Source: a virus
Taxonomy: Duplodnaviria; Heunggongvirae; Uroviricota; Caudoviricetes
IMG/VR virus record: IMGVR_UViG_3300042154_004306
Direction: 5' to 3' (one strand)
Length of the DNA stretch: 64,000 bases
Part shown: in pieces, positions 1 to 64,000 of the stretch
How the letters are laid out: each line of letters starts with the position of its first letter
Position numbering within the stretch: the stretch's first letter is position 1
Translations under genes and position numbers: made by a program
The notes under the pieces: model-generated
Seen by the model: only the letters and a program-made list of their open reading frames with translations
Told to the model about the DNA's origin: nothing
The model's database searches: none

Positions 1-85
1 TCGAACCTGTAATCTAGCTTAAGAGACGTGATTGGTATCTTTAGTTAGATTACAGGTTCGATTCCTGCTCTGACTACTTAAAAAA
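1..85 (+). other. tRNA-like 3' fragment at window edge (T-loop GGTTCGATTCC) containing a 16-bp inverted repeat (1-16 / 47-62)
   Basis: acaggTTCGATTcctg T-arm-like motif at 52-67. tcgaacctgtaatcta at 1-16 is the exact reverse complement of 47-62. No complete cloverleaf could be built. Confidence 0.3.
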
Positions 86-94
86 TAAAAGACT

Positions 95-442
95 ATGGAA
101 ATAAAGAAAATAACCTACAGAGAGGTTCACGAAGAATTCGCTGAGATTAAACCTGATCTGTTGGATGAATACGCAACCTACTATGGATGTTTTATTAAAG
201 ACGAATTGGTCGGTATTGTATCGTATCTAGACCAGCCTGCCGTAATCTATCTATGCCATGCCTATGTTAAAGAAGAGCATCGACACAAGGGCATATACAA
301 ACTGCTCTGGAACTATCGAGACTCTAAAATAAAAGACTCGGATAAAATGATCTATGCTCACTGTAATGTGGATAGTTTGAAATATTTCATTAATAACGGC
401 TACTCCATCGAGAAAGCCCTCTTTAAGGTGGTAAAGAATTAA
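95..442 (+). CDS. GNAT-family N-acetyltransferase (putative)
   Basis: 115 aa. HRHKGIYKLL fits the Q/RxxGxG/A acetyl-CoA binding motif of the GNAT fold. Confidence 0.45.
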   Translation: MEIKKITYREVHEEFAEIKPDLLDEYATYYGCFIKDELVGIVSYLDQPAVIYLCHAYVKEEHRHKGIYKLLWNYRDSKIKDSDKMIYAHCNVDSLKYFINNGYSIEKALFKVVKN

Positions 443-479
443 GATAAACTGGTCAGGCTGCTGCCGAATAAATAACTCT

Positions 480-983
480 ATGAAGTATATTAAACTATTC
501 GAGGAACTGGAGTCTGACCTCCCTACCCTAAGGGACGTGGTCGACAATAACCCTGACGATTTTGAAGATTTTGAAAGGGCCGCACTTGAAACGGTCGATG
601 CTCTTGATCTTAAACTTGATCCGGATGAACAACGACTTCGGGAGCTTGGCCTAATTGACAAGTATGAGCTATTTGATCGAGTCAAGCTTGTGTTCAATAT
701 TGATGACGTTCCCCACACTGATGTGCCAAGACTCCGGGCCCTGGTGCAGAAGTTTCCAGGCCTTTTCACGGTTTGGTACGGTGAGCTTATCGCCAGCCGC
801 GAAGCGGTTCCCGACAAGGAGATCGATCCGAAAGTTGGCCAGTATCCTTTCAAATGGAGTGGGTCTAAAATTCTATATGATGAAGTAGACGTGACTGTGT
901 GGAAAGACTCGGCTGGTAATACTGCAGTCTATTGGGAGAGCTTACATATTCGGATGTGGTTCATGTTGGGCTCAGCATTATAA
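480..983 (+). CDS. hypothetical protein with CTS-like N-terminal leader MKYIKLFEEL
   Basis: 167 aa ORF. N-terminal decapeptide shared with 13 other ORFs in the window. ATAAATAA motif at 466-474 upstream. Confidence 0.6.
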   Translation: MKYIKLFEELESDLPTLRDVVDNNPDDFEDFERAALETVDALDLKLDPDEQRLRELGLIDKYELFDRVKLVFNIDDVPHTDVPRLRALVQKFPGLFTVWYGELIASREAVPDKEIDPKVGQYPFKWSGSKILYDEVDVTVWKDSAGNTAVYWESLHIRMWFMLGSAL

Positions 984-995
984 AAAAAAACTCAA

Positions 996-1520
996 ATGAA
1001 ATACCTTAAGATATTCGAAGAATTCAATAATTCAGAACTTGCAACCCTACAGGACGTGCTCAATCCGGACCATTTTAGCGTGGTTGCAAGTAGATTTGAG
1101 ATGTATTCAGAGGCCGCGATTGAGACCTGTAAAATGCTTGGCATTGAGCCACCGCCGAATGTTGCCAGACTTCATGAACGTGGCCTTGCTGATCAGCAAC
1201 AACTGCTTGACAGTTTACCACTGGACTCTGTGGTTGAGGTCTTCAATGCACTGGCTCTCGATTACCGGACCGAACCAAGAGTTCGCGAATTCTGCCGTCG
1301 CTTTCCTGGTATACTAGCATACGATCCGAACACCGACGAGTATCGTCGACCTGAGAGTTCGCGAGAGATTGAAGAGATCTTTGTTGAAGATCCAGAATAC
1401 GGGGACGAGGTTAGGGTGGTGCTCTTTGAGGGCGATAACGGACTAATGGCAGTTGAATGGGATAGCCAATACACTATATCCTACTTCATGCTCAGACAGG
1501 ACCTTGAGTCTAATGAATAA
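996..1520 (+). CDS. hypothetical protein with CTS-like leader MKYLKIFEEF
   Basis: 174 aa ORF. Leader family member; tandem with the previous gene. Confidence 0.6.
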   Translation: MKYLKIFEEFNNSELATLQDVLNPDHFSVVASRFEMYSEAAIETCKMLGIEPPPNVARLHERGLADQQQLLDSLPLDSVVEVFNALALDYRTEPRVREFCRRFPGILAYDPNTDEYRRPESSREIEEIFVEDPEYGDEVRVVLFEGDNGLMAVEWDSQYTISYFMLRQDLESNE

Positions 1521-1548
1521 TCTTACAAAAAACACTGAAATCTAAATA

Positions 1549-2598
1549 ATGCCAAACGTAGTAAAGTACAGCGCGACAACCCAGACCGCCGCTCTTAAAA
1601 AGTCAAATTACTGGATAGGCGTCGGCGACGTTGATAAGGGACCAACTTCATCAACCGACTATTGGAACGGAATCACGCCACCTTCTGGAGGCTACACGAT
1701 ATATCTAAATAAAGCAAGCGGAGGCCCATCCATTTACGTTGCGGCAAACGATGCAGCGCTAATAGGTTATACGGCTATGATTTCAGGCACAACCTATGCC
1801 AGTGCGGCACTTGCATTACAGTATTATTACGGCCAAACCGATAAGATGGTAATCGATCGAGACTATGAAGCAGTTAAAACGACTAATCTAGCATTTTCGG
1901 TTGATGCTGCGTTTGCACCTTCATATCCACGTACCGGTACGGTGGTGAATGATATGGGCAGTTCAGTAGTTACTCAAAACCTGACAAACAGCCCAACGTT
2001 TGTTTCATCCGGATCAGCATCATATTGGTCATTTGATGGCTCGAATGACCATCTAACCACCAGCGCATATAATGCAGCATTTTCGATTAATGGTAGTCTA
2101 CCCTATACCGCTGAGGTTTGGTTCTATCCACTTACACCAAGTAGCACAATTCAGTATTATATGGTTTTTGGTAGTTATTCAAGTGTCACCGGCGGTAATC
2201 ATGGTTGGGGTATTAACTTTACTCAAAATCCGGGTTCAGCCGCATCAGGTTACGTTACATGTTATTGCGAAAGGCTTGGTGGTGGAGCAAATATAAATAA
2301 TGCGAATGAGTCCATAACCACAGGTAATTTCTATAATAACTGGCATCAAGTCGTTTATGTATATGACGGTAGCAACGTGTTGATGTATCGTAACGGTTCT
2401 CTAAAGATGACGACCAGCATAACTTTTACCGTAACAAATACATCAGCTAGACTTTCAATCGCGGCAAGACCATCACAAGCAACACCAACCGTATATACTA
2501 AAGTTCGTGTCAATAACGCAAGGTTTTACTCTCGTGCTTTAACCGCAACCGAGATACTAAATAACTTTAATGCACAAAGGGGTAGAGTAGGACTTTAA
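1549..2598 (+). CDS. LamG/concanavalin-A-like lectin domain protein (putative virion or tail fibre protein)
   Basis: 349 aa. SFDGSNDHL ... AEVWFYP ... HQVVYVYDG ... YRNG pattern typical of the Laminin_G_3 jelly-roll. Confidence 0.5.
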   Translation: MPNVVKYSATTQTAALKKSNYWIGVGDVDKGPTSSTDYWNGITPPSGGYTIYLNKASGGPSIYVAANDAALIGYTAMISGTTYASAALALQYYYGQTDKMVIDRDYEAVKTTNLAFSVDAAFAPSYPRTGTVVNDMGSSVVTQNLTNSPTFVSSGSASYWSFDGSNDHLTTSAYNAAFSINGSLPYTAEVWFYPLTPSSTIQYYMVFGSYSSVTGGNHGWGINFTQNPGSAASGYVTCYCERLGGGANINNANESITTGNFYNNWHQVVYVYDGSNVLMYRNGSLKMTTSITFTVTNTSARLSIAARPSQATPTVYTKVRVNNARFYSRALTATEILNNFNAQRGRVGL

Positions 2599-2614
2599 AA
2601 TAATAGAATTTTAA

Positions 2615-2905
2615 ATGGAAAGAACATTCATAGTATTTAACATTTCAGAATTATCAAAGATTAATTTTGAAGAGGTATTAGAGACCAGCTCAGATACAGT
2701 TAGGCTATCACTAAGCGGCACCAAGACCTTTGTTAAATGGGAAGGAACAACGCCTCAATGTATTAAAACATTGACAACATCTGAAGGACCTTATACCTAT
2801 CAAGAAATGCTACAAATATTGGACGGATCTGACTGGAGTGATGGTCCTGGTTTAATAAATAGACAATACTTCAATACTACTACTACTAAAATTGAAGAAT
2901 ATTAA
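2615..2905 (+). CDS. hypothetical protein
   Basis: 96 aa ORF in a compact same-strand gene array. Confidence 0.4.
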   Translation: MERTFIVFNISELSKINFEEVLETSSDTVRLSLSGTKTFVKWEGTTPQCIKTLTTSEGPYTYQEMLQILDGSDWSDGPGLINRQYFNTTTTKIEEY

Positions 2906-3527
2906 TTTGAAATACGTTAAACTATACGAGAACTTCTTTGAGGATATGGAACGCGCAGCGGATCAAGCTCATGAACCGGTGCCTTTCAAGAAGAAGGAGA
3001 AGAAGATTAAACCTGAAGCGGAACCGGAAGAGAAGCCAGTCAAGGTTCAAGAGCCTGCTCAAACCGAACCTGAAGAGGACACGACTAAAACTACGACTGA
3101 CGCACCTGTTGCTGAGGAACCTAAATCTTTTAAAGACTGGTTGGTAACTAAGGTAAAAAAGATAGCGGAGTGCGAAGAGACCGAGCAGAGCGTGAAGTGT
3201 TGGGCAGAACTTGAGAACGAAACCTCATGCCAATGGTCAATCTCAATGGAGGATTATCCAACAGTTGAGGCAAGCTTTAAACTCGGAGAGAACACTGTGT
3301 ATTTGGACAATGATACTGCTGGCGAGATTGCTCGTGAGTATTACACCGGAAAGAGAGAATACGATCCGAAACTTTGGACCGAATGCGTGCTCAAGGTCGG
3401 AACCGAGTTTCCGGACTTCATGAGACGAATGGAGAAGGAGGCAATCAACCGAGCGACCGATCAAGACATTGAGCTCTCAAAGCAGATCGCAGTCAGGTTC
3501 GGCACCCAAAAAACAGGTAAAAAATAA
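2892..3527 (+). CDS. hypothetical lysine/glutamate-rich protein with leader (L)KYVKLYENFFED; the real start is probably the TTG at 2907
   Basis: 211 aa ORF. The conserved leader begins at the second TTG (ttg aaa tac gtt aaa cta tac gag aac ttc). Confidence 0.5.
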   Translation: MKNINLKYVKLYENFFEDMERAADQAHEPVPFKKKEKKIKPEAEPEEKPVKVQEPAQTEPEEDTTKTTTDAPVAEEPKSFKDWLVTKVKKIAECEETEQSVKCWAELENETSCQWSISMEDYPTVEASFKLGENTVYLDNDTAGEIAREYYTGKREYDPKLWTECVLKVGTEFPDFMRRMEKEAINRATDQDIELSKQIAVRFGTQKTGKK

Positions 3528-3537
3528 AAGACCTCAC

Positions 3538-3897
3538 ATGAAAAATTTAAAAGCATTTACTCAATTCATTAATGAAGACCTTACTAAGGATGACAAGGAC
3601 CATCTTAGAAATCTAGGAATAACTAACTATTCTGCACCTTTTGAAGAAAGATATCAGGAGCTACTGAACGACTGGATGTCTGATCCTGAAGTACGTACTG
3701 CGATTGATACCTTAAAGGCCAAGTTTGATGAACTATTTGCACAACAAATAGATGTCAATTCAGATGAGGATTCTAACAAAGTTAATCAAATTAAAGACCG
3801 GCTGTATGATTATAGTATTGACGATATTGGTTGGTTTGAGTATGTTTTTTTTAATGAAGCAGACAATCAATCAAGGCTAAAATACCTAACTCGGTAA
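3538..3897 (+). CDS. hypothetical protein with leader MKNLKAFTQFINED
   Basis: Internal ATG at 3538 of track ORF 3469..3897 restores the family leader. The upstream 69 nt overlap the previous gene. Confidence 0.5.
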   Translation: MKNLKAFTQFINEDLTKDDKDHLRNLGITNYSAPFEERYQELLNDWMSDPEVRTAIDTLKAKFDELFAQQIDVNSDEDSNKVNQIKDRLYDYSIDDIGWFEYVFFNEADNQSRLKYLTR

Positions 3898-3999
3898 ATA
3901 ATTAGTAACTTTAAAGAAAAAAGTTATCTAGGACTGGGCTTCGATAATTCTTAGAGTGTTCGGCTAAAATAAATAAACCTGAAATAAATTACTCAATAA

Positions 4000-4884
4000 A
4001 TGCCAAAATACATAAAATTATTTGAATCGTTCATTAGCGAAGGCGCCAATGATCCAATGACAAAGTTTGCAGATACGGGCAAAGTTAAATGGACTGATTA
4101 TCTACAACTCTTTAAATTGTCTAATAAAAAACTTGGCAAAATGATGGCCATAACTAATGCTGCACAGATAGCAAAAACCGGCAGTAATATAGTTGCAATG
4201 TTAACAATCTCAGATAATACAGTCAATTCTAAATTAAAAGCGATCGGCGGAACTGCAGTAGTTGAGCAGTCTGGGAAACTATCTGCATTGCCTAACGGAG
4301 AGCCGGATTATGTTTTTTCAGCCAGATACGGATTCAAAGTAACTGAACAGGACGGGGCTGCAAAGCTCGATGCAATCTCTGATATTTTAGATGGAGTCAA
4401 TTCTACTGGCTCAGCCGGTTCAGCTGGGAAAGCTGGGACTTCGGGTTCAGCTGGTACTGCCGCTGATAAAATGTTCGGAGCAGCGGCGTCTGCTGGTTTC
4501 GATAAAGCAATGCAAGCGGCTGGTGTACAACAGGTCGCTGCCTACTTACGAATGATAAACGATCCAGCCTTACAGGCAGCCGCTGGCCAAGATGCTACAA
4601 TCAAGACTCTACTTGATGCTCAGGCCTCTGCCGCTACTCCAGCAGAAAAGGACACTAAAGAAAAGGAAATTGAACCCAAGGTTAAAGCCGCACTAACTGC
4701 AAAATTAGTCCAAGCTCAATCTGAATATAGAGCAACTCAAGATCTAAATTTACAGAAGCAGGCCCAAGACAAAGCCATGCAATTGGATTCTTTACTAAAA
4801 AACTATAAGCCGCAGTTCGGTGCAGCCCTTAATGTGGGTTCTGCTGGAACTTCAGGATCGGCTGGTACTGCTGCCAAAAAATAA
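4000..4884 (+). CDS. hypothetical protein with leader MPKYIKLFESF; Gly/Ser/Ala-rich repeats
   Basis: 294 aa. Repeated GSAGSAGKAGTSGSAGTAA near the centre and at the C-terminus. AAAATAAATAAA at 3966-3977 upstream. Confidence 0.6.
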   Translation: MPKYIKLFESFISEGANDPMTKFADTGKVKWTDYLQLFKLSNKKLGKMMAITNAAQIAKTGSNIVAMLTISDNTVNSKLKAIGGTAVVEQSGKLSALPNGEPDYVFSARYGFKVTEQDGAAKLDAISDILDGVNSTGSAGSAGKAGTSGSAGTAADKMFGAAASAGFDKAMQAAGVQQVAAYLRMINDPALQAAAGQDATIKTLLDAQASAATPAEKDTKEKEIEPKVKAALTAKLVQAQSEYRATQDLNLQKQAQDKAMQLDSLLKNYKPQFGAALNVGSAGTSGSAGTAAKK

Positions 4885-4893
4885 TAGTAAAGT

Positions 4894-6066
4894 TTGAAAT
4901 ACATAAAATTATTTGAAGAACAAGCGATTGACCTATTAATGGCCGAGTTAGAAGATCTTGAGAGATTAAGGGAAATAGGGCTCGTCGATGATCCTGATTA
5001 CGCTGAGCAAAAGTCTCTTATTGAACTTAAGCTACGTAAGCATGCAAAAGACGAGTTAACGACCAATTCGCAACATACCATTTATTCAAAAGAATGGTTT
5101 GAAGATCTTAGAAAGAAATCTGAATTCAGATGGCTGATTAAAGTTGTTGATTCTCCGGAATATGCAGCCCTAGTTGCAAAAGACGTTTTTCTATCATCAT
5201 CCGTTACTCAACTACTCAATCACACACTAGTCTTTTCAAAGAGGGTTAATCGAAATGTTAAGACCGACTTTGCGATAGGGTTCTTTGCAAATGTTAATGT
5301 GGTAAAACGGATCTTTCCTAAAACTGGCTACCGGGACATGAATCTGCAAATGAAAAGGTTTGACGCCAGTTTATCAGAGATAGATTTCTTCAAGCAGGCA
5401 ATGGCATGGGTATCAGAGACTTTAGATTTTTCAGAAAGATGGTTTCCAGCTAAGAGAACGGTTGCTTTGGCTAAAACGACGAGCGATGATCAAACTAGGT
5501 TGATGGACTTAATTACTAAACTTGTTCAAGAGGACATGTCTAAAATTAGCGCAAGCGAATCTCAAAAAACAATAAGATCTCTTTATCATACTATGGGCGG
5601 CCAATTTGAGGCAGCCGTCCGTAAAAATGCAATTAAGAACCTAATAAATTATTTCGAAAATGGTTCATGTACGATAGTGTTTAACAGTAACCAAACTTAC
5701 ACACACGACATGATAACTGTTCTATCTAAATCTGGAATATCAATTTCACACGATGGTGCAGGTCAATACCAATTTGAAGGTCAAATTACAAACCTTGATA
5801 ACTTTAACTTTCTGCCAGTTAAAGATCCAAAAGCACGATCAATTTCAATCTTGCAAAATCCAAATCAATCTCGTGAGATTTGTTTTGAAAGCCTGGAAGT
5901 GGTGCTTGCTAAATTAGCCAGCGTAGGAATAAAATCAACTGGGTACATTTCAATCTACGGTGGATCATTATTTTCGGCTGACGAAAACGAGAGAGTTAAG
6001 AGAATTTCCAATCGACACGGAATCGATTACTTATATGCTGACACAAGATTCAGTTGGCGAGATTAA
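4894..6066 (+). CDS. hypothetical protein with leader (TTG start) MKYIKLFEEQ
   Basis: 390 aa. TTG start codon at 4894 reproduces the conserved leader exactly. Confidence 0.6.
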   Translation: MKYIKLFEEQAIDLLMAELEDLERLREIGLVDDPDYAEQKSLIELKLRKHAKDELTTNSQHTIYSKEWFEDLRKKSEFRWLIKVVDSPEYAALVAKDVFLSSSVTQLLNHTLVFSKRVNRNVKTDFAIGFFANVNVVKRIFPKTGYRDMNLQMKRFDASLSEIDFFKQAMAWVSETLDFSERWFPAKRTVALAKTTSDDQTRLMDLITKLVQEDMSKISASESQKTIRSLYHTMGGQFEAAVRKNAIKNLINYFENGSCTIVFNSNQTYTHDMITVLSKSGISISHDGAGQYQFEGQITNLDNFNFLPVKDPKARSISILQNPNQSREICFESLEVVLAKLASVGIKSTGYISIYGGSLFSADENERVKRISNRHGIDYLYADTRFSWRD

Positions 6067-6105
6067 TCCTAACCTTTTACTCTCGATTTAGTATAATAAA
6101 CCAGT

Positions 6106-6708
6106 ATGGTCAACAATACTGAGCAGATCAGATCAATGTTACAATTTGATTCTGAAGATACTTTCTACTTTTTACAGATTTTTAAGAGACGTAAGGATAA
6201 TCCTAACATGGCAAAGGACATGATTGTTCTTGCGAATTACTGTGTCAAATCATTAGACCATTTTGACAAGCTTGTGCCCGATGTAGTCAAGCAGTGTCAA
6301 GACAATAGTGCTAGAGCCTATTTCAGACTCAATCGCCGAAGCTATCGTAAGACCTCACTCGAAGCTTTGAAGATGATTGCCGGTTACATAGCGGAAGGCA
6401 ATTACCGGGCAGTAAGAAATGCATTCGACTCAGCCGCTGGTACCCATCATTCAGAGCCGGACAAGACCTGGATAATTGATATTGACTACCTGGATATTGA
6501 AGGAGATCATGATCAGACCATCAATGAAGTAATCCACTCAGTACAAACCCTAATCTCTGAAACTGATAGAGACGATACGGTGTGGACCGTCAATAGCAAG
6601 AACGGAATTCATCTGATCTGCCGACCATTCAATCTTCAGAAATTTAAAAGCCTATATCCAAAAATAGACGTTCATAAAGATAATCCAACAATTTTATATG
6701 CAAACTAA
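6106..6708 (+). CDS. hypothetical protein
   Basis: 200 aa ORF. Confidence 0.45.
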   Translation: MVNNTEQIRSMLQFDSEDTFYFLQIFKRRKDNPNMAKDMIVLANYCVKSLDHFDKLVPDVVKQCQDNSARAYFRLNRRSYRKTSLEALKMIAGYIAEGNYRAVRNAFDSAAGTHHSEPDKTWIIDIDYLDIEGDHDQTINEVIHSVQTLISETDRDDTVWTVNSKNGIHLICRPFNLQKFKSLYPKIDVHKDNPTILYAN

Positions 6709-6898
6709 TTTATTACACGACCTAGCAACCTACTTAATACTTGGCCTCATTTGGGGAGCATTCATTGAGTACATTGAATATAGACAAGCAAATCGACAAA
6801 TTCCTAAAACTCTAATCGCTAGAGTAGTCGTCATCCTAACTTGGCCAATAACAGTATTCATAATGCTATTGGGAATGATCCGAAATTTATTAACCTGA
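6698..6898 (+). CDS. small membrane protein (2 predicted TM helices)
   Basis: 66 aa, hydrophobic segments LATYLILGLIWGAFI and VVVILTWPITVFIMLLGMI. Confidence 0.35.
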   Translation: MQTNLLHDLATYLILGLIWGAFIEYIEYRQANRQIPKTLIARVVVILTWPITVFIMLLGMIRNLLT

Positions 6899-6909
6899 AA
6901 ATAAGAAAT

Positions 6910-7119
6910 ATGTCAAAAACAATAATCGTACACGAAAGATTTAGAACCAACGAGCTAAGTCTTAGACCCGGCGGATACTCAGTGACCGTTGTTTATTCAA
7001 ATGGAATTCAGAGAGTTTATACCAACGTAAAGAATCCAAAAGCCTACATCAATTCTATCATGAAGGATGAGGCCATCGTTAAGACCCTAGTTGACGGCGA
7101 CGTTTACTGGACTCGATAA
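6910..7119 (+). CDS. hypothetical protein (start at internal ATG MSKTIIVHERF)
   Basis: ORF 6841..7119 trimmed to the ATG at 6910, preceded by aagaaata. This avoids overlap with the membrane ORF. Confidence 0.4.
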   Translation: MSKTIIVHERFRTNELSLRPGGYSVTVVYSNGIQRVYTNVKNPKAYINSIMKDEAIVKTLVDGDVYWTR

Positions 7120-7153
7120 ATATTTAGAAAACCAAAAATAGATTACTACAAAG

Positions 7154-7972
7154 ATGACAGTAAGTTTCGTTTGCACAACGTATCGCCGATACCGCTGTGT
7201 TGAGAGAATCATAGAACAATTCATTCAACAGGATTATCCGCATAAGGAATTAATTATCTTCAACACCGACATTGAGAATCCATTGAGCATTGATCCTGAC
7301 CTGATTGCCTTAAACATAAAGTTTTTCAATAATGATACTGACTATGTGACTGGCGAATCATACACTAATCGTGGAGCCATTTGCAGAGATGCAGTAACTC
7401 ATGCAACCGGTGAGTACTTCATGTTAGCGGATGATGATGATGCTTACTTGCCTTGGCATATTCGCCAAGCAGTTGATGGAATCTCTGCAAACTGCAAGGA
7501 TGCATGGAAGCCTGAAAAAAGCATCTTCGCGACTCCACATAAAGTTGAACTTACTCGAAATACGCTAGAGGCATCAGTAATCGTAAAGATGAATCGTATT
7601 AGAGAAATCGGGTTTAGGGATGATATGACAGGTTACGAGGGTTTAAGCTGGTACACCAAGCTTAGGGATGAGAACCACTTGGACGAACACTTTACCCACT
7701 ATATCCCATCTTATTGTTTTAACTGGTCAGATCCTTTAGACATGGCAGGTCACAAGCAGTCAGGCGATATTAATAATCCATCTAACTTTGACAATCACAA
7801 GGTTGCATCTACCGATGTTTCAGCAAAACCCTTGAATCGTTGCGGTCAGTCCGTGATCGAGCCTTTCTATAACAGGTTCTACCAATTCCTATCTGATACT
7901 AAAACCGACTACGATCCAGAACTATGGGCAAAATACGTAAGCCCATACGCCCAGGAGAGATTAGAGGCTTAG
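7154..7972 (+). CDS. family 2 glycosyltransferase (GT-A fold)
   Basis: 272 aa. N-terminal VSFVCTTYRRYRC...ELIIFNTD and acidic FMLADDDDAYLP (DxD-type) motif. Confidence 0.6.
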   Translation: MTVSFVCTTYRRYRCVERIIEQFIQQDYPHKELIIFNTDIENPLSIDPDLIALNIKFFNNDTDYVTGESYTNRGAICRDAVTHATGEYFMLADDDDAYLPWHIRQAVDGISANCKDAWKPEKSIFATPHKVELTRNTLEASVIVKMNRIREIGFRDDMTGYEGLSWYTKLRDENHLDEHFTHYIPSYCFNWSDPLDMAGHKQSGDINNPSNFDNHKVASTDVSAKPLNRCGQSVIEPFYNRFYQFLSDTKTDYDPELWAKYVSPYAQERLEA

Positions 7973-7985
7973 ATAAATAATCCAG

Positions 7986-9143
7986 ATGAAACTGTTTAAA
8001 TTCACCGAATTCATAAATGAGGGCCAATTCTACCAAGATCAATTGAATCCAATGGTCTGGGATGGAGAAGACCTTAACTCTGAGCTCAGAACCAAGCTTC
8101 TGCAAATTGCTCATGACTTCTATGAGGACCTAAAGGTTAGTGCTCCAATTGAAGATATTCAACTTACTGGATCCCTAGCTAATTATAACTGGACAAAGTA
8201 CTCTGACTTTGACGTGCATATTATCATGGATCTTTCCAAGATAAACAAGGACGTTGAGCTCGTGAAGATTGCAATGGAAGGTTTAAAGACCGTGTGGAAT
8301 CAACGCCATCCAGTAAATATTGAAGGATACGATGTTGAACTGTACGCACAGGACGTAAATCAATTACATTTGGCATCAGGTCTCTATTCTCTACTAAAGG
8401 GAGAATGGCTTAGAAAACCTGCGTATAATCCGCCTAGTGTTGATCCAAAAGACGTTCAGCTAAAATCTGACCATTACATCTATGCAATCAAGCAAATGAT
8501 TGACGAGATTCAAGAGGCTGGCCCGGAAGAGGCTCGTGATATTATGGAACGTGCCTCCGTTCTAAAGAAAAAGATCTCAAGATCAAGAGACGAACAGCTT
8601 GCGAATAAGGGCGGAGAGTTCTCGGTTGAGAATCTAGTATTTAAGAGATTACGTAATGAAGGCTGGATCGGAAAGTTAATTGACCTAAAGTCTCAAGCCT
8701 ATTCACATATTTATTCTGAACCCTCAAATGCAGTTGACTCTAAGTTCTCTACTGAAACTGATGTAGTAGACGAATCCGTTTCTTTCGGTAAGGGTAATAC
8801 GGTTGTTGTCATGGGTCCCAATGTTGAGGGAGGTCGCAGACTTTTCGTATTCTATATTGATTGGGCTAGAGAAGTTGAAAGAGCTGGTCGTTTGGTGCAA
8901 ATGGTTGGACTAGCTTCACCGATGATGATTCGTCAGGAGAATGGAAATCTGATTGCAAAACCGGTAATGTTCGATCCTCAAACTCTACAGAAATACGCTG
9001 GCCTTAGCGATTACCAAGTTGTTCTAAATTCAAAAACCAAAACTCCATTCTGGTTCGAGACCGTTAAGTTCTCAAATCATATCCCAATGCTTAGAGCATT
9101 AAGCAACCAGTTAATGGGAATTCCTGGAGTTAAGATACCTTAA
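7986..9143 (+). CDS. hypothetical protein with leader MKLFKFTEFINEGQ
   Basis: 385 aa. Leader family; ATAAATAA at 7973-7980. Confidence 0.6.
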   Translation: MKLFKFTEFINEGQFYQDQLNPMVWDGEDLNSELRTKLLQIAHDFYEDLKVSAPIEDIQLTGSLANYNWTKYSDFDVHIIMDLSKINKDVELVKIAMEGLKTVWNQRHPVNIEGYDVELYAQDVNQLHLASGLYSLLKGEWLRKPAYNPPSVDPKDVQLKSDHYIYAIKQMIDEIQEAGPEEARDIMERASVLKKKISRSRDEQLANKGGEFSVENLVFKRLRNEGWIGKLIDLKSQAYSHIYSEPSNAVDSKFSTETDVVDESVSFGKGNTVVVMGPNVEGGRRLFVFYIDWAREVERAGRLVQMVGLASPMMIRQENGNLIAKPVMFDPQTLQKYAGLSDYQVVLNSKTKTPFWFETVKFSNHIPMLRALSNQLMGIPGVKIP

Positions 9144-9163
9144 TTTTATAGTATAATAACATT

Positions 9164-9379
9164 ATGCGAAAACTATTTTTAACGCTAATTTTATTAGCAG
9201 TAATCGGTGTATCCCATGCACAAATCGTCATTGACCAGGCTGTGGATAATTGGAGAGCCAAAGTCGATTCAGCAATTTCTCTAATCAAGACCTCCCCTAG
9301 TTTTTACTACACTGGACTAAAAACTTTTTATATAAAATCAGATACAATAGAAACTATATGGCATCTACTAAAGAAATAG
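9164..9379 (+). CDS. small secreted protein (signal peptide)
   Basis: 71 aa, N-terminal LFLTLILLAVIGVSHAQ. Confidence 0.35.
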   Translation: MRKLFLTLILLAVIGVSHAQIVIDQAVDNWRAKVDSAISLIKTSPSFYYTGLKTFYIKSDTIETIWHLLKK

Positions 9380-18421: not shown

Positions 18422-19374
18422 TGAATTATAAAATTTTCTCAATCGATGGCTCTAAGCTAGCCACAAACATCGCGATCCAACTGGACGCTGACAACTACGA
18501 TCAAATCTTAGGCAAATTTAAGGTGGACACCTTTTCGGATGGCGAGATTAGCCCGCAATTCATGGAATCGGTTAGGGACAAGAAAGTTTTCCTGGTCTCA
18601 AGCACAACCTCTCCTGAGAAAATGCTGACCCTGTTACTCTCAATCGATGCTGCAAAACGTGCATCCGCTTCTGAAGTAATTGTTGTATTGCCATATTTTG
18701 GCTACTCACGACAGGACCGTAAGGAAGGCATGCGCGGAGCAATCGGTGCAAAATTAATGGCCGATCTTTTACAAACGGCTGGAGCAAACCGAATAATTTC
18801 AATAGATCTGCATGCAGAACAGATTCAAGGTTTCTTTGACATTCCAGTCAACATGATTCCAGGTCATGTAACATTCGCTCCATTCATTAGGACAATCGCA
18901 ACTGATGATTATTGTATCTGTTCACCAGATGCAGGTGGAGTAAAAAGAGCAAGTCGTTTTTATCAGAAGTTTCTACATAAGTTCGCGGACACTCATTTTG
19001 CAATGCTATCAAAATTAAGAGATAAACCCAACTCAATTGAGAGAATGGACCTAATTGGAGACGTTAAGGATCGCCACGTGATCTTAGTTGATGATATGAT
19101 AGACACAGGTGGAACCTTAGTTAATGCAGCTCGACTCTTAAAAGAAGGCGGTGCAAAAAAGGTAACTGCCATAATCTCGCATGGAGTACTCTCAGGAGTC
19201 GGTCACGAAAGAATTGCAGGTTCAACTGATCTTAACAAGCTAATCATTACTGACACCATTGAGCAAATCTCGAATCCCAAGATCCAGGTCGTAAGCTGTG
19301 CTCCAGCGATTGCGGCTGCAATCGAAGCAATAGTTAATTCAATCTCAATGGACAATCACTTAGCAAAAATATAG
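18421..19374 (+). CDS. prs: ribose-phosphate pyrophosphokinase (PRPP synthetase)
   Basis: 317 aa. FSDGEI, DLHAEQIQGFFDIPV and the PRPP-binding loop VDDMIDTGGTL. Confidence 0.85.
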   Translation: MNYKIFSIDGSKLATNIAIQLDADNYDQILGKFKVDTFSDGEISPQFMESVRDKKVFLVSSTTSPEKMLTLLLSIDAAKRASASEVIVVLPYFGYSRQDRKEGMRGAIGAKLMADLLQTAGANRIISIDLHAEQIQGFFDIPVNMIPGHVTFAPFIRTIATDDYCICSPDAGGVKRASRFYQKFLHKFADTHFAMLSKLRDKPNSIERMDLIGDVKDRHVILVDDMIDTGGTLVNAARLLKEGGAKKVTAIISHGVLSGVGHERIAGSTDLNKLIITDTIEQISNPKIQVVSCAPAIAAAIEAIVNSISMDNHLAKI

Positions 19375-19420
19375 TTACAGGATAACCCAAGAAATTCTAG
19401 TAGGGCTATCCTGTTAAAAC

Positions 19421-19447
19421 AATGAAAGCAGCCGAGGCTGCTTTCAT
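19421..19447. terminator. bidirectional hairpin terminator between convergent genes
   Basis: gaaagcagcc-gag-gctgctttc perfect hairpin flanked by A/T runs. Confidence 0.5.
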
Positions 19448-19470
19448 TAAATTCATTGAGAAAACTTCAT

Positions 19471-20295
19471 TTATTTTAATAGAGCGTAATACTCTTTAAA
19501 GTGTTTCAAACGATCAGCCAATCCGATAGTTCCTCCATTTACTCTCTTTGTCACTGATGTAACAGTAGCATCATCTGAACCTTTATCGCATACAGCCCAT
19601 AATCCATTCTTGTTGAAGAAGAATGCTGCGGATGCTAATGGATATTTTGTAGCTACTAGATCTGGGTTTGCCAAGATATCGTCTTCTACTGCTGCATCAA
19701 ATGCTTTGTAGTTGTCTTTACCGGTTAACTGGATGTATCCACGACCTCTATGTTTCCAACCATCGCCTGATGCTTCGTTTCCATTACCCATTCTTGATGA
19801 GTACACGGTGTTTGCAATTTTTTCAGGGTTACGAGCACTACCTGCAGCTGTTGCAGAATTAAAATACTTTCCAAATATCTTAACTAATCCATCTGCCGAA
19901 TAGTTTAAATTTTCAGATACAGCTTTGAATCCAGCTGATTCATGACCGCATTGTGCCAAGAAATGAGCTAAACGCAATGGGGTTGTAATGTTGAATTTAG
20001 CGGCTGTGTCCGGGATTTGTGCAATAACTGCGTCAGGAATATGACCTTTTAGATTAGCTAGTTTAAAGTTTGAAGCTGGGATTGCAACTGGGGTTGCTGC
20101 TTGAGCTGGGGCTGCTCCCATTAATTTTGACCAAGAGGCTGGGCCGACAATACCATCAGCAGATAGGCCGTTAGCCGCTTGCCATTCTTTTACCTTAGCC
20201 TCAGTGCCTGGTCCAAATTGACCGTCTGCTGTAAGACCAAGTTTTTCCTGAAGCTGTTTAACTTCAGCTCCTGAAGATCCATTTTTTAGTAACAT
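19471..20295 (-). CDS. endolysin: two PG_binding_1 repeats + glycoside hydrolase family 19 domain
   Basis: 274 aa. Two LxxxGxxxDGxFGxxT peptidoglycan-binding repeats. GH19 motifs AQCGHESAGF and GRGYIQLTGKDNY. Only minus-strand gene in the window. Confidence 0.8.
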   Translation of the reverse strand: MLLKNGSSGAEVKQLQEKLGLTADGQFGPGTEAKVKEWQAANGLSADGIVGPASWSKLMGAAPAQAATPVAIPASNFKLANLKGHIPDAVIAQIPDTAAKFNITTPLRLAHFLAQCGHESAGFKAVSENLNYSADGLVKIFGKYFNSATAAGSARNPEKIANTVYSSRMGNGNEASGDGWKHRGRGYIQLTGKDNYKAFDAAVEDDILANPDLVATKYPLASAAFFFNKNGLWAVCDKGSDDATVTSVTKRVNGGTIGLADRLKHFKEYYALLK

Positions 20296-20329
20296 AAGTA
20301 TGATTTTTTTTGTTATTTATTAGAACCGC

Positions 20330-20734
20330 ATGGACCTAACCGGTCTAATAAATAAACCCGGTATGAGCCCCTACATTAATAAGCGAAGCGCAAGTCTTCT
20401 TCTCAATTGGTGTAAAGAAAAATACGGACCAAGTCATTATCAAAACATTAAGACTCTAAAAATTAGATTAGATTTAACGCTTGATAGTCTAGGTCAATAT
20501 TTTCCTTATCCTAACGAGATTGTGATTAATCCAAAGAACCATCGCTCTCTATTAGAATGGTGTGGGACGGTGATTCATGAATACACTCATTTTACTCAGG
20601 ACATGTGCAAGTACCTAGAATATCGAAACAGTTACGAGAACCATCCCTATGAGATAACATGCAATAATCGAGCTAAAAGAGATAAACTTGAGGCTCGTAG
20701 ATTCGTTCTAGGGAAACTTCGACCTAAAAAGTAG
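20330..20734 (+). CDS. hypothetical protein with HExxH motif
   Basis: 134 aa. VIHEYTHF (HExxH). Confidence 0.35.
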   Translation: MDLTGLINKPGMSPYINKRSASLLLNWCKEKYGPSHYQNIKTLKIRLDLTLDSLGQYFPYPNEIVINPKNHRSLLEWCGTVIHEYTHFTQDMCKYLEYRNSYENHPYEITCNNRAKRDKLEARRFVLGKLRPKK

Positions 20735-20776
20735 TATAATAAATATCAATATCTTTAAAATAAAAAACAAATAAAC

Positions 20777-20950
20777 ATGAAAAAACTATTTTTCGCGATC
20801 GTAATGATCTTCGCTGTAATTTTGACAAGCTGTCAAAATACTGTAACTGATGCAACTTCAACAAGCCAAGACACTACCCAAGTTGACACGACGGTAACTG
20901 CAGTTGATACGACTAGTATCCCGGCTGATACTGCTTGTTGCTCAAAGTAA
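20777..20950 (+). CDS. small lipoprotein (57 aa; below the ORF-track cutoff)
   Basis: MKKLFFAIVMIFAVILTSCQN lipobox, Thr-rich tail; followed by a terminator. Confidence 0.35.
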   Translation: MKKLFFAIVMIFAVILTSCQNTVTDATSTSQDTTQVDTTVTAVDTTSIPADTACCSK

Positions 20951-20975
20951 TCAGCTAAACTTTTTACGACTATTT

Positions 20976-21008
20976 CTGCCCGAGCCTAGGTTCGGGCAGA
21001 TTTGTTTT
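20976..21008 (+). terminator. rho-independent terminator
   Basis: ctgcccgagcctaggttcgggcag hairpin followed by atttgtttt. Confidence 0.6.
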
Positions 21009-21094
21009 ATATAAATGACAAAAAAGTCGTAAAAAAGATGCCCACAATCAAACCAATTGATGGAAATCGAGTAGAATAGTCTAAACTTTTATTC

Positions 21095-21319
21095 ATGGAT
21101 CAATCTAACATTAAGGTTGGCTTGGAAAACTCAACAGCAATTGTCTGTGATGAGTGCGGAAGCCAAACATTCAAGGAGGTTACTTACCTTAGACGTATTT
21201 CTCGATTATTAACCGGAGCCGCTGAAGACATGATCGTGCCAATTCCAGCATTTTCATGCGCAAGTTGCAATCACGTAAACGAACAATTCCAATTAAAGGA
21301 TCAAAAAAAATTAAATTAA
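21095..21319 (+). CDS. small zinc-ribbon protein
   Basis: 74 aa with CDECGS ... CASCNH. Confidence 0.4.
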   Translation: MDQSNIKVGLENSTAIVCDECGSQTFKEVTYLRRISRLLTGAAEDMIVPIPAFSCASCNHVNEQFQLKDQKKLN

Positions 21320-21595
21320 ATGATAACCGTAACTGACTACTGGGCTCCATGGTGCGGCCCTTGCAAAACGCTAATGCCAACAATTGAAAAACTAGCAGAG
21401 GAATATAACGTTCCAGATAGCGAGGTTCAGATCAAAAAGGTGAACGTCGATGAAGACTCTGAAACTTCAGCCAAGGTCGGAATTCGTTCGATCCCTACTC
21501 TCGTATTTGAAAAGGATGGAGCTGAGGTTGAGCGTAGAAGCGGAATCTTACAGTATGCTAAAATTAAAGAAATAATCGAAAATCTAAAAGCCTAA
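21320..21595 (+). CDS. trx: thioredoxin
   Basis: 91 aa with WAPWCGPCK active site. Confidence 0.8.
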   Translation: MITVTDYWAPWCGPCKTLMPTIEKLAEEYNVPDSEVQIKKVNVDEDSETSAKVGIRSIPTLVFEKDGAEVERRSGILQYAKIKEIIENLKA

Positions 21596-22278
21596 TGCAA
21601 ATAACTTTCATATCTGACACTCACTGGCTGGTGAGAGACGCTCAAGCCTGTAGAGACATGAATGATCTCCTACCCGGCGGCCCAATCTTGGTGCACGCAG
21701 GGGATGTGAGCGGCAGAGGCACTGAATTTGAGATCAGAAAGTTTCTTGACTGGTTTAGTAAGTTGCCGTACACGCATAAAATCTTAATCTCAGGCAATCA
21801 TGACTTCTTTTTTGAAGTTGCCAAACCTGAGGAGGTTGAGGCCTTGATTGCAGAGTATCCTGGAATTACCTATCTAAACGATAGCGAAGTAACCGTTGAG
21901 GGCATAACGTTTTGGGGAAGCCCAATCACTCCGTTCTTTCATAATTGGGCATTCAATCGATATTCGGATGAAATTAAACCGCATTGGGACCTGATTCCAG
22001 AAGGAATTGATGTCCTGATAACTCACGGTCCACCAAAAGGAATACTTGATTTTACCGAGTATGATCGTGACCATGTTGGCTGCCCAACTCTATTGGAGAA
22101 GGTTAAACAGATAAAACCCAAAGTTCATGTCTTTGGCCACATTCATGAGGCTAGAGGTAAGGAAGAAATTGATGGAACAATTTTCATCAATGCCTCAATG
22201 GTTACTCTAAAATATGAGTTACGATATGAACCTCCATACATAATAGAAATTGAACCAAATTCTCAAAATTTAGTATAA
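21595..22278 (+). CDS. calcineurin-like metallophosphoesterase
   Basis: 227 aa. GDVSGRG, GNHDF and GHIHE motifs. Confidence 0.7.
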   Translation: MQITFISDTHWLVRDAQACRDMNDLLPGGPILVHAGDVSGRGTEFEIRKFLDWFSKLPYTHKILISGNHDFFFEVAKPEEVEALIAEYPGITYLNDSEVTVEGITFWGSPITPFFHNWAFNRYSDEIKPHWDLIPEGIDVLITHGPPKGILDFTEYDRDHVGCPTLLEKVKQIKPKVHVFGHIHEARGKEEIDGTIFINASMVTLKYELRYEPPYIIEIEPNSQNLV

Positions 22279-22285
22279 TAACCGT

Positions 22286-22516
22286 ATGAAGAATAAAATC
22301 AAACAAATCGCAATATTCGTCCTATGCTTAGCAATAGGTTTCGAATCAGTACACTTGGCCTTTTGGCTAATGAATCAACCTAGCACTCCATTATTTTGGC
22401 TTGGAGTTATGGCCCTTACTGGAATTTCTTTTCTATCAGGAACCTACATTTGGAAAAAGGTGGGAGAATGGATCGAAAAAAAGTTTGAAGATACAGAAGA
22501 CTCTAAGTATCGCTAA
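22286..22516 (+). CDS. small membrane protein
   Basis: 76 aa, two hydrophobic helices. Confidence 0.4.
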   Translation: MKNKIKQIAIFVLCLAIGFESVHLAFWLMNQPSTPLFWLGVMALTGISFLSGTYIWKKVGEWIEKKFEDTEDSKYR

Positions 22517-22555
22517 TCATTTAAACACTTTAAAAACAAATAAAAACAAATAAAA

Positions 22556-23398
22556 ATGAACAAAGGAAAATTAAAATTAATCCTGGCCATAATCGGCCTT
22601 TTTATCGCAATGACTCTATTGATGAACTCATGCGAACGTATCGACGCTGGACACGTCGGAGTCAGAGTAAACTTGTATGGAACTGGCAAAGGCGTCGGTG
22701 ATATTACTGAATGTACGGGATGGGTATTCTATAACCCAATCTCAACCAAAATTTACGAGTTCCCAACCTTTATCCAACACAAGGAGTACACGGAAGACCA
22801 ATCATTTGTGATCAATTCAAAGGACGGATCTGAATTTCACGTAAGCCCAATCATAAATTACGCAGTTCAACGTGAAAAGGTACCAGCGATATTTAGTAAG
22901 TACCGTAGAACATTGGAATCGATTGAGGAAGGTTTCTTAAAGACTACTCTATACGATGCGTTCCGTATGACCGCTAATGCCTACACAGCTGAGGAGCTTA
23001 TCTCTAATCGTCAAATCTTTGAGACTAAGGTGAAAGCTAAATTAGATACGGATCTTCTTAAAGAAGGTTTCTCAATAAGTCAATTAACCTCGAACTTAGG
23101 CTATCCTGAGACTTTCAAGAAAGCAATTGAGGCAAAGAACAATGCGGTGCAGTCAGCGTTAACTGCAGAGAATCAGGTAAAAACGGCTGAGGCGAACGCA
23201 AAGATCCAGGTAGCAAAGGCTGAAGGTAATGCTCAAGCAATGCTAGCGACTTCAAAGGCTGAGGCAGAATCGTATAGACTTAAACAATCGGCAATCACGC
23301 CAATGCTCTTACAACAAATGTGGATTGAGAAATGGAACGGTACACTACCTACCACTCAATTGGGAGCAGGTACAAACATGATGTACAATGTCAAGTAA
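22556..23398 (+). CDS. SPFH/band-7 (prohibitin/HflK-like) membrane protein
   Basis: 280 aa. N-terminal TM helix, SPFH core, Ala/Glu-rich coiled coil (AEANAKIQVAKAEGNAQAML). Confidence 0.65.
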   Translation: MNKGKLKLILAIIGLFIAMTLLMNSCERIDAGHVGVRVNLYGTGKGVGDITECTGWVFYNPISTKIYEFPTFIQHKEYTEDQSFVINSKDGSEFHVSPIINYAVQREKVPAIFSKYRRTLESIEEGFLKTTLYDAFRMTANAYTAEELISNRQIFETKVKAKLDTDLLKEGFSISQLTSNLGYPETFKKAIEAKNNAVQSALTAENQVKTAEANAKIQVAKAEGNAQAMLATSKAEAESYRLKQSAITPMLLQQMWIEKWNGTLPTTQLGAGTNMMYNVK

Positions 23399-23572
23399 TA
23401 ATACACCAGACAAAATTGAAATAACTGTATCATTAACCAAGGACGGCCAAACAGTAAAGGCTGTCCTTGGTTACGATCAGATTAAAGAAGTCAAGGAGTT
23501 CCATAATCGGGATCTCATTGAAACAACGATTAACATTCTTCAACAAGAAATCGAAAGAGGAATTTAGTCAAC

Positions 23573-23657
23573 GGAGAGGTGGCAGAGCGGTTGAACGCGG
23601 CGGTCTTGAAAACCGTTTTAGGTAACACTAACGGGGGTTCGAATCCCTCCCTCTCCG
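23573..23657 (+). tRNA. tRNA-Ser (anticodon TGA), type II with long variable arm
   Basis: Acceptor ggagagg/cctctcc perfect; anticodon arm gcggt-cTTGAaaa-accgt; T-arm ggggg-ttcgaat-ccctc. Confidence 0.85.
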
Positions 23658-23680
23658 CAAAAATTAAGCAAAATGGAACT

Positions 23681-24658
23681 ATGAAAAAAATTGCACTAAT
23701 TAGCACCTTTTGTGATACTATTGAAAAGCAAAATGTTTTAAAGGAAAATATCTTAACGATTAAGAGATTGGGAATTGATGTATTCGCAATTAGTCCCATA
23801 GAAGTTCCCTATGATATTATAAAACTTTGTGACTATTTTTTCTACACTAAAGAAAACCCAATATTGAATTGGCCGGTCCGAGCTTTTACATTTTGGAAGG
23901 CTGATTGGTCAGTTGACGGTTTTGTAAGAATGCATCGTAATGTTGGCGATTACGGTTGGGCCGCTTTGTATCAAGTAAAAAAAATGAGTCAAATTGCTTT
24001 AACTTATGACTATGATTTATTTTATCATCTAATTTATGATCTAGATATCGATGACGAGGTCATCAAAGAAATAACCGAAAATCGAATGAACTTAGTTCAT
24101 TCGAGAGTTAGCTTAGGCGATGATAGCCTAATATGGGAAGCTACTCTACATTTTATGGTGTTTGATAGAGAATCAATGATTAATATTGAAAAAGAGATAG
24201 AGTTAGACGAATATTTGAGCAAAAATGGTATTGCTGAAGATCAAGTTATTAAGTGGAAGAATAAATTTAATCTTTCAGTATCAGATCACTATATAAAGGA
24301 CAAAATTTATTATTGGGAAGAGTGTGACATTTTTAACTATTCCCAAAATACAAAATATAAGATGTTCATTGGTAAGACTGATGAACTTAGCACTTTGATA
24401 AATAGTGATGGTTTGGAAGAACATATCATATCTCCAAATTTAAGATTTTATTTTTATGAGTTTATCGAAACTCAAAATTTTAAATTTGAAATTAACGAGT
24501 CAATTTATGAATTGACTCTTGGAAACAATAAAATGATTGAATTTAACATTCGTTCGCATGATGTCGCTAATCTTAAAATAACAGACAATGATGTTACGTT
24601 CGACTATTCAAATATAATCAAAGAAATTAGTAGAAATTTAGTTTCTTTTGATCGATAA
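23681..24658 (+). CDS. hypothetical protein (paralog of 16933..17946); start moved to the ATG downstream of the tRNA
   Basis: Track ORF 23579 starts inside tRNA-Ser; [10 protein letters not shown] at 23681 is the first ATG after the tRNA. Confidence 0.5.
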
Positions 24659-24681
24659 AATATAAAAATTAAATAATACCG

Positions 24682-25371
24682 ATGATTAAAAACACGACGC
24701 CTTATTTAGGAAAGATCAGACTTAAGTTTGAAAAGTTTCCTCACTATTCAGGAAAAGATAAGCTGAATAAAATTCACCTAAACCTTGGATTCACCAAGTT
24801 GGTCAGCCGCATAACACCAGTCAGAGATGAGAACGGTTTTGTAGTAAACCCCGATTGTATTAACCTGATCCGAAAGAACACAGGGCTTAAGGTTGAAACT
24901 CACACGTTTGGTCCAAATGACGAGCATGAATTACCTAATTCATGCATGAACGCTGATGGACAGTACGTTGGCTCCATTGAAGAAGGTTGGTGGTATTACA
25001 ATAACGGGCTCAGATCAACTAAAGGTTCTCACCCTCATACCGCATGGAGCAAGGAGGCAAAGCAATGGATAGGATATTCTCATCGTGGTGCTTGTGCATT
25101 CGGTAAGGGTGATAAGTTATTCGATGCAAATTGGGTTCCAAATGATGATGAGCTGCTTGCTCTTGAAAAACACTACGTAAAACGCTTGGGAGAATTTCAA
25201 ATCGAATACGCCGACTGGTCAAAGAGCAGTTCCGAACATAAGGCCGAAGAATTCACTCTTAACTCATGGGCAGCAAGCCACATTCCTTTCAAGTTACGCG
25301 GAAGTAAAACGATTCATTCTTACGAAGATGCCTATAAAGCTGCCGTTAATTTTGCCAAATACATAGGTTAA
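24682..25371 (+). CDS. hypothetical protein
   Basis: 229 aa ORF. Confidence 0.45.
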   Translation: MIKNTTPYLGKIRLKFEKFPHYSGKDKLNKIHLNLGFTKLVSRITPVRDENGFVVNPDCINLIRKNTGLKVETHTFGPNDEHELPNSCMNADGQYVGSIEEGWWYYNNGLRSTKGSHPHTAWSKEAKQWIGYSHRGACAFGKGDKLFDANWVPNDDELLALEKHYVKRLGEFQIEYADWSKSSSEHKAEEFTLNSWAASHIPFKLRGSKTIHSYEDAYKAAVNFAKYIG

Positions 25372-25709
25372 TGAAGTTATTTCTAGGTTTTCTTTACGGC
25401 TTCATCGCACAAGTATTAACATTCATTCAATTACAGGGACCAATGAGATGGGATCTATTAAAAACTAACAGGAACTGGCTGATCCTACTTGGACTGCCAG
25501 TTTCTTGGCTTTTTATGAATTCGGTAAAAAATTTCGTGCTTGCTTTCGACGGGCATATTTGGCCGAGTCGACTAATCGGATTCTCAATTGGGATCACAGT
25601 GTTCACAATAATGTCCCAATTGCTGTTCGCTGAGGGTCTTAGTCTAAAAACCGTGATCTGTCTTATGCTAGGTCTCACAATACTCGCAATACAATTATGT
25701 TGGAAATGA
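25371..25709 (+). CDS. membrane protein (3-4 TM)
   Basis: 112 aa, hydrophobic. Confidence 0.4.
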   Translation: MKLFLGFLYGFIAQVLTFIQLQGPMRWDLLKTNRNWLILLGLPVSWLFMNSVKNFVLAFDGHIWPSRLIGFSIGITVFTIMSQLLFAEGLSLKTVICLMLGLTILAIQLCWK

Positions 25710-26005
25710 TTAGAGGTTCAGAACAAAATCGAAAACAAAGGGACATTGAACTTGCACGACTTGTTGAAGAGTTCACAGAAAAGCTGAAGTATGATCCATA
25801 TCGGCCGGGTATGGTACACCCAGAAGTTTATCCTGATGATTTACAGGAGGTAATTGAGGATCTTTTCTTTGTTAGAGGATTCTCCGAGGCAACCGTCAAG
25901 GTCAGTAAGAATCCTGACGGAATGTCAATTCAGGTTCAAGTTTTAAACCGGGGCGGAATAAATAATAAAAATTCCGCAATATCGGATGAAACTAAAGAAA
26001 TTTAA
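25697..26005 (+). CDS. hypothetical protein
   Basis: 102 aa ORF. Confidence 0.4.
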   Translation: MLEMIRGSEQNRKQRDIELARLVEEFTEKLKYDPYRPGMVHPEVYPDDLQEVIEDLFFVRGFSEATVKVSKNPDGMSIQVQVLNRGGINNKNSAISDETKEI

Positions 26006-26510
26006 TGAATTCATAGCAATAAATGAATCTCTTCATAGAGTTGAGATAGAAGAGCAACTTTTCATAATTGACGGTGAAATTTACGATGTTTACTACTTTG
26101 ATGTAGACTTAACATGGGACCATCAATCGGCTGATCCAGAGGTTGGAATACCGGTCTCATTTGATTTCGTTGAGGATTACTGGTTATATGGAGTAAATGA
26201 GGTTATGCAATTAACTAATCTTGAGCGCAGAGACGAAATCATTGATCTAGTGAATCCATTGGATCCTGAGCAGTCGGCTCAACTCATTAGATTGGGACTC
26301 AAGGAAGAGGCAAGTGAAGAGCTTATCGCGGATATTGCGTGCTCAGGAAGTTGGCAACAAAACTGGAAAGACTTGAAAGGCGAAGAGCTAAAGGCATTCT
26401 CCGATAGATTCATAAGTCTATATAAAGCCAACCAACTCAAACAAATAGTCGGTGACTTTTCGACCGAATTACAGGCGGCAGTCAATAAAATTGATGATAA
26501 GTACTGTTAA
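25986..26510 (+). CDS. hypothetical acidic protein with leader MKLKKFNEFIAINES
   Basis: 174 aa, leader family. Confidence 0.5.
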   Translation: MKLKKFNEFIAINESLHRVEIEEQLFIIDGEIYDVYYFDVDLTWDHQSADPEVGIPVSFDFVEDYWLYGVNEVMQLTNLERRDEIIDLVNPLDPEQSAQLIRLGLKEEASEELIADIACSGSWQQNWKDLKGEELKAFSDRFISLYKANQLKQIVGDFSTELQAAVNKIDDKYC

Positions 26511-26546
26511 TCATCAAATAAATAACCTAAAATTACACGAATCTAC

Positions 26547-27110
26547 ATGAAACTGTTAAAGTTCACACAATTTGTTAACGAATCAAAAGTTAATGAAGCA
26601 CAATTAAAAGACAAGGCAATCATTGCTAAGTTAGAAAGAATTCACGAAATCAAAGAAAGATTGAAAGAGTTGACTGCTGAAACTAAAGCAATCGACGGAG
26701 AATTAAAGGAGTTCGACGCATCAGTTAAACCAATCTTTGATGCAATGAAAGTTCTTAACGATAAATTGGCAACTACTGAAAAGTACGTAATGAAAATTAC
26801 AAGATACGGTGGAGAAGGATCTTCTGTTTCTTACGGAAAAGCGGTAGAACAGGCTCTAACAATGGTTGATGAAGCTGCTCAAGCAATCATTAACGAATGC
26901 GTTAGACAGAATACAGCAATCACCTCAGTTAAGCACTCTTTTGAAATCAATAAATTGGACGAAGGTAAGCTAACCGATAAGGCTAGGGCAGTAATCGCTA
27001 AGATTTCTGACAAGATTAAATCAATGGTTGCTAAATTCAAGAGCTTCTTTGACTCTAAGATCGCTAAGATCGATGCAGCTAACGCAAAACTTGCAGATAT
27101 TAAGAAATAA
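26547..27110 (+). CDS. hypothetical coiled-coil protein with leader MKLLKFTQFVNESK
   Basis: 187 aa. CAAATAAATAA at 26516-26526 upstream. Confidence 0.6.
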   Translation: MKLLKFTQFVNESKVNEAQLKDKAIIAKLERIHEIKERLKELTAETKAIDGELKEFDASVKPIFDAMKVLNDKLATTEKYVMKITRYGGEGSSVSYGKAVEQALTMVDEAAQAIINECVRQNTAITSVKHSFEINKLDEGKLTDKARAVIAKISDKIKSMVAKFKSFFDSKIAKIDAANAKLADIKK

Positions 27111-27120
27111 TTGAACCCCA

Positions 27121-27600
27121 ATGATTAAGTCACTAGTTCAAAGTTTCAATGAGTACACACTCAACGAGGCCAAATCAAGTCACCCAGCTAAATACAAAGC
27201 GCCCGAGGGTAGTTCCCGAGATGCCAAGCTCGATAAGGCCCAGGCCCTATTGAAAGCTGGCAAAAAGGATCAAGCTTACAAGTTGCGTGATGATATGGAA
27301 AAGAAGGAACGATCTAAACCGGATTGGAAGAACACTCCTCGCAAGGATTCACAAGTTGATGAAGCTAAAAAGGCGGGTAAGAACTTAAGCAAGGAAACTC
27401 TTGCAAAGATTAGAGCGGTTGCGACCAAAAAAGGTTACTCATTCGCCGATCTTAAAGGAGAATACGTTAAGGGTCTAGGCGCTTTCTACTCTTCAGGTTC
27501 AAGACCTGGAATGACTGCTCATCAATGGGCAATGGCAAGAGTAAATTCAGCGTCTCCTAGTAAATCTTGGGCAAATGTAAAAAAGGTTGGAAAAAAATAA
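27121..27600 (+). CDS. small basic (Lys-rich) protein with leader MIKSLVQSFNEYTLNEA; internal-protein-like
   Basis: 159 aa, highly basic, resembles T4 internal proteins in size and charge. Confidence 0.55.
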   Translation: MIKSLVQSFNEYTLNEAKSSHPAKYKAPEGSSRDAKLDKAQALLKAGKKDQAYKLRDDMEKKERSKPDWKNTPRKDSQVDEAKKAGKNLSKETLAKIRAVATKKGYSFADLKGEYVKGLGAFYSSGSRPGMTAHQWAMARVNSASPSKSWANVKKVGKK

Positions 27601-27643
27601 AACCTTTCTTAAAAAGTAGGTATTATAGCATACTATGAAAACA

Positions 27644-27680
27644 AAAAACCTCGAACCTAAAAAATTCGAGGTTTTTTGTT
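27644..27680 (+). terminator. rho-independent terminator
   Basis: aaaaaacctcgaa-cctaaaaaa-ttcgaggtttttt. Confidence 0.6.
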
Positions 27681-27712
27681 TTATATGGTGAGGTAGCAAA
27701 GTTGGTGCACTA

Positions 27713-27789
27713 TGATCTCGTAACTCAGCTGGTTAGAGTACCATACTTTTAATATGGGAGTCACAGGTTCGAATCCTGTCGGGATCACC
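27713..27789 (+). tRNA. tRNA-Lys (anticodon TTT), CCA encoded
   Basis: Acceptor gatctcg/cgggatc; D-arm actc-agctggtta-gagt; anticodon arm ccata-cTTTTaa-tatgg; T-arm acagg-ttcgaat-cctgt; 3' aCCA. Confidence 0.85.
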
Positions 27790-27801
27790 AAAGACAAAAT
27801 A

Positions 27802-27872
27802 CGCGGGTGTGGTGCAATGGTAGCATATCGGTCTCCAAAACCCTTGACGGGAGTTCGAATCTCTCCACCCGT
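27802..27872 (+). tRNA. tRNA-Trp (anticodon CCA), weak anticodon stem
   Basis: Acceptor gcgggtg/cacccgt; T-arm gggag-ttcgaat-ctctc; loop cTCCAaa; only 3 clean bp in the anticodon stem. Confidence 0.5.
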
Positions 27873-27973
27873 GCTCTAGATAGTTTTCAAAAGAAAACCA
27901 AACTTTGGATGTTATGGTATATTATTATTATTAATAACAAAGAGAGTCCTTTGACATATTGGAGATCGCAAAT

Positions 27974-28046
27974 TGTCCTTTAGCTCAATTGGCAGAGCAT
28001 CTGTTTTACATGCAGAGGGTTATGGGTTCGAATCCTACAGGGACAA
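27974..28046 (+). tRNA. tRNA-Val (anticodon TAC)
   Basis: Acceptor tgtcctt/agggaca (one G-T); D-arm gctc-aattggca-gagc; anticodon arm tctgt-ttTACat-gcaga; T-arm atggg-ttcgaat-cctac. Confidence 0.6.
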
Positions 28047-28096
28047 CAAATCTTGGGATTAATTACCCTAAGACTGGATGATTCGAAGCATCCGAT

Positions 28097-28191
28097 TGAT
28101 TATGGTGTAATGGTGCACACTGGCCCCGGAAAGTAAGCCTCACAGCTGAAATCAGGGCCGGGGGATTAAGGTTCGAATCCTTATTAGTCAG
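28097..28191 (+). tRNA. atypical tRNA-like gene with ~28-nt insertion in place of the anticodon loop
   Basis: Acceptor tgattat/ttagtca (6/7); D-arm gtgt-aatggtgc-acac; perfect T-arm taagg-ttcgaat-cctta. Between them a ggccc/gggcc stem encloses 28 nt (cggaaagtaagcctcacagctgaaatca). Confidence 0.3.
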
Positions 28192-28200
28192 CAAATATAT

Positions 28201-28273
28201 TGTGGGGTAGAGAAGTGGTCATCTCACAAGGCTCATAACCTTGAGATCAGGGGTTCGAATCCCTTATTCGCAA
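28201..28273 (+). tRNA. tRNA-Met or tRNA-Ile2 (anticodon CAT), acceptor stem rich in G-U pairs
   Basis: D-arm gaga-agtggtca-tctc; anticodon arm caagg-ctCATaa-ccttg; T-arm agggg-ttcgaat-ccctt; acceptor tgtgggg/attcgca gives 3 WC + 3 GU + 1 mismatch. Confidence 0.5.
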
Positions 28274-28278
28274 CGAAT

Positions 28279-28384
28279 GATTAGATGGACGTAATGAGGG
28301 ACGGCTCCCGAATCCCCAACTCGAAAGAGGTAAGGTCGTCTACCCCGTCTAGCACGGTATCCGGTTCGAGTCCGGCTCTAATCG
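28279..28384 (+). tRNA. long (~106 nt) tRNA-like gene, possibly type II or intron-containing
   Basis: Perfect 7-bp acceptor gattaga/tctaatc; T-arm ccgg-ttcgagt-ccgg. The interior could not be folded by eye into D/anticodon/variable arms. Confidence 0.3.
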
Positions 28385-28494
28385 CCCGGATTCATGTACG
28401 TCGAGCGCAAACCAATTGCTCTTCAGGTAGATTTACATGGATAAACAACCCGTCACGGTATGCTCTACGGGGCAGGAGTGAACTGAAGAGAAAC

Positions 28495-28571
28495 GGACTG
28501 GTAGTTCAGCTGGTTAGAATGCCGCCCTGTCACGGCGGAGGCCACATGTTCGAGTCCTGAAAGGTCCGCCA
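28495..28571 (+). tRNA. tRNA-Asp (anticodon GTC), CCA encoded, T-arm and acceptor imperfect
   Basis: 5' two-thirds nearly identical to bacterial tRNA-Asp (TAGTTCAGCTGGTTAGAAT, ccgcc-cTGTCAc-ggcgg). T-stem acatg/cctga and the last two acceptor pairs mismatch. Confidence 0.45.
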
Positions 28572-28598
28572 TTTGGTATAATAATAAAAAATAAAAAC

Positions 28599-28994
28599 AT
28601 GAATCAAAAATTCTCAGAAATGGCGGACCGCTTAATGGAACTGCCTCAAGCAATCAGCGAGATTCAATTGGAAATCTTGGAAAGAACTGAAGCCTCTAAA
28701 CAGGTACAGGCTAAAATTACCACGATTGAGTCAAAGATCAGGGCTGATATTAACAATGAAGTCGATGCCAACGGAAAGAAAGTCTATTCGAATGCTGAAG
28801 CTCGTGAAGCGGCCTTCATTGAGGAGTCAAATGATAATGAGGAGTTGAAGGATCTAAAAACCGACTATGAGTACATACAACGCGAGATCTCAGAAAAAAA
28901 GATTGAGATTGAGAAGTTGAGCAATGATCAGCGTAACCTCAGAAGTTTGTTAAATTTTTTCGCAAATAATTCTGAAAATTCAGAGCAATTCTAA
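28599..28994 (+). CDS. hypothetical coiled-coil protein
   Basis: 131 aa, heptad-rich. Confidence 0.5.
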   Translation: MNQKFSEMADRLMELPQAISEIQLEILERTEASKQVQAKITTIESKIRADINNEVDANGKKVYSNAEAREAAFIEESNDNEELKDLKTDYEYIQREISEKKIEIEKLSNDQRNLRSLLNFFANNSENSEQF

Positions 28995-29009
28995 ACCACT
29001 ATAAGTACA

Positions 29010-29678
29010 ATGATGAATGAATTCCAAAAGTACGCAATGAGCGAGCACGGTGTGTCATCGCTGAATTTGCATAATTATCAAAAACAAGTTGAAGCATCAA
29101 TGACGCCTTATATCCTAGAGGAACGCGAGTTACGCGTTACCCAAATGGACATTTTTTCCAGATTAATGCGCGATCGTATCTTATGGGTCGCGGGTCCGGT
29201 GAATGACTATATGTCAACCATCGTGCAGGCTCAACTAATGTTTCTAGACTCAGTTGATGGCAAGGACATTACCATGCACATTGACTCTCCAGGCGGATCG
29301 GTTAAATCAGGTCTCTCAATGGTCGATGTGATGGACTACATCAATGCAGACATAGTCACGGTTAATACTGGAATGGCAGCATCGATGGGGTCTGTTCTAC
29401 TAGGCGCAGGAACAAAGGGCAAGAGGTTTTCACTAAAGCACTCACGTACAATGCTACATCAATCAAGTGGAGGTTTTAGCGGAAATATTCAGGATGCTGA
29501 AGTTGACATGGAAGAATGGAAGAAGATCAATGATGAGCTCTTCATTCTGCTGGGCAAGTACTGCGGTAAAAAACCTGAACAGGTTAAGAAAGACGCAACT
29601 AGAGATTTTTGGTTGACTGCTGACGAAGCAGTTAAGTACGGTATAATTGATCAAGTAATCCTAAAGAAGGCTAAATAA
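29010..29678 (+). CDS. clpP: ClpP-family serine protease
   Basis: 222 aa. Ser (GMAASMGS) / His / Asp triad regions conserved; ILWVAGPVND ... HIDSPGGSV. Confidence 0.85.
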   Translation: MMNEFQKYAMSEHGVSSLNLHNYQKQVEASMTPYILEERELRVTQMDIFSRLMRDRILWVAGPVNDYMSTIVQAQLMFLDSVDGKDITMHIDSPGGSVKSGLSMVDVMDYINADIVTVNTGMAASMGSVLLGAGTKGKRFSLKHSRTMLHQSSGGFSGNIQDAEVDMEEWKKINDELFILLGKYCGKKPEQVKKDATRDFWLTADEAVKYGIIDQVILKKAK

Positions 29679-30094
29679 TGAGTAGAGTATTAATTCTCCT
29701 ACGTGGAGTTCCAGGTTCAGGCAAGAGCACCTTTGCCAATCACATGTGGTCAAGCGGAGTCGTGTTTGAAGCCGATAAATTCTTCTATGATGAGGACGGT
29801 AAATATCAATTCGACGGCTCTAAATTAAAAGAGGCCCATGAATGGTGTCGTCGATCAGTACAGGAGGCAATGGAACAGAACCACCTAAGCGCAGGTCAGC
29901 ACTATCCGGAAATTATTGTGTCAAACACATTCACACGAGAGTGGGAGATGCAGGCATACTTGGATTTAGCAAAGCAATTCGAATACAATGTAGTTTCTTT
30001 GATTGTTGAGAATCGACATGGTGGCAAGAACTTGCATGGAGTACCCGATGAGAAGGTACAGGAGATGAGAGCCCGATTTGAAGTTAAATTATGA
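29678..30094 (+). CDS. P-loop kinase resembling the kinase domain of T4 polynucleotide kinase (Pnk)
   Basis: 138 aa. LILLRGVPGSGKSTFANHM Walker A at the extreme N-terminus as in T4 Pnk; no phosphatase domain. Confidence 0.5.
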   Translation: MSRVLILLRGVPGSGKSTFANHMWSSGVVFEADKFFYDEDGKYQFDGSKLKEAHEWCRRSVQEAMEQNHLSAGQHYPEIIVSNTFTREWEMQAYLDLAKQFEYNVVSLIVENRHGGKNLHGVPDEKVQEMRARFEVKL

Positions 30095-30411
30095 GAATGG
30101 GCAAATCAACATTCAAAAGAATAGTAAAGGATTGGAATGAAGCTACTGCTGCTGAAGTCTGGGAAGGTATCAGAGATAACTTCACCTTTGGTTTTATTGG
30201 TGCAACTCTTGTCGTGTTCATTGCAACCAGAACGGATATTGCTGTACTATTCGGTTACCTTGCCTATTACTTTTACATGGGCACAATCGTGAATCGACCT
30301 AAATACGTAACCCACTTGGGCAAGCTGATAGTGTTTCCAATTCCTTCAGCTCTTGGAGCATTTACCGGTTACAAATTGTCGTATTCGATTATTCAACTAA
30401 TAACATCATGA
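30091..30411 (+). CDS. small membrane protein
   Basis: 106 aa, 2-3 TM helices. Confidence 0.4.
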   Translation: MRMGKSTFKRIVKDWNEATAAEVWEGIRDNFTFGFIGATLVVFIATRTDIAVLFGYLAYYFYMGTIVNRPKYVTHLGKLIVFPIPSALGAFTGYKLSYSIIQLITS

Positions 30412-31484
30412 TCTTAACTAGAGAAATCATACAGCCTTATATCGATAAAGGATTAGTGGAAGCAAAGGATCATCCAACGCTTCCACTCACCATTTATAAT
30501 TACTCAAGAGAGTGCCAGTTTGAAAAGAGTTGGGATCAGGTGACTCTACAATGTCGAGGGCTAATCCTTGATCATGAGAACCGGTTGGTCGCTAGAGGTT
30601 TCAATAAATTCTTTAATTACGAAGAGGTTGAGAACACTGGCCAGATTCCAGTGAATGATAAATACGTTTACGTGCAGGAGAAAATGGACGGCTCTTTAGG
30701 AATCCTATTTCATTACAATGGTGAGTGGCACATGGCAACTCGCGGATCATTTGAATCTGAGCAAGCAAAAGCCGGTCTGGAGATTCTAAAAAAGAAGTAC
30801 GATCTTGGAAAGTTTCATTCAACTGTTTGTTACATTTGCGAGATTATCTATCCTGAGAACCGAATTGTAGTTGACTACTCTGAAGAAAAGATTACCTTCT
30901 TATCTGCTGTCATGGAAGGCCGTGAAGTAAATTGGGGAACGGCTAAAGCACTATTTCACTCATCTGGGATCCGTGAAGAGGATATTGTGTGGACGGTGAT
31001 GGATACTATTACTGAGAATATTTTTAAACGATACAAGAACCTTAACGAATCGGATAAGGAAGGTTTCGTCCTACGATTCCATCCATCAAATTACAGAGTT
31101 AAGATCAAGTTCGATGAGTATGTCAGATTACACCGACTGTTGACCAATTTTTCAAATATCGATATTTGGGAATGCTTGAGAAATGGAGATGACCTAAGCG
31201 AGTACATTGAGAGCGTGCCAGACGAATTTGATTCATGGGTCAGGGGCTGGATCAGGGCTCTTACGTTCGCGTTCGTCATGAAGGAACTTGAGGCTAAAAA
31301 GATTTTTGCCGAGTTATTAAGCCAAGATATTAATACCAAGAAGGAGGATGCCTTGTGGATTCAAGCAAATTGCCCAAAGGTGTACCAAGGTCTGGTGTTC
31401 TCAATGTTACAGGGCAAAGACTACAGTCAAACAGTTTGGCGAATGATTCGCCCTGATTATCAAAAACCTTTCTGGAACCGTTAA
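30408..31484 (+). CDS. RNA ligase, Rnl1-like
   Basis: 358 aa. Nucleotidyltransferase motif I YVQEKMDGSLG resembles T4 Rnl1 KEDGSL; size comparable to T4 Rnl1. Confidence 0.6.
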   Translation: MILTREIIQPYIDKGLVEAKDHPTLPLTIYNYSRECQFEKSWDQVTLQCRGLILDHENRLVARGFNKFFNYEEVENTGQIPVNDKYVYVQEKMDGSLGILFHYNGEWHMATRGSFESEQAKAGLEILKKKYDLGKFHSTVCYICEIIYPENRIVVDYSEEKITFLSAVMEGREVNWGTAKALFHSSGIREEDIVWTVMDTITENIFKRYKNLNESDKEGFVLRFHPSNYRVKIKFDEYVRLHRLLTNFSNIDIWECLRNGDDLSEYIESVPDEFDSWVRGWIRALTFAFVMKELEAKKIFAELLSQDINTKKEDALWIQANCPKVYQGLVFSMLQGKDYSQTVWRMIRPDYQKPFWNR

Positions 31485-31521
31485 CCGATTGAGAGTATAA
31501 TATAAAAAGACTCAATCTAAC

Positions 31522-32424
31522 ATGCGTAAATTACTTGTGACCGGTGGCAATGGGCTAGTCGGGTCAGCGATAGCTGCTGAAGTTAAGATCGGTAGAGAAT
31601 TTGACTTAACTAGCACCGCTCAAACCCAAAAGGCTTTTGAACTCCATAAACCAACTCATGTTATACACTGTGCTGGTAAGGTGGGAGGCCTTGGCGGAAA
31701 CATGAACTATAAAGGCGAATACTTTTACGATAACTTGATGATTAACACAAACGTCATTGAGGAGGCACGTAAAGCCGGCGTTACTAATCTAGTTGCTTTT
31801 CTCTCCACTTGCGTTTTCCCGGACTCAATTGAGTATCCGTTGACGGAAAAGAAGATTCATCTTGGTGAACCTCACTCATCTAACTATCCCTATGCATACG
31901 CAAAGAGGATGTCAGACATTCAGATCAGAGCGTATCGCGAACAGTACGGCGTGAGGTACACATCAGTAATTCCATGCAACATATACGGACCAAACGATAA
32001 TTTTTCGCTGGACCATGGGCATGTCATTCCGATGTTGATGCACAAGATCTATAAAGCTCAGCAAAACAATAGCGAGCTCTCTATTTGGGGAGATGGATCG
32101 CCGCTTAGGGAATTCATATACGCAAAGGACGTTGCTCGACTTGCTGAATGGGCAGTAGATAACTACGATGAGGCTGAGCCAATAGTATTCAGCACGTCAG
32201 AAGAAATTTCAATTGCGGAAGTTGTTGAGCTTCTAGTTGAGGCATTTAATTTTAAGGGCGCAGTTAGATTCGATAAGTCAAAACCAAACGGCCAACACCG
32301 AAAACCTTCAGACAATTCAAAGTTGAAGAGTTACCTACCTGATTTTAAATTCACACCGATTGAGGAAGGCCTCAAGGAGACAGTAAAATGGTTTATAGAC
32401 AATTATGAAACAGCAAGAAAATAA
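31522..32424 (+). CDS. fcl: GDP-L-fucose synthase (GDP-4-keto-6-deoxy-D-mannose 3,5-epimerase/4-reductase)
   Basis: 300 aa. VTGGNGLVGSAI Rossmann; Ser/Tyr/Lys SDR residues (YAYAKRM); overall Fcl-like. Confidence 0.85.
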   Translation: MRKLLVTGGNGLVGSAIAAEVKIGREFDLTSTAQTQKAFELHKPTHVIHCAGKVGGLGGNMNYKGEYFYDNLMINTNVIEEARKAGVTNLVAFLSTCVFPDSIEYPLTEKKIHLGEPHSSNYPYAYAKRMSDIQIRAYREQYGVRYTSVIPCNIYGPNDNFSLDHGHVIPMLMHKIYKAQQNNSELSIWGDGSPLREFIYAKDVARLAEWAVDNYDEAEPIVFSTSEEISIAEVVELLVEAFNFKGAVRFDKSKPNGQHRKPSDNSKLKSYLPDFKFTPIEEGLKETVKWFIDNYETARK

Positions 32425-33394
32425 AAAAGCACTAATCACCGGAATAAACGGACAGGACGGCTCGTACTTAGCCGAGTTTTTGTTAGACAAGGGTTACGAA
32501 GTACACGGCACCCTAAAAAGAAATTCAATCTCTGAGAATCAAACCGCTCGATTGACAGATGATGTTTACACAAAAGTCAAGCTACACTATGCTGACGTTA
32601 CTGACTTATCTTCGTTAATCAGAGTTGTTCAGGAAATCATGCCAGCCGAGATCTATAACTTAGCTGCACAGTCGCATGTTCGAATTTCGTTTGATCAACC
32701 TGTCTATACTGCGCATGCAACCGGCATAAGCACATTAAACCTATTGGAGGTCGTACGGCTAATTAAACCGGATGCTAGAGTTTATCAAGCCTCTTCGTCT
32801 GAGATGTTCGGAAACTCGATTGACCAGGACGGGTACCAGAGAGAAACTACTCAAATGACGCCTGTCTCTCCTTACGGTTGCGCTAAAGTTTTCTCTTATA
32901 ACATTGCAAGAAATTACAGAAACTCTTATGGAATGTACGTGTCAAACGGAATCCTATTCAATCACGAGTCTCCAAGACGTGGTACGAACTTCGTTACTAA
33001 TAAAGTATGCAAGGAGGCAGTTAAGATTAAATTGGGGCTCTCGACTGAACTTAGGCTTGGTAATTTATCTGCAACAAGAGATTGGGGCCATGCCAAGGAT
33101 TACGTTAGAGCAATGTGGGAAATCCTACAGTTAAAAGAACCCGGTGATTATGTTTGTGCAACTGGAGTATCTCACTCAGTTAGGGATCTATGTGAATACG
33201 TCTTTTCTAAACTAGACTTGAATTGGAAAGACTGGGTTAAAACTGATGAGAAGTTTCTTAGACCTGAAGAGCTACATGATCTAAAGGGAGATCCCAGTAA
33301 ACTGGTCAGAGCCACCGGCTGGTCTCATGATTACACGTTTGAAACGATGCTAGATGAAATGATTCAGCACTGGTTAGACGTATATGAACGCTAG
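32405..33394 (+). CDS. gmd: GDP-mannose 4,6-dehydratase
   Basis: 329 aa. ALITGINGQDGSYLAEFLLDKGYEVHG N-terminus; YGCAKVFSYN (YxxxK) catalytic motif. Confidence 0.9.
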   Translation: MKQQENKKALITGINGQDGSYLAEFLLDKGYEVHGTLKRNSISENQTARLTDDVYTKVKLHYADVTDLSSLIRVVQEIMPAEIYNLAAQSHVRISFDQPVYTAHATGISTLNLLEVVRLIKPDARVYQASSSEMFGNSIDQDGYQRETTQMTPVSPYGCAKVFSYNIARNYRNSYGMYVSNGILFNHESPRRGTNFVTNKVCKEAVKIKLGLSTELRLGNLSATRDWGHAKDYVRAMWEILQLKEPGDYVCATGVSHSVRDLCEYVFSKLDLNWKDWVKTDEKFLRPEELHDLKGDPSKLVRATGWSHDYTFETMLDEMIQHWLDVYER

Positions 33395-33439
33395 CAGGCC
33401 CGGCGCTCTTCTAATAAATAATCGAAAGCACCCAGACAC

Positions 33440-34276
33440 ATGCCAACTCATAAACCGTATGCAATTAACCTAGGTTCAGCAATCACAGGTACTACTCAAA
33501 CTGGTAACTTTGCGGTTGGGACTGGGACACCAACCACAATCTGGTCAAATCGACCAGGCTCAGTTACTTGGTGGATGGGTCCGGACGAGGATGTTGGTTA
33601 CTTAATCGTGAAGCAAGATGGCGCAAATCCTTCTTTCTGGCGATCCACGGCTAAGACTGATCCAGCTTTTCTAAGTCTTGCTAATAATCTAGCTAGGCGA
33701 TTCGGTACAAGCCCATTTGCATCGGCCGCAGCTGCTTACACTTGGTTAACAACAAACGGCTATTACACGACGTTTCAGCCGTATGCGGCAGGTCTCTACA
33801 AGACCACTTTCTCTGGATACTTTGCCGATAACGTTAGTTTCTTTGCGACCGCGACTCCACAAGCATTCGGCGCAAATCAAGCAACCTCAGTACAAGCTAC
33901 GACTATTTCAGAACCTGCAACCAATGACGGTGAAGTATTTAGCTGTCAGTGGTTAGGCTATTTTAAACCGACGACCACTGAAACTTACACATTCTATACG
34001 TCAAGCGACGATGCATCTTACATGTGGATCGGTGCAAACGCTCAAACTGGATTCACAACAACAAATGCAACCGTTAATAATGGAAGTCTTCATGGAACGC
34101 AGGAGCGATCCGGCTCAATCGATTTAACTGCAGGTACGTATTACCCGGTTAGAATCCAATTTGGCGAAAACACTGGAGGAGACGTCATGACCTTTAATTA
34201 TTCTACTCCCAACATTGCCAAGACAACCACTGTCACAGGCCTAGTATTCTACAACACCACAACGAACGGCCATTAA
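33440..34276 (+). CDS. PA14-domain protein (carbohydrate-binding; putative virion adhesin)
   Basis: 278 aa. GEVFSCQWLGYFKPTTTETYTFYTSSDDASYMWIG ... GTYYPVRIQFGENTGG is a typical PA14 signature. Confidence 0.55.
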   Translation: MPTHKPYAINLGSAITGTTQTGNFAVGTGTPTTIWSNRPGSVTWWMGPDEDVGYLIVKQDGANPSFWRSTAKTDPAFLSLANNLARRFGTSPFASAAAAYTWLTTNGYYTTFQPYAAGLYKTTFSGYFADNVSFFATATPQAFGANQATSVQATTISEPATNDGEVFSCQWLGYFKPTTTETYTFYTSSDDASYMWIGANAQTGFTTTNATVNNGSLHGTQERSGSIDLTAGTYYPVRIQFGENTGGDVMTFNYSTPNIAKTTTVTGLVFYNTTTNGH

Positions 34277-34307
34277 TCTGGCCAAGTTTGGGTATATTAA
34301 ATTAATA

Positions 34308-34517
34308 ATGAAATCAGATATCAAGGTTAGAATTGAACAGCTATCTTTTCAATCAGGTGGCGAGTACATGGACGTTCAGGTTCGTGATGGCTACGTTGAT
34401 ATCACGGTTGGCGGAGTTGAGAATGATAAATTCTCAGTCACACTCGCTGACTGGAAGATCATAACTAAAAGAATATTTGACCTAATACAACAAGAACAAA
34501 ATCTAGAAAAAAAATGA
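34308..34517 (+). CDS. hypothetical protein
   Basis: 69 aa ORF. Confidence 0.35.
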   Translation: MKSDIKVRIEQLSFQSGGEYMDVQVRDGYVDITVGGVENDKFSVTLADWKIITKRIFDLIQQEQNLEKK

Positions 34518-34903
34518 AGAACGTACAACACTCAATAGATGAGGCTCGATTAATCGTCGAGAGCTTTGATCCAGGAGGCGGCATGACCGTTGGATTCGAT
34601 GAGGAGACTTACACACTCACCGCCGACCAAATGATGAAGATCGCTAGGGCGCTATACTTAGCGGACTGTGCGATTGAGGAAAGAACTGAAGTGATCATGC
34701 AACTTATAAAATTAGCAGAGCTCTATCAGGCCAGAGCGCATGAGGTCGAAGATATTAGCCTTGACCTACTCACCTGTCCATTGTGGAACTTCGTGAAGTT
34801 AGTCAAATTAGAAAAGAGAATACACGAAGCTATTTTACGATACAATTCTGAGCCTCAGCTTGAGGAGGCCCTTAATAAACTAGAGTCAATTTTTCAAAGG
34901 TAG
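34514..34903 (+). CDS. hypothetical protein
   Basis: 129 aa ORF. Confidence 0.45.
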   Translation: MKNVQHSIDEARLIVESFDPGGGMTVGFDEETYTLTADQMMKIARALYLADCAIEERTEVIMQLIKLAELYQARAHEVEDISLDLLTCPLWNFVKLVKLEKRIHEAILRYNSEPQLEEALNKLESIFQR

Positions 34904-34974
34904 TTAATGACCAGTTAACAATGATCAAGCCGGTACATGGAGTATGAAAAATCAATAAATAACAATAAAACGTT

Positions 34975-37155
34975 ATGAGAAAAATTACTCAACTTATGGT
35001 ATTGATGCTATCGATACTAACTATCCCCAAGTGTTTTGCACAAAGTGTAACAATCGGCCCAATCTCTGGTGCTTCGTCCTATCAAACAGGTCCCATCTAT
35101 CAAAGGGTTACCGCTCAGAGCTCAAATTATGCTAAGTCCGCTTATCTTTACACCAAAGATGAATTAAACATTCCCTCTGGATCAACCATTACAAAAGTTG
35201 AATGGTTAAAAGCAAATAATGCGACTGCTACCGGTAACAATAAATTCAAGGTTATCATTTCCAATACACCTAAAACAACAATGGGTGTATCTGCCAACTA
35301 TTCGGACTTTTTACAAAACTCACAAACAGTTTTCTCAACTGATAAACTAGGGTTACCAGCCACAACTAATTATTGGATACCTTGCCAATTCTCATCTGGG
35401 TTTATATATGAAGGTGGAAGCTTATCTATACTAACCGATTGGGCTAAAGCTGGAACATGTACTGGCCCATTAAACTTTTATCAAAAACCTTCTGTTGGAA
35501 AGTCTATGCAGGTAATCAGTCCAGCACTAATACCACAAGATGCTTTGCTACTACCAACATCTGGTTCGGTAAGACCCACAATTAGAATAACATACACAGC
35601 ACCTATTATGTGTTCCACGATGCCTAGTCCAGGCTTGGCTGTCTCTACGAATTCGGTTGTTTGTCCAAACCAACAATTCACACTTTCACTAACTAATAAA
35701 ATAGCCGAAGGTGGTATATCCTATGACTGGCAGAAATCAAATGCTTTATCTTTTGATAGCGCCGCTTCTATTGGTAATGGTTCATCAGTAATTACATCAC
35801 AAACAGCCGAGACATATTATAGATGTAAGGTTAGCTGTGGTAGTCTTGTTACTTGGACAAATATTATAAAAATACCAATTAACCCTTTTTACAATTGCTA
35901 TTGCCCAAGTACGGCTCAATCCCCAACAGATGAGGAAATAACACATTTCAAATTAGGTGATTTAGATAAAAAATCCAGTGTTGGTACTCCTGTTATATTT
36001 GGGGTTAGACCTGGAGACTGTGGTGATTTAGCACCCGGTGAAGGATCAAAAAAATCTTTATACTCAAACTATAGAGGGGATAAACCCACAGATATTAAAA
36101 TTGGTTCCACTGTTCCCTTTATTGTTGAAACATCATTATGTGGCACTAATGGAGCTTATAACCGTGCCGCTATTTTTATAGATGCTAACCGAAATGGTGA
36201 ATTTGAGGGTAGTGAACAAATTTATCTATCACCTGTTGTTTATGGTCCAACTGCCAGTGTTAGAAAAGGTTTTATTAAAATCCCTATCACATCACAACCA
36301 GGTATAACAGGAGTTAGAGTTATTGTGAACGAAACACAAAACGCAATTTCATCATGTGGATCTTATGCTTTTGGAGAAACTGAGGACTACACAATCAACT
36401 TAGTTAGCCATATTAACTGTGATTCTATTCCCACAATAGTAAGCTCTGATACTAAAGTTTGTAAAGGCAGTAGTTTATTACTTTACCCATCTATAACAGG
36501 TGATAGTTATCAATGGATTAAAAATGGTCAAGTGGTAAGTGGATCTACTGATTTTTTTTATGAACCAGTTGTATCTGAACCTACTACTTTTATTTGTAAA
36601 GTTAAATGTGGTGATGTATTAAAAGAAACAGAGTCAATTTTAATTGATTTAAATAAGTTTACTGATTGTTATTGTGAGTCTGGTGCTGGTGGTCAGGCTG
36701 ATGAAGAAATTATAGACTTCACGTTAAATGGAGTAAAGGTTGGTCTAGATTGTGGTAAACAAGCACCCGGTGCTAAATCCTACTTAAATGAATACTCAGA
36801 CTTTAAACCAAACGGTTCATTTACCGAACTAAAAAAGGGTAATACATACTCATTTGATATTTATGATAATGACTGTGATACACCAGCCTCGCCATATTAT
36901 ACAGCGTCAGTTGGTGGTTGGATAGACTTTAATCAAAATGGGGTGTTTGATAATAACGAAAAAATTCTACAAGTTGATGGTGTAACCGGACCTAAACACA
37001 TAACCGGAACCATAACAATACCATTAAATGCTATATCGGGGGTTACCTGTCTTAGATTAGTATTAGGTGGAGGTTTATATGGGGTTTACCTAACACCGTG
37101 TTCTAAATTTCAATCAGGTGAAACAGAAGATCACTTAGTTACAATAACCGATTAA
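34975..37155 (+). CDS. large secreted Cys-rich protein with two GEVED-like C-terminal-type modules
   Basis: 726 aa, signal peptide. Repeated module ending FGETEDYTINLV and QSGETEDHLVTITD (GEVED-like). CAATAAATAA at 34953-34962 upstream. Confidence 0.5.
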   Translation: MRKITQLMVLMLSILTIPKCFAQSVTIGPISGASSYQTGPIYQRVTAQSSNYAKSAYLYTKDELNIPSGSTITKVEWLKANNATATGNNKFKVIISNTPKTTMGVSANYSDFLQNSQTVFSTDKLGLPATTNYWIPCQFSSGFIYEGGSLSILTDWAKAGTCTGPLNFYQKPSVGKSMQVISPALIPQDALLLPTSGSVRPTIRITYTAPIMCSTMPSPGLAVSTNSVVCPNQQFTLSLTNKIAEGGISYDWQKSNALSFDSAASIGNGSSVITSQTAETYYRCKVSCGSLVTWTNIIKIPINPFYNCYCPSTAQSPTDEEITHFKLGDLDKKSSVGTPVIFGVRPGDCGDLAPGEGSKKSLYSNYRGDKPTDIKIGSTVPFIVETSLCGTNGAYNRAAIFIDANRNGEFEGSEQIYLSPVVYGPTASVRKGFIKIPITSQPGITGVRVIVNETQNAISSCGSYAFGETEDYTINLVSHINCDSIPTIVSSDTKVCKGSSLLLYPSITGDSYQWIKNGQVVSGSTDFFYEPVVSEPTTFICKVKCGDVLKETESILIDLNKFTDCYCESGAGGQADEEIIDFTLNGVKVGLDCGKQAPGAKSYLNEYSDFKPNGSFTELKKGNTYSFDIYDNDCDTPASPYYTASVGGWIDFNQNGVFDNNEKILQVDGVTGPKHITGTITIPLNAISGVTCLRLVLGGGLYGVYLTPCSKFQSGETEDHLVTITD

Positions 37156-37185
37156 TTTCACTTAATCCTAGAAAATCGTTATACT

Positions 37186-37213
37186 GAAAGCAATCGAAAG
37201 ATTGCTTTTTTTG
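37186..37213 (+). terminator. rho-independent terminator
   Basis: gaaagcaatc-gaaa-gattgcttt followed by ttttttg. Confidence 0.6.
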
Positions 37214-37246
37214 TTAGGTTAGAAAAAGTTTTGGTAAATTAATCTC

Positions 37247-37915
37247 ATGAAAATTACACTACAACCACATCAGCGTATATGGTTTACATCAGATACTCAC
37301 TATAAACACTCAAATATCTGTAGGGGAACCTCTAATTGGCCTGAGTCCAGCAAGACTAGGGATTTTGATACCTTAGAGCAGATGAATGAGACCGTAATCA
37401 ATAACATCAATCACCTAGTTAGGGAAGATGATATTCTATTCCACTTGGGAGACTGGTCATTCGGAGGATACGAGAATATAGCAGAGTTTAGGGAGAGAAT
37501 CCTGTGCAAGAACATTCATCTACTATTAGGAAATCACGACCATCACATCGAGAGGGACAAGGGAGGAATCCGAAAGTTATTCAGTTCGGTACACGATTAC
37601 TTGAGACTTGAGCTTACTGTTCCAAACGAACCTAATTCAATAAACTCTGGCGAGGTCATTAAAAAGACATTTGTCATGTGTCATTACCCAATTGCAAGCT
37701 GGCACGACATGAACCGTGGAGTCATTCACCTACATGGTCACGTTCACTTGGGTCCGGAGAATAAACTACATGATGGCAAGGCAATGGATGTCGGTATGGA
37801 CGGTAATGATCTAAACCCTTACTCTCTACAGGAGATCGCAAAGATCATGAGGGACCGCCCGGTTAGGTGTTTAGTTTTGCCAAACGATCATCACGAAACA
37901 AATGAAGGCAGATAG
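37247..37915 (+). CDS. calcineurin-like metallophosphoesterase (second copy)
   Basis: 222 aa. FTSDTHY, GDW ... GNHDHH, GHVH motifs. Confidence 0.65.
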   Translation: MKITLQPHQRIWFTSDTHYKHSNICRGTSNWPESSKTRDFDTLEQMNETVINNINHLVREDDILFHLGDWSFGGYENIAEFRERILCKNIHLLLGNHDHHIERDKGGIRKLFSSVHDYLRLELTVPNEPNSINSGEVIKKTFVMCHYPIASWHDMNRGVIHLHGHVHLGPENKLHDGKAMDVGMDGNDLNPYSLQEIAKIMRDRPVRCLVLPNDHHETNEGR

Positions 37916-37933
37916 TTGGTATATTAAAGTAAT

Positions 37934-38671
37934 ATGAAACCATTTTTTAAATTTTACGAGGTAGGAGGCAAGGTCAGGGACGAAATCTTGGGCCTGCAGT
38001 CAAAGGACGTTGATTTCGTTGCCGTTCCCAAGGAGTCTTTAATTGAAGAGTTTCCGGAAGCAGAAGACCTTTTCAAAGTGCTAGTTGACTACTTGACTCG
38101 TGAGAAGTTTCAAATCTTTTTAGTGACCGCTGACTGTTATACGATCAGGGCTAAATTTCCAGATGGTCACAAGTACCAGGGAGTTGCGGATTTCGTGATG
38201 GCTAGAAAAGAGGTTGGATACTTGCCTTTTACAAGAACACCGATCGTGAAGCCTGGAACTCTATTCGATGATTTACAAAGACGTGACTTCACGCTCAATG
38301 CAATCGCAAAGGACGAGGATGGAGCACTGATTGATCCATTCAACGGAATTGAAGATTTGAAAAATGGAGTTCTAAGAACACCTTTACCTTGCGAAATTAC
38401 CTTTAAGGACGATCCTTTGAGAATCTTAAGAGCGATCAGATTCATGGTCACTAAGGACTTTGTAATCACAGCCGACATGCATCAGCACATCAAGCACTTC
38501 GATTATGAAGTCTTCATGCCGGTCGTCTCAACTGAGAGAATCCGAGAAGAACTGCTTAAATGTTTTAAGCACGATACTGCAGAAACTCTCAGAGTATTGA
38601 TGAGGTATCCTGCACTATTTGAATACATTTTTATGACAAAGATTTGGTTGAAACCAACAATGGAGGAATAA
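37934..38671 (+). CDS. tRNA nucleotidyltransferase / poly(A) polymerase head-domain protein (CCA-adding-type)
   Basis: 245 aa. FYEVGGKVRDEILGLQSKDVDFV matches the GG(A/K)VRD ... DxD class II NTase motif of CCA-adding enzymes. Confidence 0.6.
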   Translation: MKPFFKFYEVGGKVRDEILGLQSKDVDFVAVPKESLIEEFPEAEDLFKVLVDYLTREKFQIFLVTADCYTIRAKFPDGHKYQGVADFVMARKEVGYLPFTRTPIVKPGTLFDDLQRRDFTLNAIAKDEDGALIDPFNGIEDLKNGVLRTPLPCEITFKDDPLRILRAIRFMVTKDFVITADMHQHIKHFDYEVFMPVVSTERIREELLKCFKHDTAETLRVLMRYPALFEYIFMTKIWLKPTMEE

Positions 38672-38672
38672 T

Positions 38673-38909
38673 ATGAAAAAGATAATAATTTTATTATTCG
38701 TAGCTTCAGTTTTTGCAAGCTGCGGAAAACCGGCAAAATACACGATTAACAGCGAAGCCGGTAAGTACTGGACAAATTCCTATACAAAGGACGCGAACGG
38801 CTGTATTGTGTTCAAGCACGAATGCGGTTGCGGCGGCGGAGATCCGCAAGTCGTAACAGTTTGTGGAACCTATACAATAATCAAAAACTCAGGCCATGAG
38901 AAAGAGTAA
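38673..38909 (+). CDS. small lipoprotein
   Basis: 78 aa, LFVASVFASCGK lipobox. Confidence 0.4.
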   Translation: MKKIIILLFVASVFASCGKPAKYTINSEAGKYWTNSYTKDANGCIVFKHECGCGGGDPQVVTVCGTYTIIKNSGHEKE

Positions 38910-39198
38910 TCACGGACTTCACACTAGCCTGGGTCAACTTAAGATCGATCTTGTTCTGAGGCACCAATGGGAGAAGGAAAATGATCATAATTGGTGGGAC
39001 AAACAAAAGTGGAAGACTGAGAGACACTTGGGAATTTGGTGGAAGACTTACAGAACAATAGGTTCAACCAAAGGTTTGTCTAAGTGGTTATGGAAGGACA
39101 CACACTCACCAAACCTAATGATAGGAGTTGACGTCATTTGGTTCAAATTTTGGATTGACCTCGGTTGGGGTACCTTAATTTTAAAAATAAAAGATTAA
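38896..39198 (+). CDS. hypothetical Trp-rich protein
   Basis: 100 aa ORF. Confidence 0.35.
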   Translation: MRKSNHGLHTSLGQLKIDLVLRHQWEKENDHNWWDKQKWKTERHLGIWWKTYRTIGSTKGLSKWLWKDTHSPNLMIGVDVIWFKFWIDLGWGTLILKIKD

Positions 39199-39201
39199 AA
39201 A

Positions 39202-40275
39202 ATGGAAAGAAAATTAGCAAGCATTCAAAGAGTCCGCGCAATCAAACCGATTGAGGGAGCGGATGCAATCGAAGTAGTTCAGATCAATAGCTGGAACGTA
39301 GTTGCAAAAAAAGGTGAATTCACAGAGGGCGACCTCTGCGTTTATTTTGAAATAGATTCGTTTCTACCGATGGAGAAGGACTTTGAATTCCTAAGAAAGT
39401 CTTCATATAAAAAGATGGGAGACTTAGAGGGATTCAGATTAAAAACCATTAGGCTTAGAGGGCAGGTTTCGCAAGGGCTGTGTTTACCATTAAGTGTCCT
39501 GGAAAAGGACGATGAAATGAAGATTGGAATCAGCAAACAGCCTTGGGGGGATCAGCTTCAGCTTGGACCCTATGATGATGCAATAGTTATCGAAGAAGGC
39601 ACTGACGTTACTGAGTACATGTGCGTGCTTAAATACGAGCCTCCCATTCCAGCAGAATTGGCAGGTAAGGTTAAAGGTATGTTCCCATCATTCATTCATA
39701 AGACTGATGAGGACCGTGTACAAAACTTAACCGACCATTATGAAAGTTGGAAAGATCAGGCTTTTTACGTAACTGAGAAATTGGACGGTTCGTCCGCAAC
39801 TTTCTACCTGAAGGACGGAGAGTTTGGAGCGTGTTCACGTAATTTGGAACTGCTGGAGACTGATGAAAATACGTTTTGGAAAGTCGCTAGAGAAATGGAG
39901 ATTAAGCCTAAATTAGAGTCAGTTGGCTATAATATTTGCATTCAAGGAGAATTGGTAGGCGAGGGAATTCAAAAGAACCCTTATAAATTAAGAGGACAGA
40001 CTGTGAAGTTCTTTAATGCTTTTAATATCGACACTCAAGAATACTTGGGATTTGAAGAGTTTACTAAACTAGTCTTGGGATTTGGTTTACCAATTGTTCC
40101 AATAGTTGAAACCAAATTCGCTCTGCCTGATACAATAGATCAATTACTCGAGTACGCTGATTCAAAATCAAGTCTTAATCCAAATTTTGATAGGGAGGGC
40201 GTTGTCATCAGAAGTCTTGATCGAAAAATTTCGTTCAAGGTAATTTCAAATAAATTTTTACTGAATGAAGCATAA
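39202..40275 (+). CDS. second ATP-dependent RNA ligase-like nucleotidyltransferase
   Basis: 357 aa. Motif I YVTEKLDGSSATFYL (KxDGS with no Arg, as in RNA ligases) preceded by an N-terminal ~150 aa domain. Confidence 0.5.
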   Translation: MERKLASIQRVRAIKPIEGADAIEVVQINSWNVVAKKGEFTEGDLCVYFEIDSFLPMEKDFEFLRKSSYKKMGDLEGFRLKTIRLRGQVSQGLCLPLSVLEKDDEMKIGISKQPWGDQLQLGPYDDAIVIEEGTDVTEYMCVLKYEPPIPAELAGKVKGMFPSFIHKTDEDRVQNLTDHYESWKDQAFYVTEKLDGSSATFYLKDGEFGACSRNLELLETDENTFWKVAREMEIKPKLESVGYNICIQGELVGEGIQKNPYKLRGQTVKFFNAFNIDTQEYLGFEEFTKLVLGFGLPIVPIVETKFALPDTIDQLLEYADSKSSLNPNFDREGVVIRSLDRKISFKVISNKFLLNEA

Positions 40276-40672
40276 AATATACTTAGACGACATTAGGACC
40301 CCAATCGATAAGAGCTGGATCGTAGTTAGAAGCTACGAGGAGTTTGTTGAGAAAATAACTGAACTTGGATTAGAGAATATTGAACTAATTTCGCTGGATC
40401 ACGATTTAGGAGATAGCGCAATGAGGGAATGGCATAAAAACGTTTACCATAACTACGAATTGAATTACGATAATATTACCGAGAAGACTGGTATGGACTG
40501 TACTAAGTGGATGGTTGAACAATGGTTAGACGGAGCATCGGTAGTTAAGGTTGTTATACATTCAGCTAATGCAATCGGATCAGCAAATATGATGGGCTAC
40601 ATTAATAATTACCGCCATATCAATAGATTACCTCAAGATTGTATAAGAGTTCAGTGGCCGCACACCGTCTAA
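40265..40672 (+). CDS. hypothetical protein
   Basis: 135 aa ORF. Confidence 0.45.
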   Translation: MKHKIYLDDIRTPIDKSWIVVRSYEEFVEKITELGLENIELISLDHDLGDSAMREWHKNVYHNYELNYDNITEKTGMDCTKWMVEQWLDGASVVKVVIHSANAIGSANMMGYINNYRHINRLPQDCIRVQWPHTV

Positions 40673-40742
40673 TTAGGTCTCACAGACAAATAAACTTATT
40701 TAGCCACATTACTTATACACTTTGTTATAAAACGTTATTTAT

Positions 40743-40943
40743 ATGGAAATCAAATTTTATTGGAACGGAAGTTTTGCTGGAACTAATCACAGTATGACAA
40801 TAAACGGAAAGAATATTAGATTAGGTGGTATTGTTTCAAATGAAAATGAAGCAAAACTGAAAGCAGTTGAGATATTGAAGCAAGATTATGAAATTGACTA
40901 TAATGTTGATGAAATAAAATTTGAGTGGGGTGGTCGTTTATAA
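40743..40943 (+). CDS. small hypothetical protein (cassette-region ORF)
   Basis: 66 aa; followed by hairpin element at 40948. Confidence 0.4.
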   Translation: MEIKFYWNGSFAGTNHSMTINGKNIRLGGIVSNENEAKLKAVEILKQDYEIDYNVDEIKFEWGGRL

Positions 40944-40947
40944 TGTT

Positions 40948-40997
40948 TTATAACGATTACAAATAAAACATCGTTTTAATGTGTTTTATTTGTTGTT
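40948..40997. repeat. hairpin element, ATCGTTTTAATG-loop subtype
   Basis: ttataacgatt-ACAAATAAAACA-tcgttttaatg-TGTTTTATTTGT-tgttataag. Confidence 0.6.
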
Positions 40998-41042
40998 ATA
41001 AGTATGTAAAACAAAAATTATACAAATTAAAAGAAATAAATT

Positions 41043-41231
41043 ATGAAAACATTATTAAGTAGAGTAGAAGAAGAAAGTGTTAATTATGCAACAGCAGAAC
41101 ATGCAGCGATAGACCATTTAAAAATGGCATCTGCACATTTATTTGAAGAAACAGAAGGTAGAGACATTGATAATTGGTTATCAGATATTGAAAAAATAAT
41201 TCAAAAACTTGAGAACAGAATAAACTCATAA
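41043..41231 (+). CDS. small hypothetical protein
   Basis: 62 aa. Confidence 0.4.
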   Translation: MKTLLSRVEEESVNYATAEHAAIDHLKMASAHLFEETEGRDIDNWLSDIEKIIQKLENRINS

Positions 41232-41312
41232 TTTTTGTTTTATTACTTATAACGGTTTGCAGCTAACCGAAGGCGGTGATTTAATAGATAAATTAACTTA
41301 AAAGAATATAAT

Positions 41313-41531
41313 ATGAATGAGCAATTAACTATCAAAAAAGCACGAAACCACCGCTTTTGGTTAGGTGGTGTTATGTGCCGTTTATTCCATTACATAAGAA
41401 CTATTGAAGAGTGTAAATTCATTGATAGAGTTGATGGAAGAGAGGTAGGGCAATTTGAATGTGTAAAGTGTGGAACTAAATTTATGGCTAATAAAAAGCG
41501 AAGTTGGTTTCGTGTCTATAATGGCACATAA
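41313..41531 (+). CDS. small zinc-ribbon protein
   Basis: 72 aa, CVKCGTKF. Confidence 0.4.
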   Translation: MNEQLTIKKARNHRFWLGGVMCRLFHYIRTIEECKFIDRVDGREVGQFECVKCGTKFMANKKRSWFRVYNGT

Positions 41532-41580
41532 CGGTTGAGTGTAAAAAATCGTTTTAATGTTTTTTACACTTTGTTATAAA
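41521..41580. repeat. hairpin element, ATCGTTTTAATG-loop subtype
   Basis: cacataacggttgag-TGTAAAAAA-tcgttttaatg-TTTTTTACA-ctttgttataa. Confidence 0.6.
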
Positions 41581-41604
41581 TATGTAAAACTAAAATTATA
41601 CAAT

Positions 41605-41757
41605 ATGAAAAAATACTTTATTAAACAAGAATTGATGTGTGGTGAAGTTTATCACATGATATATGTAAGATGGTTTGGATTATTTGAATCATTTTATGAA
41701 AGGTGGAATACTTATGAAACATCGAAAATAAGACTGAACGAATTAAACAATTCATAA
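41605..41757 (+). CDS. small hypothetical protein (start at MKKYFIKQ)
   Basis: Trimmed from track ORF 41557, whose 5' part lies in the hairpin element. Confidence 0.35.
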   Translation: MKKYFIKQELMCGEVYHMIYVRWFGLFESFYERWNTYETSKIRLNELNNS

Positions 41758-41773
41758 TTTTAGTTTTATTATT

Positions 41774-41850
41774 TATAACGTTTTGCGTATAAAAGAAAGC
41801 TACGAAGCAGAGCCTTTAGCGTTGGGTAGCTTTCTTTTATACGCTGTTAT
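41774..41850. repeat. hairpin element with 19-bp perfect stem
   Basis: ataacgtttt-GCGTATAAAAGAAAGCTAC-loop-GTAGCTTTCTTTTATACGC-tgttatc. Confidence 0.7.
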
Positions 41851-41894
41851 CGGATGCCCTTTCAATGAATTATTAAATTAAAAACAGACACAAA

Positions 41895-42284
41895 ATGAAC
41901 AGACAAATTAAATTTAGGGCTTGGGATAAAACATACAGCCTAATGAATTACAAAGTGCAAGTTGGCAATACTGACCTCGCAGACCCCAATTACACTTGCA
42001 ATAGCATTTGGGTTGATAGTGGTGATTTTGTAACTATTGGATGGATGAATGCTGATGAAAATTGTATTGACCTTATGCAATTTACTGGATTGAAAGATAA
42101 GAATGGCAAGGAAATTTATGAGGGTGATTTAGTTCAGCACGATGCTTGGAACTATCCATTTGAAGTAATTTTCAATGATGAAAAAGCAAGGTTTGTTTGC
42201 AAGTTACAAACGGGATTAACTCAATACATAGATTGTGAAAGATTGGTTGTTGTCGGTAACATTCACGAAACGGTATCTGCTTAG
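41895..42284 (+). CDS. YopX-family phage protein
   Basis: 129 aa. KFRAWDK ... QFTGLKDKNGKEIYEGDLV ... VVGNIHE matches the YopX domain. Confidence 0.7.
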   Translation: MNRQIKFRAWDKTYSLMNYKVQVGNTDLADPNYTCNSIWVDSGDFVTIGWMNADENCIDLMQFTGLKDKNGKEIYEGDLVQHDAWNYPFEVIFNDEKARFVCKLQTGLTQYIDCERLVVVGNIHETVSA

Positions 42285-42393
42285 GGTTGCCGATAACGAC
42301 TGCAAATATACAACGTTTTTTTGTAGAAAGTTTCAAATTAATTTTTTTTTTTGATAAAAATGTGGTATATTTGTTGTTATAAAACGGTTAGAT

Positions 42394-42603
42394 ATGAAAA
42401 AAGGACAAAAATTTATCATGAAAATTGATAAGTATTACGGTAAAGATAATTTACTGAAACAAGGGGATGTTATTGAATTTGTGGGTAACAAAAGAAGTTC
42501 AACAGGAATGTTGTCTGTATTCAAAAATCAAAATGGATTGGTTTTTAAAACTTATGCTATATCTATGGATAAATTTTTGACAGATTATACAAATGTTTTA
42601 TAA
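42394..42603 (+). CDS. small hypothetical protein
   Basis: 69 aa. Confidence 0.4.
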   Translation: MKKGQKFIMKIDKYYGKDNLLKQGDVIEFVGNKRSSTGMLSVFKNQNGLVFKTYAISMDKFLTDYTNVL

Positions 42604-42702
42604 CAGTTAGGTATATGTGAAGTACCTTACCACAGAAATTAATAATTTAGTAGAAACTTTATGAGGTATTTCACATATACTTTGTTATAAACAGTAATTA
42701 AT

Positions 42703-42912
42703 ATGGAAAAAAAACTTAAACAAGGAACAGTAATAACCGCAACACACGAAGGTGGTTCATTTTGGAAAATAGACGATAGTTTTATTTTTACAGATACACC
42801 AGAAAGTGGATTACAAACTTACAATAATGAAGGAAAGAAATTATATTTTCCAAAAAATCACGACTTATCTGGTTGCGGTTTTCCAGAAGATATGTTTGAA
42901 ACACCGAATTAA
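42703..42912 (+). CDS. small hypothetical protein
   Basis: 69 aa. Confidence 0.4.
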   Translation: MEKKLKQGTVITATHEGGSFWKIDDSFIFTDTPESGLQTYNNEGKKLYFPKNHDLSGCGFPEDMFETPN

Positions 42913-42921
42913 TTATTGTTT

Positions 42922-43050
42922 ATAACGTATCGCAGATAAGCGAAGGCAAAGATTTAGAAACGAAAACTTTAATTTTAAAACAGAATATAATATGAAAACG
43001 AGAATATCAATTTACCACAGAACCTTTGCTTTTGCTTATGTGCTGTTATG
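42922..43050. repeat. hairpin element (long-loop variant)
   Basis: 5' arm ataacgtatcgcagataagcgaaggcaaag pairs with 3' arm ctttgcttttgcttatgtgctgttat. Confidence 0.55.
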
Positions 43051-43099
43051 CCTTCGTTCTTTTTCACAAATCAATTATTAACAAACAAAAAATAAAATT

Positions 43100-43348
43100 A
43101 TGTCAGAATTAAAAACAGAACATTTAGTGTATATGTCAGACGAGATGTACACACCAATTCACTACAAAGGAATTATAGTCCAACAACCTTTTTTTGAAGG
43201 TAAAGGGAATCATTCGGTTGCTCAATTAGAAGCAATATGTGAACAATTTAAAGAGTATGTTCATCAGCAACAAATAATTAAGCAAAATTGTATGAAACAT
43301 ATTGTCGAATTAAAGTTCGGTGTCGAGTTCCCACAGAATGAGGCATAA
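43100..43348 (+). CDS. small hypothetical protein
   Basis: 82 aa. Confidence 0.4.
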   Translation: MSELKTEHLVYMSDEMYTPIHYKGIIVQQPFFEGKGNHSVAQLEAICEQFKEYVHQQQIIKQNCMKHIVELKFGVEFPQNEA

Positions 43349-43390
43349 CGTTTGCGGATATATGAATGTAAAAAATTAATAATTAGAACG

Positions 43391-43750
43391 ATGATAACAA
43401 CACAAAATTTAACAGAATTAGGTTTTAGTGAGATACTTGATGTATTCACTGGGAAACACGTTTGGGTTTTAGGTGAAGAAGATACTGAGATATGCGGAAA
43501 CCCTTGTAAATTGCCAATATTTTATTACAACATAGAAACCCAAACTTGTAAAGTAGTTAGGGGTGAATTTTGTGTTGTTCAACGAGAATGTAAAACAGAG
43601 GAAGAAATTATAAAGTTTGTAGAATCTATTAATTTTTTATTTCATATATCCGTTGTTATAAATAGTAAAAAACCTATCGAACAAGTATTATCCGAAGCGA
43701 TTAAAGAATCTTATGATAAGATAAAAGACAATTTAGAACCACCACTTTAA
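43391..43750 (+). CDS. hypothetical protein (start at MITTQNL)
   Basis: Trimmed from track ORF 43352; 120 aa. Confidence 0.4.
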   Translation: MITTQNLTELGFSEILDVFTGKHVWVLGEEDTEICGNPCKLPIFYYNIETQTCKVVRGEFCVVQRECKTEEEIIKFVESINFLFHISVVINSKKPIEQVLSEAIKESYDKIKDNLEPPL

Positions 43751-43828
43751 GGTTTTTTATTGTTTATAACGGACACAGATATATTTCTGGTTTTCTTTTT
43801 AATATATACTTAAAAATAGTAAACGAAG

Positions 43829-44167
43829 ATGAAAGATTTAAAACACATAAAAAGATTTAACGAGTCAGAAGAAAACTTGAATATATCTGATGTTAGTAGT
43901 AGTAAAAATCAGCATTTACTTGTGGTTCATCATGAAAGTGGTGATGAAATACATTTTACTGTTATAGATTATTCATTATATCCACAGATTGATAAAATGA
44001 TAAATGATGGACTTAATACACAGAAACAAGTTGAAAATATGTTGAATATAATCTATAACAACACATTAGAACATTTGATGTGTCAAACTTATGTATTAGA
44101 AGACTACACTAAAATTGGAAAATATAACATAGTAAAATGTATTCATCTACCAGAGTTGGGTAGTTGA
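43829..44167 (+). CDS. hypothetical protein with shared N-terminal module MKDLKHIKRFNESEENLNISDV
   Basis: 112 aa. 5' region and first ~28 codons duplicated at 45016. Confidence 0.5.
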   Translation: MKDLKHIKRFNESEENLNISDVSSSKNQHLLVVHHESGDEIHFTVIDYSLYPQIDKMINDGLNTQKQVENMLNIIYNNTLEHLMCQTYVLEDYTKIGKYNIVKCIHLPELGS

Positions 44168-44180
44168 TTTTTATTACTAC

Positions 44181-44312
44181 TAACGTTTCCACGCTTGGCG
44201 AAGAAGCGGAATTGAAAGCACATACTTTCAGTTTAGTAAAAAAGCCAATAGGAAGCACGAATGTTCAATTTAGCACTAAAACCGCTTTTTTGCCAAACGT
44301 GTGTTATAACCA
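44181..44312. repeat. hairpin element (long variant)
   Basis: ctaacgtttccacgcttggcgaagaagcgg pairs with aaaaccgcttttttgccaaacgtgtgttataacc. Covers spurious track ORF 44164..44376. Confidence 0.5.
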
Positions 44313-44350
44313 GTGCTTTTTACGAATTATAAACTTAAAAAATAAACACA

Positions 44351-44635
44351 ATGTCAAAATTAAACAGAGAATTTGATTACAAATATTACAAATTCAACAC
44401 ATCAGTTGAGTTAAACACCAAAGTCGAAAAAAGACTAAATGGTAAAAGGTGGCACACAATTATAACTAATTGTATGGGTGGCAACAATTACTACCAAAAA
44501 GATGAAATAGAAACTTTCCAAATTGAGGAATATGTTGAAAAACATAAACAGTTAGCTATTGAATACATTGATAAATTAACTTACAAGCCACAAAGTTTTG
44601 AAGAGCAATTGTTGTCAGGACTTGGGTTCTCGTAG
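44351..44635 (+). CDS. small hypothetical protein
   Basis: 94 aa. Confidence 0.4.
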   Translation: MSKLNREFDYKYYKFNTSVELNTKVEKRLNGKRWHTIITNCMGGNNYYQKDEIETFQIEEYVEKHKQLAIEYIDKLTYKPQSFEEQLLSGLGFS

Positions 44636-44642
44636 CATTGGT

Positions 44643-44760
44643 TATAACGGACAGGTATAACCGAAGGCGGGGATTAAGTGCAACCACCCTAACCAACGGC
44701 ACAAAGTAAATTGGTAGTACAATAGCTGAATGACGGATATACGCCCCGCTTTTGGTTATG
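44643..44760. repeat. hairpin element
   Basis: ttataacgg ... ATAACCGAAGGCGGGG-loop-CCCCGCTTTTGGTTAT. Confidence 0.6.
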
Positions 44761-44790
44761 CAATGTTAGGCGTATGTAAATTTTACGATT

Positions 44791-44940
44791 ATGGGACTAC
44801 TAATATTTTTTGGAATAGTTATACTGTTTATGATAGCAGATGACAGACAAATTAAAAAGGACATTGATGCAGCAACCAAAATAAAATGGACAAAGAAAGA
44901 TGCGGAGAACTATTATAAAAACTTTGACGAATGGCAGTAA
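44791..44940 (+). CDS. small membrane protein (49 aa; below the ORF-track cutoff)
   Basis: MGLLIFFGIVILFMIADD hydrophobic N-terminus; sits between two hairpin elements. Confidence 0.3.
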   Translation: MGLLIFFGIVILFMIADDRQIKKDIDAATKIKWTKKDAENYYKNFDEWQ

Positions 44941-45015
44941 AATTTATTACGCCTAACGATACTCAGATATATTTAGGTTTTCTTTTTAATATATACACTA
45001 AAATAACATAAGAAG

Positions 45016-45327
45016 ATGAAAGATTTAACACACATAAGGAGATTTAATGAGTCAGAAGAAAACTTGAATATATCTGATGTTAGAAGTAGTAAATTAAACA
45101 TACATTATTTTATGGAACAACTTTCAATTGATGATATAAGAAAATCTATTGAAGATAATTTACATTACCAAAAAACAGGTAAAAGATTATTTGATAGGAC
45201 TATACAAGACGAAATATACGAAATATACTTTAGTGGATTAGGTGAAAGTAAATCTACTATGATGTTTGAGTCGTATGATATTATATGTAGGGAACTTTCT
45301 AAGAGGTGGTTTTTGGGTAATGTTTAA
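45016..45327 (+). CDS. hypothetical protein with shared N-terminal module MKDLTHIRRFNESEENLNISDV
   Basis: 103 aa; N-terminal module paralogous to 43829, C-terminal body unrelated. Confidence 0.5.
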   Translation: MKDLTHIRRFNESEENLNISDVRSSKLNIHYFMEQLSIDDIRKSIEDNLHYQKTGKRLFDRTIQDEIYEIYFSGLGESKSTMMFESYDIICRELSKRWFLGNV

Positions 45328-45335
45328 TTTATTAC

Positions 45336-45466
45336 TTCTAACGGCTGACGCTATACGAAGGCAGGGGTTAAGATGCACTCCCTTTCAGCCTTGCACAAAT
45401 GATAAATAGATGCACACCGCTTCAATTAGCAGTAAAGCCCCTGCTTTTGTATAGCGTATGTTATAG
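45336..45466. repeat. hairpin element
   Basis: cttctaacggctgacg-CTATACGAAGGCAGGGG-loop-CCCCTGCTTTTGTATAGCG-tatgttatag. Confidence 0.6.
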
Positions 45467-45488
45467 GGCGTTTTTAATTCAAATCAAA

Positions 45489-45668
45489 ATGGCAAAAGAG
45501 TACATTAAAATCGAACTTACAGAAGATGACATCAAGAAAATGGTTGCTGAAAAATACAACCTTGACATCAACAGGACAACAATTAACGTATCACATTACG
45601 CTGGTGATGCTCGTGAACCTGCATACACTTCAATAGTAGTAACAGGTCAACGTGATGGTGGGGTGTAA
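45489..45668 (+). CDS. small hypothetical protein (start MAKEYIK)
   Basis: Trimmed from track ORF 45399, whose 5' part is the hairpin element. Confidence 0.4.
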   Translation: MAKEYIKIELTEDDIKKMVAEKYNLDINRTTINVSHYAGDAREPAYTSIVVTGQRDGGV

Positions 45669-45737
45669 AATGCCCTATAACGGTTGCAGATATACCTAGT
45701 TTGGGATTAAATACTAGAAACTTTAAATTAAGATAAA

Positions 45738-45986
45738 ATGAAAAAAGAAGAACAAAACTTGAATAACGCAGAGAACCCCAAATTGGGTATATCTGATGTT
45801 ATGTGTAGTGGTTATACAATTAGATTTAATGAAGTAGACACTAACGAAATTATCATCAATAAAGATGCGATAAACATAAATGACTTTGAACAGATGAAAG
45901 TATCTGGAACAATTGTAGATTATGAAATTGATGATAATGGAGTGAAAATTATAAAGAAGTTTGATTTAAGGAGCGTGTCTCTTTAA
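45738..45986 (+). CDS. small hypothetical protein
   Basis: 82 aa; N-terminus NPKLGISDV weakly resembles the NLNISDV module. Confidence 0.4.
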   Translation: MKKEEQNLNNAENPKLGISDVMCSGYTIRFNEVDTNEIIINKDAININDFEQMKVSGTIVDYEIDDNGVKIIKKFDLRSVSL

Positions 45987-45994
45987 CCATTACA

Positions 45995-46088
45995 CATAAC
46001 GGTTGGGTGTATGAGAAGGTTTGCTTAGATGAACTTTCAAATTACCACAACTATTGATAGCAAACTTTCTTATACACCTTGTTACCAA
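45995..46088. repeat. hairpin element
   Basis: cacataacggttg-GGTGTATGAGAAGGTTTGC-loop-GCAAACTTTCTTATACACC-ttgttacca. Confidence 0.65.
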
Positions 46089-46121
46089 CAGTACGGATTA
46101 TTAATATAAAACTTAAATAAA

Positions 46122-46373
46122 ATGGAAAAGAAAATCGAAAACATTGAGGATATATATCCTTTGACCATAGTGAAAATGCGTTATGGTGGAAAAATTGTAA
46201 TCTTCAACGCTGATAATGATGCGGGATTTGTTGATTCTGTACAAGGTGATGAAGAAGTTTATTATATCATTAATGACTGGTTAGAAGAACATGTATCACC
46301 TTGCTTGTATGGTATTGGCGACACAATTTGGTCAGCATTTGAAGATTACAAAAAACGTTTATATAAGTACTAA
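46122..46373 (+). CDS. small hypothetical protein
   Basis: 83 aa. Confidence 0.4.
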   Translation: MEKKIENIEDIYPLTIVKMRYGGKIVIFNADNDAGFVDSVQGDEEVYYIINDWLEEHVSPCLYGIGDTIWSAFEDYKKRLYKY

Positions 46374-46386
46374 CGTAGTATTGTTG

Positions 46387-54223: not shown

Positions 54224-55789
54224 ATGAGAATCATTAAATCTTACTCAGAATTCATTACTGAAAATTTAAACAATGAAGGCTTAGGCGAACTTGGTAAAAA
54301 GGCAATTGGTGCAGTTAAAGGCTTTCTTGGAAAAGCCGGCGGTTTCTTAAGTGCTTTAAAAGCCCAAATGAGCGGCAAGCGATCAGAAAACGGTGCAGAT
54401 GGTACTATTCCGTATGGCGTAACTATCATTCCATCGGCAGCCGATGCACAGGCACTTGATATTACGGAAATGCCACAAATCACAAGAGATGGGGAATCTG
54501 ATTCTGCAGATGTTGATGAAGCTGTGGTTCCATTGGACTTTCCAAATGTGAAGGCTGGTGTTATAAATGTGGGAGCTGAGAGACTATTAAGAATTATCAA
54601 CAGAGTCCTTAAAAACAAGGACGAACGTCCGATAATGATATGGGGAGCACCAGGTATTGGTAAAACATCAGTCGTTAAAGCGGTTCAAAAACAATACGGA
54701 GGCCGTATGATTGATGTACAGTTGACAACCTATGCACCAGAAGATTTCTTCTTACCTGAAGTAGAAGGTTCAACTTCACAGCAGGGCCGATATTCACGTA
54801 GAGCAGGTCGTGTTCCACAGGGCTGGTTACCGGTTTATCACGAGTCTGAAGGTCAAGAAGGTAATGATAAAGCAAACGGCCCAGATGGAAAGGGCGGAAT
54901 TATCTTCTTAGACGAATTATCAAGAGCTAAAGAGGCAATCCGTAATATTTGTTTGAAACTTGTACTCGATAGAGAAATGGATGGAGGTTGGAAATTAGGT
55001 AGCAACTGGACGATCATTGCTGCCTCTAACCGAATGGAAGACGATGAAACTAATACATCCGAATTTGGTTCTGCCCTAGGTAATCGTTTCCAACAGGTAA
55101 ACTATTCACCATCCATTAAAGATTACAGTAAGTATGCACTTTCTGCAAAAAGTGAAACTGGCGAAGACCTATTTGATCCACGTATTATTTCATTTTTGAA
55201 CTGGACAAAAGGTCAAGACTTTTTTCACAAATACGATCCAGACGTCTCTGGTACTATTTTCCCAAGCCCACGTTCATGGGAAGCGGCTGCCATTGCTTTG
55301 AAAAATCTTAAGAGGGAATCTGCTGAGTCTGGCATGACACTAACTCCAGAAATTATTGAAAACGAAGCAATTGCACCAAATGTAGGTAAAGAAGCTGCAA
55401 GCATGTTCATGGGTTACTATGCACTATCTCAAAAGATCGACCTTGATAAAATGAATTTGGTGTACTCTGATCCAATGAATGCACCGTTACCTCCTAAATC
55501 AAGAGGTAGTAATGATTACGAAATCGATTCAGCATACATCCTTGCATCAGCAATTGCATACGAATACCGGGACAGAGATCTAACTGATCAGGAAATTGAC
55601 AACTTATTTGAGTATATTATTAGAGTCGGCGATCCAACTGTTGCGATTCAAATTCTATCAGCAGTTAGAGAGAACCAGCCAAATGTCGCAAAAAATACTT
55701 ATCCAGCAACTGTTGCTGGACTTAAAAAATTCTTGGCTGCATATCCTGGTTCAACTAGAGAAATTCAAGCCGCAAATCTTAATCCATAA
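54224..55789 (+). CDS. MoxR-like AAA+ ATPase carrying the family leader MRIIKSYSEFITEN
   Basis: 521 aa. Walker A IWGAPGIGKTSVVKAV, Walker B IIFLDELSRA; AATAAATAA at 54193-54201. Confidence 0.75.
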   Translation: MRIIKSYSEFITENLNNEGLGELGKKAIGAVKGFLGKAGGFLSALKAQMSGKRSENGADGTIPYGVTIIPSAADAQALDITEMPQITRDGESDSADVDEAVVPLDFPNVKAGVINVGAERLLRIINRVLKNKDERPIMIWGAPGIGKTSVVKAVQKQYGGRMIDVQLTTYAPEDFFLPEVEGSTSQQGRYSRRAGRVPQGWLPVYHESEGQEGNDKANGPDGKGGIIFLDELSRAKEAIRNICLKLVLDREMDGGWKLGSNWTIIAASNRMEDDETNTSEFGSALGNRFQQVNYSPSIKDYSKYALSAKSETGEDLFDPRIISFLNWTKGQDFFHKYDPDVSGTIFPSPRSWEAAAIALKNLKRESAESGMTLTPEIIENEAIAPNVGKEAASMFMGYYALSQKIDLDKMNLVYSDPMNAPLPPKSRGSNDYEIDSAYILASAIAYEYRDRDLTDQEIDNLFEYIIRVGDPTVAIQILSAVRENQPNVAKNTYPATVAGLKKFLAAYPGSTREIQAANLNP

Positions 55790-56523
55790 TGAAAAGACTC
55801 CTAGACTGGAATAGTTTTAACCAATACAGCCAATTCTCTAAATCCAATCTAGTTTTAGAGAATCAAATGGATGATCCAAATTCTAAGATAACTAGAATTA
55901 AAGTATCCTATGCATTTCAAGTCTTAACTGGTAGATACCGCTTTTTTGCAGAGCTTGCCTATAAACTCAAAATCGTTTATACAAGACACCCGCAAATTCA
56001 AACTGCTGCGGTTGACGGCGTCCACCTATTCATTAATCCTGATTTCTTTGCTCCACTGACTGAAAAACAAATAGTCTTTATCTTGTGCCATGAAGTTTTG
56101 CACTGTGCACTTCTACACTTTGCTAGAATGGAGGGCAGAGATCCTGAAAAATGGAATATCGCAGGCGACTATGAGATTAACTTAATGTTAGCGGATGACG
56201 GTATTATCTCAAAAGCAGAAATTGCAAATGACCTTCGAGGTCTAATAGACGATAAGTATAAGGGCCTGAATGCAGAACAAATATACGTAGAAGTTGAATC
56301 TGCTCCGAAGCCAAAGAAAAAGCCGGGTAACGGTGGAAGCGGTGGAAAAGAAGGAGGTTTAGGTCCAAGTGGAGGTCAAGAGCAACCTCTCTCAGTTGGA
56401 GACATTATTAGAAATGAAAGAACTGGTGGATATGGCGTAGTTACTAGCATAAATGAAGCAACTGGAGAAGTTGATTATGATCCAGTCGATAAAGAAGAAG
56501 CAATTAAAATAGTAAACGGATAA
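55789..56523 (+). CDS. HExxH protein resembling the N-terminal putative metallopeptidase module of DUF2201/VWA-partner proteins
   Basis: 244 aa. FILCHEVLHCALLHF (HExxH); Gly-rich C-terminus. Confidence 0.45.
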   Translation: MKRLLDWNSFNQYSQFSKSNLVLENQMDDPNSKITRIKVSYAFQVLTGRYRFFAELAYKLKIVYTRHPQIQTAAVDGVHLFINPDFFAPLTEKQIVFILCHEVLHCALLHFARMEGRDPEKWNIAGDYEINLMLADDGIISKAEIANDLRGLIDDKYKGLNAEQIYVEVESAPKPKKKPGNGGSGGKEGGLGPSGGQEQPLSVGDIIRNERTGGYGVVTSINEATGEVDYDPVDKEEAIKIVNG

Positions 56524-57602
56524 TGAGAGCAAGTTTAGATGAAATAGTAAAGATAACGAAACCTGGCCAGGGCGGAGGTTCCGGTTCGGATCAGCCAGAT
56601 CAACAGCCCCGACAAAAAACTGATTCACTTGGAGATAAAAAACCTGGCGAAGATCAGGACGGCGGTTCTAGTTCGGATCAGCCAAAAACCGATTCACTTG
56701 GAGACAAAAAACCAGGCGAAGATCAGGACGGCGAAAGCAGCGGTTCAAGTAGCAGTTCAAGTAAAGGCCCAATGGTAAAGACTGAAGATTTTTCAGACGA
56801 TGCACAGGTTACGGTAGTTAGAGGCCCAATGACTGGTGAAGTAATTTCTAAGGAACATGGTAGGCAAATTGCCGGTGAAGAAGGCGTCGAAGGCGGCCGT
56901 GCTATGTCTGACCAGGATTGGAAAGACTTGGGTCGCAAGCTTGCACAAACACATCTCAGTCCAAGATCAAAGAGTAAGGGTTCAGGTAGGGGTGCAATCT
57001 ATCAACGAATCATGGAGCTAACAGAGCCAAAGGTAAACTGGAGACAAGAGCTTAAACGATTCATTGGCAGACTAGCTTCATCAAGTTCTTTTAAATTGCC
57101 TAACCGTCGACACATATCGGCCGGTCAATATCGATACGGTTTAGAGGATACTGATAATGCACTAGATAATGCAGCCGTTGCACTAGACGTTAGTGGTTCA
57201 ATAGCAAACTCCTTTCCAGAATTGGCAGCAGAAGTAGTCGGTATTGTTAAAGCCAAAAAGATCAAGACTGTTTCAATACTACCTTTTGCCAATACAGTAG
57301 TTGATCCATTCCAAATTAGAGGTTTCAAAAAACCCACACCTGATGACTTTGCAAAAGTTAGAACTGGCGGAGGTACTGAAGCAATCCCGGATGTAATTGA
57401 CTGGATTGATACAAATCTAAAGGGCAAGATTGATTTTGTAGTAATCATGACAGATGGTCATTTAACAAATGCGCTACCGCCTGCTCCTAAAAATTGGGGT
57501 AAAAAGACTCTATGGTTAGTATTTGATAATCCAGGTTTTGATGTACCTTCAGATTGGGGCCGAATCATTCATGCAAATGGAGATAAAGGCTATTGGAACT
57601 AA
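56523..57602 (+). CDS. von Willebrand factor A domain protein with repetitive acidic N-terminus
   Basis: 359 aa. MIDAS ALDVSGSIANSF; N-terminal tandem TDSLGDKKPGEDQDG repeats. Confidence 0.65.
   Translation: MRASLDEIVKITKPGQGGGSGSDQPDQQPRQKTDSLGDKKPGEDQDGGSSSDQPKTDSLGDKKPGEDQDGESSGSSSSSSKGPMVKTEDFSDDAQVTVVRGPMTGEVISKEHGRQIAGEEGVEGGRAMSDQDWKDLGRKLAQTHLSPRSKSKGSGRGAIYQRIMELTEPKVNWRQELKRFIGRLASSSSFKLPNRRHISAGQYRYGLEDTDNALDNAAVALDVSGSIANSFPELAAEVVGIVKAKKIKTVSILPFANTVVDPFQIRGFKKPTPDDFAKVRTGGGTEAIPDVIDWIDTNLKGKIDFVVIMTDGHLTNALPPAPKNWGKKTLWLVFDNPGFDVPSDWGRIIHANGDKGYWN
56577..56732 (+). repeat. imperfect tandem duplication (~69-87 bp unit) inside the vWA gene
   Basis: ggttcCGgttcggatcagcca ... tgattcacttggagaTaaaaaacctggcgaagatcaggacggc repeated with an 18-nt deletion in copy 2. 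Confidence 0.7.
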
Positions 57603-57629
57603 GATAAAGTAAATAACATATATAACCAA

Positions 57630-57667
57630 AGGCTTAGACTAACGTTTAAGCCTTTTTTGTTTTTGGT
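57630..57667 (+). terminator. rho-independent terminator
   Basis: aaaggcttagactaacgtttaagcctttttt. Confidence 0.6.
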
Positions 57668-57751
57668 CAAGTCGGTCGTGGAGGCTAGCAGGTCTGCAAA
57701 ATCGGCGGAGTTGGTTCGAGTCCCGCATCTTCCGCTTTTTGGTATAATATA

Positions 57752-57776
57752 TTTGAACAATTTAAAAAGAAATAAG
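57752..57776 (+). promoter_or_regulatory. conserved upstream motif TTTGAACAATTTAAAAAGAAATAAG (copy 1 of 4)
   Basis: Near-identical copies at 57935-57961, 58601-58626 and 58867-58890, each ending 0-6 nt before an ATG. Confidence 0.5.
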
Positions 57777-57929
57777 ATGAAGCAAAAGTTTTTAAAGTAT
57801 TATCCCTTTTGGTTAGGTATAATAGTATTAGGTAGTATCAATGGTTATCCTATTATGAGAGAATGCCCTTCTGTACCAATGCTGTTTATGTTTCTTATAG
57901 GATGGTTTAGATTCACTAAAATACATTAA
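57777..57929 (+). CDS. small membrane protein (start MKQKFLKYYPFWLG)
   Basis: Trimmed from track ORF 57657; ATG directly follows the conserved upstream motif. Confidence 0.35.
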   Translation: MKQKFLKYYPFWLGIIVLGSINGYPIMRECPSVPMLFMFLIGWFRFTKIH

Positions 57930-57958
57930 TATTGTTTGAACAATTTAAAAAAATAACA

Positions 57959-58252
57959 ATGACACACATTAAAGTAACATATCTTGCTTGTGATTTTGAA
58001 GATAGATTTCCAATCATATCAGCTGATTCGTTTGATAATTTAAAATTAGCATTAGATGAATATTGCGGTGCTGATGAAAGAAATACAGGTAGATGTTTAG
58101 GATTTACTCCACATAATACAAAGTATCCAGATGATTATGAAGGTTATTATGAATATGAATGTTGTAAGAATGGTAATGATTGGAATGGTGGAACATATAC
58201 AGACAAGTTTAGAGTGTATTGTGTTGAATTTTATCCAAAGACTTACATATAA
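57959..58252 (+). CDS. Cys-rich small protein (start MTHIKVTY)
   Basis: Trimmed from track ORF 57932, because the first 27 nt are the conserved upstream motif. Confidence 0.4.
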   Translation: MTHIKVTYLACDFEDRFPIISADSFDNLKLALDEYCGADERNTGRCLGFTPHNTKYPDDYEGYYEYECCKNGNDWNGGTYTDKFRVYCVEFYPKTYI

Positions 58253-58274
58253 CAAAACTTTAAATTAAGAAGAA

Positions 58275-58535
58275 ATGAAATTAGAAGCACAAAACTCGGA
58301 TAAAAAACAGAAACCGCAATTGAATATACTTGCTGTTATAAGAAGTAAAATTAAAAATATGGAATATGCTGACAAGTGGGATTATTTTTTCTTCAGACCG
58401 TGTGGTATTATATTTCTAATACTTTTGGTTTTAAAAATAACAACTATAATATCTGTAAGTTGGTGGGTAGTATTTACACCTGTTATCATACCAATATTGG
58501 TTTTATGGTGGGAACTTTCAAAAAATGCAGGTTAG
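58275..58535 (+). CDS. small membrane protein
   Basis: 86 aa, 2 TM helices. Confidence 0.4.
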   Translation: MKLEAQNSDKKQKPQLNILAVIRSKIKNMEYADKWDYFFFRPCGIIFLILLVLKITTIISVSWWVVFTPVIIPILVLWWELSKNAG

Positions 58536-58626
58536 TTGTTGATTTTTAATTTTATTTTTTATAACTGTCAGCTACAAGCAGTGCCTCATTTACATTAAAG
58601 CAAGTTAAAATTTAAAAAGAAATAAG

Positions 58627-58890
58627 ATGGAAGAATCACTTGAAAAAGCAGCACATAAAATGCTTATGGATTTTGGAATTATGTCAGTTGGTGAATCAAT
58701 TAATGTCTTAAATGTTAAAAAATTAATGGTACTTTTTGCTAAAGAGCAACAAGAAAGAAGTTATAGTGAAGAAGATATGAGAAAAGCTTTTATTGCAGGA
58801 GGAAATTCAAACATAACTGAAGATGATGGATATGGCAGTATATATTTAAAGTATATGGATAAATGGTTTGAACAATTTAAAAAGAAATAA
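58627..58890 (+). CDS. small hypothetical protein
   Basis: 87 aa; C-terminus WFEQFKKK overlaps the conserved motif. Confidence 0.4.
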   Translation: MEESLEKAAHKMLMDFGIMSVGESINVLNVKKLMVLFAKEQQERSYSEEDMRKAFIAGGNSNITEDDGYGSIYLKYMDKWFEQFKKK

Positions 58891-58896
58891 CTAATA

Positions 58897-59256
58897 ATGA
58901 ACACACCAGTAAATTATAAATTAGCAAAGTTGCTAGAAAAAAAAGGATTTGATGAACCTTGTAAACTATGTGTAGAAGAGGGAGATGAAATGCCATTACC
59001 ATTTAATTGTGGAGACACAATTCATAGAAACAGTTTACATCCGTATTATTCAGCACCAACTATAGCAGAAGTAGTAATGTGGATATATGATAAATATGGT
59101 ATTTGGATTTATGCTGAAAGATATTCTACCTTATTTAGATGTTATGCAGAAGAAATAGGTGATGAAAGATTTGGTAAGTGGGAAGGTCATAAATATGAAT
59201 CACCAACAGAAGCATACTTAGCAGCTATTGAATATACACTTAATAAACTTATTTAA
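58897..59256 (+). CDS. hypothetical protein, GFDEPC family (paralog 1)
   Basis: 119 aa; KKGFDEPCKLC. Confidence 0.45.
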   Translation: MNTPVNYKLAKLLEKKGFDEPCKLCVEEGDEMPLPFNCGDTIHRNSLHPYYSAPTIAEVVMWIYDKYGIWIYAERYSTLFRCYAEEIGDERFGKWEGHKYESPTEAYLAAIEYTLNKLI

Positions 59257-59258
59257 TA

Positions 59259-59660
59259 ATGAACACAGATAAAGATTTTGCACCATACCAACCAAGTTTT
59301 GATATGAAAGAACTTGGATTTGATGAACCTTGTTTTGGATATTATTACACACTTGATGGGAAAGATTGGAAATTTGCTGATGATAAACAATATGATTCAC
59401 TTGATGAGTTTTATAACATTGGTTCTAAGTTTACCATCTCAGCACCACTTTATCAACAATGTTTCAGATGGTTTAGAGAGAAATATGAGATGGAAGGTAT
59501 TACACAACGAGCAGAAGATTTTATGTGGTATAAATGGACAATATACCAATACAATGAAAATGGTAAGAAATATGTTTTTGATTGGTGTGAATATAAAACC
59601 TACGAAGAAGCAGAACAAGCTTGTTTAGATAGACTAATAAAAATAGTAAAAAATAAATAA
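59259..59660 (+). CDS. hypothetical protein, GFDEPC family (paralog 2)
   Basis: 133 aa; KELGFDEPCFGYYY ... SAPLYQQCFRWFREKY ... YKTYEEAEQACL. Confidence 0.5.
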   Translation: MNTDKDFAPYQPSFDMKELGFDEPCFGYYYTLDGKDWKFADDKQYDSLDEFYNIGSKFTISAPLYQQCFRWFREKYEMEGITQRAEDFMWYKWTIYQYNENGKKYVFDWCEYKTYEEAEQACLDRLIKIVKNK

Positions 59661-59661
59661 T

Positions 59662-59904
59662 ATGAACATATTAACAGCAGAAGAATTTTTAGAAGAAATG
59701 GATAAAGATAATGATGACCTTAATTCTATTATTGAAAGAGCAATGATTGAATTTGCTAAAACGCATGTGGAAGCAGCTTTAAAATTAGCTAGTGAGAATG
59801 CAGAAATGGAATATGAACCAGATTGGTCAGGAGAACAAGAAGATATTACTTATATTAACAGAGATTCAATATTAAATGCTTATCCATTAACAAATATAAA
59901 ATAA
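59662..59904 (+). CDS. small acidic hypothetical protein
   Basis: 80 aa. Confidence 0.4.
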   Translation: MNILTAEEFLEEMDKDNDDLNSIIERAMIEFAKTHVEAALKLASENAEMEYEPDWSGEQEDITYINRDSILNAYPLTNIK

Positions 59905-59905
59905 T

Positions 59906-60331
59906 ATGAAAAGAGAATTTGTACCCTACGAACAAGCATTAGCTTTAAAAGAATTAGGATTTGATGAACCTTGTTTTGGGTATTACAATGTCAGCAACCA
60001 AGAACTAATAGAAGACTTATCAAATAATAGAACAGGAAATGATGATTCGAGATGGGCATCAGCACCACTCTACCAACAAGCATTTAGATGGTTTAGAGAG
60101 AAGTATAATATATCCTACAGTATTGATTGGATGAGTAGAAGTTCAGAATTTTATAATGGGTATTATGTTCATTTTAGAGGGATTAATGATAATAAAATTA
60201 ATCAAGAAAATTTTATAGTGTTGAATGATGAATTACCATCTAAAGGATATAAAGTTTATAAAACCTACGAAGAAGCAGAACTTGAATGTTTGATTAAGTT
60301 AATAGAAATAGTTAAAAACAATAACAAATGA
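59906..60331 (+). CDS. hypothetical protein, GFDEPC family (paralog 3)
   Basis: 141 aa; KELGFDEPCFGYYN ... SAPLYQQAFRWFREKY ... YKTYEEAELECL. Confidence 0.5.
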   Translation: MKREFVPYEQALALKELGFDEPCFGYYNVSNQELIEDLSNNRTGNDDSRWASAPLYQQAFRWFREKYNISYSIDWMSRSSEFYNGYYVHFRGINDNKINQENFIVLNDELPSKGYKVYKTYEEAELECLIKLIEIVKNNNK

Positions 60332-60699
60332 AAACAATAACACTTGATGGGGTAGATTACAACTTAACTCCTATTGAAAAACAATCTAAGCCAATAATCT
60401 TAGAACAACATCTAAAGTTTGAAGTGTACCCTAAAGATTTGGGTCAACATAATTGGGAAGATGCGAAAAAAGTATGTGAAGATTTGGGTGAAGGATGGAG
60501 ATTACCTACAAAAGAAGAATTGCATCTTATATGGCTCAATAAAGAGAGTATTGGGGGTTTTGCCGCTGCCTACTATTGGAGTTCTAGTGAGGGCAGTAGC
60601 TACTTCGCCTGGAGTCAGCTCTTTGCCAATGGCGATCAGGACTACGACAGCAAGAACTACCCAACCTATGTTCGAGCGGTTCAGGATGTAAAAATTTAA
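60328..60699 (+). CDS. DUF1566 (Lcl C-terminal / Fib_succ_major-like) domain protein
   Basis: 123 aa. GWRLPTKEEL ... YWSSS ... AW ... NG ... YVRAV pattern; N-terminus ITLDGVDYNLTPIEK shares a motif with ORF 47405. Confidence 0.5.
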   Translation: MKTITLDGVDYNLTPIEKQSKPIILEQHLKFEVYPKDLGQHNWEDAKKVCEDLGEGWRLPTKEELHLIWLNKESIGGFAAAYYWSSSEGSSYFAWSQLFANGDQDYDSKNYPTYVRAVQDVKI

Positions 60700-60709
60700 A
60701 ATAAAACAT

Positions 60710-60937
60710 ATGAGCACATACATTTTAATTTACATTGCAGGATTTATAGTTTCTTATTATGGTCGGAAATTATTAGATGCAACACATGATTGGGAAAGTG
60801 TTGGATTTAGATTATTTATGTCTATTTTTAGCTGGGTATCTGTAGTGATTGGTATTGTTGTATTAATAGTATTTTTAATCCAAAAGTTTTTTCAAAACAC
60901 TAAAATATTTAAAAACGAACCACCGAAATGGTTATAA
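60710..60937 (+). CDS. small membrane protein
   Basis: 75 aa, 2 TM helices. Confidence 0.4.
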   Translation: MSTYILIYIAGFIVSYYGRKLLDATHDWESVGFRLFMSIFSWVSVVIGIVVLIVFLIQKFFQNTKIFKNEPPKWL

Positions 60938-61061
60938 AACAAAGATTATGAAGAACATACACAAAATAAATGAAAACATCTAAAGTAGGGTCATTCGCGA
61001 TGAAAACTGAAACTCGATGAAAACTTATCGAATATAAATAGTTTTAAAGAGATTATCAATT

Positions 61062-61973
61062 TTGAAATTATTAGATTTTACTGAATTCGTTAATGAAGCT
61101 GCATTAAAACAACACTTCGAGGATCGGACCCGTCAAAGAATCATGAATTCGTTGATTGTTACCTTATCTGACAAGACGCTTACTTTATTAAGAGAAAATG
61201 GAATTTCTACAATAGAAGTTCAACCAAAAATAGCTGATCTAATTAGACAAGAGTTTGAAAGTAAGGTTAGAGTTATACAAAGAAATGATTTTGCTAATAG
61301 GCACGTTGCTGACATAATGTTGATTCCAATCATTAAGATTGGAAAGTTTGAAGCTCCGGTTAAAATGTCGGTTGAGTCAGTAGACATTGACCCAAAGACA
61401 CAAAGGGAAATTATAAAGATATATCATGGCGAAATGATAGTCGGCTATATAAATCATAATGAGGCTGTAACGCTAAAAGTTTTCCCAACTTCGGTGTCTC
61501 ATGAAGAACTCGCTAAGAATTCAAACGATCATCACATAAGAAAATTCGGAAGGACGGTAGACACTCAAGTTATTGAGCATGAGAGTTCAAAACTACTAAT
61601 CTCAGTTAAGGAAGACGGTACTGTCGAAAAATTAGAAAAGGCGAGTGCCAATTTTAAAAAGATCGCTAAAGTCGAAAGCGAGTATACTCTTTCACCCGGT
61701 AGAATAATATCAGTATGGATTCCTTTCATGCGCGATTTCGTACCGGTTGAGATAGTTGAGGTCATGAACCGAACGAGTGCTAGAGCTGATGGATTTGTGA
61801 AAGTGTTAGTTCAATTACCGGACGGTCGTAAGGTTCCAAAAACTCTGAAACCTGGAGATCAAGTAAAGACTCCAGGTAAAGATGGAGACGGCCTCGTTGA
61901 TAAAAAAGTAGCAGATTCACTATTCGTAGACTATGATAAACGCGGTGGAGAATTTGCCATTAAATTCACCTAA
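61062..61973 (+). CDS. hypothetical protein with leader MKLLDFTEFVNEAAL
   Basis: 303 aa, leader family. Confidence 0.6.
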   Translation: MKLLDFTEFVNEAALKQHFEDRTRQRIMNSLIVTLSDKTLTLLRENGISTIEVQPKIADLIRQEFESKVRVIQRNDFANRHVADIMLIPIIKIGKFEAPVKMSVESVDIDPKTQREIIKIYHGEMIVGYINHNEAVTLKVFPTSVSHEELAKNSNDHHIRKFGRTVDTQVIEHESSKLLISVKEDGTVEKLEKASANFKKIAKVESEYTLSPGRIISVWIPFMRDFVPVEIVEVMNRTSARADGFVKVLVQLPDGRKVPKTLKPGDQVKTPGKDGDGLVDKKVADSLFVDYDKRGGEFAIKFT

Positions 61974-62106
61974 ACTTTTCAATACTCAAGAGTATTATAT
62001 AATCATAACTGGAACATAGAGCCTCGCTCTGTTCGTCTCGGGTTTACGAGCCCTTGAGTAATCGCATAAGGTTACGATGAGATGAGCAAAAAATAACATA
62101 ACTACT

Positions 62107-62895
62107 ATGTACCAACAAACAATCACAACCGGTGGTTCGACTGCAGTATTTAATACTTTTTCCAGTCAACCCCAACCCACTGCTCACATCACAAAGGGCA
62201 GAGGAAGACTAAAGACTTACGGTCAGTCAGTCTATCTAAAAGACAGTTCACATTTTGAAATTGAACTGCACAATCCAAAAACAACACCAGTTCTTGCAAA
62301 AATCTGGATAAATGGGAAACTATTATCGAATGCAGGAATTATCGTGAGACCGGGCCAGAGAGTCTATCTTGAAAGATTCATGGATGTTGCCAAAAAATTC
62401 AAGTTTGAAACTTACGACGTTGATACGTCAACTGGAACTGTTCAAGCAATCGCTGATAACGGCAAGGTCGAAGTGCACTTCTATGATGAAGTTTCTTATT
62501 GGTTAAACTGCACCTCAGGTTCGAATTTATGGCAGCAGCCATTTACGTACACGACCCACCAGTGGCCAGGCCATACTCTAACTTCTAATATTGGAGGTTC
62601 AGCTAATGCATTTTACTGCGCAAGTTCATTAGGTCCACAGGGCCCAGCTGGAATACCGGCTTCGATGGAGACCGGTCGAATTGAAAAAGGCGAAAGCTCT
62701 AGTCAAAACTTTGAATACACAGACGGTCAATACAATCCATGGAGCTGCACAACAGTTAAGTGGCAGATTCTACCTGAGAGCAAAAAACCGGTCGAGATTG
62801 GAGAAATCCGCTCTTACTGCACAGGCTGTGGCACGCGTCACAAAAAATCAAGCTGGAAGTTCTGTCCTAATTGCGGAACCTCAGCCTCAGAATAA
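62107..62895 (+). CDS. hypothetical protein with C-terminal zinc ribbon
   Basis: 262 aa; CTGCGTRHKKSSWKFCPNCG. Gene bracketed by a 12-13 bp inverted repeat. Confidence 0.5.
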   Translation: MYQQTITTGGSTAVFNTFSSQPQPTAHITKGRGRLKTYGQSVYLKDSSHFEIELHNPKTTPVLAKIWINGKLLSNAGIIVRPGQRVYLERFMDVAKKFKFETYDVDTSTGTVQAIADNGKVEVHFYDEVSYWLNCTSGSNLWQQPFTYTTHQWPGHTLTSNIGGSANAFYCASSLGPQGPAGIPASMETGRIEKGESSSQNFEYTDGQYNPWSCTTVKWQILPESKKPVEIGEIRSYCTGCGTRHKKSSWKFCPNCGTSASE

Positions 62896-62965
62896 CAATT
62901 AGCCTAGAGCGAGGCTCAAATTGTTCCGATACCCCAGATAAATAAATTCAAATTATTTCACTAAA

Positions 62966-63274
62966 ATGGAGACTAATACCAATACAATCTTAAGCTTTCA
63001 AGAGTTCGTGAAGCATAATGTGCAAGGTCAAGTTGGCACAGAAATGCCAGCGACTGAATTTGAGCCAATGCACGACGAATTTCCTACTCCAGTAGAAGAA
63101 CCAACCATGTCTGAACCGGTTGGAGACGATATGCCTGTTCCAGCACAAGAGCCAATTAGCGATGAGCCTGAGACTGATTCAGCAGTTCACATGACAGACG
63201 ATGAAACCGGAGAAGCTGATGCCCCTGTAGTTGATGCAAACGTCATGATGGATGACGAGCCTAAAAAAGACTAA
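62966..63274 (+). CDS. acidic Pro/Glu-rich hypothetical protein
   Basis: 102 aa; GATAAATAAA at 62937-62946 upstream. Confidence 0.45.
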   Translation: METNTNTILSFQEFVKHNVQGQVGTEMPATEFEPMHDEFPTPVEEPTMSEPVGDDMPVPAQEPISDEPETDSAVHMTDDETGEADAPVVDANVMMDDEPKKD

Positions 63275-63283
63275 TTTTCCCAA

Positions 63284-64000: not shown

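Follow-up and report, generated by a model that had tools for sequence, protein, structure and literature searches.

The 64,000-nucleotide stretch of viral DNA analysed here (IMGVR_UViG_3300042154_004306), referred to in full as the window, derives from an uncultured jumbo phage with a genome of roughly 270 kb. Fourteen of its open reading frames (ORFs) begin with the consensus M-K-x-h-K-x-(F/Y)-x-(E/Q)-(F/Y)-(I/V/L)-x-E, a leader of 12-16 residues (Table 1). A preliminary description of this DNA had listed these fourteen ORFs, and all of them are present on the + strand at the starts it gave; gene callers working on other contigs chose the same start for 2907 (206 aa) and also gave 303 aa for 61062. 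That description was right about the shared leader and too short in its estimate of about 10-12 residues, 27121 reaching 16. The (I/L/V)-x-E ending that it ascribed to nearly all leaders is found in the nine or ten of the canonical class (class A), which read (F/Y)-x-x-(F/Y)-(I/V/L)-x-E, and is lacking in five degenerate ones. The latter (class B, MKY(I/L/V)K(L/I)(F/Y)E(E/N)) have the aromatic pair only, their sole h-x-E being L/I-(F/Y)-E at residues 6-8, with no (I/V/L)-x-E at the canonical place. The leader of ORF 4000 combines features of the two classes.

When the first 20 residues were removed and the bodies compared all-against-all by BLASTP, every pair proved unrelated, as had been claimed, with the exception of 480 and 996 (31% identity, E 1e-14). 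The earlier account of the bodies was correct as well: six mature proteins have a pI of 4.2-4.8, four a pI of 9.0-10.1, and the AAA+ protein is 54224, an ATPase of AAA_5/MoxR type. Most bodies gave no Pfam or PHROG match, and the Pfam search with 26547 returned sub-threshold coiled-coil matches only. The assignment of 7986 as a nucleotidyltransferase draws on a GS...DxD motif, a weak NTP_transf_2 match and phrog_36119. On the 3′ side, 54224 is followed by a DUF2201_N metallopeptidase-like gene (55789-56523) and then by a VWA-like gene (56523-57602). Four further ORFs are candidates for the same tag; in one of them, 52401, the inward position of the motif reflects either a longer propeptide or a true start further on.

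Table 1. Leader ORFs and further candidates in the window (slash, end of leader; start codon ATG for leader ORFs unless TTG is given; PSSM, profile score).
Feature	Coordinates	Strand	Leader	Protein	PSSM	Upstream motif
Leader ORF, class B	480..983	+	MKYIKLFEE/LESD	167 aa; mature pI 4.4; paralog of 996		ATAAATAA at 468-475
Leader ORF, class B	996..1520	+	MKYLKIFEEFNNSE	174 aa; acidic	10.5	
Leader ORF, class B, TTG start	2907..3527	+	MKYVKLYENFFE/D	206 aa; acidic		
Leader ORF, class A	3538..3897	+	MKNLKAFTQFINE/D	119 aa; acidic	32.7	
Leader ORF, hybrid of classes	4000..4884	+	MPKYIKLFESFISE/G	294 aa; pI 9.2; Gly/Ser/Ala-rich	19.9	ATAAATAA at 3969-3976
Leader ORF, class B, TTG start	4894..6066	+	MKYIKLFEE/QAID	390 aa		
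Leader ORF, class A	7986..9143	+	MKLFKFTEFINE/GQFY	385 aa; pol-beta-type nucleotidyltransferase	37.2	ATAAATAA at 7973-7980
Leader ORF	25986..26510	+	MKLKKFNEFIAINE/S	174 aa; acidic	20.3	ATAAATAA at 25958-25965
Leader ORF, class A	26547..27110	+	MKLLKFTQFVNE/S	187 aa; basic	39.5	ATAAATAA at 26518-26525
Leader ORF, long variant (16 residues)	27121..27600	+	MIKSLVQSFNEYTLNE/A	159 aa; pI 10.1; DUF5824		
Leader ORF, class B	52795..53367	+	MKYIKLFEEFEDDFE	190 aa; acidic		
Leader ORF, class A	53383..54168	+	MIKTFKQFILE/S	261 aa	25.2	
Leader ORF, class A	54224..55789	+	MRIIKSYSEFITE/N	521 aa; AAA_5/MoxR-type ATPase		ATAAATAA at 54194-54201
Leader ORF, class A, TTG start	61062..61973	+	MKLLDFTEFVNE/A	303 aa; pI 9.0	22.7	TATAAATA at 61033-61040
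Candidate, long leader	11266..12042	+	MNQIMSFNNFKSSQLIAE/A	YkuD/Tlde1-type L,D-transpeptidase-like protein		ATAAATAA at 11237-11244
Candidate	52401..52808	+	FKSFMVNE/A at residues 23-30			ATAAATAA at 52344-52351
Candidate, degenerate leader	62966..63274	+	METNTNTILSFQEFVKHN	102 aa; acidic		ATAAATAA at 62938-62945
Weak candidate	59662..59904	+	MNILTAEEFLEEM	80 aa	11.1	ATAAATAA at 59653-59660

Position, selection and spread of the leader

The motif is confined to the beginnings of proteins. In a six-frame translation of the window, the strict pattern [FY][ETQNSK][EQSN][FY][IVLTFEN]x(1-2)E has 10 matches, 9 of them 4-8 residues into a long ORF on the + strand, with a sole internal match at 16737 and none on the - strand. 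A PSSM trained solely on 45 leaders taken from other viral contigs gives 10 matches above a cut-off of 8 bits, all 10 at ORF N-termini, and no internal match above that value among the approximately 128,000 window positions in six frames. A capsid-targeting sequence (CTS) of T4 type is a short segment (10-19 aa) at the very N-terminus; in agreement, all 10 profile matches and 9 of the 10 pattern matches lie at most 8 residues from an ORF start. A Sec, Tat or lipoprotein signal peptide would have a basic n-region followed by 10 or more residues of hydrophobic core, and the leaders do not fit this type, since K, E and aromatic residues alternate in them and no stretch is hydrophobic. Genuine signal-like N-termini do occur in the window (e.g., 9164, 12064 and 34975), and they differ from the leaders.

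Identical leader residues are spelled with different codons from leader to leader and the DNA upstream shows no block conservation, which indicates that the constraint acts on the protein. These observations bear on the idea that the common N-termini have no function of their own, having arisen by cassette shuffling at conserved 5′ ends or by selection for A/T-rich codons that initiate efficiently in a host that does not use Shine-Dalgarno sites. Indeed, Shine-Dalgarno sequences are not visible here, the DNA upstream is rich in A/T and ATG AAA opens many ORFs. However, the leader is carried by only about 15% of the genes, and the motif is also present in T4, which is a Shine-Dalgarno user.

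The family of 7986 provides a further argument. Among the best-scoring matches listed, 81 of 119 homologs longer than 240 aa keep the pattern in at least 40 different spellings, the aromatic, aliphatic and Glu residues remain at constant spacing down to 45% identity, and the conserved body begins directly after the leader Glu. With codons that vary and a spacing that is fixed, the initiation or codon artefact that the preliminary description had named as its own possible refutation is disfavoured, and we regard any such non-functional origin as highly improbable.

Beyond the window, exact back-translated leader patterns matched 29 and 75 IMG/VR stretches versus about 0.03 expected by chance, according to our estimate. 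Maribacter phage Molly has a 7986 homolog that lacks the leader, and no leader occurs elsewhere in the Molly genome. Like a T4-type CTS, the tag is thus portable: proteins with unrelated bodies carry it, and some homologs do without it.

Virion genes and head operons

Two virion genes of T4 type in the window's own lineage, for a portal and a gp13 neck protein, are located 10-13 kb past the window. An overlapping contig places gp13 about 9.7 kb past the window's end, and in contigs with a 97-100% identical gp13 the portal matches Pfam Portal_T4 (gp20 portal) at 2.9e-69. Just upstream of this portal (L165/L162) stands ATAAATAA, which resembles a T4 late promoter; in the window, the promoter-like motif (A/T)ATAAATA(A/G) precedes 6 of the 14 leader genes versus 5 of 83 other genes (Fisher p = 9e-4). 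For this lineage, no gene for a prohead protease, scaffold or major capsid protein was found in the window, in the 10 kb before it or in about 40 kb after it. The search for a prohead protease proposed in the preliminary description found none of gp21/S77 type in the window or its flanks of about 50 kb, and the three genes also escaped two scans based on the capsid and one based on the protease. The lineage possibly corresponds to the 'Moraphages', in which a prohead core protease is listed as a core gene (PMC12619734).

The window does encode a ClpP homologue (29010-29678; phrog_94), probably a true ClpP that is not needed as prohead protease. A ClpA/ClpB-like ATPase gene is found 5 kb downstream of the window. 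Both genes would fit a destination other than the capsid, with the leader serving as a degron for phage ClpP/ClpA; alternatively, it might be an amphipathic segment directed to a membrane or compartment. The leaders, which bear K and E along their whole length and lack a hydrophobic core, speak against such a destination, and the head operons of related lineages described below, where leader genes reside and the motif recurs in scaffolds and capsid propeptides, together with its identity to the T4 CTS and gp23 cleavage sites, make a non-capsid target improbable.

Six loci that were found by the leader pattern alone hold a head operon, in which the leader genes follow either the portal gene, ahead of the protease, or the scaffold, ahead of the capsid gene. 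In the L227-like clade, 80 head loci contain 93 N-terminal leader ORFs versus 6 other matches; a gene for an acidic protein of about 112 aa between portal and protease opens with the leader in 60 of 78 loci, and the gene 3′ of the capsid gene is likewise leader-bearing. Among loci selected by their protease, a leader gene lies directly upstream of it in just 8 of 45, and LR756500, PTm1 and Molly, which have the same head module, show no leaders near it. The gp21-type protease of these relatives is fused to the scaffold. Its N-domain aligns with T4 gp21 (hhalign probability 80%, E 1.4e-5), GEFDHP pairing with GELNHP and VSSRAAG with VSSRGLG. Internal copies of the leader motif, 2-15 in each, were present in 31 of 31 complete scaffold regions examined. 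Scaffold regions have 10-13 tandem YSEY(I/L/V)AE units, or YQDYINE/FKNFLSE, and the capsid-protein propeptide ends in ...EYAEFHSINE/N. As the portal of the window's lineage shares only 35-45% identity with the portals of lineages in which the head operon was studied, this evidence is transferred over a real evolutionary distance.

The same operons raise the question of whether the leader serves virion assembly without any ejection of cargo. If the leader is read by the prohead protease or in another virion assembly, the tagged proteins could be decoration proteins, factors needed for assembly, or accessories of the core or scaffold in the manner of gp67/gp68, and would end up degraded or structural. 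Consistent with this, the most conserved leader gene of the relatives encodes a small acidic protein at the T4 gp67/gp68 position, the gene after the capsid gene is tagged too, and six window proteins are small and strongly acidic. Nevertheless, the tag is also borne by enzymes (the nucleotidyltransferase and the MoxR ATPase) and by basic Lys-rich proteins like the T4 internal proteins (IPs), and in T4 itself one tag serves core proteins as well as ejected IPs and Alt (PMC5694885). We therefore consider a role restricted to assembly unlikely.

Proposed function of the tag

We judge it likely that the leader is a capsid-targeting propeptide of T4 type on an enlarged cargo set that includes the nucleotidyltransferase and the MoxR ATPase. 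The parts of the earlier capsid-packaging proposal that sequence can address are favoured by the identity of the CTS core, by the portal and gp13, and by the leader genes, gp21-like protease and scaffold/capsid motif in the head operons of relatives. A 521-aa AAA+ ATPase, on the other hand, is an unusual cargo. In the proposed mechanism, the leader genes would be transcribed late from T4-like (A/T)ATAAATA(A) promoters, and the N-terminal segment, with two aromatics three apart followed by I/V/L-x-E, would bind the prohead scaffold core, so that the shell encloses the tagged protein. A gp21/S77-family prohead protease would then cut after the Glu, freeing inside the capsid a mature protein able to exit with the DNA upon infection. 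Scaffold binding, cleavage, packaging and ejection are steps that we infer. The 2-15 motif copies in the scaffolds of relatives suggest that the tag mimics the unit through which the scaffold associates with itself and is cleaved.

Since the tag is portable, the phage could place it on many unrelated bodies, and the cargo would comprise small acidic and basic proteins, the pol-beta nucleotidyltransferase, the MoxR-type ATPase, the DUF5824 protein and, probably, the L,D-transpeptidase-like enzyme (11266). On this view, a large set of proteins that enter the host with the DNA can probably be read off from the tag; their action as anti-defence effectors is speculation. More tentatively, and with slightly less than even confidence, we propose that it is an 'address label' shared by many uncultivated jumbo phages that have heads of T4 type and probably infect Bacteroidota, and that it defines large, fast-evolving capsid-loaded sets that include enzymes and copies the tandem unit of the scaffold. 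By extrapolation, each 270-kb genome would then encode about 40 or more capsid-loaded proteins. If this is true, the sequence by itself would suffice to predict repertoires of injected effectors, and the binding partner of the T4 CTS, sought for decades, would be named in concrete terms.

Comparison with known systems

In phiKZ/SPN3US-like giant phages, the cleavage motif is (S/A/G)-x-E. The long propeptides of that type are not matched here, where the leaders have 12-16 residues and I/V/L at P3. The likeness lies in the many head-internal proteins of these phages, some of them enzymes, that are cut after Glu by a gp21-related protease; the propeptides of their ejection and inner-body proteins are mostly longer than 100 residues versus 10-20 for T4 CTSs (PMC5694885).

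The closest parallel is T4, where the CTS of IPI, IPII, IPIII and Alt is removed by the prohead protease gp21 (Mullaney & Black 1996, reviewed in PMC9026906, PMC5694885). The T4 record (NC_000866) gives MKTYQEFIAE/A for IPII and IPIII and MKTFKEF...ITE/A for IPI, and the likeness claimed in the preliminary description is borne out by the leader core, which agrees with IPII/IPIII both in its residues and in their spacing. Mutagenesis of the IPIII CTS has assigned positions 4 and 7 to targeting and 8 and 10 to processing (PMC9026906), and these are the four conserved positions of the leader. On the leader profile, YQEFIAEA from the T4 core reaches 12.4 bits and FGSFLTE/A, the gp23 cleavage site, 10.6 bits, each within the top 0.01% of window positions.

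As in T4, the tag is N-terminal, has 10-19 residues beginning with MK, places aromatics three apart before I/L-x-E and a small residue (MKTYQEFIAE/A versus MKLFKFTEFINE/G), and sits on unrelated, rapidly evolving and often small acidic or basic proteins, in a lineage with a T4-type portal and neck gene and a motif like TATAAATA that resembles a late promoter. In the relatives, the conserved acidic leader protein between portal and protease recalls gp67/gp68, and the scaffolds with repeated (I/L/V)-x-E sites recall the core protein gp22, which gp21 cuts. However, gp22 is a separate protein with no such repeats, whereas the relatives' scaffold is fused to the protease and has up to 13 tandem 14-residue units, each reproducing the CTS core. 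Further differences are the Asn favoured at P2 (I/V-N-E), an additional K-x-h-K stretch, a host that is probably a member of Bacteroidota, and the presence among the predicted cargo of a nucleotidyltransferase and an AAA+ ATPase of MoxR type. The tagged set is indeed as unusually large as had been claimed, with 14 genes plus about four variants (14-18) dispersed over 64 kb versus three IPs, at a single locus, and a few core proteins in the whole of T4. For this phage the likeness is one of sequence, packaging and cleavage being predicted.

The N-terminal leader and its likeness to the T4 signal

All 14 ORFs (named by start coordinate) for which the preliminary description had claimed a common N-terminal leader were found at their proposed starts, which are TTG codons in ORFs 2907, 4894 and 61062. 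Its claim that the bodies are unrelated also holds with the leaders trimmed, as only 480 and 996 are alike; Pfam and PHROG scans gave no function for 10 of the 14 leader proteins, whose bodies have no family match. The leader comes in two spellings, classes A and B, which are joined in ORF 4000 and swap within one orthologous family of relatives; because of this mutual replacement they are regarded as variants of one signal. In a six-frame translation of the window the strict core pattern has ten matches, nine of them 4-8 residues past the start of a long plus-strand ORF, one internal and none on the minus strand. When a position matrix of leader residues was trained, to avoid circularity, on 45 leaders from other viral contigs, ten window matches exceeded 8 bits, all of them N-terminal and none internal. 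The leaders differ in their codons and in the DNA upstream, which argues that it is the protein that is conserved; a codon or recombination artefact fits the data poorly, and both the codon-artefact and the signal-peptide readings were rejected.

The leader, in spellings such as MKLFKFTEFINE, was set against the capsid-targeting sequence (CTS) of T4 internal proteins, which is removed by the prohead protease gp21. The T4 sites in the table were read from the T4 genes; their cleavage points (marked by a slash) are not in the T4 record, and we take them to be established T4 knowledge. On the matrix core, scores are 12.4 bits for the T4 CTS and 10.6 bits for the gp23 site, both within the top 0.01% among all window positions. 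It has been reported that residues 4 and 7 of the CTS are needed for targeting and residues 8 and 10 for processing, and that Asp in place of Glu keeps targeting and blocks cutting (PMC9026906, a review of Black's work). The four mapped residues correspond to the four conserved leader positions, with identical spacing. The simplest account of all the data, and in our judgement a likely one, is that the leader is a T4-type capsid-targeting propeptide.

ORF 7986 belongs to a family of pol-beta-type nucleotidyltransferases with 3,115 homologs. Among the 119 members longer than 240 aa in a listing of the best-scoring homologs, 81 contain (F/Y/W)-x-x-(F/Y/W)-(I/L/V/M)-x-E in their first 20 residues; this segment is spelled in at least 40 ways, and directly after its Glu the conserved body follows. 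The equivalent in the clade of the phage LR745206 begins MKLNKFYEFVQ(D/S/A)D, without Glu, and the homolog in Maribacter phage Molly has an N-terminus unrelated to the leader. The leader-bearing MoxR-type AAA+ ATPase of the window stands in a three-gene set with a DUF2201_N metallopeptidase-like protein, whose start, MKRLLDWNSFNQYSQFSKSNLVLE/N, is possibly a long leader, and a VWA-like DUF2201 protein.

Features of the window, T4 and related sequences
Feature	Sequence	Location	Remark
Class A leaders	Window	ORFs 3538, 7986, 25986, 26547, 27121, 53383, 54224, 61062	(F/Y)-x-(E/Q)-(F/Y)-(I/V/L)-x-E
Class B leaders	Window	ORFs 480, 996, 2907, 4894, 52795	Degenerate MKY(I/L/V)K(L/I)(F/Y)E(E/N)
Further leader candidates	Window	ORFs 11266, 52401, 62966, 59662	
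L,D-transpeptidase-like genes	Window	11266-12591	
MoxR three-gene set	Window	54224-57602	
Topoisomerase II, N-terminal piece	Window	14109-14645	Intein-splicing domain
DUF7487 gene	Window	14687-15646	Between topoisomerase II pieces
Topoisomerase II, C-terminal piece	Window	15627-16868	
tRNA Ser	Window	23573-23658	
tRNA Lys, Trp, Val, Met, Asp	Window	27714-28571	Directly behind leader genes 25986-27600
ClpP-like protease	Window	29010-29678	phrog_94, 1.7e-37
A/T-rich islands	Window	40000-48000, 58000-61000	G+C 0.29-0.32 vs 0.39-0.44 elsewhere
T(A/G)GTATAAT(A)A sites	Window	Upstream of 6106, 9164, 22286, 28599, 31522, 49196	
ClpA/ClpB-like AAA+ protein	L157	8745-10724	~5 kb beyond window end
Gene directly before gp13	L165 (also L157, L162)	8512-9249	
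Protease-scaffold fusion	LR745206	198546-200669, spanning L042/L043	~60 loci of L052-L155
Candidate late sigma genes	L008; LR745206; L227	12-275; 189151-189516; 6054-6437	
Small leader protein	L008, L227, L277	Between portal and protease	
Two leader genes	L216	Between scaffold and capsid gene	
Leader-bearing genes	L018	Between gp21 and gp22-like scaffold	
Single ORF	L018	3577-4947 (- strand)	Between gp21-like protease and gp22-like scaffold
IPII and IPIII N-terminus	T4		MKTYQEFIAE/A
IPI N-terminus	T4		MKTFKEFTSTTTPVSTITE/A
gp23 cleavage site	T4		...AFGSFLTE/A
gp22	T4		MLKEQLIAE/A

The phage lineage and its upstream motifs

The window comes from a tailed phage, is coded almost wholly on the plus strand, has ~39% G+C and holds no Shine-Dalgarno sites. 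Megablast of 12 kb of it against 50,697 phage records gave no DNA match to known phages; by protein, the closest records are uncultured 634-642-kb 'huge phages', whose topoisomerase II subunit is 55-56% identical. The window sequence was found again in several JGI, ENA and Logan assemblies, and since a protein identical to ORF 7986 is present on contigs of up to 270,359 bp, the genome is probably ~270 kb long. The lineage fits, by description only, the 'moraphages' of a 2025 paper, freshwater phages of 200-307 kb with predicted Bacteroidota hosts, whose core genes include the prohead core protease, portal, gp13, ClpA and a sigma factor (PMC12619734). That paper makes no mention of N-termini, and full-text searches of the literature turned up no account of leaders of the CTS type in comparable huge or jumbo phages.

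The window also carries six tRNA genes. Its topoisomerase II medium subunit is encoded in two pieces, as if an intein or homing endonuclease had been inserted. Two A/T-rich islands are crowded with small ORFs, among them the paralogs 43829 and 45016, which have MKDL(K/T)HI(K/R)RFNESEENLNISDV in common.

The motif ATAAATAA, similar to the T4 late promoter TATAAATA, occurs at 21 sites in the window against 9.8 expected, and precedes 6 of the 14 leader genes at a distance of 11-30 nt, compared with 5 of the 83 remaining genes (Fisher p = 9e-4). Two of these five, 11266 and 59662, have leader-like N-termini, and exact sites are found upstream of the candidates 52401 and 62966 as well. On contigs of the window lineage the motif immediately precedes the portal and adjacent small genes. 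Other genes are preceded by an unlike motif, TAGTATAAT. ORF 11266 and the gene next to it encode YkuD-type L,D-transpeptidase-like proteins (Tlde1_dom/YkuD and YkuD_2, respectively). ORF 11266 has a possible long leader ending LIAE/A; with this and its late-promoter-like motif, its product might be a cell-wall enzyme delivered by way of the capsid. A second motif, T(A/G)GTATAAT(A)A, distinct from ATAAATAA, stands ~5-15 nt before several non-leader genes and probably represents promoters of an early or host-type class. In three related sequences, small genes close to the head operon are candidates for a late sigma factor like T4 gp55, whose presence would be in keeping with late promoters of the T4 type.

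Head genes, protease and leaders in related lineages

A contig overlapping the window end carries the T4 gp13 neck gene ~9.7 kb past that end, and contigs with a 97-100% identical gp13 carry Portal_T4 (Pfam, 2.9e-69) and further leader genes. The gene directly before gp13 has ATAAATAA upstream, and around residue 125 its protein has a strong internal match to the leader matrix, KAAKTFESFVTE/C (11.5 bits), where it may be cleaved. The lineage's own capsid, scaffold and protease genes were not found in the window, 10 kb upstream or ~40 kb downstream. Capsid-protein scans with LR745206, L119 and an L227/L008/L216 alignment did not reach its capsid gene, its protease was not among the matches listed in a degenerate protease-motif scan, and neither gene was found one step rightwards along the 129.7-kb contig IMGVR_UViG_3300032294_002706. 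The lineage's portal shares 41-45% identity with the portals of groups L227, L216 and L008, and only 35% with that of LR745206. At this value LR745206, of which all 635 kb were considered, was rejected as a stand-in for the whole genome, although its head module is informative.

In related lineages a protein of 600-720 aa has the protease as its N-terminal domain. An alignment of 24 sequences of this domain matches T4 gp21 with an hhalign probability of 80% (E 1.4e-5), and the His and Ser motifs pair up (GEFDHP with GELNHP in gp21, VSSRAAG with VSSRGLG); its Pfam S77 match is below threshold (E 0.005), so the assignment comes solely from hhalign to gp21. A PDB profile search with the domain gave no relevant match. 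The genes beside it match Pfam Gp23 (1.8e-26) and Portal_T4 (2.7e-57). The remainder of the protein is a scaffold with the leader motif inside, at 2-15 copies in 31 of 31 complete scaffold regions examined. In the LR745206 clade (~60 loci) the scaffold contains 10-13 tandem 14-residue units, aYSEY(I/L/V)AENLDKNI, each repeating the CTS core, and then a long acidic stretch; in L008 the copies read YSEMVAE, YMEMIAE, YQDYINE and FKNFLSE. In relatives, the capsid protein opens with a conserved N-terminal region whose last residues are ...EW-M-(A/S)-E-(Y/M)-A-E-(F/Y)-H-S-I-N-E/N.

A ClpP-like protease is encoded in the window and a ClpA/ClpB-like protein beyond it. ClpP was rejected as the prohead protease, as relatives with a head operon use the S77 fusion beside the capsid gene, and both ClpP homologs of LR745206 (64% and 41% identity) lie elsewhere in its genome. 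That the leader is a Clp degron fits the data poorly.

Back-translated M-K-x-x-K-F-x-(E/Q)-F-(I/V)-N-E was found in 29 IMG/VR stretches and MKYIKLFE(E/Q) in 75, with a chance expectation that we estimate at ~0.03 for each; in many of the stretches, further leader genes occur in clusters. A third spelling, MKHIKLFE, makes up most of 516 pattern-matched IMG/VR stretches, only 31 of which encode a relative of the query. Six of ~100 short stretches retrieved by the leader alone contain a head operon. L018 is a closer T4 relative, its protease being 34% identical to gp21; a single ORF there has three leader-like segments ~90 residues apart (MKLTNLINE/A, MKTKKFNEFVNE/A and MKLKGLLNE/S) and resembles a polyprotein made up of small cargo modules, or genes that have been fused in frame.

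When 80 head loci of the L227-like clade were picked by their capsid protein, without reference to the leader, they yielded 93 N-terminal leader ORFs versus 6 other matrix matches. The ~112-aa gene between portal and protease opens with a leader in 60 of 78 loci, e.g., MKIIKTFEDFITE/DA or MKYVKLFEQFIKE, and the gene behind the capsid gene often opens MKLKSKLKLYEEFVNE/S; in a broader sample, chosen by protease, a leader gene lies just upstream of the protease in 8 of 45 loci. That the leader targets proteins elsewhere fits the data poorly. No leaders were found in the head region of Tenacibaculum phage PTm1, the whole genome of Molly or the head region of the uncultured genome LR756500; as none were found in these parts of the cultured relatives PTm1 and Molly, existing virion proteomes are not applicable to the leader question.

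Probable cargo, possible accessories and significance

The main alternative keeps the link to protease and prohead and takes many leader proteins as core or assembly accessories, not ejected cargo. We think this improbable as an alternative account; by analogy with T4, the cargo and accessory readings would be compatible. Phage-injected proteins are the first to act in infection, the classic case being T4 IPI*, which blocks a restriction enzyme; to our knowledge, those of uncultivated phages are normally not identifiable. If the leader does act as a capsid-targeting tag, candidates for injection could be picked out in many metagenomic jumbo-phage genomes with a simple profile of protein N-termini. 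The tag might also serve for packing foreign proteins into the heads of Bacteroidota-infecting phages. The scaffold repeats offer a testable model of how the prohead core recognizes the T4 CTS. The mechanism itself is already known from T4; what is new is how large and how scattered the tagged set is, its enzyme cargo, its wide distribution over uncultivated phages and the scaffold repeats that mirror the tag.

Follow-up and report, generated by a model that had tools for sequence, protein, structure and literature searches.

Small RNAs other than tRNAs have been known from phage tRNA clusters since species 1 and 2 of bacteriophage T4, and the comparative material has so far been scant. T4 RNAC (species 1) and RNAD (species 2) lie next to each other in the tRNA cluster, on the tRNA strand and flush with the tRNAs. 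RNAC (139 nt) has a large interior that is not tRNA-like and ends in a T arm (CCGGG-TTCGAAT-CCCGG) with an acceptor-like strand directly behind it, while RNAD lacks tRNA features; the role of both RNAs is still unknown (PMC3014915, PMC9697503). Oversized tRNA-like genes also occur in the arrays of the Lak megaphages, where removal of the insert is reported to leave a recognisable tRNA (10.1101/356790). By analogy, the T4 RNAs and the Lak “enigmatic introns” appear to be the closest known parallels to the elements described here.

These elements are found in a 64,000-nt stretch of DNA, referred to here as the window, from a virus of the Caudoviricetes (IMG/VR record IMGVR_UViG_3300042154_004306). 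Searches of 50,697 phage records by megablast and blastn found no cultured close relatives, and the nearest protein relatives are uncultured huge phages, with 56% identity. Five ordinary tRNAs (Lys, Trp, Val, Met and Asp) were called by ARAGORN and Rfam within positions 27714–28571 (Table 1). The original prediction, made from the letters alone, had folded the same five, had noted that the Lys and Asp genes encode CCA and had pointed to a reliance on G-U pairs, all of which was borne out; the tRNA-Met acceptor stem contains three G-U pairs and one mismatch. It had also correctly described canonical tRNAs intermixed with tRNA-like genes, denoted elements A and B below, in which the acceptor and T arms are retained around an enlarged interior. 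A 49-nt leader preceding A and a third element, C, had been overlooked.

The tRNA-Asp has mismatches in the T and acceptor stems and is degraded compared with that in a related genome, L191. Related arrays hold up to 19 tRNAs, or 20 if a separate tRNA-Ser is included. With its weak Met and Asp tRNAs and its low number of tRNAs, the array in the window looks partially decayed. Related arrays are mosaics, in which, for example, Val and Gln are exchanged in a single slot: the position of tRNA-Val is taken by tRNA-Gln(UUG) in the near-identical arrays of L191 and a second genome, L138. The conserved spacer upstream of tRNA-Val folds no better than shuffled sequences.

Table 1. Features of the tRNA array and of the downstream RNA-processing genes in the window.
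Feature	Position	Strand	Remarks
tRNA-Lys(UUU)	27714–27790	+	CCA encoded; ARAGORN; Rfam tRNA 67.7 bits
tRNA-Trp(CCA)	27803–27874	+	ARAGORN; Rfam 57.9 bits
Spacer, 99 nt, conserved	27875–27973	+	Near-identical in L191 and L138 (alignment)
tRNA-Val(UAC)	27974–28047	+	ARAGORN, Rfam
Leader of A, 49 nt, two hairpins	28048–28096	+	Precedes every family A member
Leader hp1	28051–28057/28067–28073	+	Loop AUUAAUUAC
Leader hp2	28075–28080/28089–28094	+	T-loop-like loop AUUCGAAG
Element A, tRNA-like RNA	28097–28191	+	Acceptor 28097–28103/28184–28190; discriminator G 28191; D arm, T arm
A arm replacing anticodon arm	7-bp stem 28120–28126/28155–28161	+	Encloses AGUA, hairpin, GAAA
A arm interior	AGUA 28132–28135; hairpin 28136–28147; GAAA 28148–28151	+	
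tRNA-Met/Ile2(CAU)	28201–28274	+	ARAGORN, Rfam; compared with L191
Element B, tRNA-like RNA, 106 nt	28279–28384	+	Acceptor 28279–28285/28377–28383; discriminator 28384
B D-like stem	28288–28291/28337–28340	+	
B hairpin a	28298–28309	+	
B GAAA hairpin, inside the variable insert	28320–28329	+	
B short arm	28345–28357	+	
B T arm	28360–28376	+	
Element C, conserved structured RNA	28385–28494	+	Helices P1–P4, conserved single-stranded 3' tail
tRNA-Asp(GUC)	28495–28571	+	CCA encoded; ARAGORN; Rfam 39.3 bits
P-loop kinase (AAA_33)	29678–30094	+	Downstream of array
ORF without assignment	Between kinase and Rnl1-type ligase	+	
Rnl1-type RNA ligase	30408–31484	+	
Metallophosphoesterase	37247–37915	+	
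CCA-adding-type nucleotidyltransferase	37934–38671	+	
Second RNA ligase	39202–40275	+	

Element A had been predicted to carry a 28-nt insertion in place of the anticodon loop, and the minimum free energy fold agrees, with a 28-nt interior closed by a 7-bp stem. A canonical anticodon arm, with 5 bp and a 7-nt loop (U33, purine 37), is absent. On the Rfam tRNA model (RF00005), the acceptor, D and T arms of A align and 31 nt fall at six loop positions; the score of 27.2 bits is under the gathering score of 29, and there is no ARAGORN call. Element B had no Rfam match at E ≤ 10 and no ARAGORN call. Neither A nor B was accepted as an ordinary tRNA by either program, and the irregularity seen by eye is confirmed. 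No tmRNA was found by the ARAGORN tmRNA search of the window or by Rfam.

A metagenome scan for family A gave at least 120 matches, from which 85 unique full units of 66–132 nt were parsed. Family A comprises no fewer than 85 distinct sequences, from metagenomes of freshwater phages, each with the 49-nt leader and with acceptor, D and T arms like those of a tRNA. Among 185,579 genomes there was a single match, on a 1.5-kb MAG contig, and from this distribution of sequences the family appears to be phage-specific. In 36 distinct leader-plus-scaffold sequences, 93.7% of the cells were paired, compared to 82.1% in shuffled alignments, and 14 pairs had changes on both sides. The covariation score was 0.372; shuffles gave 0.137, none of 500 reaching the observed value, and slid partners gave at most 0.085. 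G-U pairs are frequent, and the structure is therefore that of the plus-strand RNA. The acceptor and T stems covary in families A and B alike, the T arm having a GTTCRA loop, and the family A scaffold has a conserved U7-U66 mismatch and G73.

The leader is conserved as structure as well: all seven pairs of hp1 and three of the six in hp2 have changed on both sides, hp2 is paired in 100% of cases, and the single-sequence fold has a z-score of −2.87. Its loops hold the palindromes UAAUUA and UUCGAA. The possibility that the leader and acceptor form a GAAA tetraloop receptor (CCUAAG/UAUGG) was considered and rejected, since the CCUAAG strand is part of a normal covarying helix.

Between the D and T stems, family A units have an arm of 19–86 nt among the matches listed. 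In the window this is a 45-nt type II arm, in L191 and L138 it is 21 nt long, and in another relative, L003, it is a 52-nt hybrid, while the leader and scaffold are identical in all four despite the unlike arms. Among the matches listed, 26% of the unit pairs with ≥97% scaffold identity have arms that are <60% identical. Between the window and L191, it is the entire arm including its stem that is exchanged, and not a loop insert that is gained or lost. As a cassette, the lower arm of A varies between otherwise near-identical genomes. Type I arms have a stem of only 3 bp and no anticodon loop, and type III arms contain a nested T-arm-like hairpin. A motif, GNN-GAAC-GGAGUA-[hairpin]-GAAAGGGGA-CNC, is present in 43 of the parsed sequences, or 44 according to the classifier, with covarying closing pairs, and is kept across divergent scaffolds. 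By inspection, the type I arm is not a K-turn, as the 3-nt bulge before the G-A pairs is absent.

In element B, the acceptor stem is a perfect 7-bp helix (GATTAGA/TCTAATC), and the anticodon position is occupied by an arm with a 3-bp stem, the loop UCUAGCA and C at position 33. Its interior had been described as lacking an evident fold, and the single-sequence fold is indeed no better than that of shuffled sequences (z = 0.09). Family B consists of 30 unique sequences of 91–134 nt, in which the T arm is invariant and the insertion site variable, the inserts ranging from 4 to 46 nt among relatives. In 27 distinct sequences, 91.9% of cells were paired (84.5% when shuffled), and the covariation score was 0.301, compared to 0.147 for shuffles, none of 500 of which reached it; six of the seven acceptor pairs are compensated. 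The loop differs at several positions among relatives, and the CTA in B varies likewise, which speaks against a suppressor anticodon. Stop recoding by suppressor tRNAs (CTA in B; TTA and TCA tRNAs in relatives) was rejected for this window, as reassignment of TAG or TGA barely lengthens the ORFs.

Element C abuts B and tRNA-Asp exactly and is probably a further conserved structured RNA, although not a tRNA-like one. It has 10 unique relatives with 88–100% identity, and RNAalifold gave 29 pairs, four of them with both sides changed. A 14-nt pattern search for C returned nearly all chance matches, plus one new C variant. An ORF at 28285–28560 spans B, C and tRNA-Asp; a coding role was rejected, because the B inserts are not multiples of three and a tRNA separates B from C in L003.

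Elements A and B are both encoded within the tRNA array, on the strand of the genes. Both keep those parts of a tRNA that are read by the processing machinery, a 7-bp acceptor stacked on a T arm plus a D-type element, and in both, other structure takes the place of the anticodon half. We consider it highly probable that A and B are selected, non-decoding families of RNAs built on a tRNA scaffold; judging from the alignments, selection maintains both in numerous uncultured phages from fresh water. Their shape and position suggest that A and B would be co-transcribed with the tRNAs, that RNase P and the 3' tRNA enzymes would excise the RNAs, with addition of CCA, and that the products would accumulate as stable small RNAs, like T4 RNAC and RNAD. 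The scaffold would then be the source of processing and stability, and the variable arm the working part. Most A arms probably form an irregular, purine-rich helix that bears an AGUA/GAA signature and has a free hairpin as its cap, and the signature may be S-turn or loop-E-like. Such an arm would most likely bind a protein, and this partner is putative: the 40 ORFs scanned against Pfam included no candidate for it. Taking together the identity of A and B, tRNA-like processing and a protein-binding arm, we lean slightly towards the complete statement being correct.

Our preferred guess for the target of the arm is a host factor that senses the shape of tRNAs, for example an anticodon nuclease or some other defence or sensor directed at tRNAs, for which the RNA would serve as a decoy or sponge. 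That the arm RNAs act as decoys, which the original prediction had also listed as a possibility, is a tentative suggestion, and it may well prove wrong. Somewhat more doubtful is the extended version, a natural “tRNA scaffold” in which the RNase-P-processable top half and the leader would display swappable arms, shuffled among co-circulating genomes, as anti-defence decoys or aptamers. The variability of the arms could stem from relaxed constraint and recombination, and not from an arms race. A smaller possibility within the tRNA-scaffold reading is that a phage splicing route removes the arms by means of the adjacent kinase, phosphoesterase and Rnl1-type ligase.

Of the other explanations, a role in cis has fared best, although we consider it unlikely. 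The elements would be punctuation or folding elements that tune the order and efficiency of RNase P and 3' processing of their neighbours, or would shield the polycistronic precursor, and once excised they would have no further function. They sit exactly between tRNAs, sharing their ends, and the leader hairpins are conserved only before A (115 of 128 hp1-type hairpins). Such a role also has a precedent in the dimeric tRNA precursors of T4, which require ordered processing. A mere spacer, however, would need neither an arm motif found in 43 sequences, nor a full tRNA-like fold, nor a conserved B interior, and in one genome (L088) B is solitary, far from other tRNAs.

A second alternative, and a decidedly improbable one, is that these are decoder tRNAs with a new kind of short intron, as has been proposed for Lak, which an endonuclease would cut out, the halves being rejoined by the phage kinase, phosphoesterase and Rnl1-type ligase. 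The original prediction had listed intron-containing tRNAs among its readings and had proposed a search in intron mode. In this mode, ARAGORN returned tRNA-Phe(GAA) for A, placing a 21-nt intron at position 37/38, the canonical site, which lends the reading weak support at best. In some type II relatives (L137 and L227), intron removal would leave a textbook UUGAAA..U loop, and a full set of heal-and-seal enzymes is found downstream of the array. Moreover, the Lak preprint reports presence/absence polymorphism of inserts in phage tRNAs, including Phe(GAA) (10.1101/356790). The remainder of the evidence points the other way. The intron model places G33, not U33, in the A of the window, and the scaffold and G73 are unlike the tRNA-Phe of the same phage clade. 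Only 21 of the 85 family A units fit the model, with 11 different anticodons (six are called in standard mode, and 64 never), and type I arms are unfit for it. The insert-free A allele of L191, 71 nt long, has a stem of 3 bp around a 12-nt interior and, at 26.5 bits, stays under the tRNA threshold; compared with the window, the stem itself is exchanged. B received no call in intron mode, Rfam scans found neither a group I intron nor any other intron family at E ≤ 10, and no 3-4-3 bulge-helix-bulge could be drawn by inspection. In the absence of a consistent anticodon, and with the shortest A alleles sub-threshold, intron-bearing decoder tRNAs are unlikely.

More speculative, and less probable again, is the idea that A and B are charged by a synthetase blind to the anticodon, the amino acid being delivered or sequestered outside decoding, with LeuRS as the candidate for B. 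The acceptor/T-arm minihelices are intact, and a CCA-adding-type enzyme is encoded nearby. Many family B members have the acceptor AGUCAGG/CCUGACU and mostly A as the discriminator, features shared with a Leu-type class II scaffold in the same phages. However, the B of the window has a different acceptor and G73, A has G73 and the conserved U7-U66 mismatch, and there was no synthetase or transferase gene among the ORFs scanned. Finally, the proposal that the elements are decaying pseudogenes, likewise listed in the original prediction, or recombination debris in a shrinking array, for which the five remaining tRNAs (of up to 19), the mismatched Met and Asp and the mosaic arrays could be cited, is highly implausible and is contradicted by family-wide conservation and by compensatory changes that uphold every scaffold helix in families A and B, by arm motifs retained across divergent scaffolds, and by the 100% identity of C in L191 and L138, where the neighbouring tRNAs differ.

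The two families, with at least 85 A and 30 B variants, provide new material that is large and alignable and has constant and variable parts; they offer a guide to the choice of nucleotides for mutation and of arms as bait. Should the arms prove to be decoys or aptamers, they would represent a new class of RNA-based counter-defence and nature's equivalent of the engineered tRNA scaffold. The results also call for caution with oversized or “undetermined” tRNA calls in large phages, which should be equated neither with decoding capacity nor with pseudogenes.

With canonical tRNAs (RF00005), A and B share the acceptor, the D-type stem, the T arm with its GGTTCGA(A/G)TCC loop, the discriminator and the position in the array. 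Unlike canonical tRNAs, they have neither a 5-bp/7-nt anticodon arm nor a conserved anticodon. A tRNA-like module also serves as a handle, be it for processing, for stability or to recruit proteins, in the tRNA-like/miRNA units of gammaherpesvirus 68 and in engineered “tRNA scaffold” RNAs; the herpesvirus tRNA-like units depend on Pol III and tRNase Z. As in A and B, YrlA and other tRNA mimics have a tRNA-like module fused to another RNA module as a handle, with the difference that the tRNA-like domain of YrlA lies inside the molecule and the Ro-binding stem is made up of the two ends of the RNA (PMC4201824). Y RNA/YrlA itself was rejected, as A and B had no such Rfam match and the 40 ORFs scanned with Pfam included no TROVE domain.

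The Lak genes, like those described here, are oversized, tRNA-like and located in the arrays of very large phages, and the Phe(GAA) call is common to Lak and A. As far as the Lak description goes, inserts are present or absent between near-identical genomes in both cases, and one Lak insert resembles a tRNA, comparable to the nested T-arm-like hairpin of the type III arms (10.1101/356790). Unlike in Lak, the insert-free alleles and most members of family A are not credible tRNAs, and the host environments and sequences differ. Compared to A and B, the T4 RNAs lack a two-hairpin leader and are not known to be polymorphic in an arm, and blastn-short found no sequence similarity to RNAC or RNAD beyond an 11-nt T loop; the resemblance is one of kind. 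A, B and C lie within the cluster, on the same strand and flush with the tRNAs, as RNAC and RNAD do, the large interior of RNAC below its T arm is like that of A and B, and RNAD, without tRNA features, is like C.

The window contains six tRNA genes according to ARAGORN, five of which lie within the stretch flagged by the original prediction. These five canonical genes were also recovered by Rfam, and CCA is encoded in the Lys and Asp genes, as the original prediction had read by eye (see the table). The reliance on G-U pairs that it noted is correct for the Met acceptor stem; in the tRNA-Asp gene, the T stem and the acceptor stem are both mismatched. The two aberrant members that it described between the canonical genes, here called elements A and B, are real: both have acceptor and T arms enclosing extra sequence, and neither is accepted as a tRNA by ARAGORN in its standard mode or by Rfam. 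The sixth gene, tRNA-Ser(TGA), stands alone 4 kb upstream of the array and overlaps the 5' end of a mechanical ORF, the true start of which is probably further downstream.

Positions of features in the window and, where an L-number is given, in related contigs
Feature	Position	Remarks
Partial tRNA-like gene	1-79	T arm, acceptor strand TCTGACT-A
RNA repair genes	21595-22278, 29678-31484, 37247-40275	the first is a phosphoesterase
tRNA-Ser(TGA)	23573-23658	ARAGORN
Mechanical ORF	23579-24658	
Tad6-like ORF	24682-25371	Pfam Tad6 (type I Thoeris inhibitor), E = 1e-20
tRNA-Lys(TTT)	27714-27790	ARAGORN; Rfam 67.7 bits; CCA encoded
tRNA-Trp(CCA)	27803-27874	ARAGORN; Rfam 57.9 bits
tRNA-Val(TAC)	27974-28047	ARAGORN; Rfam 57.6 bits
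Leader of A	28048-28096	49 nt
Invariant leader loops	28058-28066, 28081-28088	6-nt palindromes UAAUUA, UUCGAA
Element A	28097-28191	
tRNA-Met(CAT)	28201-28274	ARAGORN; Rfam 53.6 bits
Element B	28279-28384	106 nt
Element C	28385-28494	110 nt
tRNA-Asp(GTC)	28495-28571	ARAGORN; Rfam 39.3 bits; CCA encoded
Low-GC stretches	40276-48031, 57603-61061	GC 0.29-0.32
Tyrosine recombinase gene	48032-48844	
Terminator-like hairpin, then T run	57666-57740	T-loop-like GGTTCGAGTCC
tRNA-Gln(TTG)	L191 1405-1476	also in L138
Suppressor-type tRNA, TTA (ochre)	L003 773-850	adjoins B
Suppressor-type tRNA, TCA (opal)	L001 605-677, L002 2354-2426	adjoins B
Third-scaffold members	L104 2223-2316; L103 2001-2095, 283-368; L110 690-781; L115 4554-4637	

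The acceptor, D and T arms of A, which together form its scaffold, align with the Rfam tRNA model at 27.2 bits (curated threshold, 29 bits), with 31 nt in place of six loop positions. The MFE fold is a cloverleaf with a 7-bp stem around 28 nt as its anticodon arm, the insertion lying where the original prediction had placed it. Directly 5' of every copy of A is the same leader, consisting of two hairpins: hp1, a 7-bp stem with the loop AUUAAUUAC, and hp2, whose 6-bp stem carries a T-loop-like loop that reads GUUCGAAA in the majority of members and AUUCGAAG in the window. A pattern across hp2 and the start of A had at least 120 matches in metagenome contigs and a single match, on one short MAG contig, in 185,579 genomes. 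At least 85 distinct full units could be parsed among the matches listed.

Covariation was measured on 36 distinct leader-plus-scaffold sequences and is free of alignment choices, because the arm replacing the anticodon arm was cut out. In these, 93.7% of cells were paired vs. 82.1% in shuffles, and the covariation score was 0.372 vs. 0.137 in shuffles (reached by none of 500) and at most 0.085 for slid partners. Two-sided changes occurred at fourteen pairs. Both sides changed at all seven pairs of hp1, while hp2 was 100% paired, three of its positions each showing three or four kinds of pair; acceptor pair 4 was UA, CG, UG or AU. Position 7-66 is a conserved mismatch (U-U or U-C), and the discriminator is usually G. 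The frequent G-U pairs, which are A-C on the opposite strand, place the structure in plus-strand RNA. The palindromes in the leader loops could act in loop-loop dimerisation or as DNA sites.

Over the 85 units from the matches listed, the region between D stem and T stem of A ranges from 19 to 86 nt, and the whole element from 66 to 132 nt. Type I arms (44 units) follow the plan GNN-GAAC-GGAGUA-(variable hairpin)-GAAAGGGGA-CNC; covariation (GC, AU, UA) is seen at the first two closing pairs, and the flanking motifs are almost invariant around a free hairpin. By its sequence, AGUA facing GAA beside tandem G-A pairs may form an S-turn or loop-E-like irregular helix. The remainder are short arms (14 units, e.g., GAG-A-CC-GUAACU-GG-AG-CUC), type II arms, as in the window (12 units, CUGGCCC-CGGAAAGUA-(hairpin)-GAAAUCA-GGGCCGG), type III arms with a nested T-arm-like hairpin inside (seven units) and others (eight units).

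Exchange of arms is independent of the scaffold. The entire window array has collinear counterparts in two related contigs, L191 and L138, which have an identical leader and scaffold of A; their arm is 21 nt vs. 45 nt in the window, and the stem itself is different. A third arm, in L003, resembles a type I/short recombinant. Among pairs of units with scaffolds at least 97% identical, 26% had arms less than 60% identical, and one pair with 100% identical scaffolds combined a type I with a type II arm. The slot occupied by tRNA-Val in the window holds tRNA-Gln between identical flanks in L191 and L138. The arrays are therefore recombination mosaics in which whole tRNA genes are also exchanged as cassettes.

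The original prediction had raised the possibility of intron-containing tRNAs. Intron-mode ARAGORN did read A in the window as tRNA-Phe(GAA), placing a 21-nt intron at 37/38, and a good UUGAAA loop would remain in a few type II relatives. This is the strongest argument for introns, and it recalls the "enigmatic introns", one in a Phe(GAA), that have been reported in Lak megaphage tRNAs (10.1101/356790). However, the copy in the window would carry G33, and the genuine tRNA-Phe of the clade has an unrelated scaffold. Moreover, ARAGORN in standard mode called only 6 of the 85 units among the matches listed as tRNAs; allowing introns raised this to 21, spread over 11 different anticodons. An insert-free allele with a 3-bp stem scored 26.5 bits, below the threshold. 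There was no Rfam match to group I intron models, and no bulge-helix-bulge could be drawn. It is therefore unlikely that A is a decoding tRNA.

Element B has a perfect acceptor stem and T arm. The element, the interior of which had resisted folding by eye, gave a single-sequence fold no better than shuffles. A 20-nt pattern from the T arm was found in 38 viral contigs. Thirty distinct sequences of 91-134 nt have a common plan, in which the acceptor stem is followed by UG and a D-like stem of 4 bp (GRCG/YGUC, G-U pairs for the most part) around UAAUGAGG. Next come a small hairpin, its loop reading NGGN, then GAAUCC and an insert of variable length (4-46 nt; the window has CCAACUCGAAAGAGGUAA with a GAAA hairpin), a 3-bp arm with a variable loop of 6-12 nt (mostly 7 nt), and the invariant T arm. 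With the variable loops taken out, 27 distinct sequences had 91.9% of cells paired vs. 84.5% in shuffles, and the covariation score was 0.301 vs. 0.147 (reached by none of 500 shuffles). Compensatory changes occurred at six of the seven acceptor pairs; in the small hairpin, pair 3 was GC, AU, UA or GU. In many members, the acceptor AGUCAGG/CCUGACU and A73 are those of a Leu-type class II scaffold in the same arrays, which suggests a tRNA-Leu-like gene as the origin of B; in the window copy, the acceptor is GAUUAGA/UCUAAUC, with G73. Suppressor-type tRNAs adjoin B in close relatives. The window itself uses the standard code, with no sign of stop-codon recoding.

Element C, between B and tRNA-Asp, is 88-100% identical across ten distinct relatives, and 100% identical in L191 and L138 despite different neighbouring tRNAs. 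RNAalifold predicted a domain P1-P2 and a domain P3-P4, with compensation at four pairs, and a conserved unpaired tail, GAACUGAAGAGAAAC, on their 3' side. C lacks tRNA features, matches nothing in Rfam and appears to be a conserved structured RNA, with weaker support than A and B. The relatives contain what looks like a third scaffold family, in which the acceptor, D arm and T arm (AGTCAGGTGGCGGAATGGTAGACGC...ACAGGTTCGAATCCTGTCCTGACTA) are of Leu-type class II and constant while the interiors differ; ARAGORN calls its members Glu(ctc), Pro(cgg), His(atg), Pro(agg) or undetermined. A further conserved element downstream of A in L125, L140, L143, L174 and L178, missing from the window, opens with a hairpin resembling hp1 (loop AGUAAUUAA) and contains a long-range stem, AACAAGAAGA...TCTTCTTG.

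The window belongs to a large tailed phage and codes for topoisomerase II subunits, a prohead protease, an Rnl1-type ligase and a Tad6-like protein. No close cultured relative was found: a search of 50,697 phage records gave no nucleotide match, and the best protein matches were to uncultured "huge phage" genomes (56% identity). Related contigs number in the hundreds in IMG/VR and freshwater metagenomes, and in many of them the tRNA array is long, reaching 19 genes (20 with a separate tRNA-Ser). The window starts inside another tRNA-like gene, in which an 11-bp helix, CCTGTAATCTA/TAGATTACAGG, runs into the T loop; its acceptor is of the same type as the Leu-like scaffold of related arrays. Two stretches of low GC (≈0.40 elsewhere), with no ORF of at least 150 aa, are probably blocks of small genes. 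The first is directly followed by the tyrosine recombinase gene; the terminator-like hairpin in the second had neither a tRNA nor an Rfam call.

Elements A and B lie within the array, on the strand of the tRNAs and with ends shared with their neighbours, and have tRNA-type top halves under selection, modular variable parts and no decoding features. They would be co-transcribed with the array tRNAs, released by RNase P and 3' processing, provided with CCA and accumulated as stable RNAs. The window encodes an RNA heal-and-seal set: a P-loop kinase, two metallophosphoesterases, an Rnl1-type ligase, a second RNA ligase (PHA02142 OB domain) and a CCA-adding-type nucleotidyltransferase, all but one phosphoesterase located at most 12 kb downstream of the array. 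These are tools for mending tRNAs cut by host anticodon nucleases; tRNA-directed conflict therefore matters to this phage, and phage tRNAs have been argued to evade such nucleases (PMC10264068). For these reasons we prefer, with low confidence, a function in which the scaffold would recruit or titrate a tRNA-shape-recognising factor, with the arm giving specificity. Alternatively, A and B might be cis-acting processing elements, lose their arms by a new splicing route, serve as non-ribosomal aminoacyl carriers, or be decay products.

Both families are absent from Rfam 15, and no description of them was found in the searchable literature. The closest experimental precedent is T4, in which RNAC and RNAD lie side by side within the tRNA cluster and accumulate late, in roles still not established (PMC3014915, PMC9697503); RNAC, of 139 nt, has a T arm at its end, followed by an acceptor-like strand. 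Non-tRNA stable RNAs of phage tRNA clusters and oversized tRNA-like genes of huge phages are already known kinds; the family structure, the constant leader and the cassette-like arm are new.

Follow-up and report, generated by a model that had tools for sequence, protein, structure and literature searches.

The window analyzed here, a 64,000-nt stretch of viral DNA (Caudoviricetes, IMG/VR record IMGVR_UViG_3300042154_004306), contains an array of ~20 gene cassettes (40951..48001, + strand) separated by elements of 48-313 nt, each consisting of TAAC, a hairpin, and GTTA. A Python scan for such elements returned 18-19 in the array versus 2-3 weak matches in the remaining 56 kb of the window, and one long element (43346-43658) was added by eye. 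The array has a lower GC content than the window (30.2% vs 37.9%) and lies next to an ORF encoding a tyrosine recombinase of the Xer/IntI clade (48038..48844, + strand). The phage carries T4-type replication genes, and the carrier is a large T4-related phage that probably infects Bacteroidota. No head genes were found in the window, and a Megablast search of the 40-50 kb region against GenBank phages gave no match.

Two of the elements are closely similar hairpin modules of ~129 nt, comprising TAAC, a 19 bp stem, a 71 nt loop, and GTTA. Copy A (43767..43895, + strand) runs from the R'' box TAAC (43767-43770) through the 5' arm (~43776-43795) and the 3' arm (43871-43889) to the R' box GTTA (43892-43895). 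Its assignment is based on inverted repeats and a DNA fold that is more stable for the + strand (-12 kcal/mol) than for the - strand (-9.5), and its 71-nt loop holds AATATATAC (43801) and an ATG (43829). In copy B (44954..45082, + strand), TAAC (44954-44957), the 5' arm (44964-44982), the 3' arm (45058-45076), and GTTA (45079-45082) follow in the same order, an inverted repeat was detected, and the fold comprises a 22-bp stem plus the R box (-11.2 kcal/mol); here too the loop holds AATATATAC (44988) and an ATG (45016). From these start codons run ORF A (43829..44167, + strand, 112 aa) and ORF B (45016..45327, + strand, 103 aa), both beginning MKDL(K/T)HI(K/R)RFNESEENLNISDV. Codons 1-22 of ORF A (43829-43894) lie inside the hairpin, codon 22 (GTT) being the first three bases of R', and the body that follows is cassette specific; ORF B has the same 22-codon leader and an unrelated body. 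A third, diverged hairpin of the leader type, with inverted and direct repeat matches, occupies 45678..45801 (+ strand, CAGATATACC...GGTATATCTG), and its ORF (45738-45986, + strand) also begins within the loop and reads through GTTA in that same frame (..GISDVM..). The sequence-only reading of this DNA had overlooked the inverted-repeat nature of the module, its TAAC and GTTA limits, and the third copy, and also that the same type of hairpin separates every gene in the array, that a hairpin and its downstream ORF form one cassette, and that a tyrosine recombinase adjoins.

That reading had reported two similar copies at 43770-43925 and 44955-45110, and these are indeed present at 82% identity (130/159). 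The real unit, from TAAC to 11 nt past GTTA (43767-43906 vs 44954-45093), is 88% identical (124/141) with an ungapped core of 118 nt at 90%, against a mean of 52% and a maximum of 62% for random 140-mers within the array (n=1930). Upstream flanks and gene bodies are at the random level: the 100 nt 5' of TAAC are 54% identical between the copies, the ORF bodies past the leader are 55% identical, and the BLASTP match is confined to residues 1-26. The bodies are unrelated, as had been noted, and similarity through the whole genes was not found. The further suggestion of a recent duplication did not hold, since the nearest relatives of either copy are found in other viral contigs and not in its partner. 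For copy B, identity reaches 95% with a copy in locus L118 and 93% with one in L073, and copy A is 90% identical to copies in L087, L118, and L073; the identity of A to B is only 87% and ranks 6th and 8th among their respective neighbors. An exact 24-mer of the module is present in 55 viral stretches, and by such sequence matches the module belongs to a widespread repeat family. Recent duplication of a 5' segment within the genome, or simple paralogy, would account for two such copies starting 1187 nt apart, but with closer relatives elsewhere, bodies at random identity, and more than 50 other, mutually unrelated bodies behind the same leader, it is scarcely credible. The accompanying proposal of modular recombination inside the array fared better: module and gene bodies are separable units whose combinations vary across loci, and one body family was found with several leader lineages or without any leader.

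Conservation of the stem was assessed across 47 homologous modules. Pairing across the 19 bp was 99%, seven pairs showed compensatory double changes, and these pairing and covariation values were reached in none of 500 shuffles; TAAC and GTTA were invariant in all 47. The stems are AT-rich, and the folding z of single sequences is only about -2. The architecture resembles that of integron attC sites, with a 6 x 2 nt internal loop between R box and stem and loops of 13-270 nt, and matches the full RYYYAAC/GTTRRRY consensus only loosely. As TAAC...GTTA is its own reverse complement, the scan was blind to orientation, and the orientation of the elements was taken from the asymmetry of G.T wobbles in the stems, 471 on the + strand versus 34 on the - strand. 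Given this asymmetry, and the greater stability of its fold, the + strand is the folded strand. Strand choice in integrons is set by conserved extrahelical bases; the leader subfamily showed no conserved bulge of this kind, and the strand bias is seen instead in the wobbles.

Wobbles tolerated only on the sense strand would fit mRNA structure equally well, and with the start codon in the loop and the genes codirectional, read-through transcripts would hold both arms. That the hairpin acts mainly on RNA, in mRNA processing, stability, or translational control, with DNA mobility secondary, is nonetheless improbable. A transcript beginning at AATATATAC, if that is a promoter, would be without the 5' arm, and Rfam searches at gathering and lenient thresholds returned only tRNAs and sub-threshold miRNA-like hairpin noise, with no family match. 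Such a role would also leave unexplained the sharp cassette ends, the attI-like site, and the pairing of sequence after GTTA with the far cassette end instead of the adjacent 5' flank, all described below.

When ~130 related loci were compared, the arrays resolved into separate cassettes that combine a hairpin with the ORF downstream of it, end sharply in TAAC, and have the layout C-G-[hairpin]-GTTA-[ORF]-...nnnnTAA. ORFs were on the + strand in 238/270 cassettes, with start codons within the loops. The cassette at 44644..44958 (+ strand; hairpin 44645-44768, ORF 44791-44940) is 100% identical over 315 nt to L073 2131-2445 while its flanks are unrelated, which defines the ends at TAAC; other moved cassettes were 99.6-100% identical, again between unrelated flanks. 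Judged from these alignments, cassette ends fall inside TAAC at the 5' foot of the hairpin. By this rule cassette A would span 43770..44183 (+ strand), from the C of TAAC to the A of the next TAA, and cassette B 44957..45341 (+ strand). Among homologous bodies in nonsyntenic positions, 21 cases kept the whole upstream hairpin and ended at the next TAAC, and none followed the canonical integron pattern. Canonical polarity, with crossover at G|TTA and the hairpin 3' of its ORF, was thus ruled out, because homologous bodies carry the upstream and not the downstream hairpin (21 vs 0). Cassette order also varies: loci L010 and L004 have recombinase regions that are 97% identical and shared cassettes in different order, and some cassettes are internal in one locus and attI-proximal in another. 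No leader-type cassette was found moved as a complete unit with both TAAC ends intact; the moved leader-type cases begin ~79 nt before GTTA, as one partner is without the 5' arm.

The cassettes carry the circular-permutation signature of integrons. In a set of 268 unique cassettes, the octamer that follows GTTA pairs at a mean of 6.79/8 positions with the octamer preceding the next TAAC (51% perfect), versus 4.36/8, the random value, when the adjacent 5' flank is taken as the partner (p = 1.7e-37). Complementarity between the two ends extends over 20 nt in cassette A (43892-43911 with 44165-44184, 95%) and over 23 nt in cassette B (45079-45101 with 45320-45342, 96%).

The promoter-early stem-loop elements (PeSLs) of T4-type phages, which join sigma70 promoter and terminator motifs and are shuffled by homology without a dedicated recombinase (Arbiol 2010, PMC2839356; Comeau 2014, PMC4122927), offer a close phage precedent. 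Like PeSLs, which place a promoter and stem-loop beside small ORFans and undergo modular shuffling with mini-circles, the elements described here are repeated stem-loop motifs that flank ORFans in a T4-related hyperplastic region, are shuffled as modules, and might plausibly form mini-circles. The phage has T4-type replication genes, AATATATAC lies ~22 nt ahead of the ATG, where it is a possible promoter-like motif from its sequence, and homologous recombination best explains exchange inside the invariant 3' arm. Even so, we consider it unlikely that these are regulatory cassettes with promoter- or terminator-like hairpins, shuffled by homology beside an unrelated recombinase. Breakpoints fall on the 4-nt TAAC between unrelated sequences, including junctions with a nonhairpin attI-like site, and the cassette-specific complementarity from end to end would be unexpected under homologous recombination. 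The arrays also adjoin a recombinase gene, on one side only, in nearly all loci. PeSLs are defined by a strong sigma70-like early promoter joined to a terminator stem-loop, but here GTTA and coding sequence come next to the stems; with loops of up to 270 nt (minimum 13) and no T-run, the hairpins are not intrinsic terminators. What sets the array apart from PeSLs is a crossover core of 4 nt, an attI-like site, the linkage to a recombinase, and elements that themselves contain coding sequence.

The attI-like junction (47998..48015, + strand) lies 36 nt 5' of the recombinase ATG and consists of TAAC (47998-48001) followed by conserved TATCATATATAAAC, the site here reading ATTnnnnATAAC|TATCATATATAAAC. 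Its consensus, AT(T/G)nnnn(A/C)TAAC|TATnATATAT(A/C), is present in 67/68 distinct related loci, 35-45 nt 5' of the gene, and the sequence left of TAAC is always a variable cassette end. In related viral loci, elements lie immediately 5' of the recombinase gene and almost never 3'. The recombinase, of 268 aa from its ATG (an alternative ORF start is TTG 48032), contains the Pfam domains Phage_int_SAM_4 and Phage_integrase. Both its NCBIfam scores, 176 bits for XerA_Arch and 151 bits for the integron integrase model TIGR02249 (cut-off 265 bits), are below cut-off, and its best PDB match is XerA 4a8e. Alignment to VchIntIA 2a3v falls into two pieces (query 22-181 to chain 17-180, query 213-266 to chain 260-313), and ~48 residues are absent relative to that structure, leaving the enzyme without the IntI-specific insertion. 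As integron integrases need this insertion to read folded attC sites, and it is essential for integron function (PMC8138268), recognition of the hairpins by the phage recombinase is suggested by context only.

Relatives of the recombinase place it, by sequence, in a viral clade: IMG/VR contains 203 at 57-91% identity, whereas the best substantially complete bacterial or archaeal gene among 185,579 species genomes is 50% identical, with one truncated 66% match on a 2.1-kb MAG contig, and the best match in GenBank phages is ≤40%. A Polaribacter phage, Freya_10, whose recombinase is 36% identical and which has a variable region 5' of int, was considered and set aside; ATTGTTGCTAAC precedes its int, but there is no hairpin array. 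The conserved TAAC|TATnATATAT could in principle be the attP of an ordinary lysogeny integrase, with the repeats unrelated, for attP beside int is the usual arrangement and the nearest relatives from isolates bear phage integrase annotations. This is very unlikely: no prophage copy was found among the species genomes searched, the same TAAC core bounds every cassette, and what stands to the left of TAAC at this site is invariably a variable cassette end.

The frame set by the loop ATG crosses GTTA into unrelated bodies in 55/55 instances and stays open for 18-102 codons beyond, a pattern showing that the leader is translated into those bodies. Two kinds of constraint act on it. At F10 (TTC in 16 copies, TTT in 13) and E12 (GAA in 17, GAG in 16) synonymous codons vary while the residues are kept, as is N11, which indicates selection on the peptide over codons 10-12 (F-N-E). 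Codons 15-22 (ENLNISDV), on the other hand, are invariant in nucleotides, which indicates that this half is fixed as nucleic acid. In the AF2 model of ORF A, pLDDT stays <50 over residues 1-21 and reaches 86-94 over residues 28-110, so that the leader is predicted to be disordered and to lie outside the fold of the body. The sequence-only reading had raised the possibility of a targeting or cleavable leader, and the conserved F10-N11-E12 together with the predicted disorder lends some support to a peptide that matters in its own right. About eight leader ORFs occur without a 5' arm, showing that the leader can persist without the hairpin. Searches of the cassette proteins with Pfam and PHROGs yielded one YopX match only, and when the model of ORF 43829 was searched with Foldseek, neither PDB nor BFVD yielded a match below E = 0.01 or a TM-score >0.4.

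Taken together, we think it likely that this locus is a phage-borne analog of the integron, whose recombination sites carry expression and leader signals. Copies A and B would represent one subfamily of single-strand-folding recombination sites resembling attC, each heading a mobile cassette. The recombinase would excise cassettes as circles and reinsert them through a cut at TAA|C in the folded + strand; the predicted circle junction of cassette A is ...TGATTTTTATTACTACTAA|CGGACACAGATAT.... The geometry would match the bottom strand of integrons (RYYYAA|C ... GTTRRRY), where the integrase gene likewise adjoins attI. Since the ORFs run codirectionally with the recombinase, unlike in integrons, each site would lie 5' of its ORF and its loop carry the expression signals. 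In the leader subfamily, the loop would supply possibly promoter-like AATATATAC, the start codon, and codons 1-14, and the 3' arm plus GTTA would encode ENLNISDV, so that cargo ORFs behind leader-type sites would all be made as fusions to a disordered leader of 22 residues. Cassettes of one family generated or exchanged within the platform may explain why the same module meets unrelated bodies, and the sharp 3' limit of similarity may stem from exchange, probably by homology, within the invariant segment formed by the 3' arm and R'.

The likeness to integrons extends to an array of promoter-poor small ORFs parted by imperfect hairpins with AAC/GTT cores, widely varying loop size, circularly permuted cassette ends, an order shuffled between relatives, and an integration site abutting the 5' end of a tyrosine recombinase gene. 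The coding strand of this gene equals the folded, bottom-like strand, and the sequences are consistent with a single crossover at AA|C on that one folded strand. Unlike integrons, the ORFs are inverted relative to the sites, each site being 5' of its own ORF, the recombinase is Xer-like, start codons and leader peptides are encoded within the sites, pairing of the extended R boxes spans 8-23 nt, and the host is a large phage; the layout of a common Pc with each ORF before its attC was not found. There are precedents for parts of this arrangement. XerCD acts on the folded single-stranded attP of CTX-type phages, an Xer-type enzyme thus using an ssDNA hairpin without the IntI insertion, although that system performs a single integration at host dif and is not known to involve a cassette array or a phage-encoded recombinase. 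In class 1 integrons, ORF-11 in attI1 supplies translation initiation to cassettes that do not have their own, by translational coupling from attI and for the first cassette only, whereas here every leader-type cassette brings an in-frame leader of its own within its site. The cases reported from phages so far are bacterial integrons that were captured, or CALINs of 2-3 sites (PMC9892861). A platform of this kind was not found described in literature searches that combined integrons with huge, jumbo, or Xer-like phage systems, within incomplete coverage that makes a prior description possible, and the huge gut phage papers examined mention neither a recombinase nor a cassette system.

The leader also invites comparison with the internal proteins of T4, where a short conserved N-terminal leader likewise precedes highly diverse small proteins in a plastic T4-related locus. 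A targeting peptide of this type suffices for packaging and is removed by a gp21-type prohead protease after the Glu of a hydrophobic-X-E motif. In the T4 capsid targeting sequence (CTS), residues 4 and 7 target the protein and cleavage follows L/I-X-E (PMC3012670, PMC9026906). The phage leader has hydrophobic residues at positions 4 and 7 (L4, I7) and a hydrophobic-X-Glu motif (F10-N11-E12), in which it resembles the CTS. It differs from the CTS in that there is no sequence homology and in that its second half appears to be dictated by DNA and not by the peptide. F.E N-termini make up 6.2% among array ORFs vs 3.3%, a weak difference confounded by recombinase N-termini. MK..K.FEE-like N-termini also occur on proteins unlikely to be packaged, e.g., recombinases. 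We offer only tentatively, as a doubtful extension, that large Bacteroidota phages use their own integron analog (an Xer-like recombinase without the IntI domain acting on hairpins of a folded + strand) to store and shuffle a collection of ORFan effectors, with leader-type sites adding a CTS-like propeptide, MKxxKHIxxFNE|, that tags the cargo for capsid packing and injection along with the DNA. If true, the array would be a reshufflable arsenal of early-acting, e.g., antidefense, proteins.

Integrons are viewed as devices of bacteria, and of a few archaea, that rely on the specialized IntI, and phages are reported to carry only captured pieces of them. In the present lineage, seen in more than 200 viral contigs, the phages appear to operate a cassette platform of their own by means of a simpler, Xer-like enzyme, and the recombination site, on the 5' side of the gene, appears to double as promoter, start, and leader. 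The platform would account mechanistically for the hyperplastic regions, rich in ORFans, that large phages have, and would provide a natural experiment on what an integrase requires to use folded DNA. It also bears on the birth of cassettes, as dozens of unrelated bodies stand in frame behind a single family of sites and the protein itself displays the joint (..NISDV|SDS..). As a sequence tag, the leader further allows hundreds of cargo proteins to be retrieved from metagenomes.

The two similar stretches that the sequence-only reading had picked out (43770-43925 and 44955-45110) are real, with 82% identity (130/159), and the natural unit, 43767-43906 against 44954-45093, is 88% identical (124/141). 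Identity in the 100 nt 5' of both copies (54%) and in the gene bodies (55%) was at the level expected at random for this AT-rich region (mean 52%, maximum 62%). As had been proposed, ORFs 43829-44167 and 45016-45327 share their N-terminus only; BLASTP similarity was confined to residues 1-26 and no similarity extended through the whole genes, the bodies being at random level. The two copies in the window, termed A and B, are not each other's closest relatives, and the 'recent duplication' proposed to explain them is therefore wrong. A third, diverged copy was located at 45678-45801, where ORF 45738 begins in the loop in the same frame.

Each copy (A, 43767-43895; B, 44954-45082) was recognized by a repeat finder as an inverted repeat with the layout TAAC-G(6 nt)-CAGATATATTTAGGTTTTC, a 71-nt loop and GAAAACTTGAATATATCTG-AT-GTTA, the loop holding AATATATAC, an A-rich stretch and the ATG, and the 3' arm plus GTTA encoding ENLNISDV. 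Folded as ssDNA, the + strand forms a long hairpin of -12 (copy A) and -11.2 kcal/mol (copy B), and the - strand gave -9.5 and -9.4 kcal/mol, respectively, with z only about -2. Across 47 modules, stem positions were paired in 99% of instances with double changes in 7 of 19 pairs, values reached by 0/500 shuffles, and the immediate 5' flank paired poorly (60%) with the extension of the GTTA box (R'), as predicted by the cassette model. Stems from 324 unique elements contained 471 G.T or T.G oppositions on the + strand and only 34 positions that would wobble on the - strand; a role of the hairpin at the mRNA level is compatible with this. The exact 24-mer AAAACTTGAATATATCTGATGTTA was present in 55 viral stretches, and nhmmer returned 97 matches, 55-59 of them unique module instances. 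The motif ATATATA[AC] occurs on the + strand at just four sites in 64 kb (43801, 44988, 46849 and 48005), namely both leader loops, 5' of ORF 46870 and the attI-like site 5' of the recombinase, each 20-30 nt 5' of an ATG, and may be an array-specific promoter or recombinase-binding motif.

Scanning for TAAC-stem...stem-GTTA recovered 18-19 elements, every one within 40951-47976, and 2-3 weak matches in the rest of the 64-kb window. The elements fall into subfamilies of ~48, ~88 and ~125 nt, with an additional element at 43346-43658 having a loop of ~270 nt. This loop contains ATG 43391 and most of an ORF (stop 43750) that reads out via the GTTA, so a site loop can hold coding sequence. In the final cassette before the recombinase (47789-48001), the hairpin spans 188 nt and its loop includes an ORF of 51 aa; the 'body' amounts to just ~20 nt (ATCGTTTTAATG), a sequence that in the 48-nt subfamily is the conserved loop motif. 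Directly 3' of the array, a tyrosine recombinase of 268 aa (ATG 48038) carries Pfam domains Phage_int_SAM_4 and Phage_integrase. Its best NCBIfam matches were XerA_Arch and integron-integrase models, both under cut-off, and archaeal XerA was the nearest solved structure. By eye, from sequence and alignment, the motifs RVSE, HTLRH, GHS and IYTHV fit the catalytic residues. Alignment to the integron integrase VchIntIA splits into two segments, and the recombinase lacks ~48 residues belonging to the IntI-specific insertion. The window is the genome of a large phage, with all long ORFs except one on the + strand (disregarding short antisense ORFs nested in + strand genes), six tRNAs, T4-type topoisomerase II subunits and two RNA ligases; by topoisomerase II, the closest GenBank relatives are uncultured phages of 634-642 kb (55-56%). 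Unusual phage cargo included two proteins: at 12986-14128 a SulP-family sulfate permease (Pfam E = 6e-39), and at 34975-37155 one of 726 aa that has two GEVED domains.

To define the mobile unit, homologues of ORF bodies lying between two elements were sought in non-syntenic contexts. In 21 cases, homology comprised the entire upstream hairpin plus the body and ended 3-8 nt from the start of the next TAAC, versus 0 cases of the canonical integron polarity, in which homology would run from GTTA through the downstream hairpin. Near-identical cassettes were shared with, or between, related loci from other contigs: window 44644-44958 with L073 2131-2445 (100% over 315 nt), window 41530-41779 with L113 (99.6%), and L010 583-1542 with L004 9011-9970 (99.9% over 960 nt). 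All three had unrelated flanks on both sides, and the mobile unit is therefore C-G-hairpin-GTTA-ORF-...TAA, with a predicted crossover within (T)AAC. Pairing of the 8 nt that follow GTTA was assessed across 268 unique cassettes: against the 8 nt preceding the next TAAC, the mean was 6.79/8 positions (perfect in 51%), but against the immediate 5' flank only 4.36/8, the random value (Wilcoxon p = 1.7e-37), a signature expected if the site is completed only in the circular cassette. In copy A, the bases after GTTA (43892-43911) are complementary over 20 nt to 44165-44184, and in copy B (45079-45101) over 23 nt to 45320-45342, in both beyond the ORF and before the next TAAC. L010 and L004, with recombinase regions 97% identical, carry shared cassettes in different orders, and the 99.6% identity between L003 and L004 across 6.7 kb is lost 5' of a cassette boundary. 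The array ended 35-45 nt 5' of the recombinase start codon in 67/68 distinct loci, at a site with the consensus AT(T/G)nnnn(A/C)TAAC|TATnATATAT(A/C), the right half conserved and the variable cassette end at left; in the window this attI-like site is 47998-48015. The same cassettes were internal in one locus and last before the attI-like site in another.

We found 203 relatives of the recombinase in IMG/VR, on contigs up to 362 kb, with 57-91% identity among the 80 loci kept. No GenBank phage matched above 40%, and among the bacterial and archaeal matches 50% identity was the best for a substantially complete gene, alongside one truncated 66% match from a MAG contig of 2.1 kb. Where 10 kb was available either side of the recombinase, hairpin elements were located 5' of the gene (2-18 per locus) and almost never 3'; a few loci also had 3' elements (L005 with eight, L054 and L062), which may be second arrays. 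Many viral contigs terminate 40-340 nt 5' of the recombinase gene (L008, L011, L022, L025, L045, L046, L059, L063, L069 and L076), as expected of a repeat-rich, population-variable region, and such assembly breaks within the array suggest cassette heterogeneity inside populations. Bacterial relatives were 41-50% identical and longer (347 aa in L214). Downstream of them lay arrays of TAAC-hairpin-GTTA elements (70-126 nt), each site preceded by an ORF, as in L214 7743-14403 (Flavobacterium saccharophilum DSM 1811), which contains a duplicated 311-aa cassette, and in L180, L190, L191, L153, L169, L177 and L205. They resemble integron-type arrays operated by Xer-like recombinases, and occur in Bacteroidota and in a Desulfitobacterium, phyla reported as nearly integron-free in integron surveys.

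The phage array probably works like an integron. The + strand order, 5'-...TAA|C-stem...stem-GTTA...-3', is that of the bottom strand in integrons, on which intI lies beside attI, as the recombinase gene lies beside the attI-like site on the + strand here. The only topological difference is that the cassette ORFs are inverted: they point the same way as the recombinase, and every ORF is preceded by its own site. The system departs from integrons in two defining features: the recombinase is devoid of the IntI insertion, and ORF/site polarity is inverted without a common promoter. It also differs from promoter early stem-loop (PeSL) cassettes of T4-type phages (PMC2839356, PMC4122927) in its 4-nt crossover core, linked recombinase and attI-like site. 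The phage examples in print are either integrons captured from bacteria or small CALINs (PMC9892861), and in the literature on integrons with huge, jumbo or Xer-like phage systems, of which coverage was incomplete, nothing comparable was found.

In 55/55 unique instances, the frame from the loop ATG stayed open 18-102 codons past GTTA, into mutually unrelated bodies, compared with an estimated ~12 codons for a random frame in DNA of this composition, which indicates that the leader-body fusion proteins are real. The site was read through in 29/30 leader (ISDV) type elements, 7/16 of the GAAGGC-type subfamily and 71/256 remaining long elements. Among 37 standard leaders, codons 10-12 kept F, N and E with alternating synonymous codons (TTC 16/TTT 13, AAC 20/AAT 5, GAA 17/GAG 16), indicating selection on the peptide, and codons 15-22 were invariant at the nucleotide level, indicating selection on the stem and R' box. 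AlphaFold models of the ORF 43829 family had a confident alpha/beta body (pLDDT 86-94), for which a structure search returned no significant match, and a disordered leader (pLDDT <50 for residues 1-21). Approximately 20 full-length homologues of this body in metagenomes carry differing leader lineages (MKDLKHIKRFNESEENLNISDV, MSKEIREHIDKFNKFRLSENLNISDV, MRHEMRKEIDKFKGFLKENSEEKLNISDI and others), some having the leader N-part without NISDV and others being leaderless. Cassette A and L136 share ~94% DNA identity that starts at the 3' arm, continues across the body and ends at the terminal TAAC, but are unrelated 5' of the arm; exchange therefore also takes place within the invariant 3' arm/R' segment, homologous recombination being the simplest route. 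Approximately eight leader ORFs retained the leader coding part and 3' arm/GTTA without TAAC and the 5' arm (L100 ~7681, L104 ~8183, L128, L054, L111, L123, L086 and L090); in two independent pairs, homology begins ~79 nt before GTTA, right after the ATATATAC motif.

In the leader, positions 4 and 7 are hydrophobic and a hydrophobic-X-Glu motif comes after them, a pattern reminiscent of the T4 capsid targeting sequence, which is carried by a varied set of injected proteins with anti-defence roles (PMC3012670, PMC9026906). Similar N-termini (MKYIKLFEEF.., MKLKKFNEF.., ..SFNEY..) were found on unrelated non-array proteins without DNA similarity to the module, and on a homologue in a non-cassette genome (L135). 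In the window, non-array ORFs starting at 480, 996, 25986, 26547, 27121, 52795 and 54224 have MK(Y/L)(I/L)K.F(E/N)EF-like N-termini (for example, MKYIKLFEEFE and MKLKKFNEFIAINE), the motif being shared by unrelated proteins across the genome. Enrichment of the N-terminal motif among array ORFs was weak and confounded. That the leader might, by analogy, be a T4 capsid-targeting-like peptide through which cargo is packaged is conceivable but rather unlikely. A minimal reading, which fits all the data, is that cargo of any kind receives from the site a preformed start and an N-terminal linker lacking structure.

Follow-up and report, generated by a model that had tools for sequence, protein, structure and literature searches.

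A MoxR-class AAA+ ATPase and its cognate DUF2201 cofactor are encoded together in one operon of a jumbo phage that is uncultured and related to T4. Three findings, as judged from sequence comparison, are new relative to the described pair: the cofactor gene has undergone an old and conserved fission; the ATPase carries a conserved, tagged N-terminal extension of 99 residues; and genes with the tag are enriched downstream of an ATAAATA motif, while in relatives the system lies beside tail sheath, portal and a T4-type prohead protease. The protein identities, the split, the operon and the conservation of tag and extension are, taken together, almost certain.

Organization of the operon

We analyzed a 64,000-nucleotide stretch of viral DNA (IMG/VR record IMGVR_UViG_3300042154_004306), hereafter called the window. 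An earlier note on this DNA had placed a triad of a MoxR-like ATPase, an HExxH protein and a vWA protein at positions 54224-57602, and all three ORFs were found there, on the + strand (Table 1). With a promoter-like ATAAATA motif, three translationally coupled genes and a terminator, the operon is a self-contained transcription unit. The three genes of the triad are real; their novelty was slightly overstated, as they represent a known two-component jumbo-phage system with one component fissioned.

Table 1 Features of the operon and their positions in the window.
Feature	Position	Strand	Remarks
Second copy of the promoter-like 9-mer	54160-54168		Overlaps the preceding gene's stop codon
Promoter-like 9-mer, AATAAATAA	54193..54201	+	Similar to the late promoter of T4 (TATAAATA); its ATAAATA core begins 30 nt upstream of the ATPase ATG
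AAA+ ATPase, MoxR/dynein (AAA_5) clade	54224..55789	+	521 aa
N-terminal tag, MRIIKSYSEFITENLNNE	54224..54277	+	aa 1-18; holds I-T-E13/N and N-N-E18/G
N-terminal extension	54224..54520	+	aa 1-99; from the conservation profile
Walker A, GAPGIGKT	54644..54667	+	aa 141-148; G141, P143, G144, K147 and T148 invariant (alignment A2)
Walker B, IIFLDE	54899..54916	+	aa 226-231; D230 and E231 invariant
ORF2, stand-alone DUF2201_N HExxH zinc metallopeptidase	55789..56523	+	244 aa; start overlaps the ATPase stop codon (TAATG)
Zinc-binding motif, HEVLHCALLH	56089..56118	+	H101, E102, H105, H110; unchanged in 29 split-form homologs
C-terminal small beta domain of ORF2, VGDIIRNERTGGYGVVTSINEATGEVDYDPVDKEEAIKIVNG	56395..56520	+	Confined to split forms of this clade
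ORF3, C-terminal half of the DUF2201 protein	56523..57602	+	359 aa; joined to ORF2 by a TAATG stop/start overlap
Imperfect tandem duplication in the acidic linker, TDSLGDKKPGEDQDG x2	56568..56733	+	Direct repeat families D1 and D2
MIDAS motif DVSGS in ORF3	57186-57200		
Terminator-like hairpin	57628..57665	+	12-bp stem, then a T-run; 26 nt past the ORF3 stop; terminator scan and sequence

The ATPase belongs to the MoxR class

The ATPase matched Pfam AAA_5 (37.9 bits, cutoff 22) and the PHROG family phrog_1297 'ATPase' (E 5e-52). Its Walker A and Walker B motifs are intact, as the earlier note had read them, and unchanged in 89 homologs. N269/R270, R288 and R350 are also invariant in these sequences and may act as sensor or arginine-finger residues. 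The fold is nearest to MoxR, dynein or midasin modules, with CbbQ and NorQ as the closest solved folds, and comparison of the sequence with PDB chains gave no sequence-level match. A vWA/MIDAS partner is encoded by ORF3 of the same operon and lies less than 10 kb away in nearly all of the 90 loci. Score, motifs, fold and vWA linkage together identify a MoxR-class AAA+ protein, which is predicted to form a hexamer and to hydrolyze ATP.

Membership in the bpMoxR family (PF20030, MoxR-vWA-beta-propeller ternary systems) was rejected: the match, at 26.6 bits, fell short of the cutoff of 27, and the operon has no propeller gene. This weak match, together with the ties in the literature between MoxR-vWA systems and NTP-dependent conflict systems (PMC7159879), would suit a phage copy that neutralizes or mimics a host defence complex. 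We regard such a role as highly improbable. The score lies below the cutoff, a beta-propeller or effector partner is absent, and PADLOC returned a P-loop-level match to DolB only, with nothing for ORF2 or ORF3. Moreover, several groups of phages keep the pair as a conserved, near-core element, unlike a variable accessory gene.

The DUF2201 cofactor is split into two proteins

The cofactor (PF13203, DUF2201_N, and PF09967, DUF2201; phrog_1314) is usually a single protein, in which a minigluzincin-like zinc peptidase is followed by a vWA/MIDAS domain. Here the two domains lie in two ORFs in different frames. ORF2 matched DUF2201_N over profile positions 7-146 of 271 (E 1.9e-29, 103.6 bits), and the remainder of this domain (profile positions 202-259) falls in ORF3 (25.8 bits). 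ORF3 opens with a hypervariable acidic linker, followed by the end of DUF2201_N and a vWA-like domain that matched Pfam DUF2201 (42.4 bits, cutoff 26.4) and holds the MIDAS residues DVSGS, GGGT and TDG. Consistently, phrog_1314 spans both ORFs, with profile positions 18-162 in ORF2 and 172-391 in ORF3; as one family extends over two ORFs in different frames, a single family is divided between them. These results bear out the earlier note, which had described a DUF2201_N-like HExxH protein and a vWA/MIDAS partner and had proposed that a DUF2201-type protein is split over two genes.

The zinc-binding motif of ORF2 is intact, and its core (aa 30-170, pLDDT ~90) resembles the minigluzincins selecase/jannalysin. 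It matched selecase MJ1213 by profile (E 9e-4) and by Foldseek (probability 1.0), and shares with it an HExxH motif and a downstream His. Unlike these minigluzincins, ORF2 is twice as long, belongs to an AAA+/vWA system and carries an extra C-terminal beta domain. The beta domain is missing from the fused homologs compared. It is kept down to 36% identity, with G204, G213, Y215, G216, V218 and P232 invariant or nearly so, and is modeled as three strands and a helix (pLDDT ~80), with weak fold matches to KOW, Tudor and SH3.

The two-gene layout recurs in relatives (L003, L004, L005, L012-L017), in which the frames and gaps at the junction vary, and stand-alone peptidases of 237-281 aa fall into over 40 protein clusters, with identities as low as 30%. 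We rejected both a sequencing error and a programmed frameshift as the origin of the split, because the relatives keep it with differing junctions. Collectively, the cofactor in this lineage is stably split into a peptidase with a small beta domain and a linker-plus-vWA protein.

Comparison with known systems

The pair itself is already known. A MoxR AAA+ ATPase with a metallopeptidase-vWA cochaperone has been described in group 2.2 (T4-like) jumbo phages, and a role in assembling virions, with peptidolytic processing, was proposed for it there (Iyer et al. 2021, PMC7824862). Our system shares with it the two families, their adjacency, a T4-superfamily jumbo phage and the proposed role. It differs in that the cochaperone gene is split, the peptidase half carrying the beta domain, and in the 99-residue tagged extension of the ATPase, of which the accessible part of that paper makes no mention. 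The pair also occurs in N4-like phages (phrog_1297 and phrog_1314), with the ATPase followed by a cofactor mis-annotated as 'vWA/HNH endonuclease'; HMM matches had E-values of 5e-52, 8e-41 and 7e-31. The N4-like ATPases are shorter (335-405 aa), with neither the extension nor the tag, and their cofactor is fused; identity is 25-29%. Among cellular MoxR-vWA maturation systems, CbbQ-CbbO and NorQ-NorD differ in that the partner here carries a zinc peptidase, and there is no sequence-level match in the PDB. The archaeal virus ATV offers another viral MoxR-vWA pair, p618 and p892, and its ATPase p618 is a major virion component implicated in virion morphogenesis (PMC4124505). Unlike our system, the ATV pair has no peptidase and no described N-terminal propeptide.

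A conserved tagged extension on the ATPase

The extension begins with the tag, continues with a cationic amphipathic helix (~aa 18-50) and the motif I-P-x-G-V-x-I-x-P-S-x-x-D (aa 62-74), and closes with a disordered acidic linker ending in V-D-E99/A, where the slash marks a putative cleavage point. It is conserved in ~55 metagenomic loci. In isolate phages it was not detected, matches in the phage database beginning at residue 96 or later; the short ATPase homologs start at about residue 100, after E99. Within the tag, K5, S6, E9, F10, E13, N17, E18 and G19 are conserved over 89 homologs, the N-N-E18/G site appearing as [LIV]-N-E/[GAS]. Of the five conserved [LIVM]-x-E motifs of the ATPase, three lie in the extension (aa 11-13, 16-18 and 97-99), and these alone are followed by small residues. 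The tag is predicted to be flexible (pLDDT <50), as are residues 1-32 and 87-99.

The tag resembles the T4 capsid targeting sequence (CTS) MKTYQEFIAE, whose cleavage after Glu is documented (PMC8442874, PMC9026906, PMC5694885). [quoted passage not shown] The tag differs from the CTS in occurring on far more genes and in heading a 99-residue extension, compared with a propeptide of 10-19 residues in T4. The earlier note had pointed to a CTS-like leader common to the ATPase and other window proteins. Indeed, the pattern [EQ]F[IVL].E, derived a priori from T4, starts 6 of the 105 window ORFs (match inside residues 1-17), against 0.14 expected from the internal rate, a 40-fold enrichment. A broader pattern, partly circular because it was derived from the same N-termini, matched 10 of 105 ORFs where 0.78 were expected. 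The tag is carried by at least 10 window ORFs (~10% of genes) and by 14 of ~37 genes in L010. Tag amino acids are kept despite synonymous codon changes. The ATPase tag is closer to the tags of its own locus than to those of other loci (Wilcoxon p = 0.0015), to which shared within-genome composition may contribute. Additionally, ATAAATA accompanies 6 of 10 tagged genes and 9 of 95 untagged ones (Fisher p = 5e-4).

The resemblance to the CTS and the three [LIV]-x-E/small sites, the kind of site cut by T4-type prohead proteases, suggest that the ATPase would be recruited to the prohead core, with processing to follow. We judge capsid targeting and cleavage of the ATPase, taken jointly, to be a real possibility that falls somewhat short of an even chance. 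Several observations count against reading the extension as a propeptide. ORF3 has no tag at its N-terminus and ORF2 only a degenerate one, and ~10% of genes is many for a capsid cargo signal. Residues 40-86 are modeled as packed against the AAA+ core, so a cut at E99 need not release them. Membrane binding would account just as well for the amphipathic helix (hydrophobic moment 0.5-0.7, net charge +1 to +5). L010, L036 and L080, all distant relatives, were the only genomes to show a T4-type (S77) prohead protease; for this phage the sequence reached as far as T4 gp13.

Gene context and proposed function

The promoter-like 9-mer occurs 13 times in the window, compared with 3.3 expected. In the window, as in many relatives (e.g. 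L001, L003, L005, L008, L009, L012-L018), ATAAATA stands 25-34 nt ahead of the ATPase ATG. Motif and spacing are the same ahead of the window's endolysin-like gene, the L004 tail-sheath gene and an L091 operon with T4 gp13. In L004 the ATPase gene directly follows the sheath gene, and a portal, S77 protease, head-closure protein or sheath gene lies less than 10 kb away in ~20 of 90 loci, most clearly in L010. This phage, or a near-identical one, also carries T4 gp13 ~9.7 kb beyond the window. Motif and gene context together tip the balance slightly towards late expression combined with a role in morphogenesis. Of the two functions suggested in the earlier note, both plausible, that of a head assembly chaperone gains indirect support from this motif, from the sheath, portal and prohead-protease neighbors in relatives and from the role proposed for the jumbo-phage pair (PMC7824862).

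Our best overall explanation, evenly poised between right and wrong, is a late morphogenesis chaperone and processing system in which a cleavable propeptide recruits the ATPase, with packaging and cleavage as presumed steps. By analogy with CbbQ-CbbO and NorQ-NorD, the vWA MIDAS site would hold an acidic residue of a client protein, the ATPase hexamer would remodel this client, and the peptidase might then trim it. The client would most likely be a virion assembly intermediate, probably of the head. The 99-residue extension would most likely be the recruiting propeptide, its first 13-18 residues being a tag common to many proteins of the phage.

Two points count against a morphogenesis role. 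The neighbors of the operon in the window, L003 and L005 are a helicase and unknown genes, with no head genes. The short-form pair of N4-like phages is encoded in the early/middle region and is not known to be a virion component. The helicase neighbor in the window would suit a cytoplasmic, capsid-independent system acting in the maturation or remodeling of a complex outside the virion, for instance a host complex or an enzyme of replication or nucleotide metabolism. The tag would then be a general-purpose module (for example a helix that binds membranes or partners, or an element for expression or stability). In cells, MoxR-vWA pairs serve in enzyme maturation, with CbbQ and NorQ as the nearest solved folds, and the N4-like homologs without extension sit amid hypothetical, non-structural genes. 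The cationic helix after the tag in all clades and the tagging of ~10% of genes fit such a module as well. We consider a cytoplasmic system rather unlikely given the promoter motif common to the sheath, gp13 and endolysin-like genes, the repeated placement of the system in relatives beside genes for portal, protease or sheath, and a tag that is close to the T4 CTS, with conserved [LIV]-x-E/small sites restricted to the extension.

The second function suggested in the earlier note, an injected remodeling machine, draws on the leader and, by analogy, on the ATV p618 precedent (PMC4124505). The tag would load the ATPase, alone or with vWA-bound partners, into the capsid, from which it would be ejected with the DNA to remodel or degrade host proteins early in infection. 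T4 places such tags on ejected internal proteins, and other tagged window proteins are effector-like (L,D-transpeptidase/Tlde1-like and nucleotidyltransferase-like). In megaphage LR756500.1 the tag occurs on an LRR protein and on a fused peptidase-vWA protein. Such a machine is nevertheless distinctly improbable: a hexameric ATPase of ~58 kDa per subunit would need to pass through the tail, ORF3 is untagged, and the pair is conserved across phages of very different hosts, which favors a phage-internal client over a host target.

The morphogenesis reading can be extended to the clade. Uncultured T4-superfamily jumbo phages may load dozens of proteins into the prohead through a cleavable, genome-specific tag; the MoxR ATPase would be among this cargo, as would its peptidase-vWA partner in some of the genomes. 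We hold this extension to be somewhat doubtful; if true, an ATP-driven chaperone/protease would act inside, or be delivered from, a phage capsid, as is thought for ATV p618. If the tag is a capsid-targeting propeptide, the T4 CTS principle would extend to a large group of uncultured jumbo phages, capsid cargo would be recognizable by sequence alone, and an AAA+ machine would reside inside a phage head. If it is not, a genome-covarying signal on ~10% of genes still lacks an explanation. The MoxR-peptidase-vWA pair belongs to the near-core genes of N4-like phages and is frequent in T4-like jumbo phages; the variant described here offers as handles a defined, probably late operon, a natural peptidase/vWA fission and an extension predicted to be cleaved at E13, E18 and E99.

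Acidic repeats in the ORF3 linker

The linker of ORF3 contains two copies of an acidic repeat. At the DNA level the copies (56615-56664 and 56684-56733) are 50 nt long, 94% identical and spaced by 69 nt, and a second repeat pair lies at 56568-56597 and 56655-56684. The earlier note had called the repeat recently duplicated. The two copies are real; the duplication is not unique to this phage and, being common to relatives 82-89% identical, predates the divergence from them, with a single copy in others. A comparison of copy number across relatives, which the earlier note had suggested, gave one or two copies: two in the window, P0121 and P0122/L003, and one in L004 and P0124. The acidic repeat is ordinary copy-number variation in a hypervariable linker, whose variable length gives ORF3 homologs of 336-449 aa.

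Organization of the ATPase–peptidase–vWA operon

The three plus-strand genes described in the earlier note, for a MoxR-like ATPase with intact Walker motifs, a 244-aa HExxH protein resembling the DUF2201 N-terminal module and a vWA/MIDAS partner, were recovered at exactly the same coordinates. Across 89 aligned homologs, the Walker A (GAPGIGKT, aa 141–148) and Walker B (IIFLDE, aa 226–231) motifs of the ATPase never vary, nor do several of its Asn and Arg residues. The MoxR-like label is justified because fold and profile agree; the score with the narrower bpMoxR model fell slightly under its cutoff. Single-sequence searches of PDB sequences returned no match for the ATPase or ORF3, and the ATPase profile matched nothing but P-loop segments of Clp/Hsp100 proteins. 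In NCBIfam, the ATPase matched at the P-loop level only and ORF2 and ORF3 matched nothing. The HExxHxxxxH motif of ORF2, the peptidase, is invariant among 29 split-form homologs, and both the ORF2 profile and the ORF2 structural model matched selecase, a minimal metallopeptidase. ORF3 retains the MIDAS residues DVSGS, GGGT and TDG. The identity of the system as ATPase, peptidase and vWA protein is secure.

The genes overlap by TAATG at both junctions. No match to the 3.4-kb region was found in a DNA-level search of 50,697 phage records, and sigma-70-type promoters showed no excess in it (11 observed versus 11.9 expected).

Features of the operon, tagged genes and promoter-like motifs in the window
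Feature	Position (nt)	Strand	Details
AAA+ ATPase, 521 aa	54224–55789	+	Pfam AAA_5, 37.9 bits (cutoff 22); phrog_1297, E 5e-52
ORF2 peptidase, 244 aa	55789–56523	+	N-terminal part of DUF2201_N, E 1.9e-29
ORF3, 359 aa	56523–57602	+	Rest of DUF2201_N and DUF2201 vWA-like domain
AATAAATAA	54193–54201	+	ATAAATA core begins 30 nt before the ATPase ATG
Terminator-like hairpin	26 nt past ORF3	+	12-bp stem and T-run
Tagged gene starts	480, 996, 3538, 4000, 7986, 25986, 26547, 27121, 52795, 53383		Proteins otherwise unrelated
Tagged nucleotidyltransferase-like gene	7986–9143		Weak NTP_transf_2 and SidM_N matches; phrog_36119
Tagged gene	27121–27600		Contains DUF5824
L,D-transpeptidase/Tlde1-like protein	11266–12042		Looser version of the tag
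(A)ATAAATA(A)	467–475, 3968–3976, 7973–7979, 11236–11244, 14659–14665, 25957–25965, 26517–26525, 33413–33421, 34954–34962, 54193–54201, 62938–62944	+	
(A)ATAAATA(A)	20313–20321	−	
Endolysin-like gene	19471–20295	−	PG_binding_1 and GH19; preceded by ATAAATA
PA14/GLEYA protein	33440–34276		Preceded by ATAAATA
Secreted GEVED protein	34975–37155		Preceded by ATAAATA
AGTATAATA	6090–6098, 9150–9158, 15417–15425, 20733–20741, 22272–22280, 31494–31502, 60102–60110, 63747–63755	+	

A capsid-targeting-like tag on the ATPase and other proteins

At least ten window ORFs begin M-[KR]-x-[IL]-K-x-[FY]-x-[EQ]-F-[ILV]-x-E, a tag similar to the T4 capsid targeting sequence (CTS), MKTYQEFIAE (PMC8442874, PMC9026906, PMC5694885). 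A pattern set beforehand from the T4 CTS was enriched ~40-fold at N-termini versus internal positions of window ORFs, bearing out the proposal that the ATPase shares a CTS-like leader with other window proteins. Paralogous tags have diverged at many synonymous positions yet retain their amino acids, indicating selection on the peptide; a DNA-level repeat or translation-initiation artefact is unlikely for the same reason.

Relatives carry their own versions of the tag: MIVRESxxFERGxDPxxxMGIG on many neighbouring genes of locus L009 (3509–14772); MKTLYESILSSTKSGKD, MKTLYESIL... and MKDLKEYI.ES on many neighbouring genes of L010 (2167–4918, 13667–20345); and MKI[IV]RESL in L008 (11588–12669). No Pfam family covers these genome-specific tags. 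The ATPase N-terminus is closer to N-termini encoded by unrelated genes of the same locus than to N-termini from other loci (Wilcoxon p = 0.0015), a similarity to which shared within-genome composition may contribute. Tagged genes of L010 lie on both sides of the portal and of the S77 prohead protease, like the T4 core proteins gp67 and gp68, which sit around the portal and prohead protease genes.

Architecture of the ATPase N-terminal extension

The tag opens a 99-residue ATPase extension whose conservation extends across more than 100 metagenomic homologs, with identities as low as 32%. After the tag come a near-universal [LIV]-N-E-[GAS], a cationic amphipathic helix (hydrophobic moment 0.5–0.7), the segment I-P-x-G-V-x-I-x-P-S-x-x-D, which is modelled as packed on the core, and an acidic, disordered linker that ends [LVI]-[ND]-E99-A. 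The T4 gp21 cleavage consensus is L/I-x-E. Across a non-redundant subset, conserved [LIVM]-x-E motifs number just five in the entire ATPase; three of them lie within the extension, and these three alone are followed by a small residue. Short ATPase homologs start directly past position 99. Prohead proteases of the T4 family cleave behind a Glu within short motifs, and more than one such site is common in propeptides (PMC8442874, PMC9026906, PMC5694885). The tagged extension would recruit the ATPase to the prohead core, where the prohead protease would then cut it off; such targeting and cleavage we regard as possible rather than probable. This tagged, possibly cleavable extension is one of two parts of the system worth follow-up, the other being the fission of the cofactor.

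A phmmer search with the extension against 1.84 billion representatives gave seven matches: two full-length members of the ATPase family (P0018, P0028), an uncharacterised 67-aa protein (P0238) and four large proteins, two with a T9SS sorting domain and one with PA14 and NPCBM. The last four matches are weak and multi-repeat, and are probably spurious. They map to the clade-specific insert RSENGADGT plus IPYGVTIIPS (54380–54500, ATPase aa 53–93); the matched repeats have the form SxNGCDSxxxLxLTVxPS, and two of these large proteins are Bacteroidota T9SS-secreted.

Two classes of promoter-like motif

AATAAATAA is 4-fold over-represented in the window (13 observed versus 3.3 expected), and its ATAAATA core resembles the T4 late promoter, TATAAATA. 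The spacing of ATAAATA to start codons peaks sharply at 20–31 nt, with the (A)ATAAATA(A) copies of the table placed at a fixed 12–31 nt from them, and the motif lies 25–34 nt before the ATPase in many lineages. It precedes 6 of the 10 tagged genes versus 9 of 95 others (p = 5e-4) and is also found upstream of a tail-sheath gene (L004) and a gp13-containing operon (L091) in related loci. These patterns make ATAAATA a candidate late-promoter class. A second motif, AGTATAATA, is over-represented (8 observed versus 1.1 expected), always on the plus strand, and is present in L091 too. It lies upstream of untagged genes (the topoisomerase operon and gene 31522 are examples), which suggests that it marks a different class of promoter, probably early or middle.

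Fission of the peptidase–vWA cofactor

The fused peptidase–vWA family phrog_1314 is spread over two ORFs in the window, ORF2 covering profile positions 18–162 and ORF3 positions 172–391, which indicates that a normally single protein is split here, as the earlier note had held for the DUF2201-type protein. The survey took in 90 loci: 79 from IMG/VR, 10 context loci and the window itself. In nearly all of them the ATPase has its partner within 10 kb, and the partner is fused in the majority; two genes are always found in the clade of the window (L003–L005, L012–L017). In the window and L003, ORF2 and ORF3 overlap by 1 nt; in L004 they are separated by 2 nt, and in L005 they lie 4 nt apart and their reading frames are related differently. 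A programmed frameshift or sequencing error was ruled out, since junctions vary among relatives that keep two ORFs and no slippery heptamer is present.

Stand-alone peptidases (237–281 aa) fall into more than 40 clusters, with identities as low as 30%. All of these peptidases share the C-terminal segment VGDIIxDxxxGxYGVVxSIDxxxGEVDYDPI, which is absent from fused proteins and for which modelling gives a small beta domain of three strands. Independent splits in other clades (L010, L036, L051–53, L057, L062) do not have this domain. An origin of the split by linker duplication, with the ORF2 tail duplicating the N-terminal region of ORF3, was unsupported (BLASTP E 0.33 in the window and 18 in L005). 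The fission is ancient and worth pursuing.

The two acidic TDSLGDKKPGEDQDG units that had been taken for a recent duplication are present in ORF3, but they also occur in relatives at 82–99% identity, with one copy in other relatives. They lie within a low-complexity acidic linker of highly variable length (ORF3 homologs range from 336 to 449 aa), and KTD[ST]LGD is the sole conserved portion. The repeat is ordinary linker plasticity.

Relation to known phage systems and proposed role

A protein-level search found the ATPase in 670 isolate-phage records, mostly N4-like, always at <30% identity and with matches always beginning at query residue 96 or later. ORF3, the vWA half, matches the gene adjoining the ATPase in those phages, which is often mis-annotated as 'HNH endonuclease'. 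For the jumbo-phage pair, Iyer et al. proposed a virion-assembly role with peptidolytic processing, citing ATV p618/p892 as precedent (PMC7824862); p618 is a major virion component of ATV (PMC4124505). The triad is a variant, itself new, of this known jumbo-phage system.

The published, uncultured megaphage LR756500.1 (L090, 462 kb) carries the same system at 3138–7874. Its ATPase is extended at the N-terminus by a long segment (...LNEGLF...), its peptidase–vWA protein is fused and starts MKYIKSYENFIFEN, and a leucine-rich-repeat protein begins MKYIQTYKDFLLEA. These N-termini indicate that the tag reaches huge phages and the cofactor itself.

The window has no DNA-level relative among isolate phages, and its topoisomerase is nearest to those of huge uncultured phages (55%), followed by XacN1 and RsoM2USA. 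Contigs with close ATPase homologs, up to 270 kb, come from freshwater-lake metagenomes and encode T4-type gp32, UvsX/RecA, DnaB, PolB and tail sheath. T4 gp13 lies ~9.7 kb past the window end, on a contig sharing one identical protein with the window. In more distant relatives, genes for a T4 portal, a head-closure protein and an S77 (gp21-type) prohead protease are found no more than 10 kb from the ATPase. Taken together, these findings place the lineage in the T4 superfamily of jumbo phages. An IMG/VR scan for close relatives linking the system to head genes found contigs of 37 kb at most.

A late, morphogenesis-linked chaperone/processing system is most likely. The chief alternative is that the system acts in the cytoplasm, in which case tag and amphipathic helix would serve otherwise, for example in membrane or partner binding. 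In its favour, the operon adjoins a helicase and unknown genes in the window genome, the tag is found on ~10% of genes, and the short N4-like versions of the pair are, to our knowledge, not virion proteins. An injected effector is less likely, as is a counter-defence module, against which the single PADLOC match, to DolB, is at P-loop level only. The observation in the earlier note was confirmed, and its interpretation, a head-assembly chaperone or an injected machine, is supported in part only.

Other features of the window and its relatives

Two loci from the same or related phages (L091, 8745–10724; L005, from 19970) encode, a few kb downstream, a 659-aa double-AAA+ protein that is full-length and resembles ClpB/ClpA; this second phage-borne AAA+ chaperone adjoins a PfkB kinase, with T4 gp13 farther on. 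In the window, paralogous small genes at 43829–44167 and 45016–45327 start MKDL[KT]HI[KR]RFNESEENLN and have near-identical upstream regions (43780–43880, 44967–45070). Both lie within a low-GC stretch (~40–48 kb, GC 0.29–0.32); the arrangement resembles a gene cassette repeated within a plastic region. By eye only, a 413-aa ORF (15627–16868) starting MKIKRINLVKLLEPKKFYDITVDDTHTFLI appears intein- or homing-endonuclease-like, and the N-terminus of a 380-aa ORF (12986–14128) resembles a membrane transporter.
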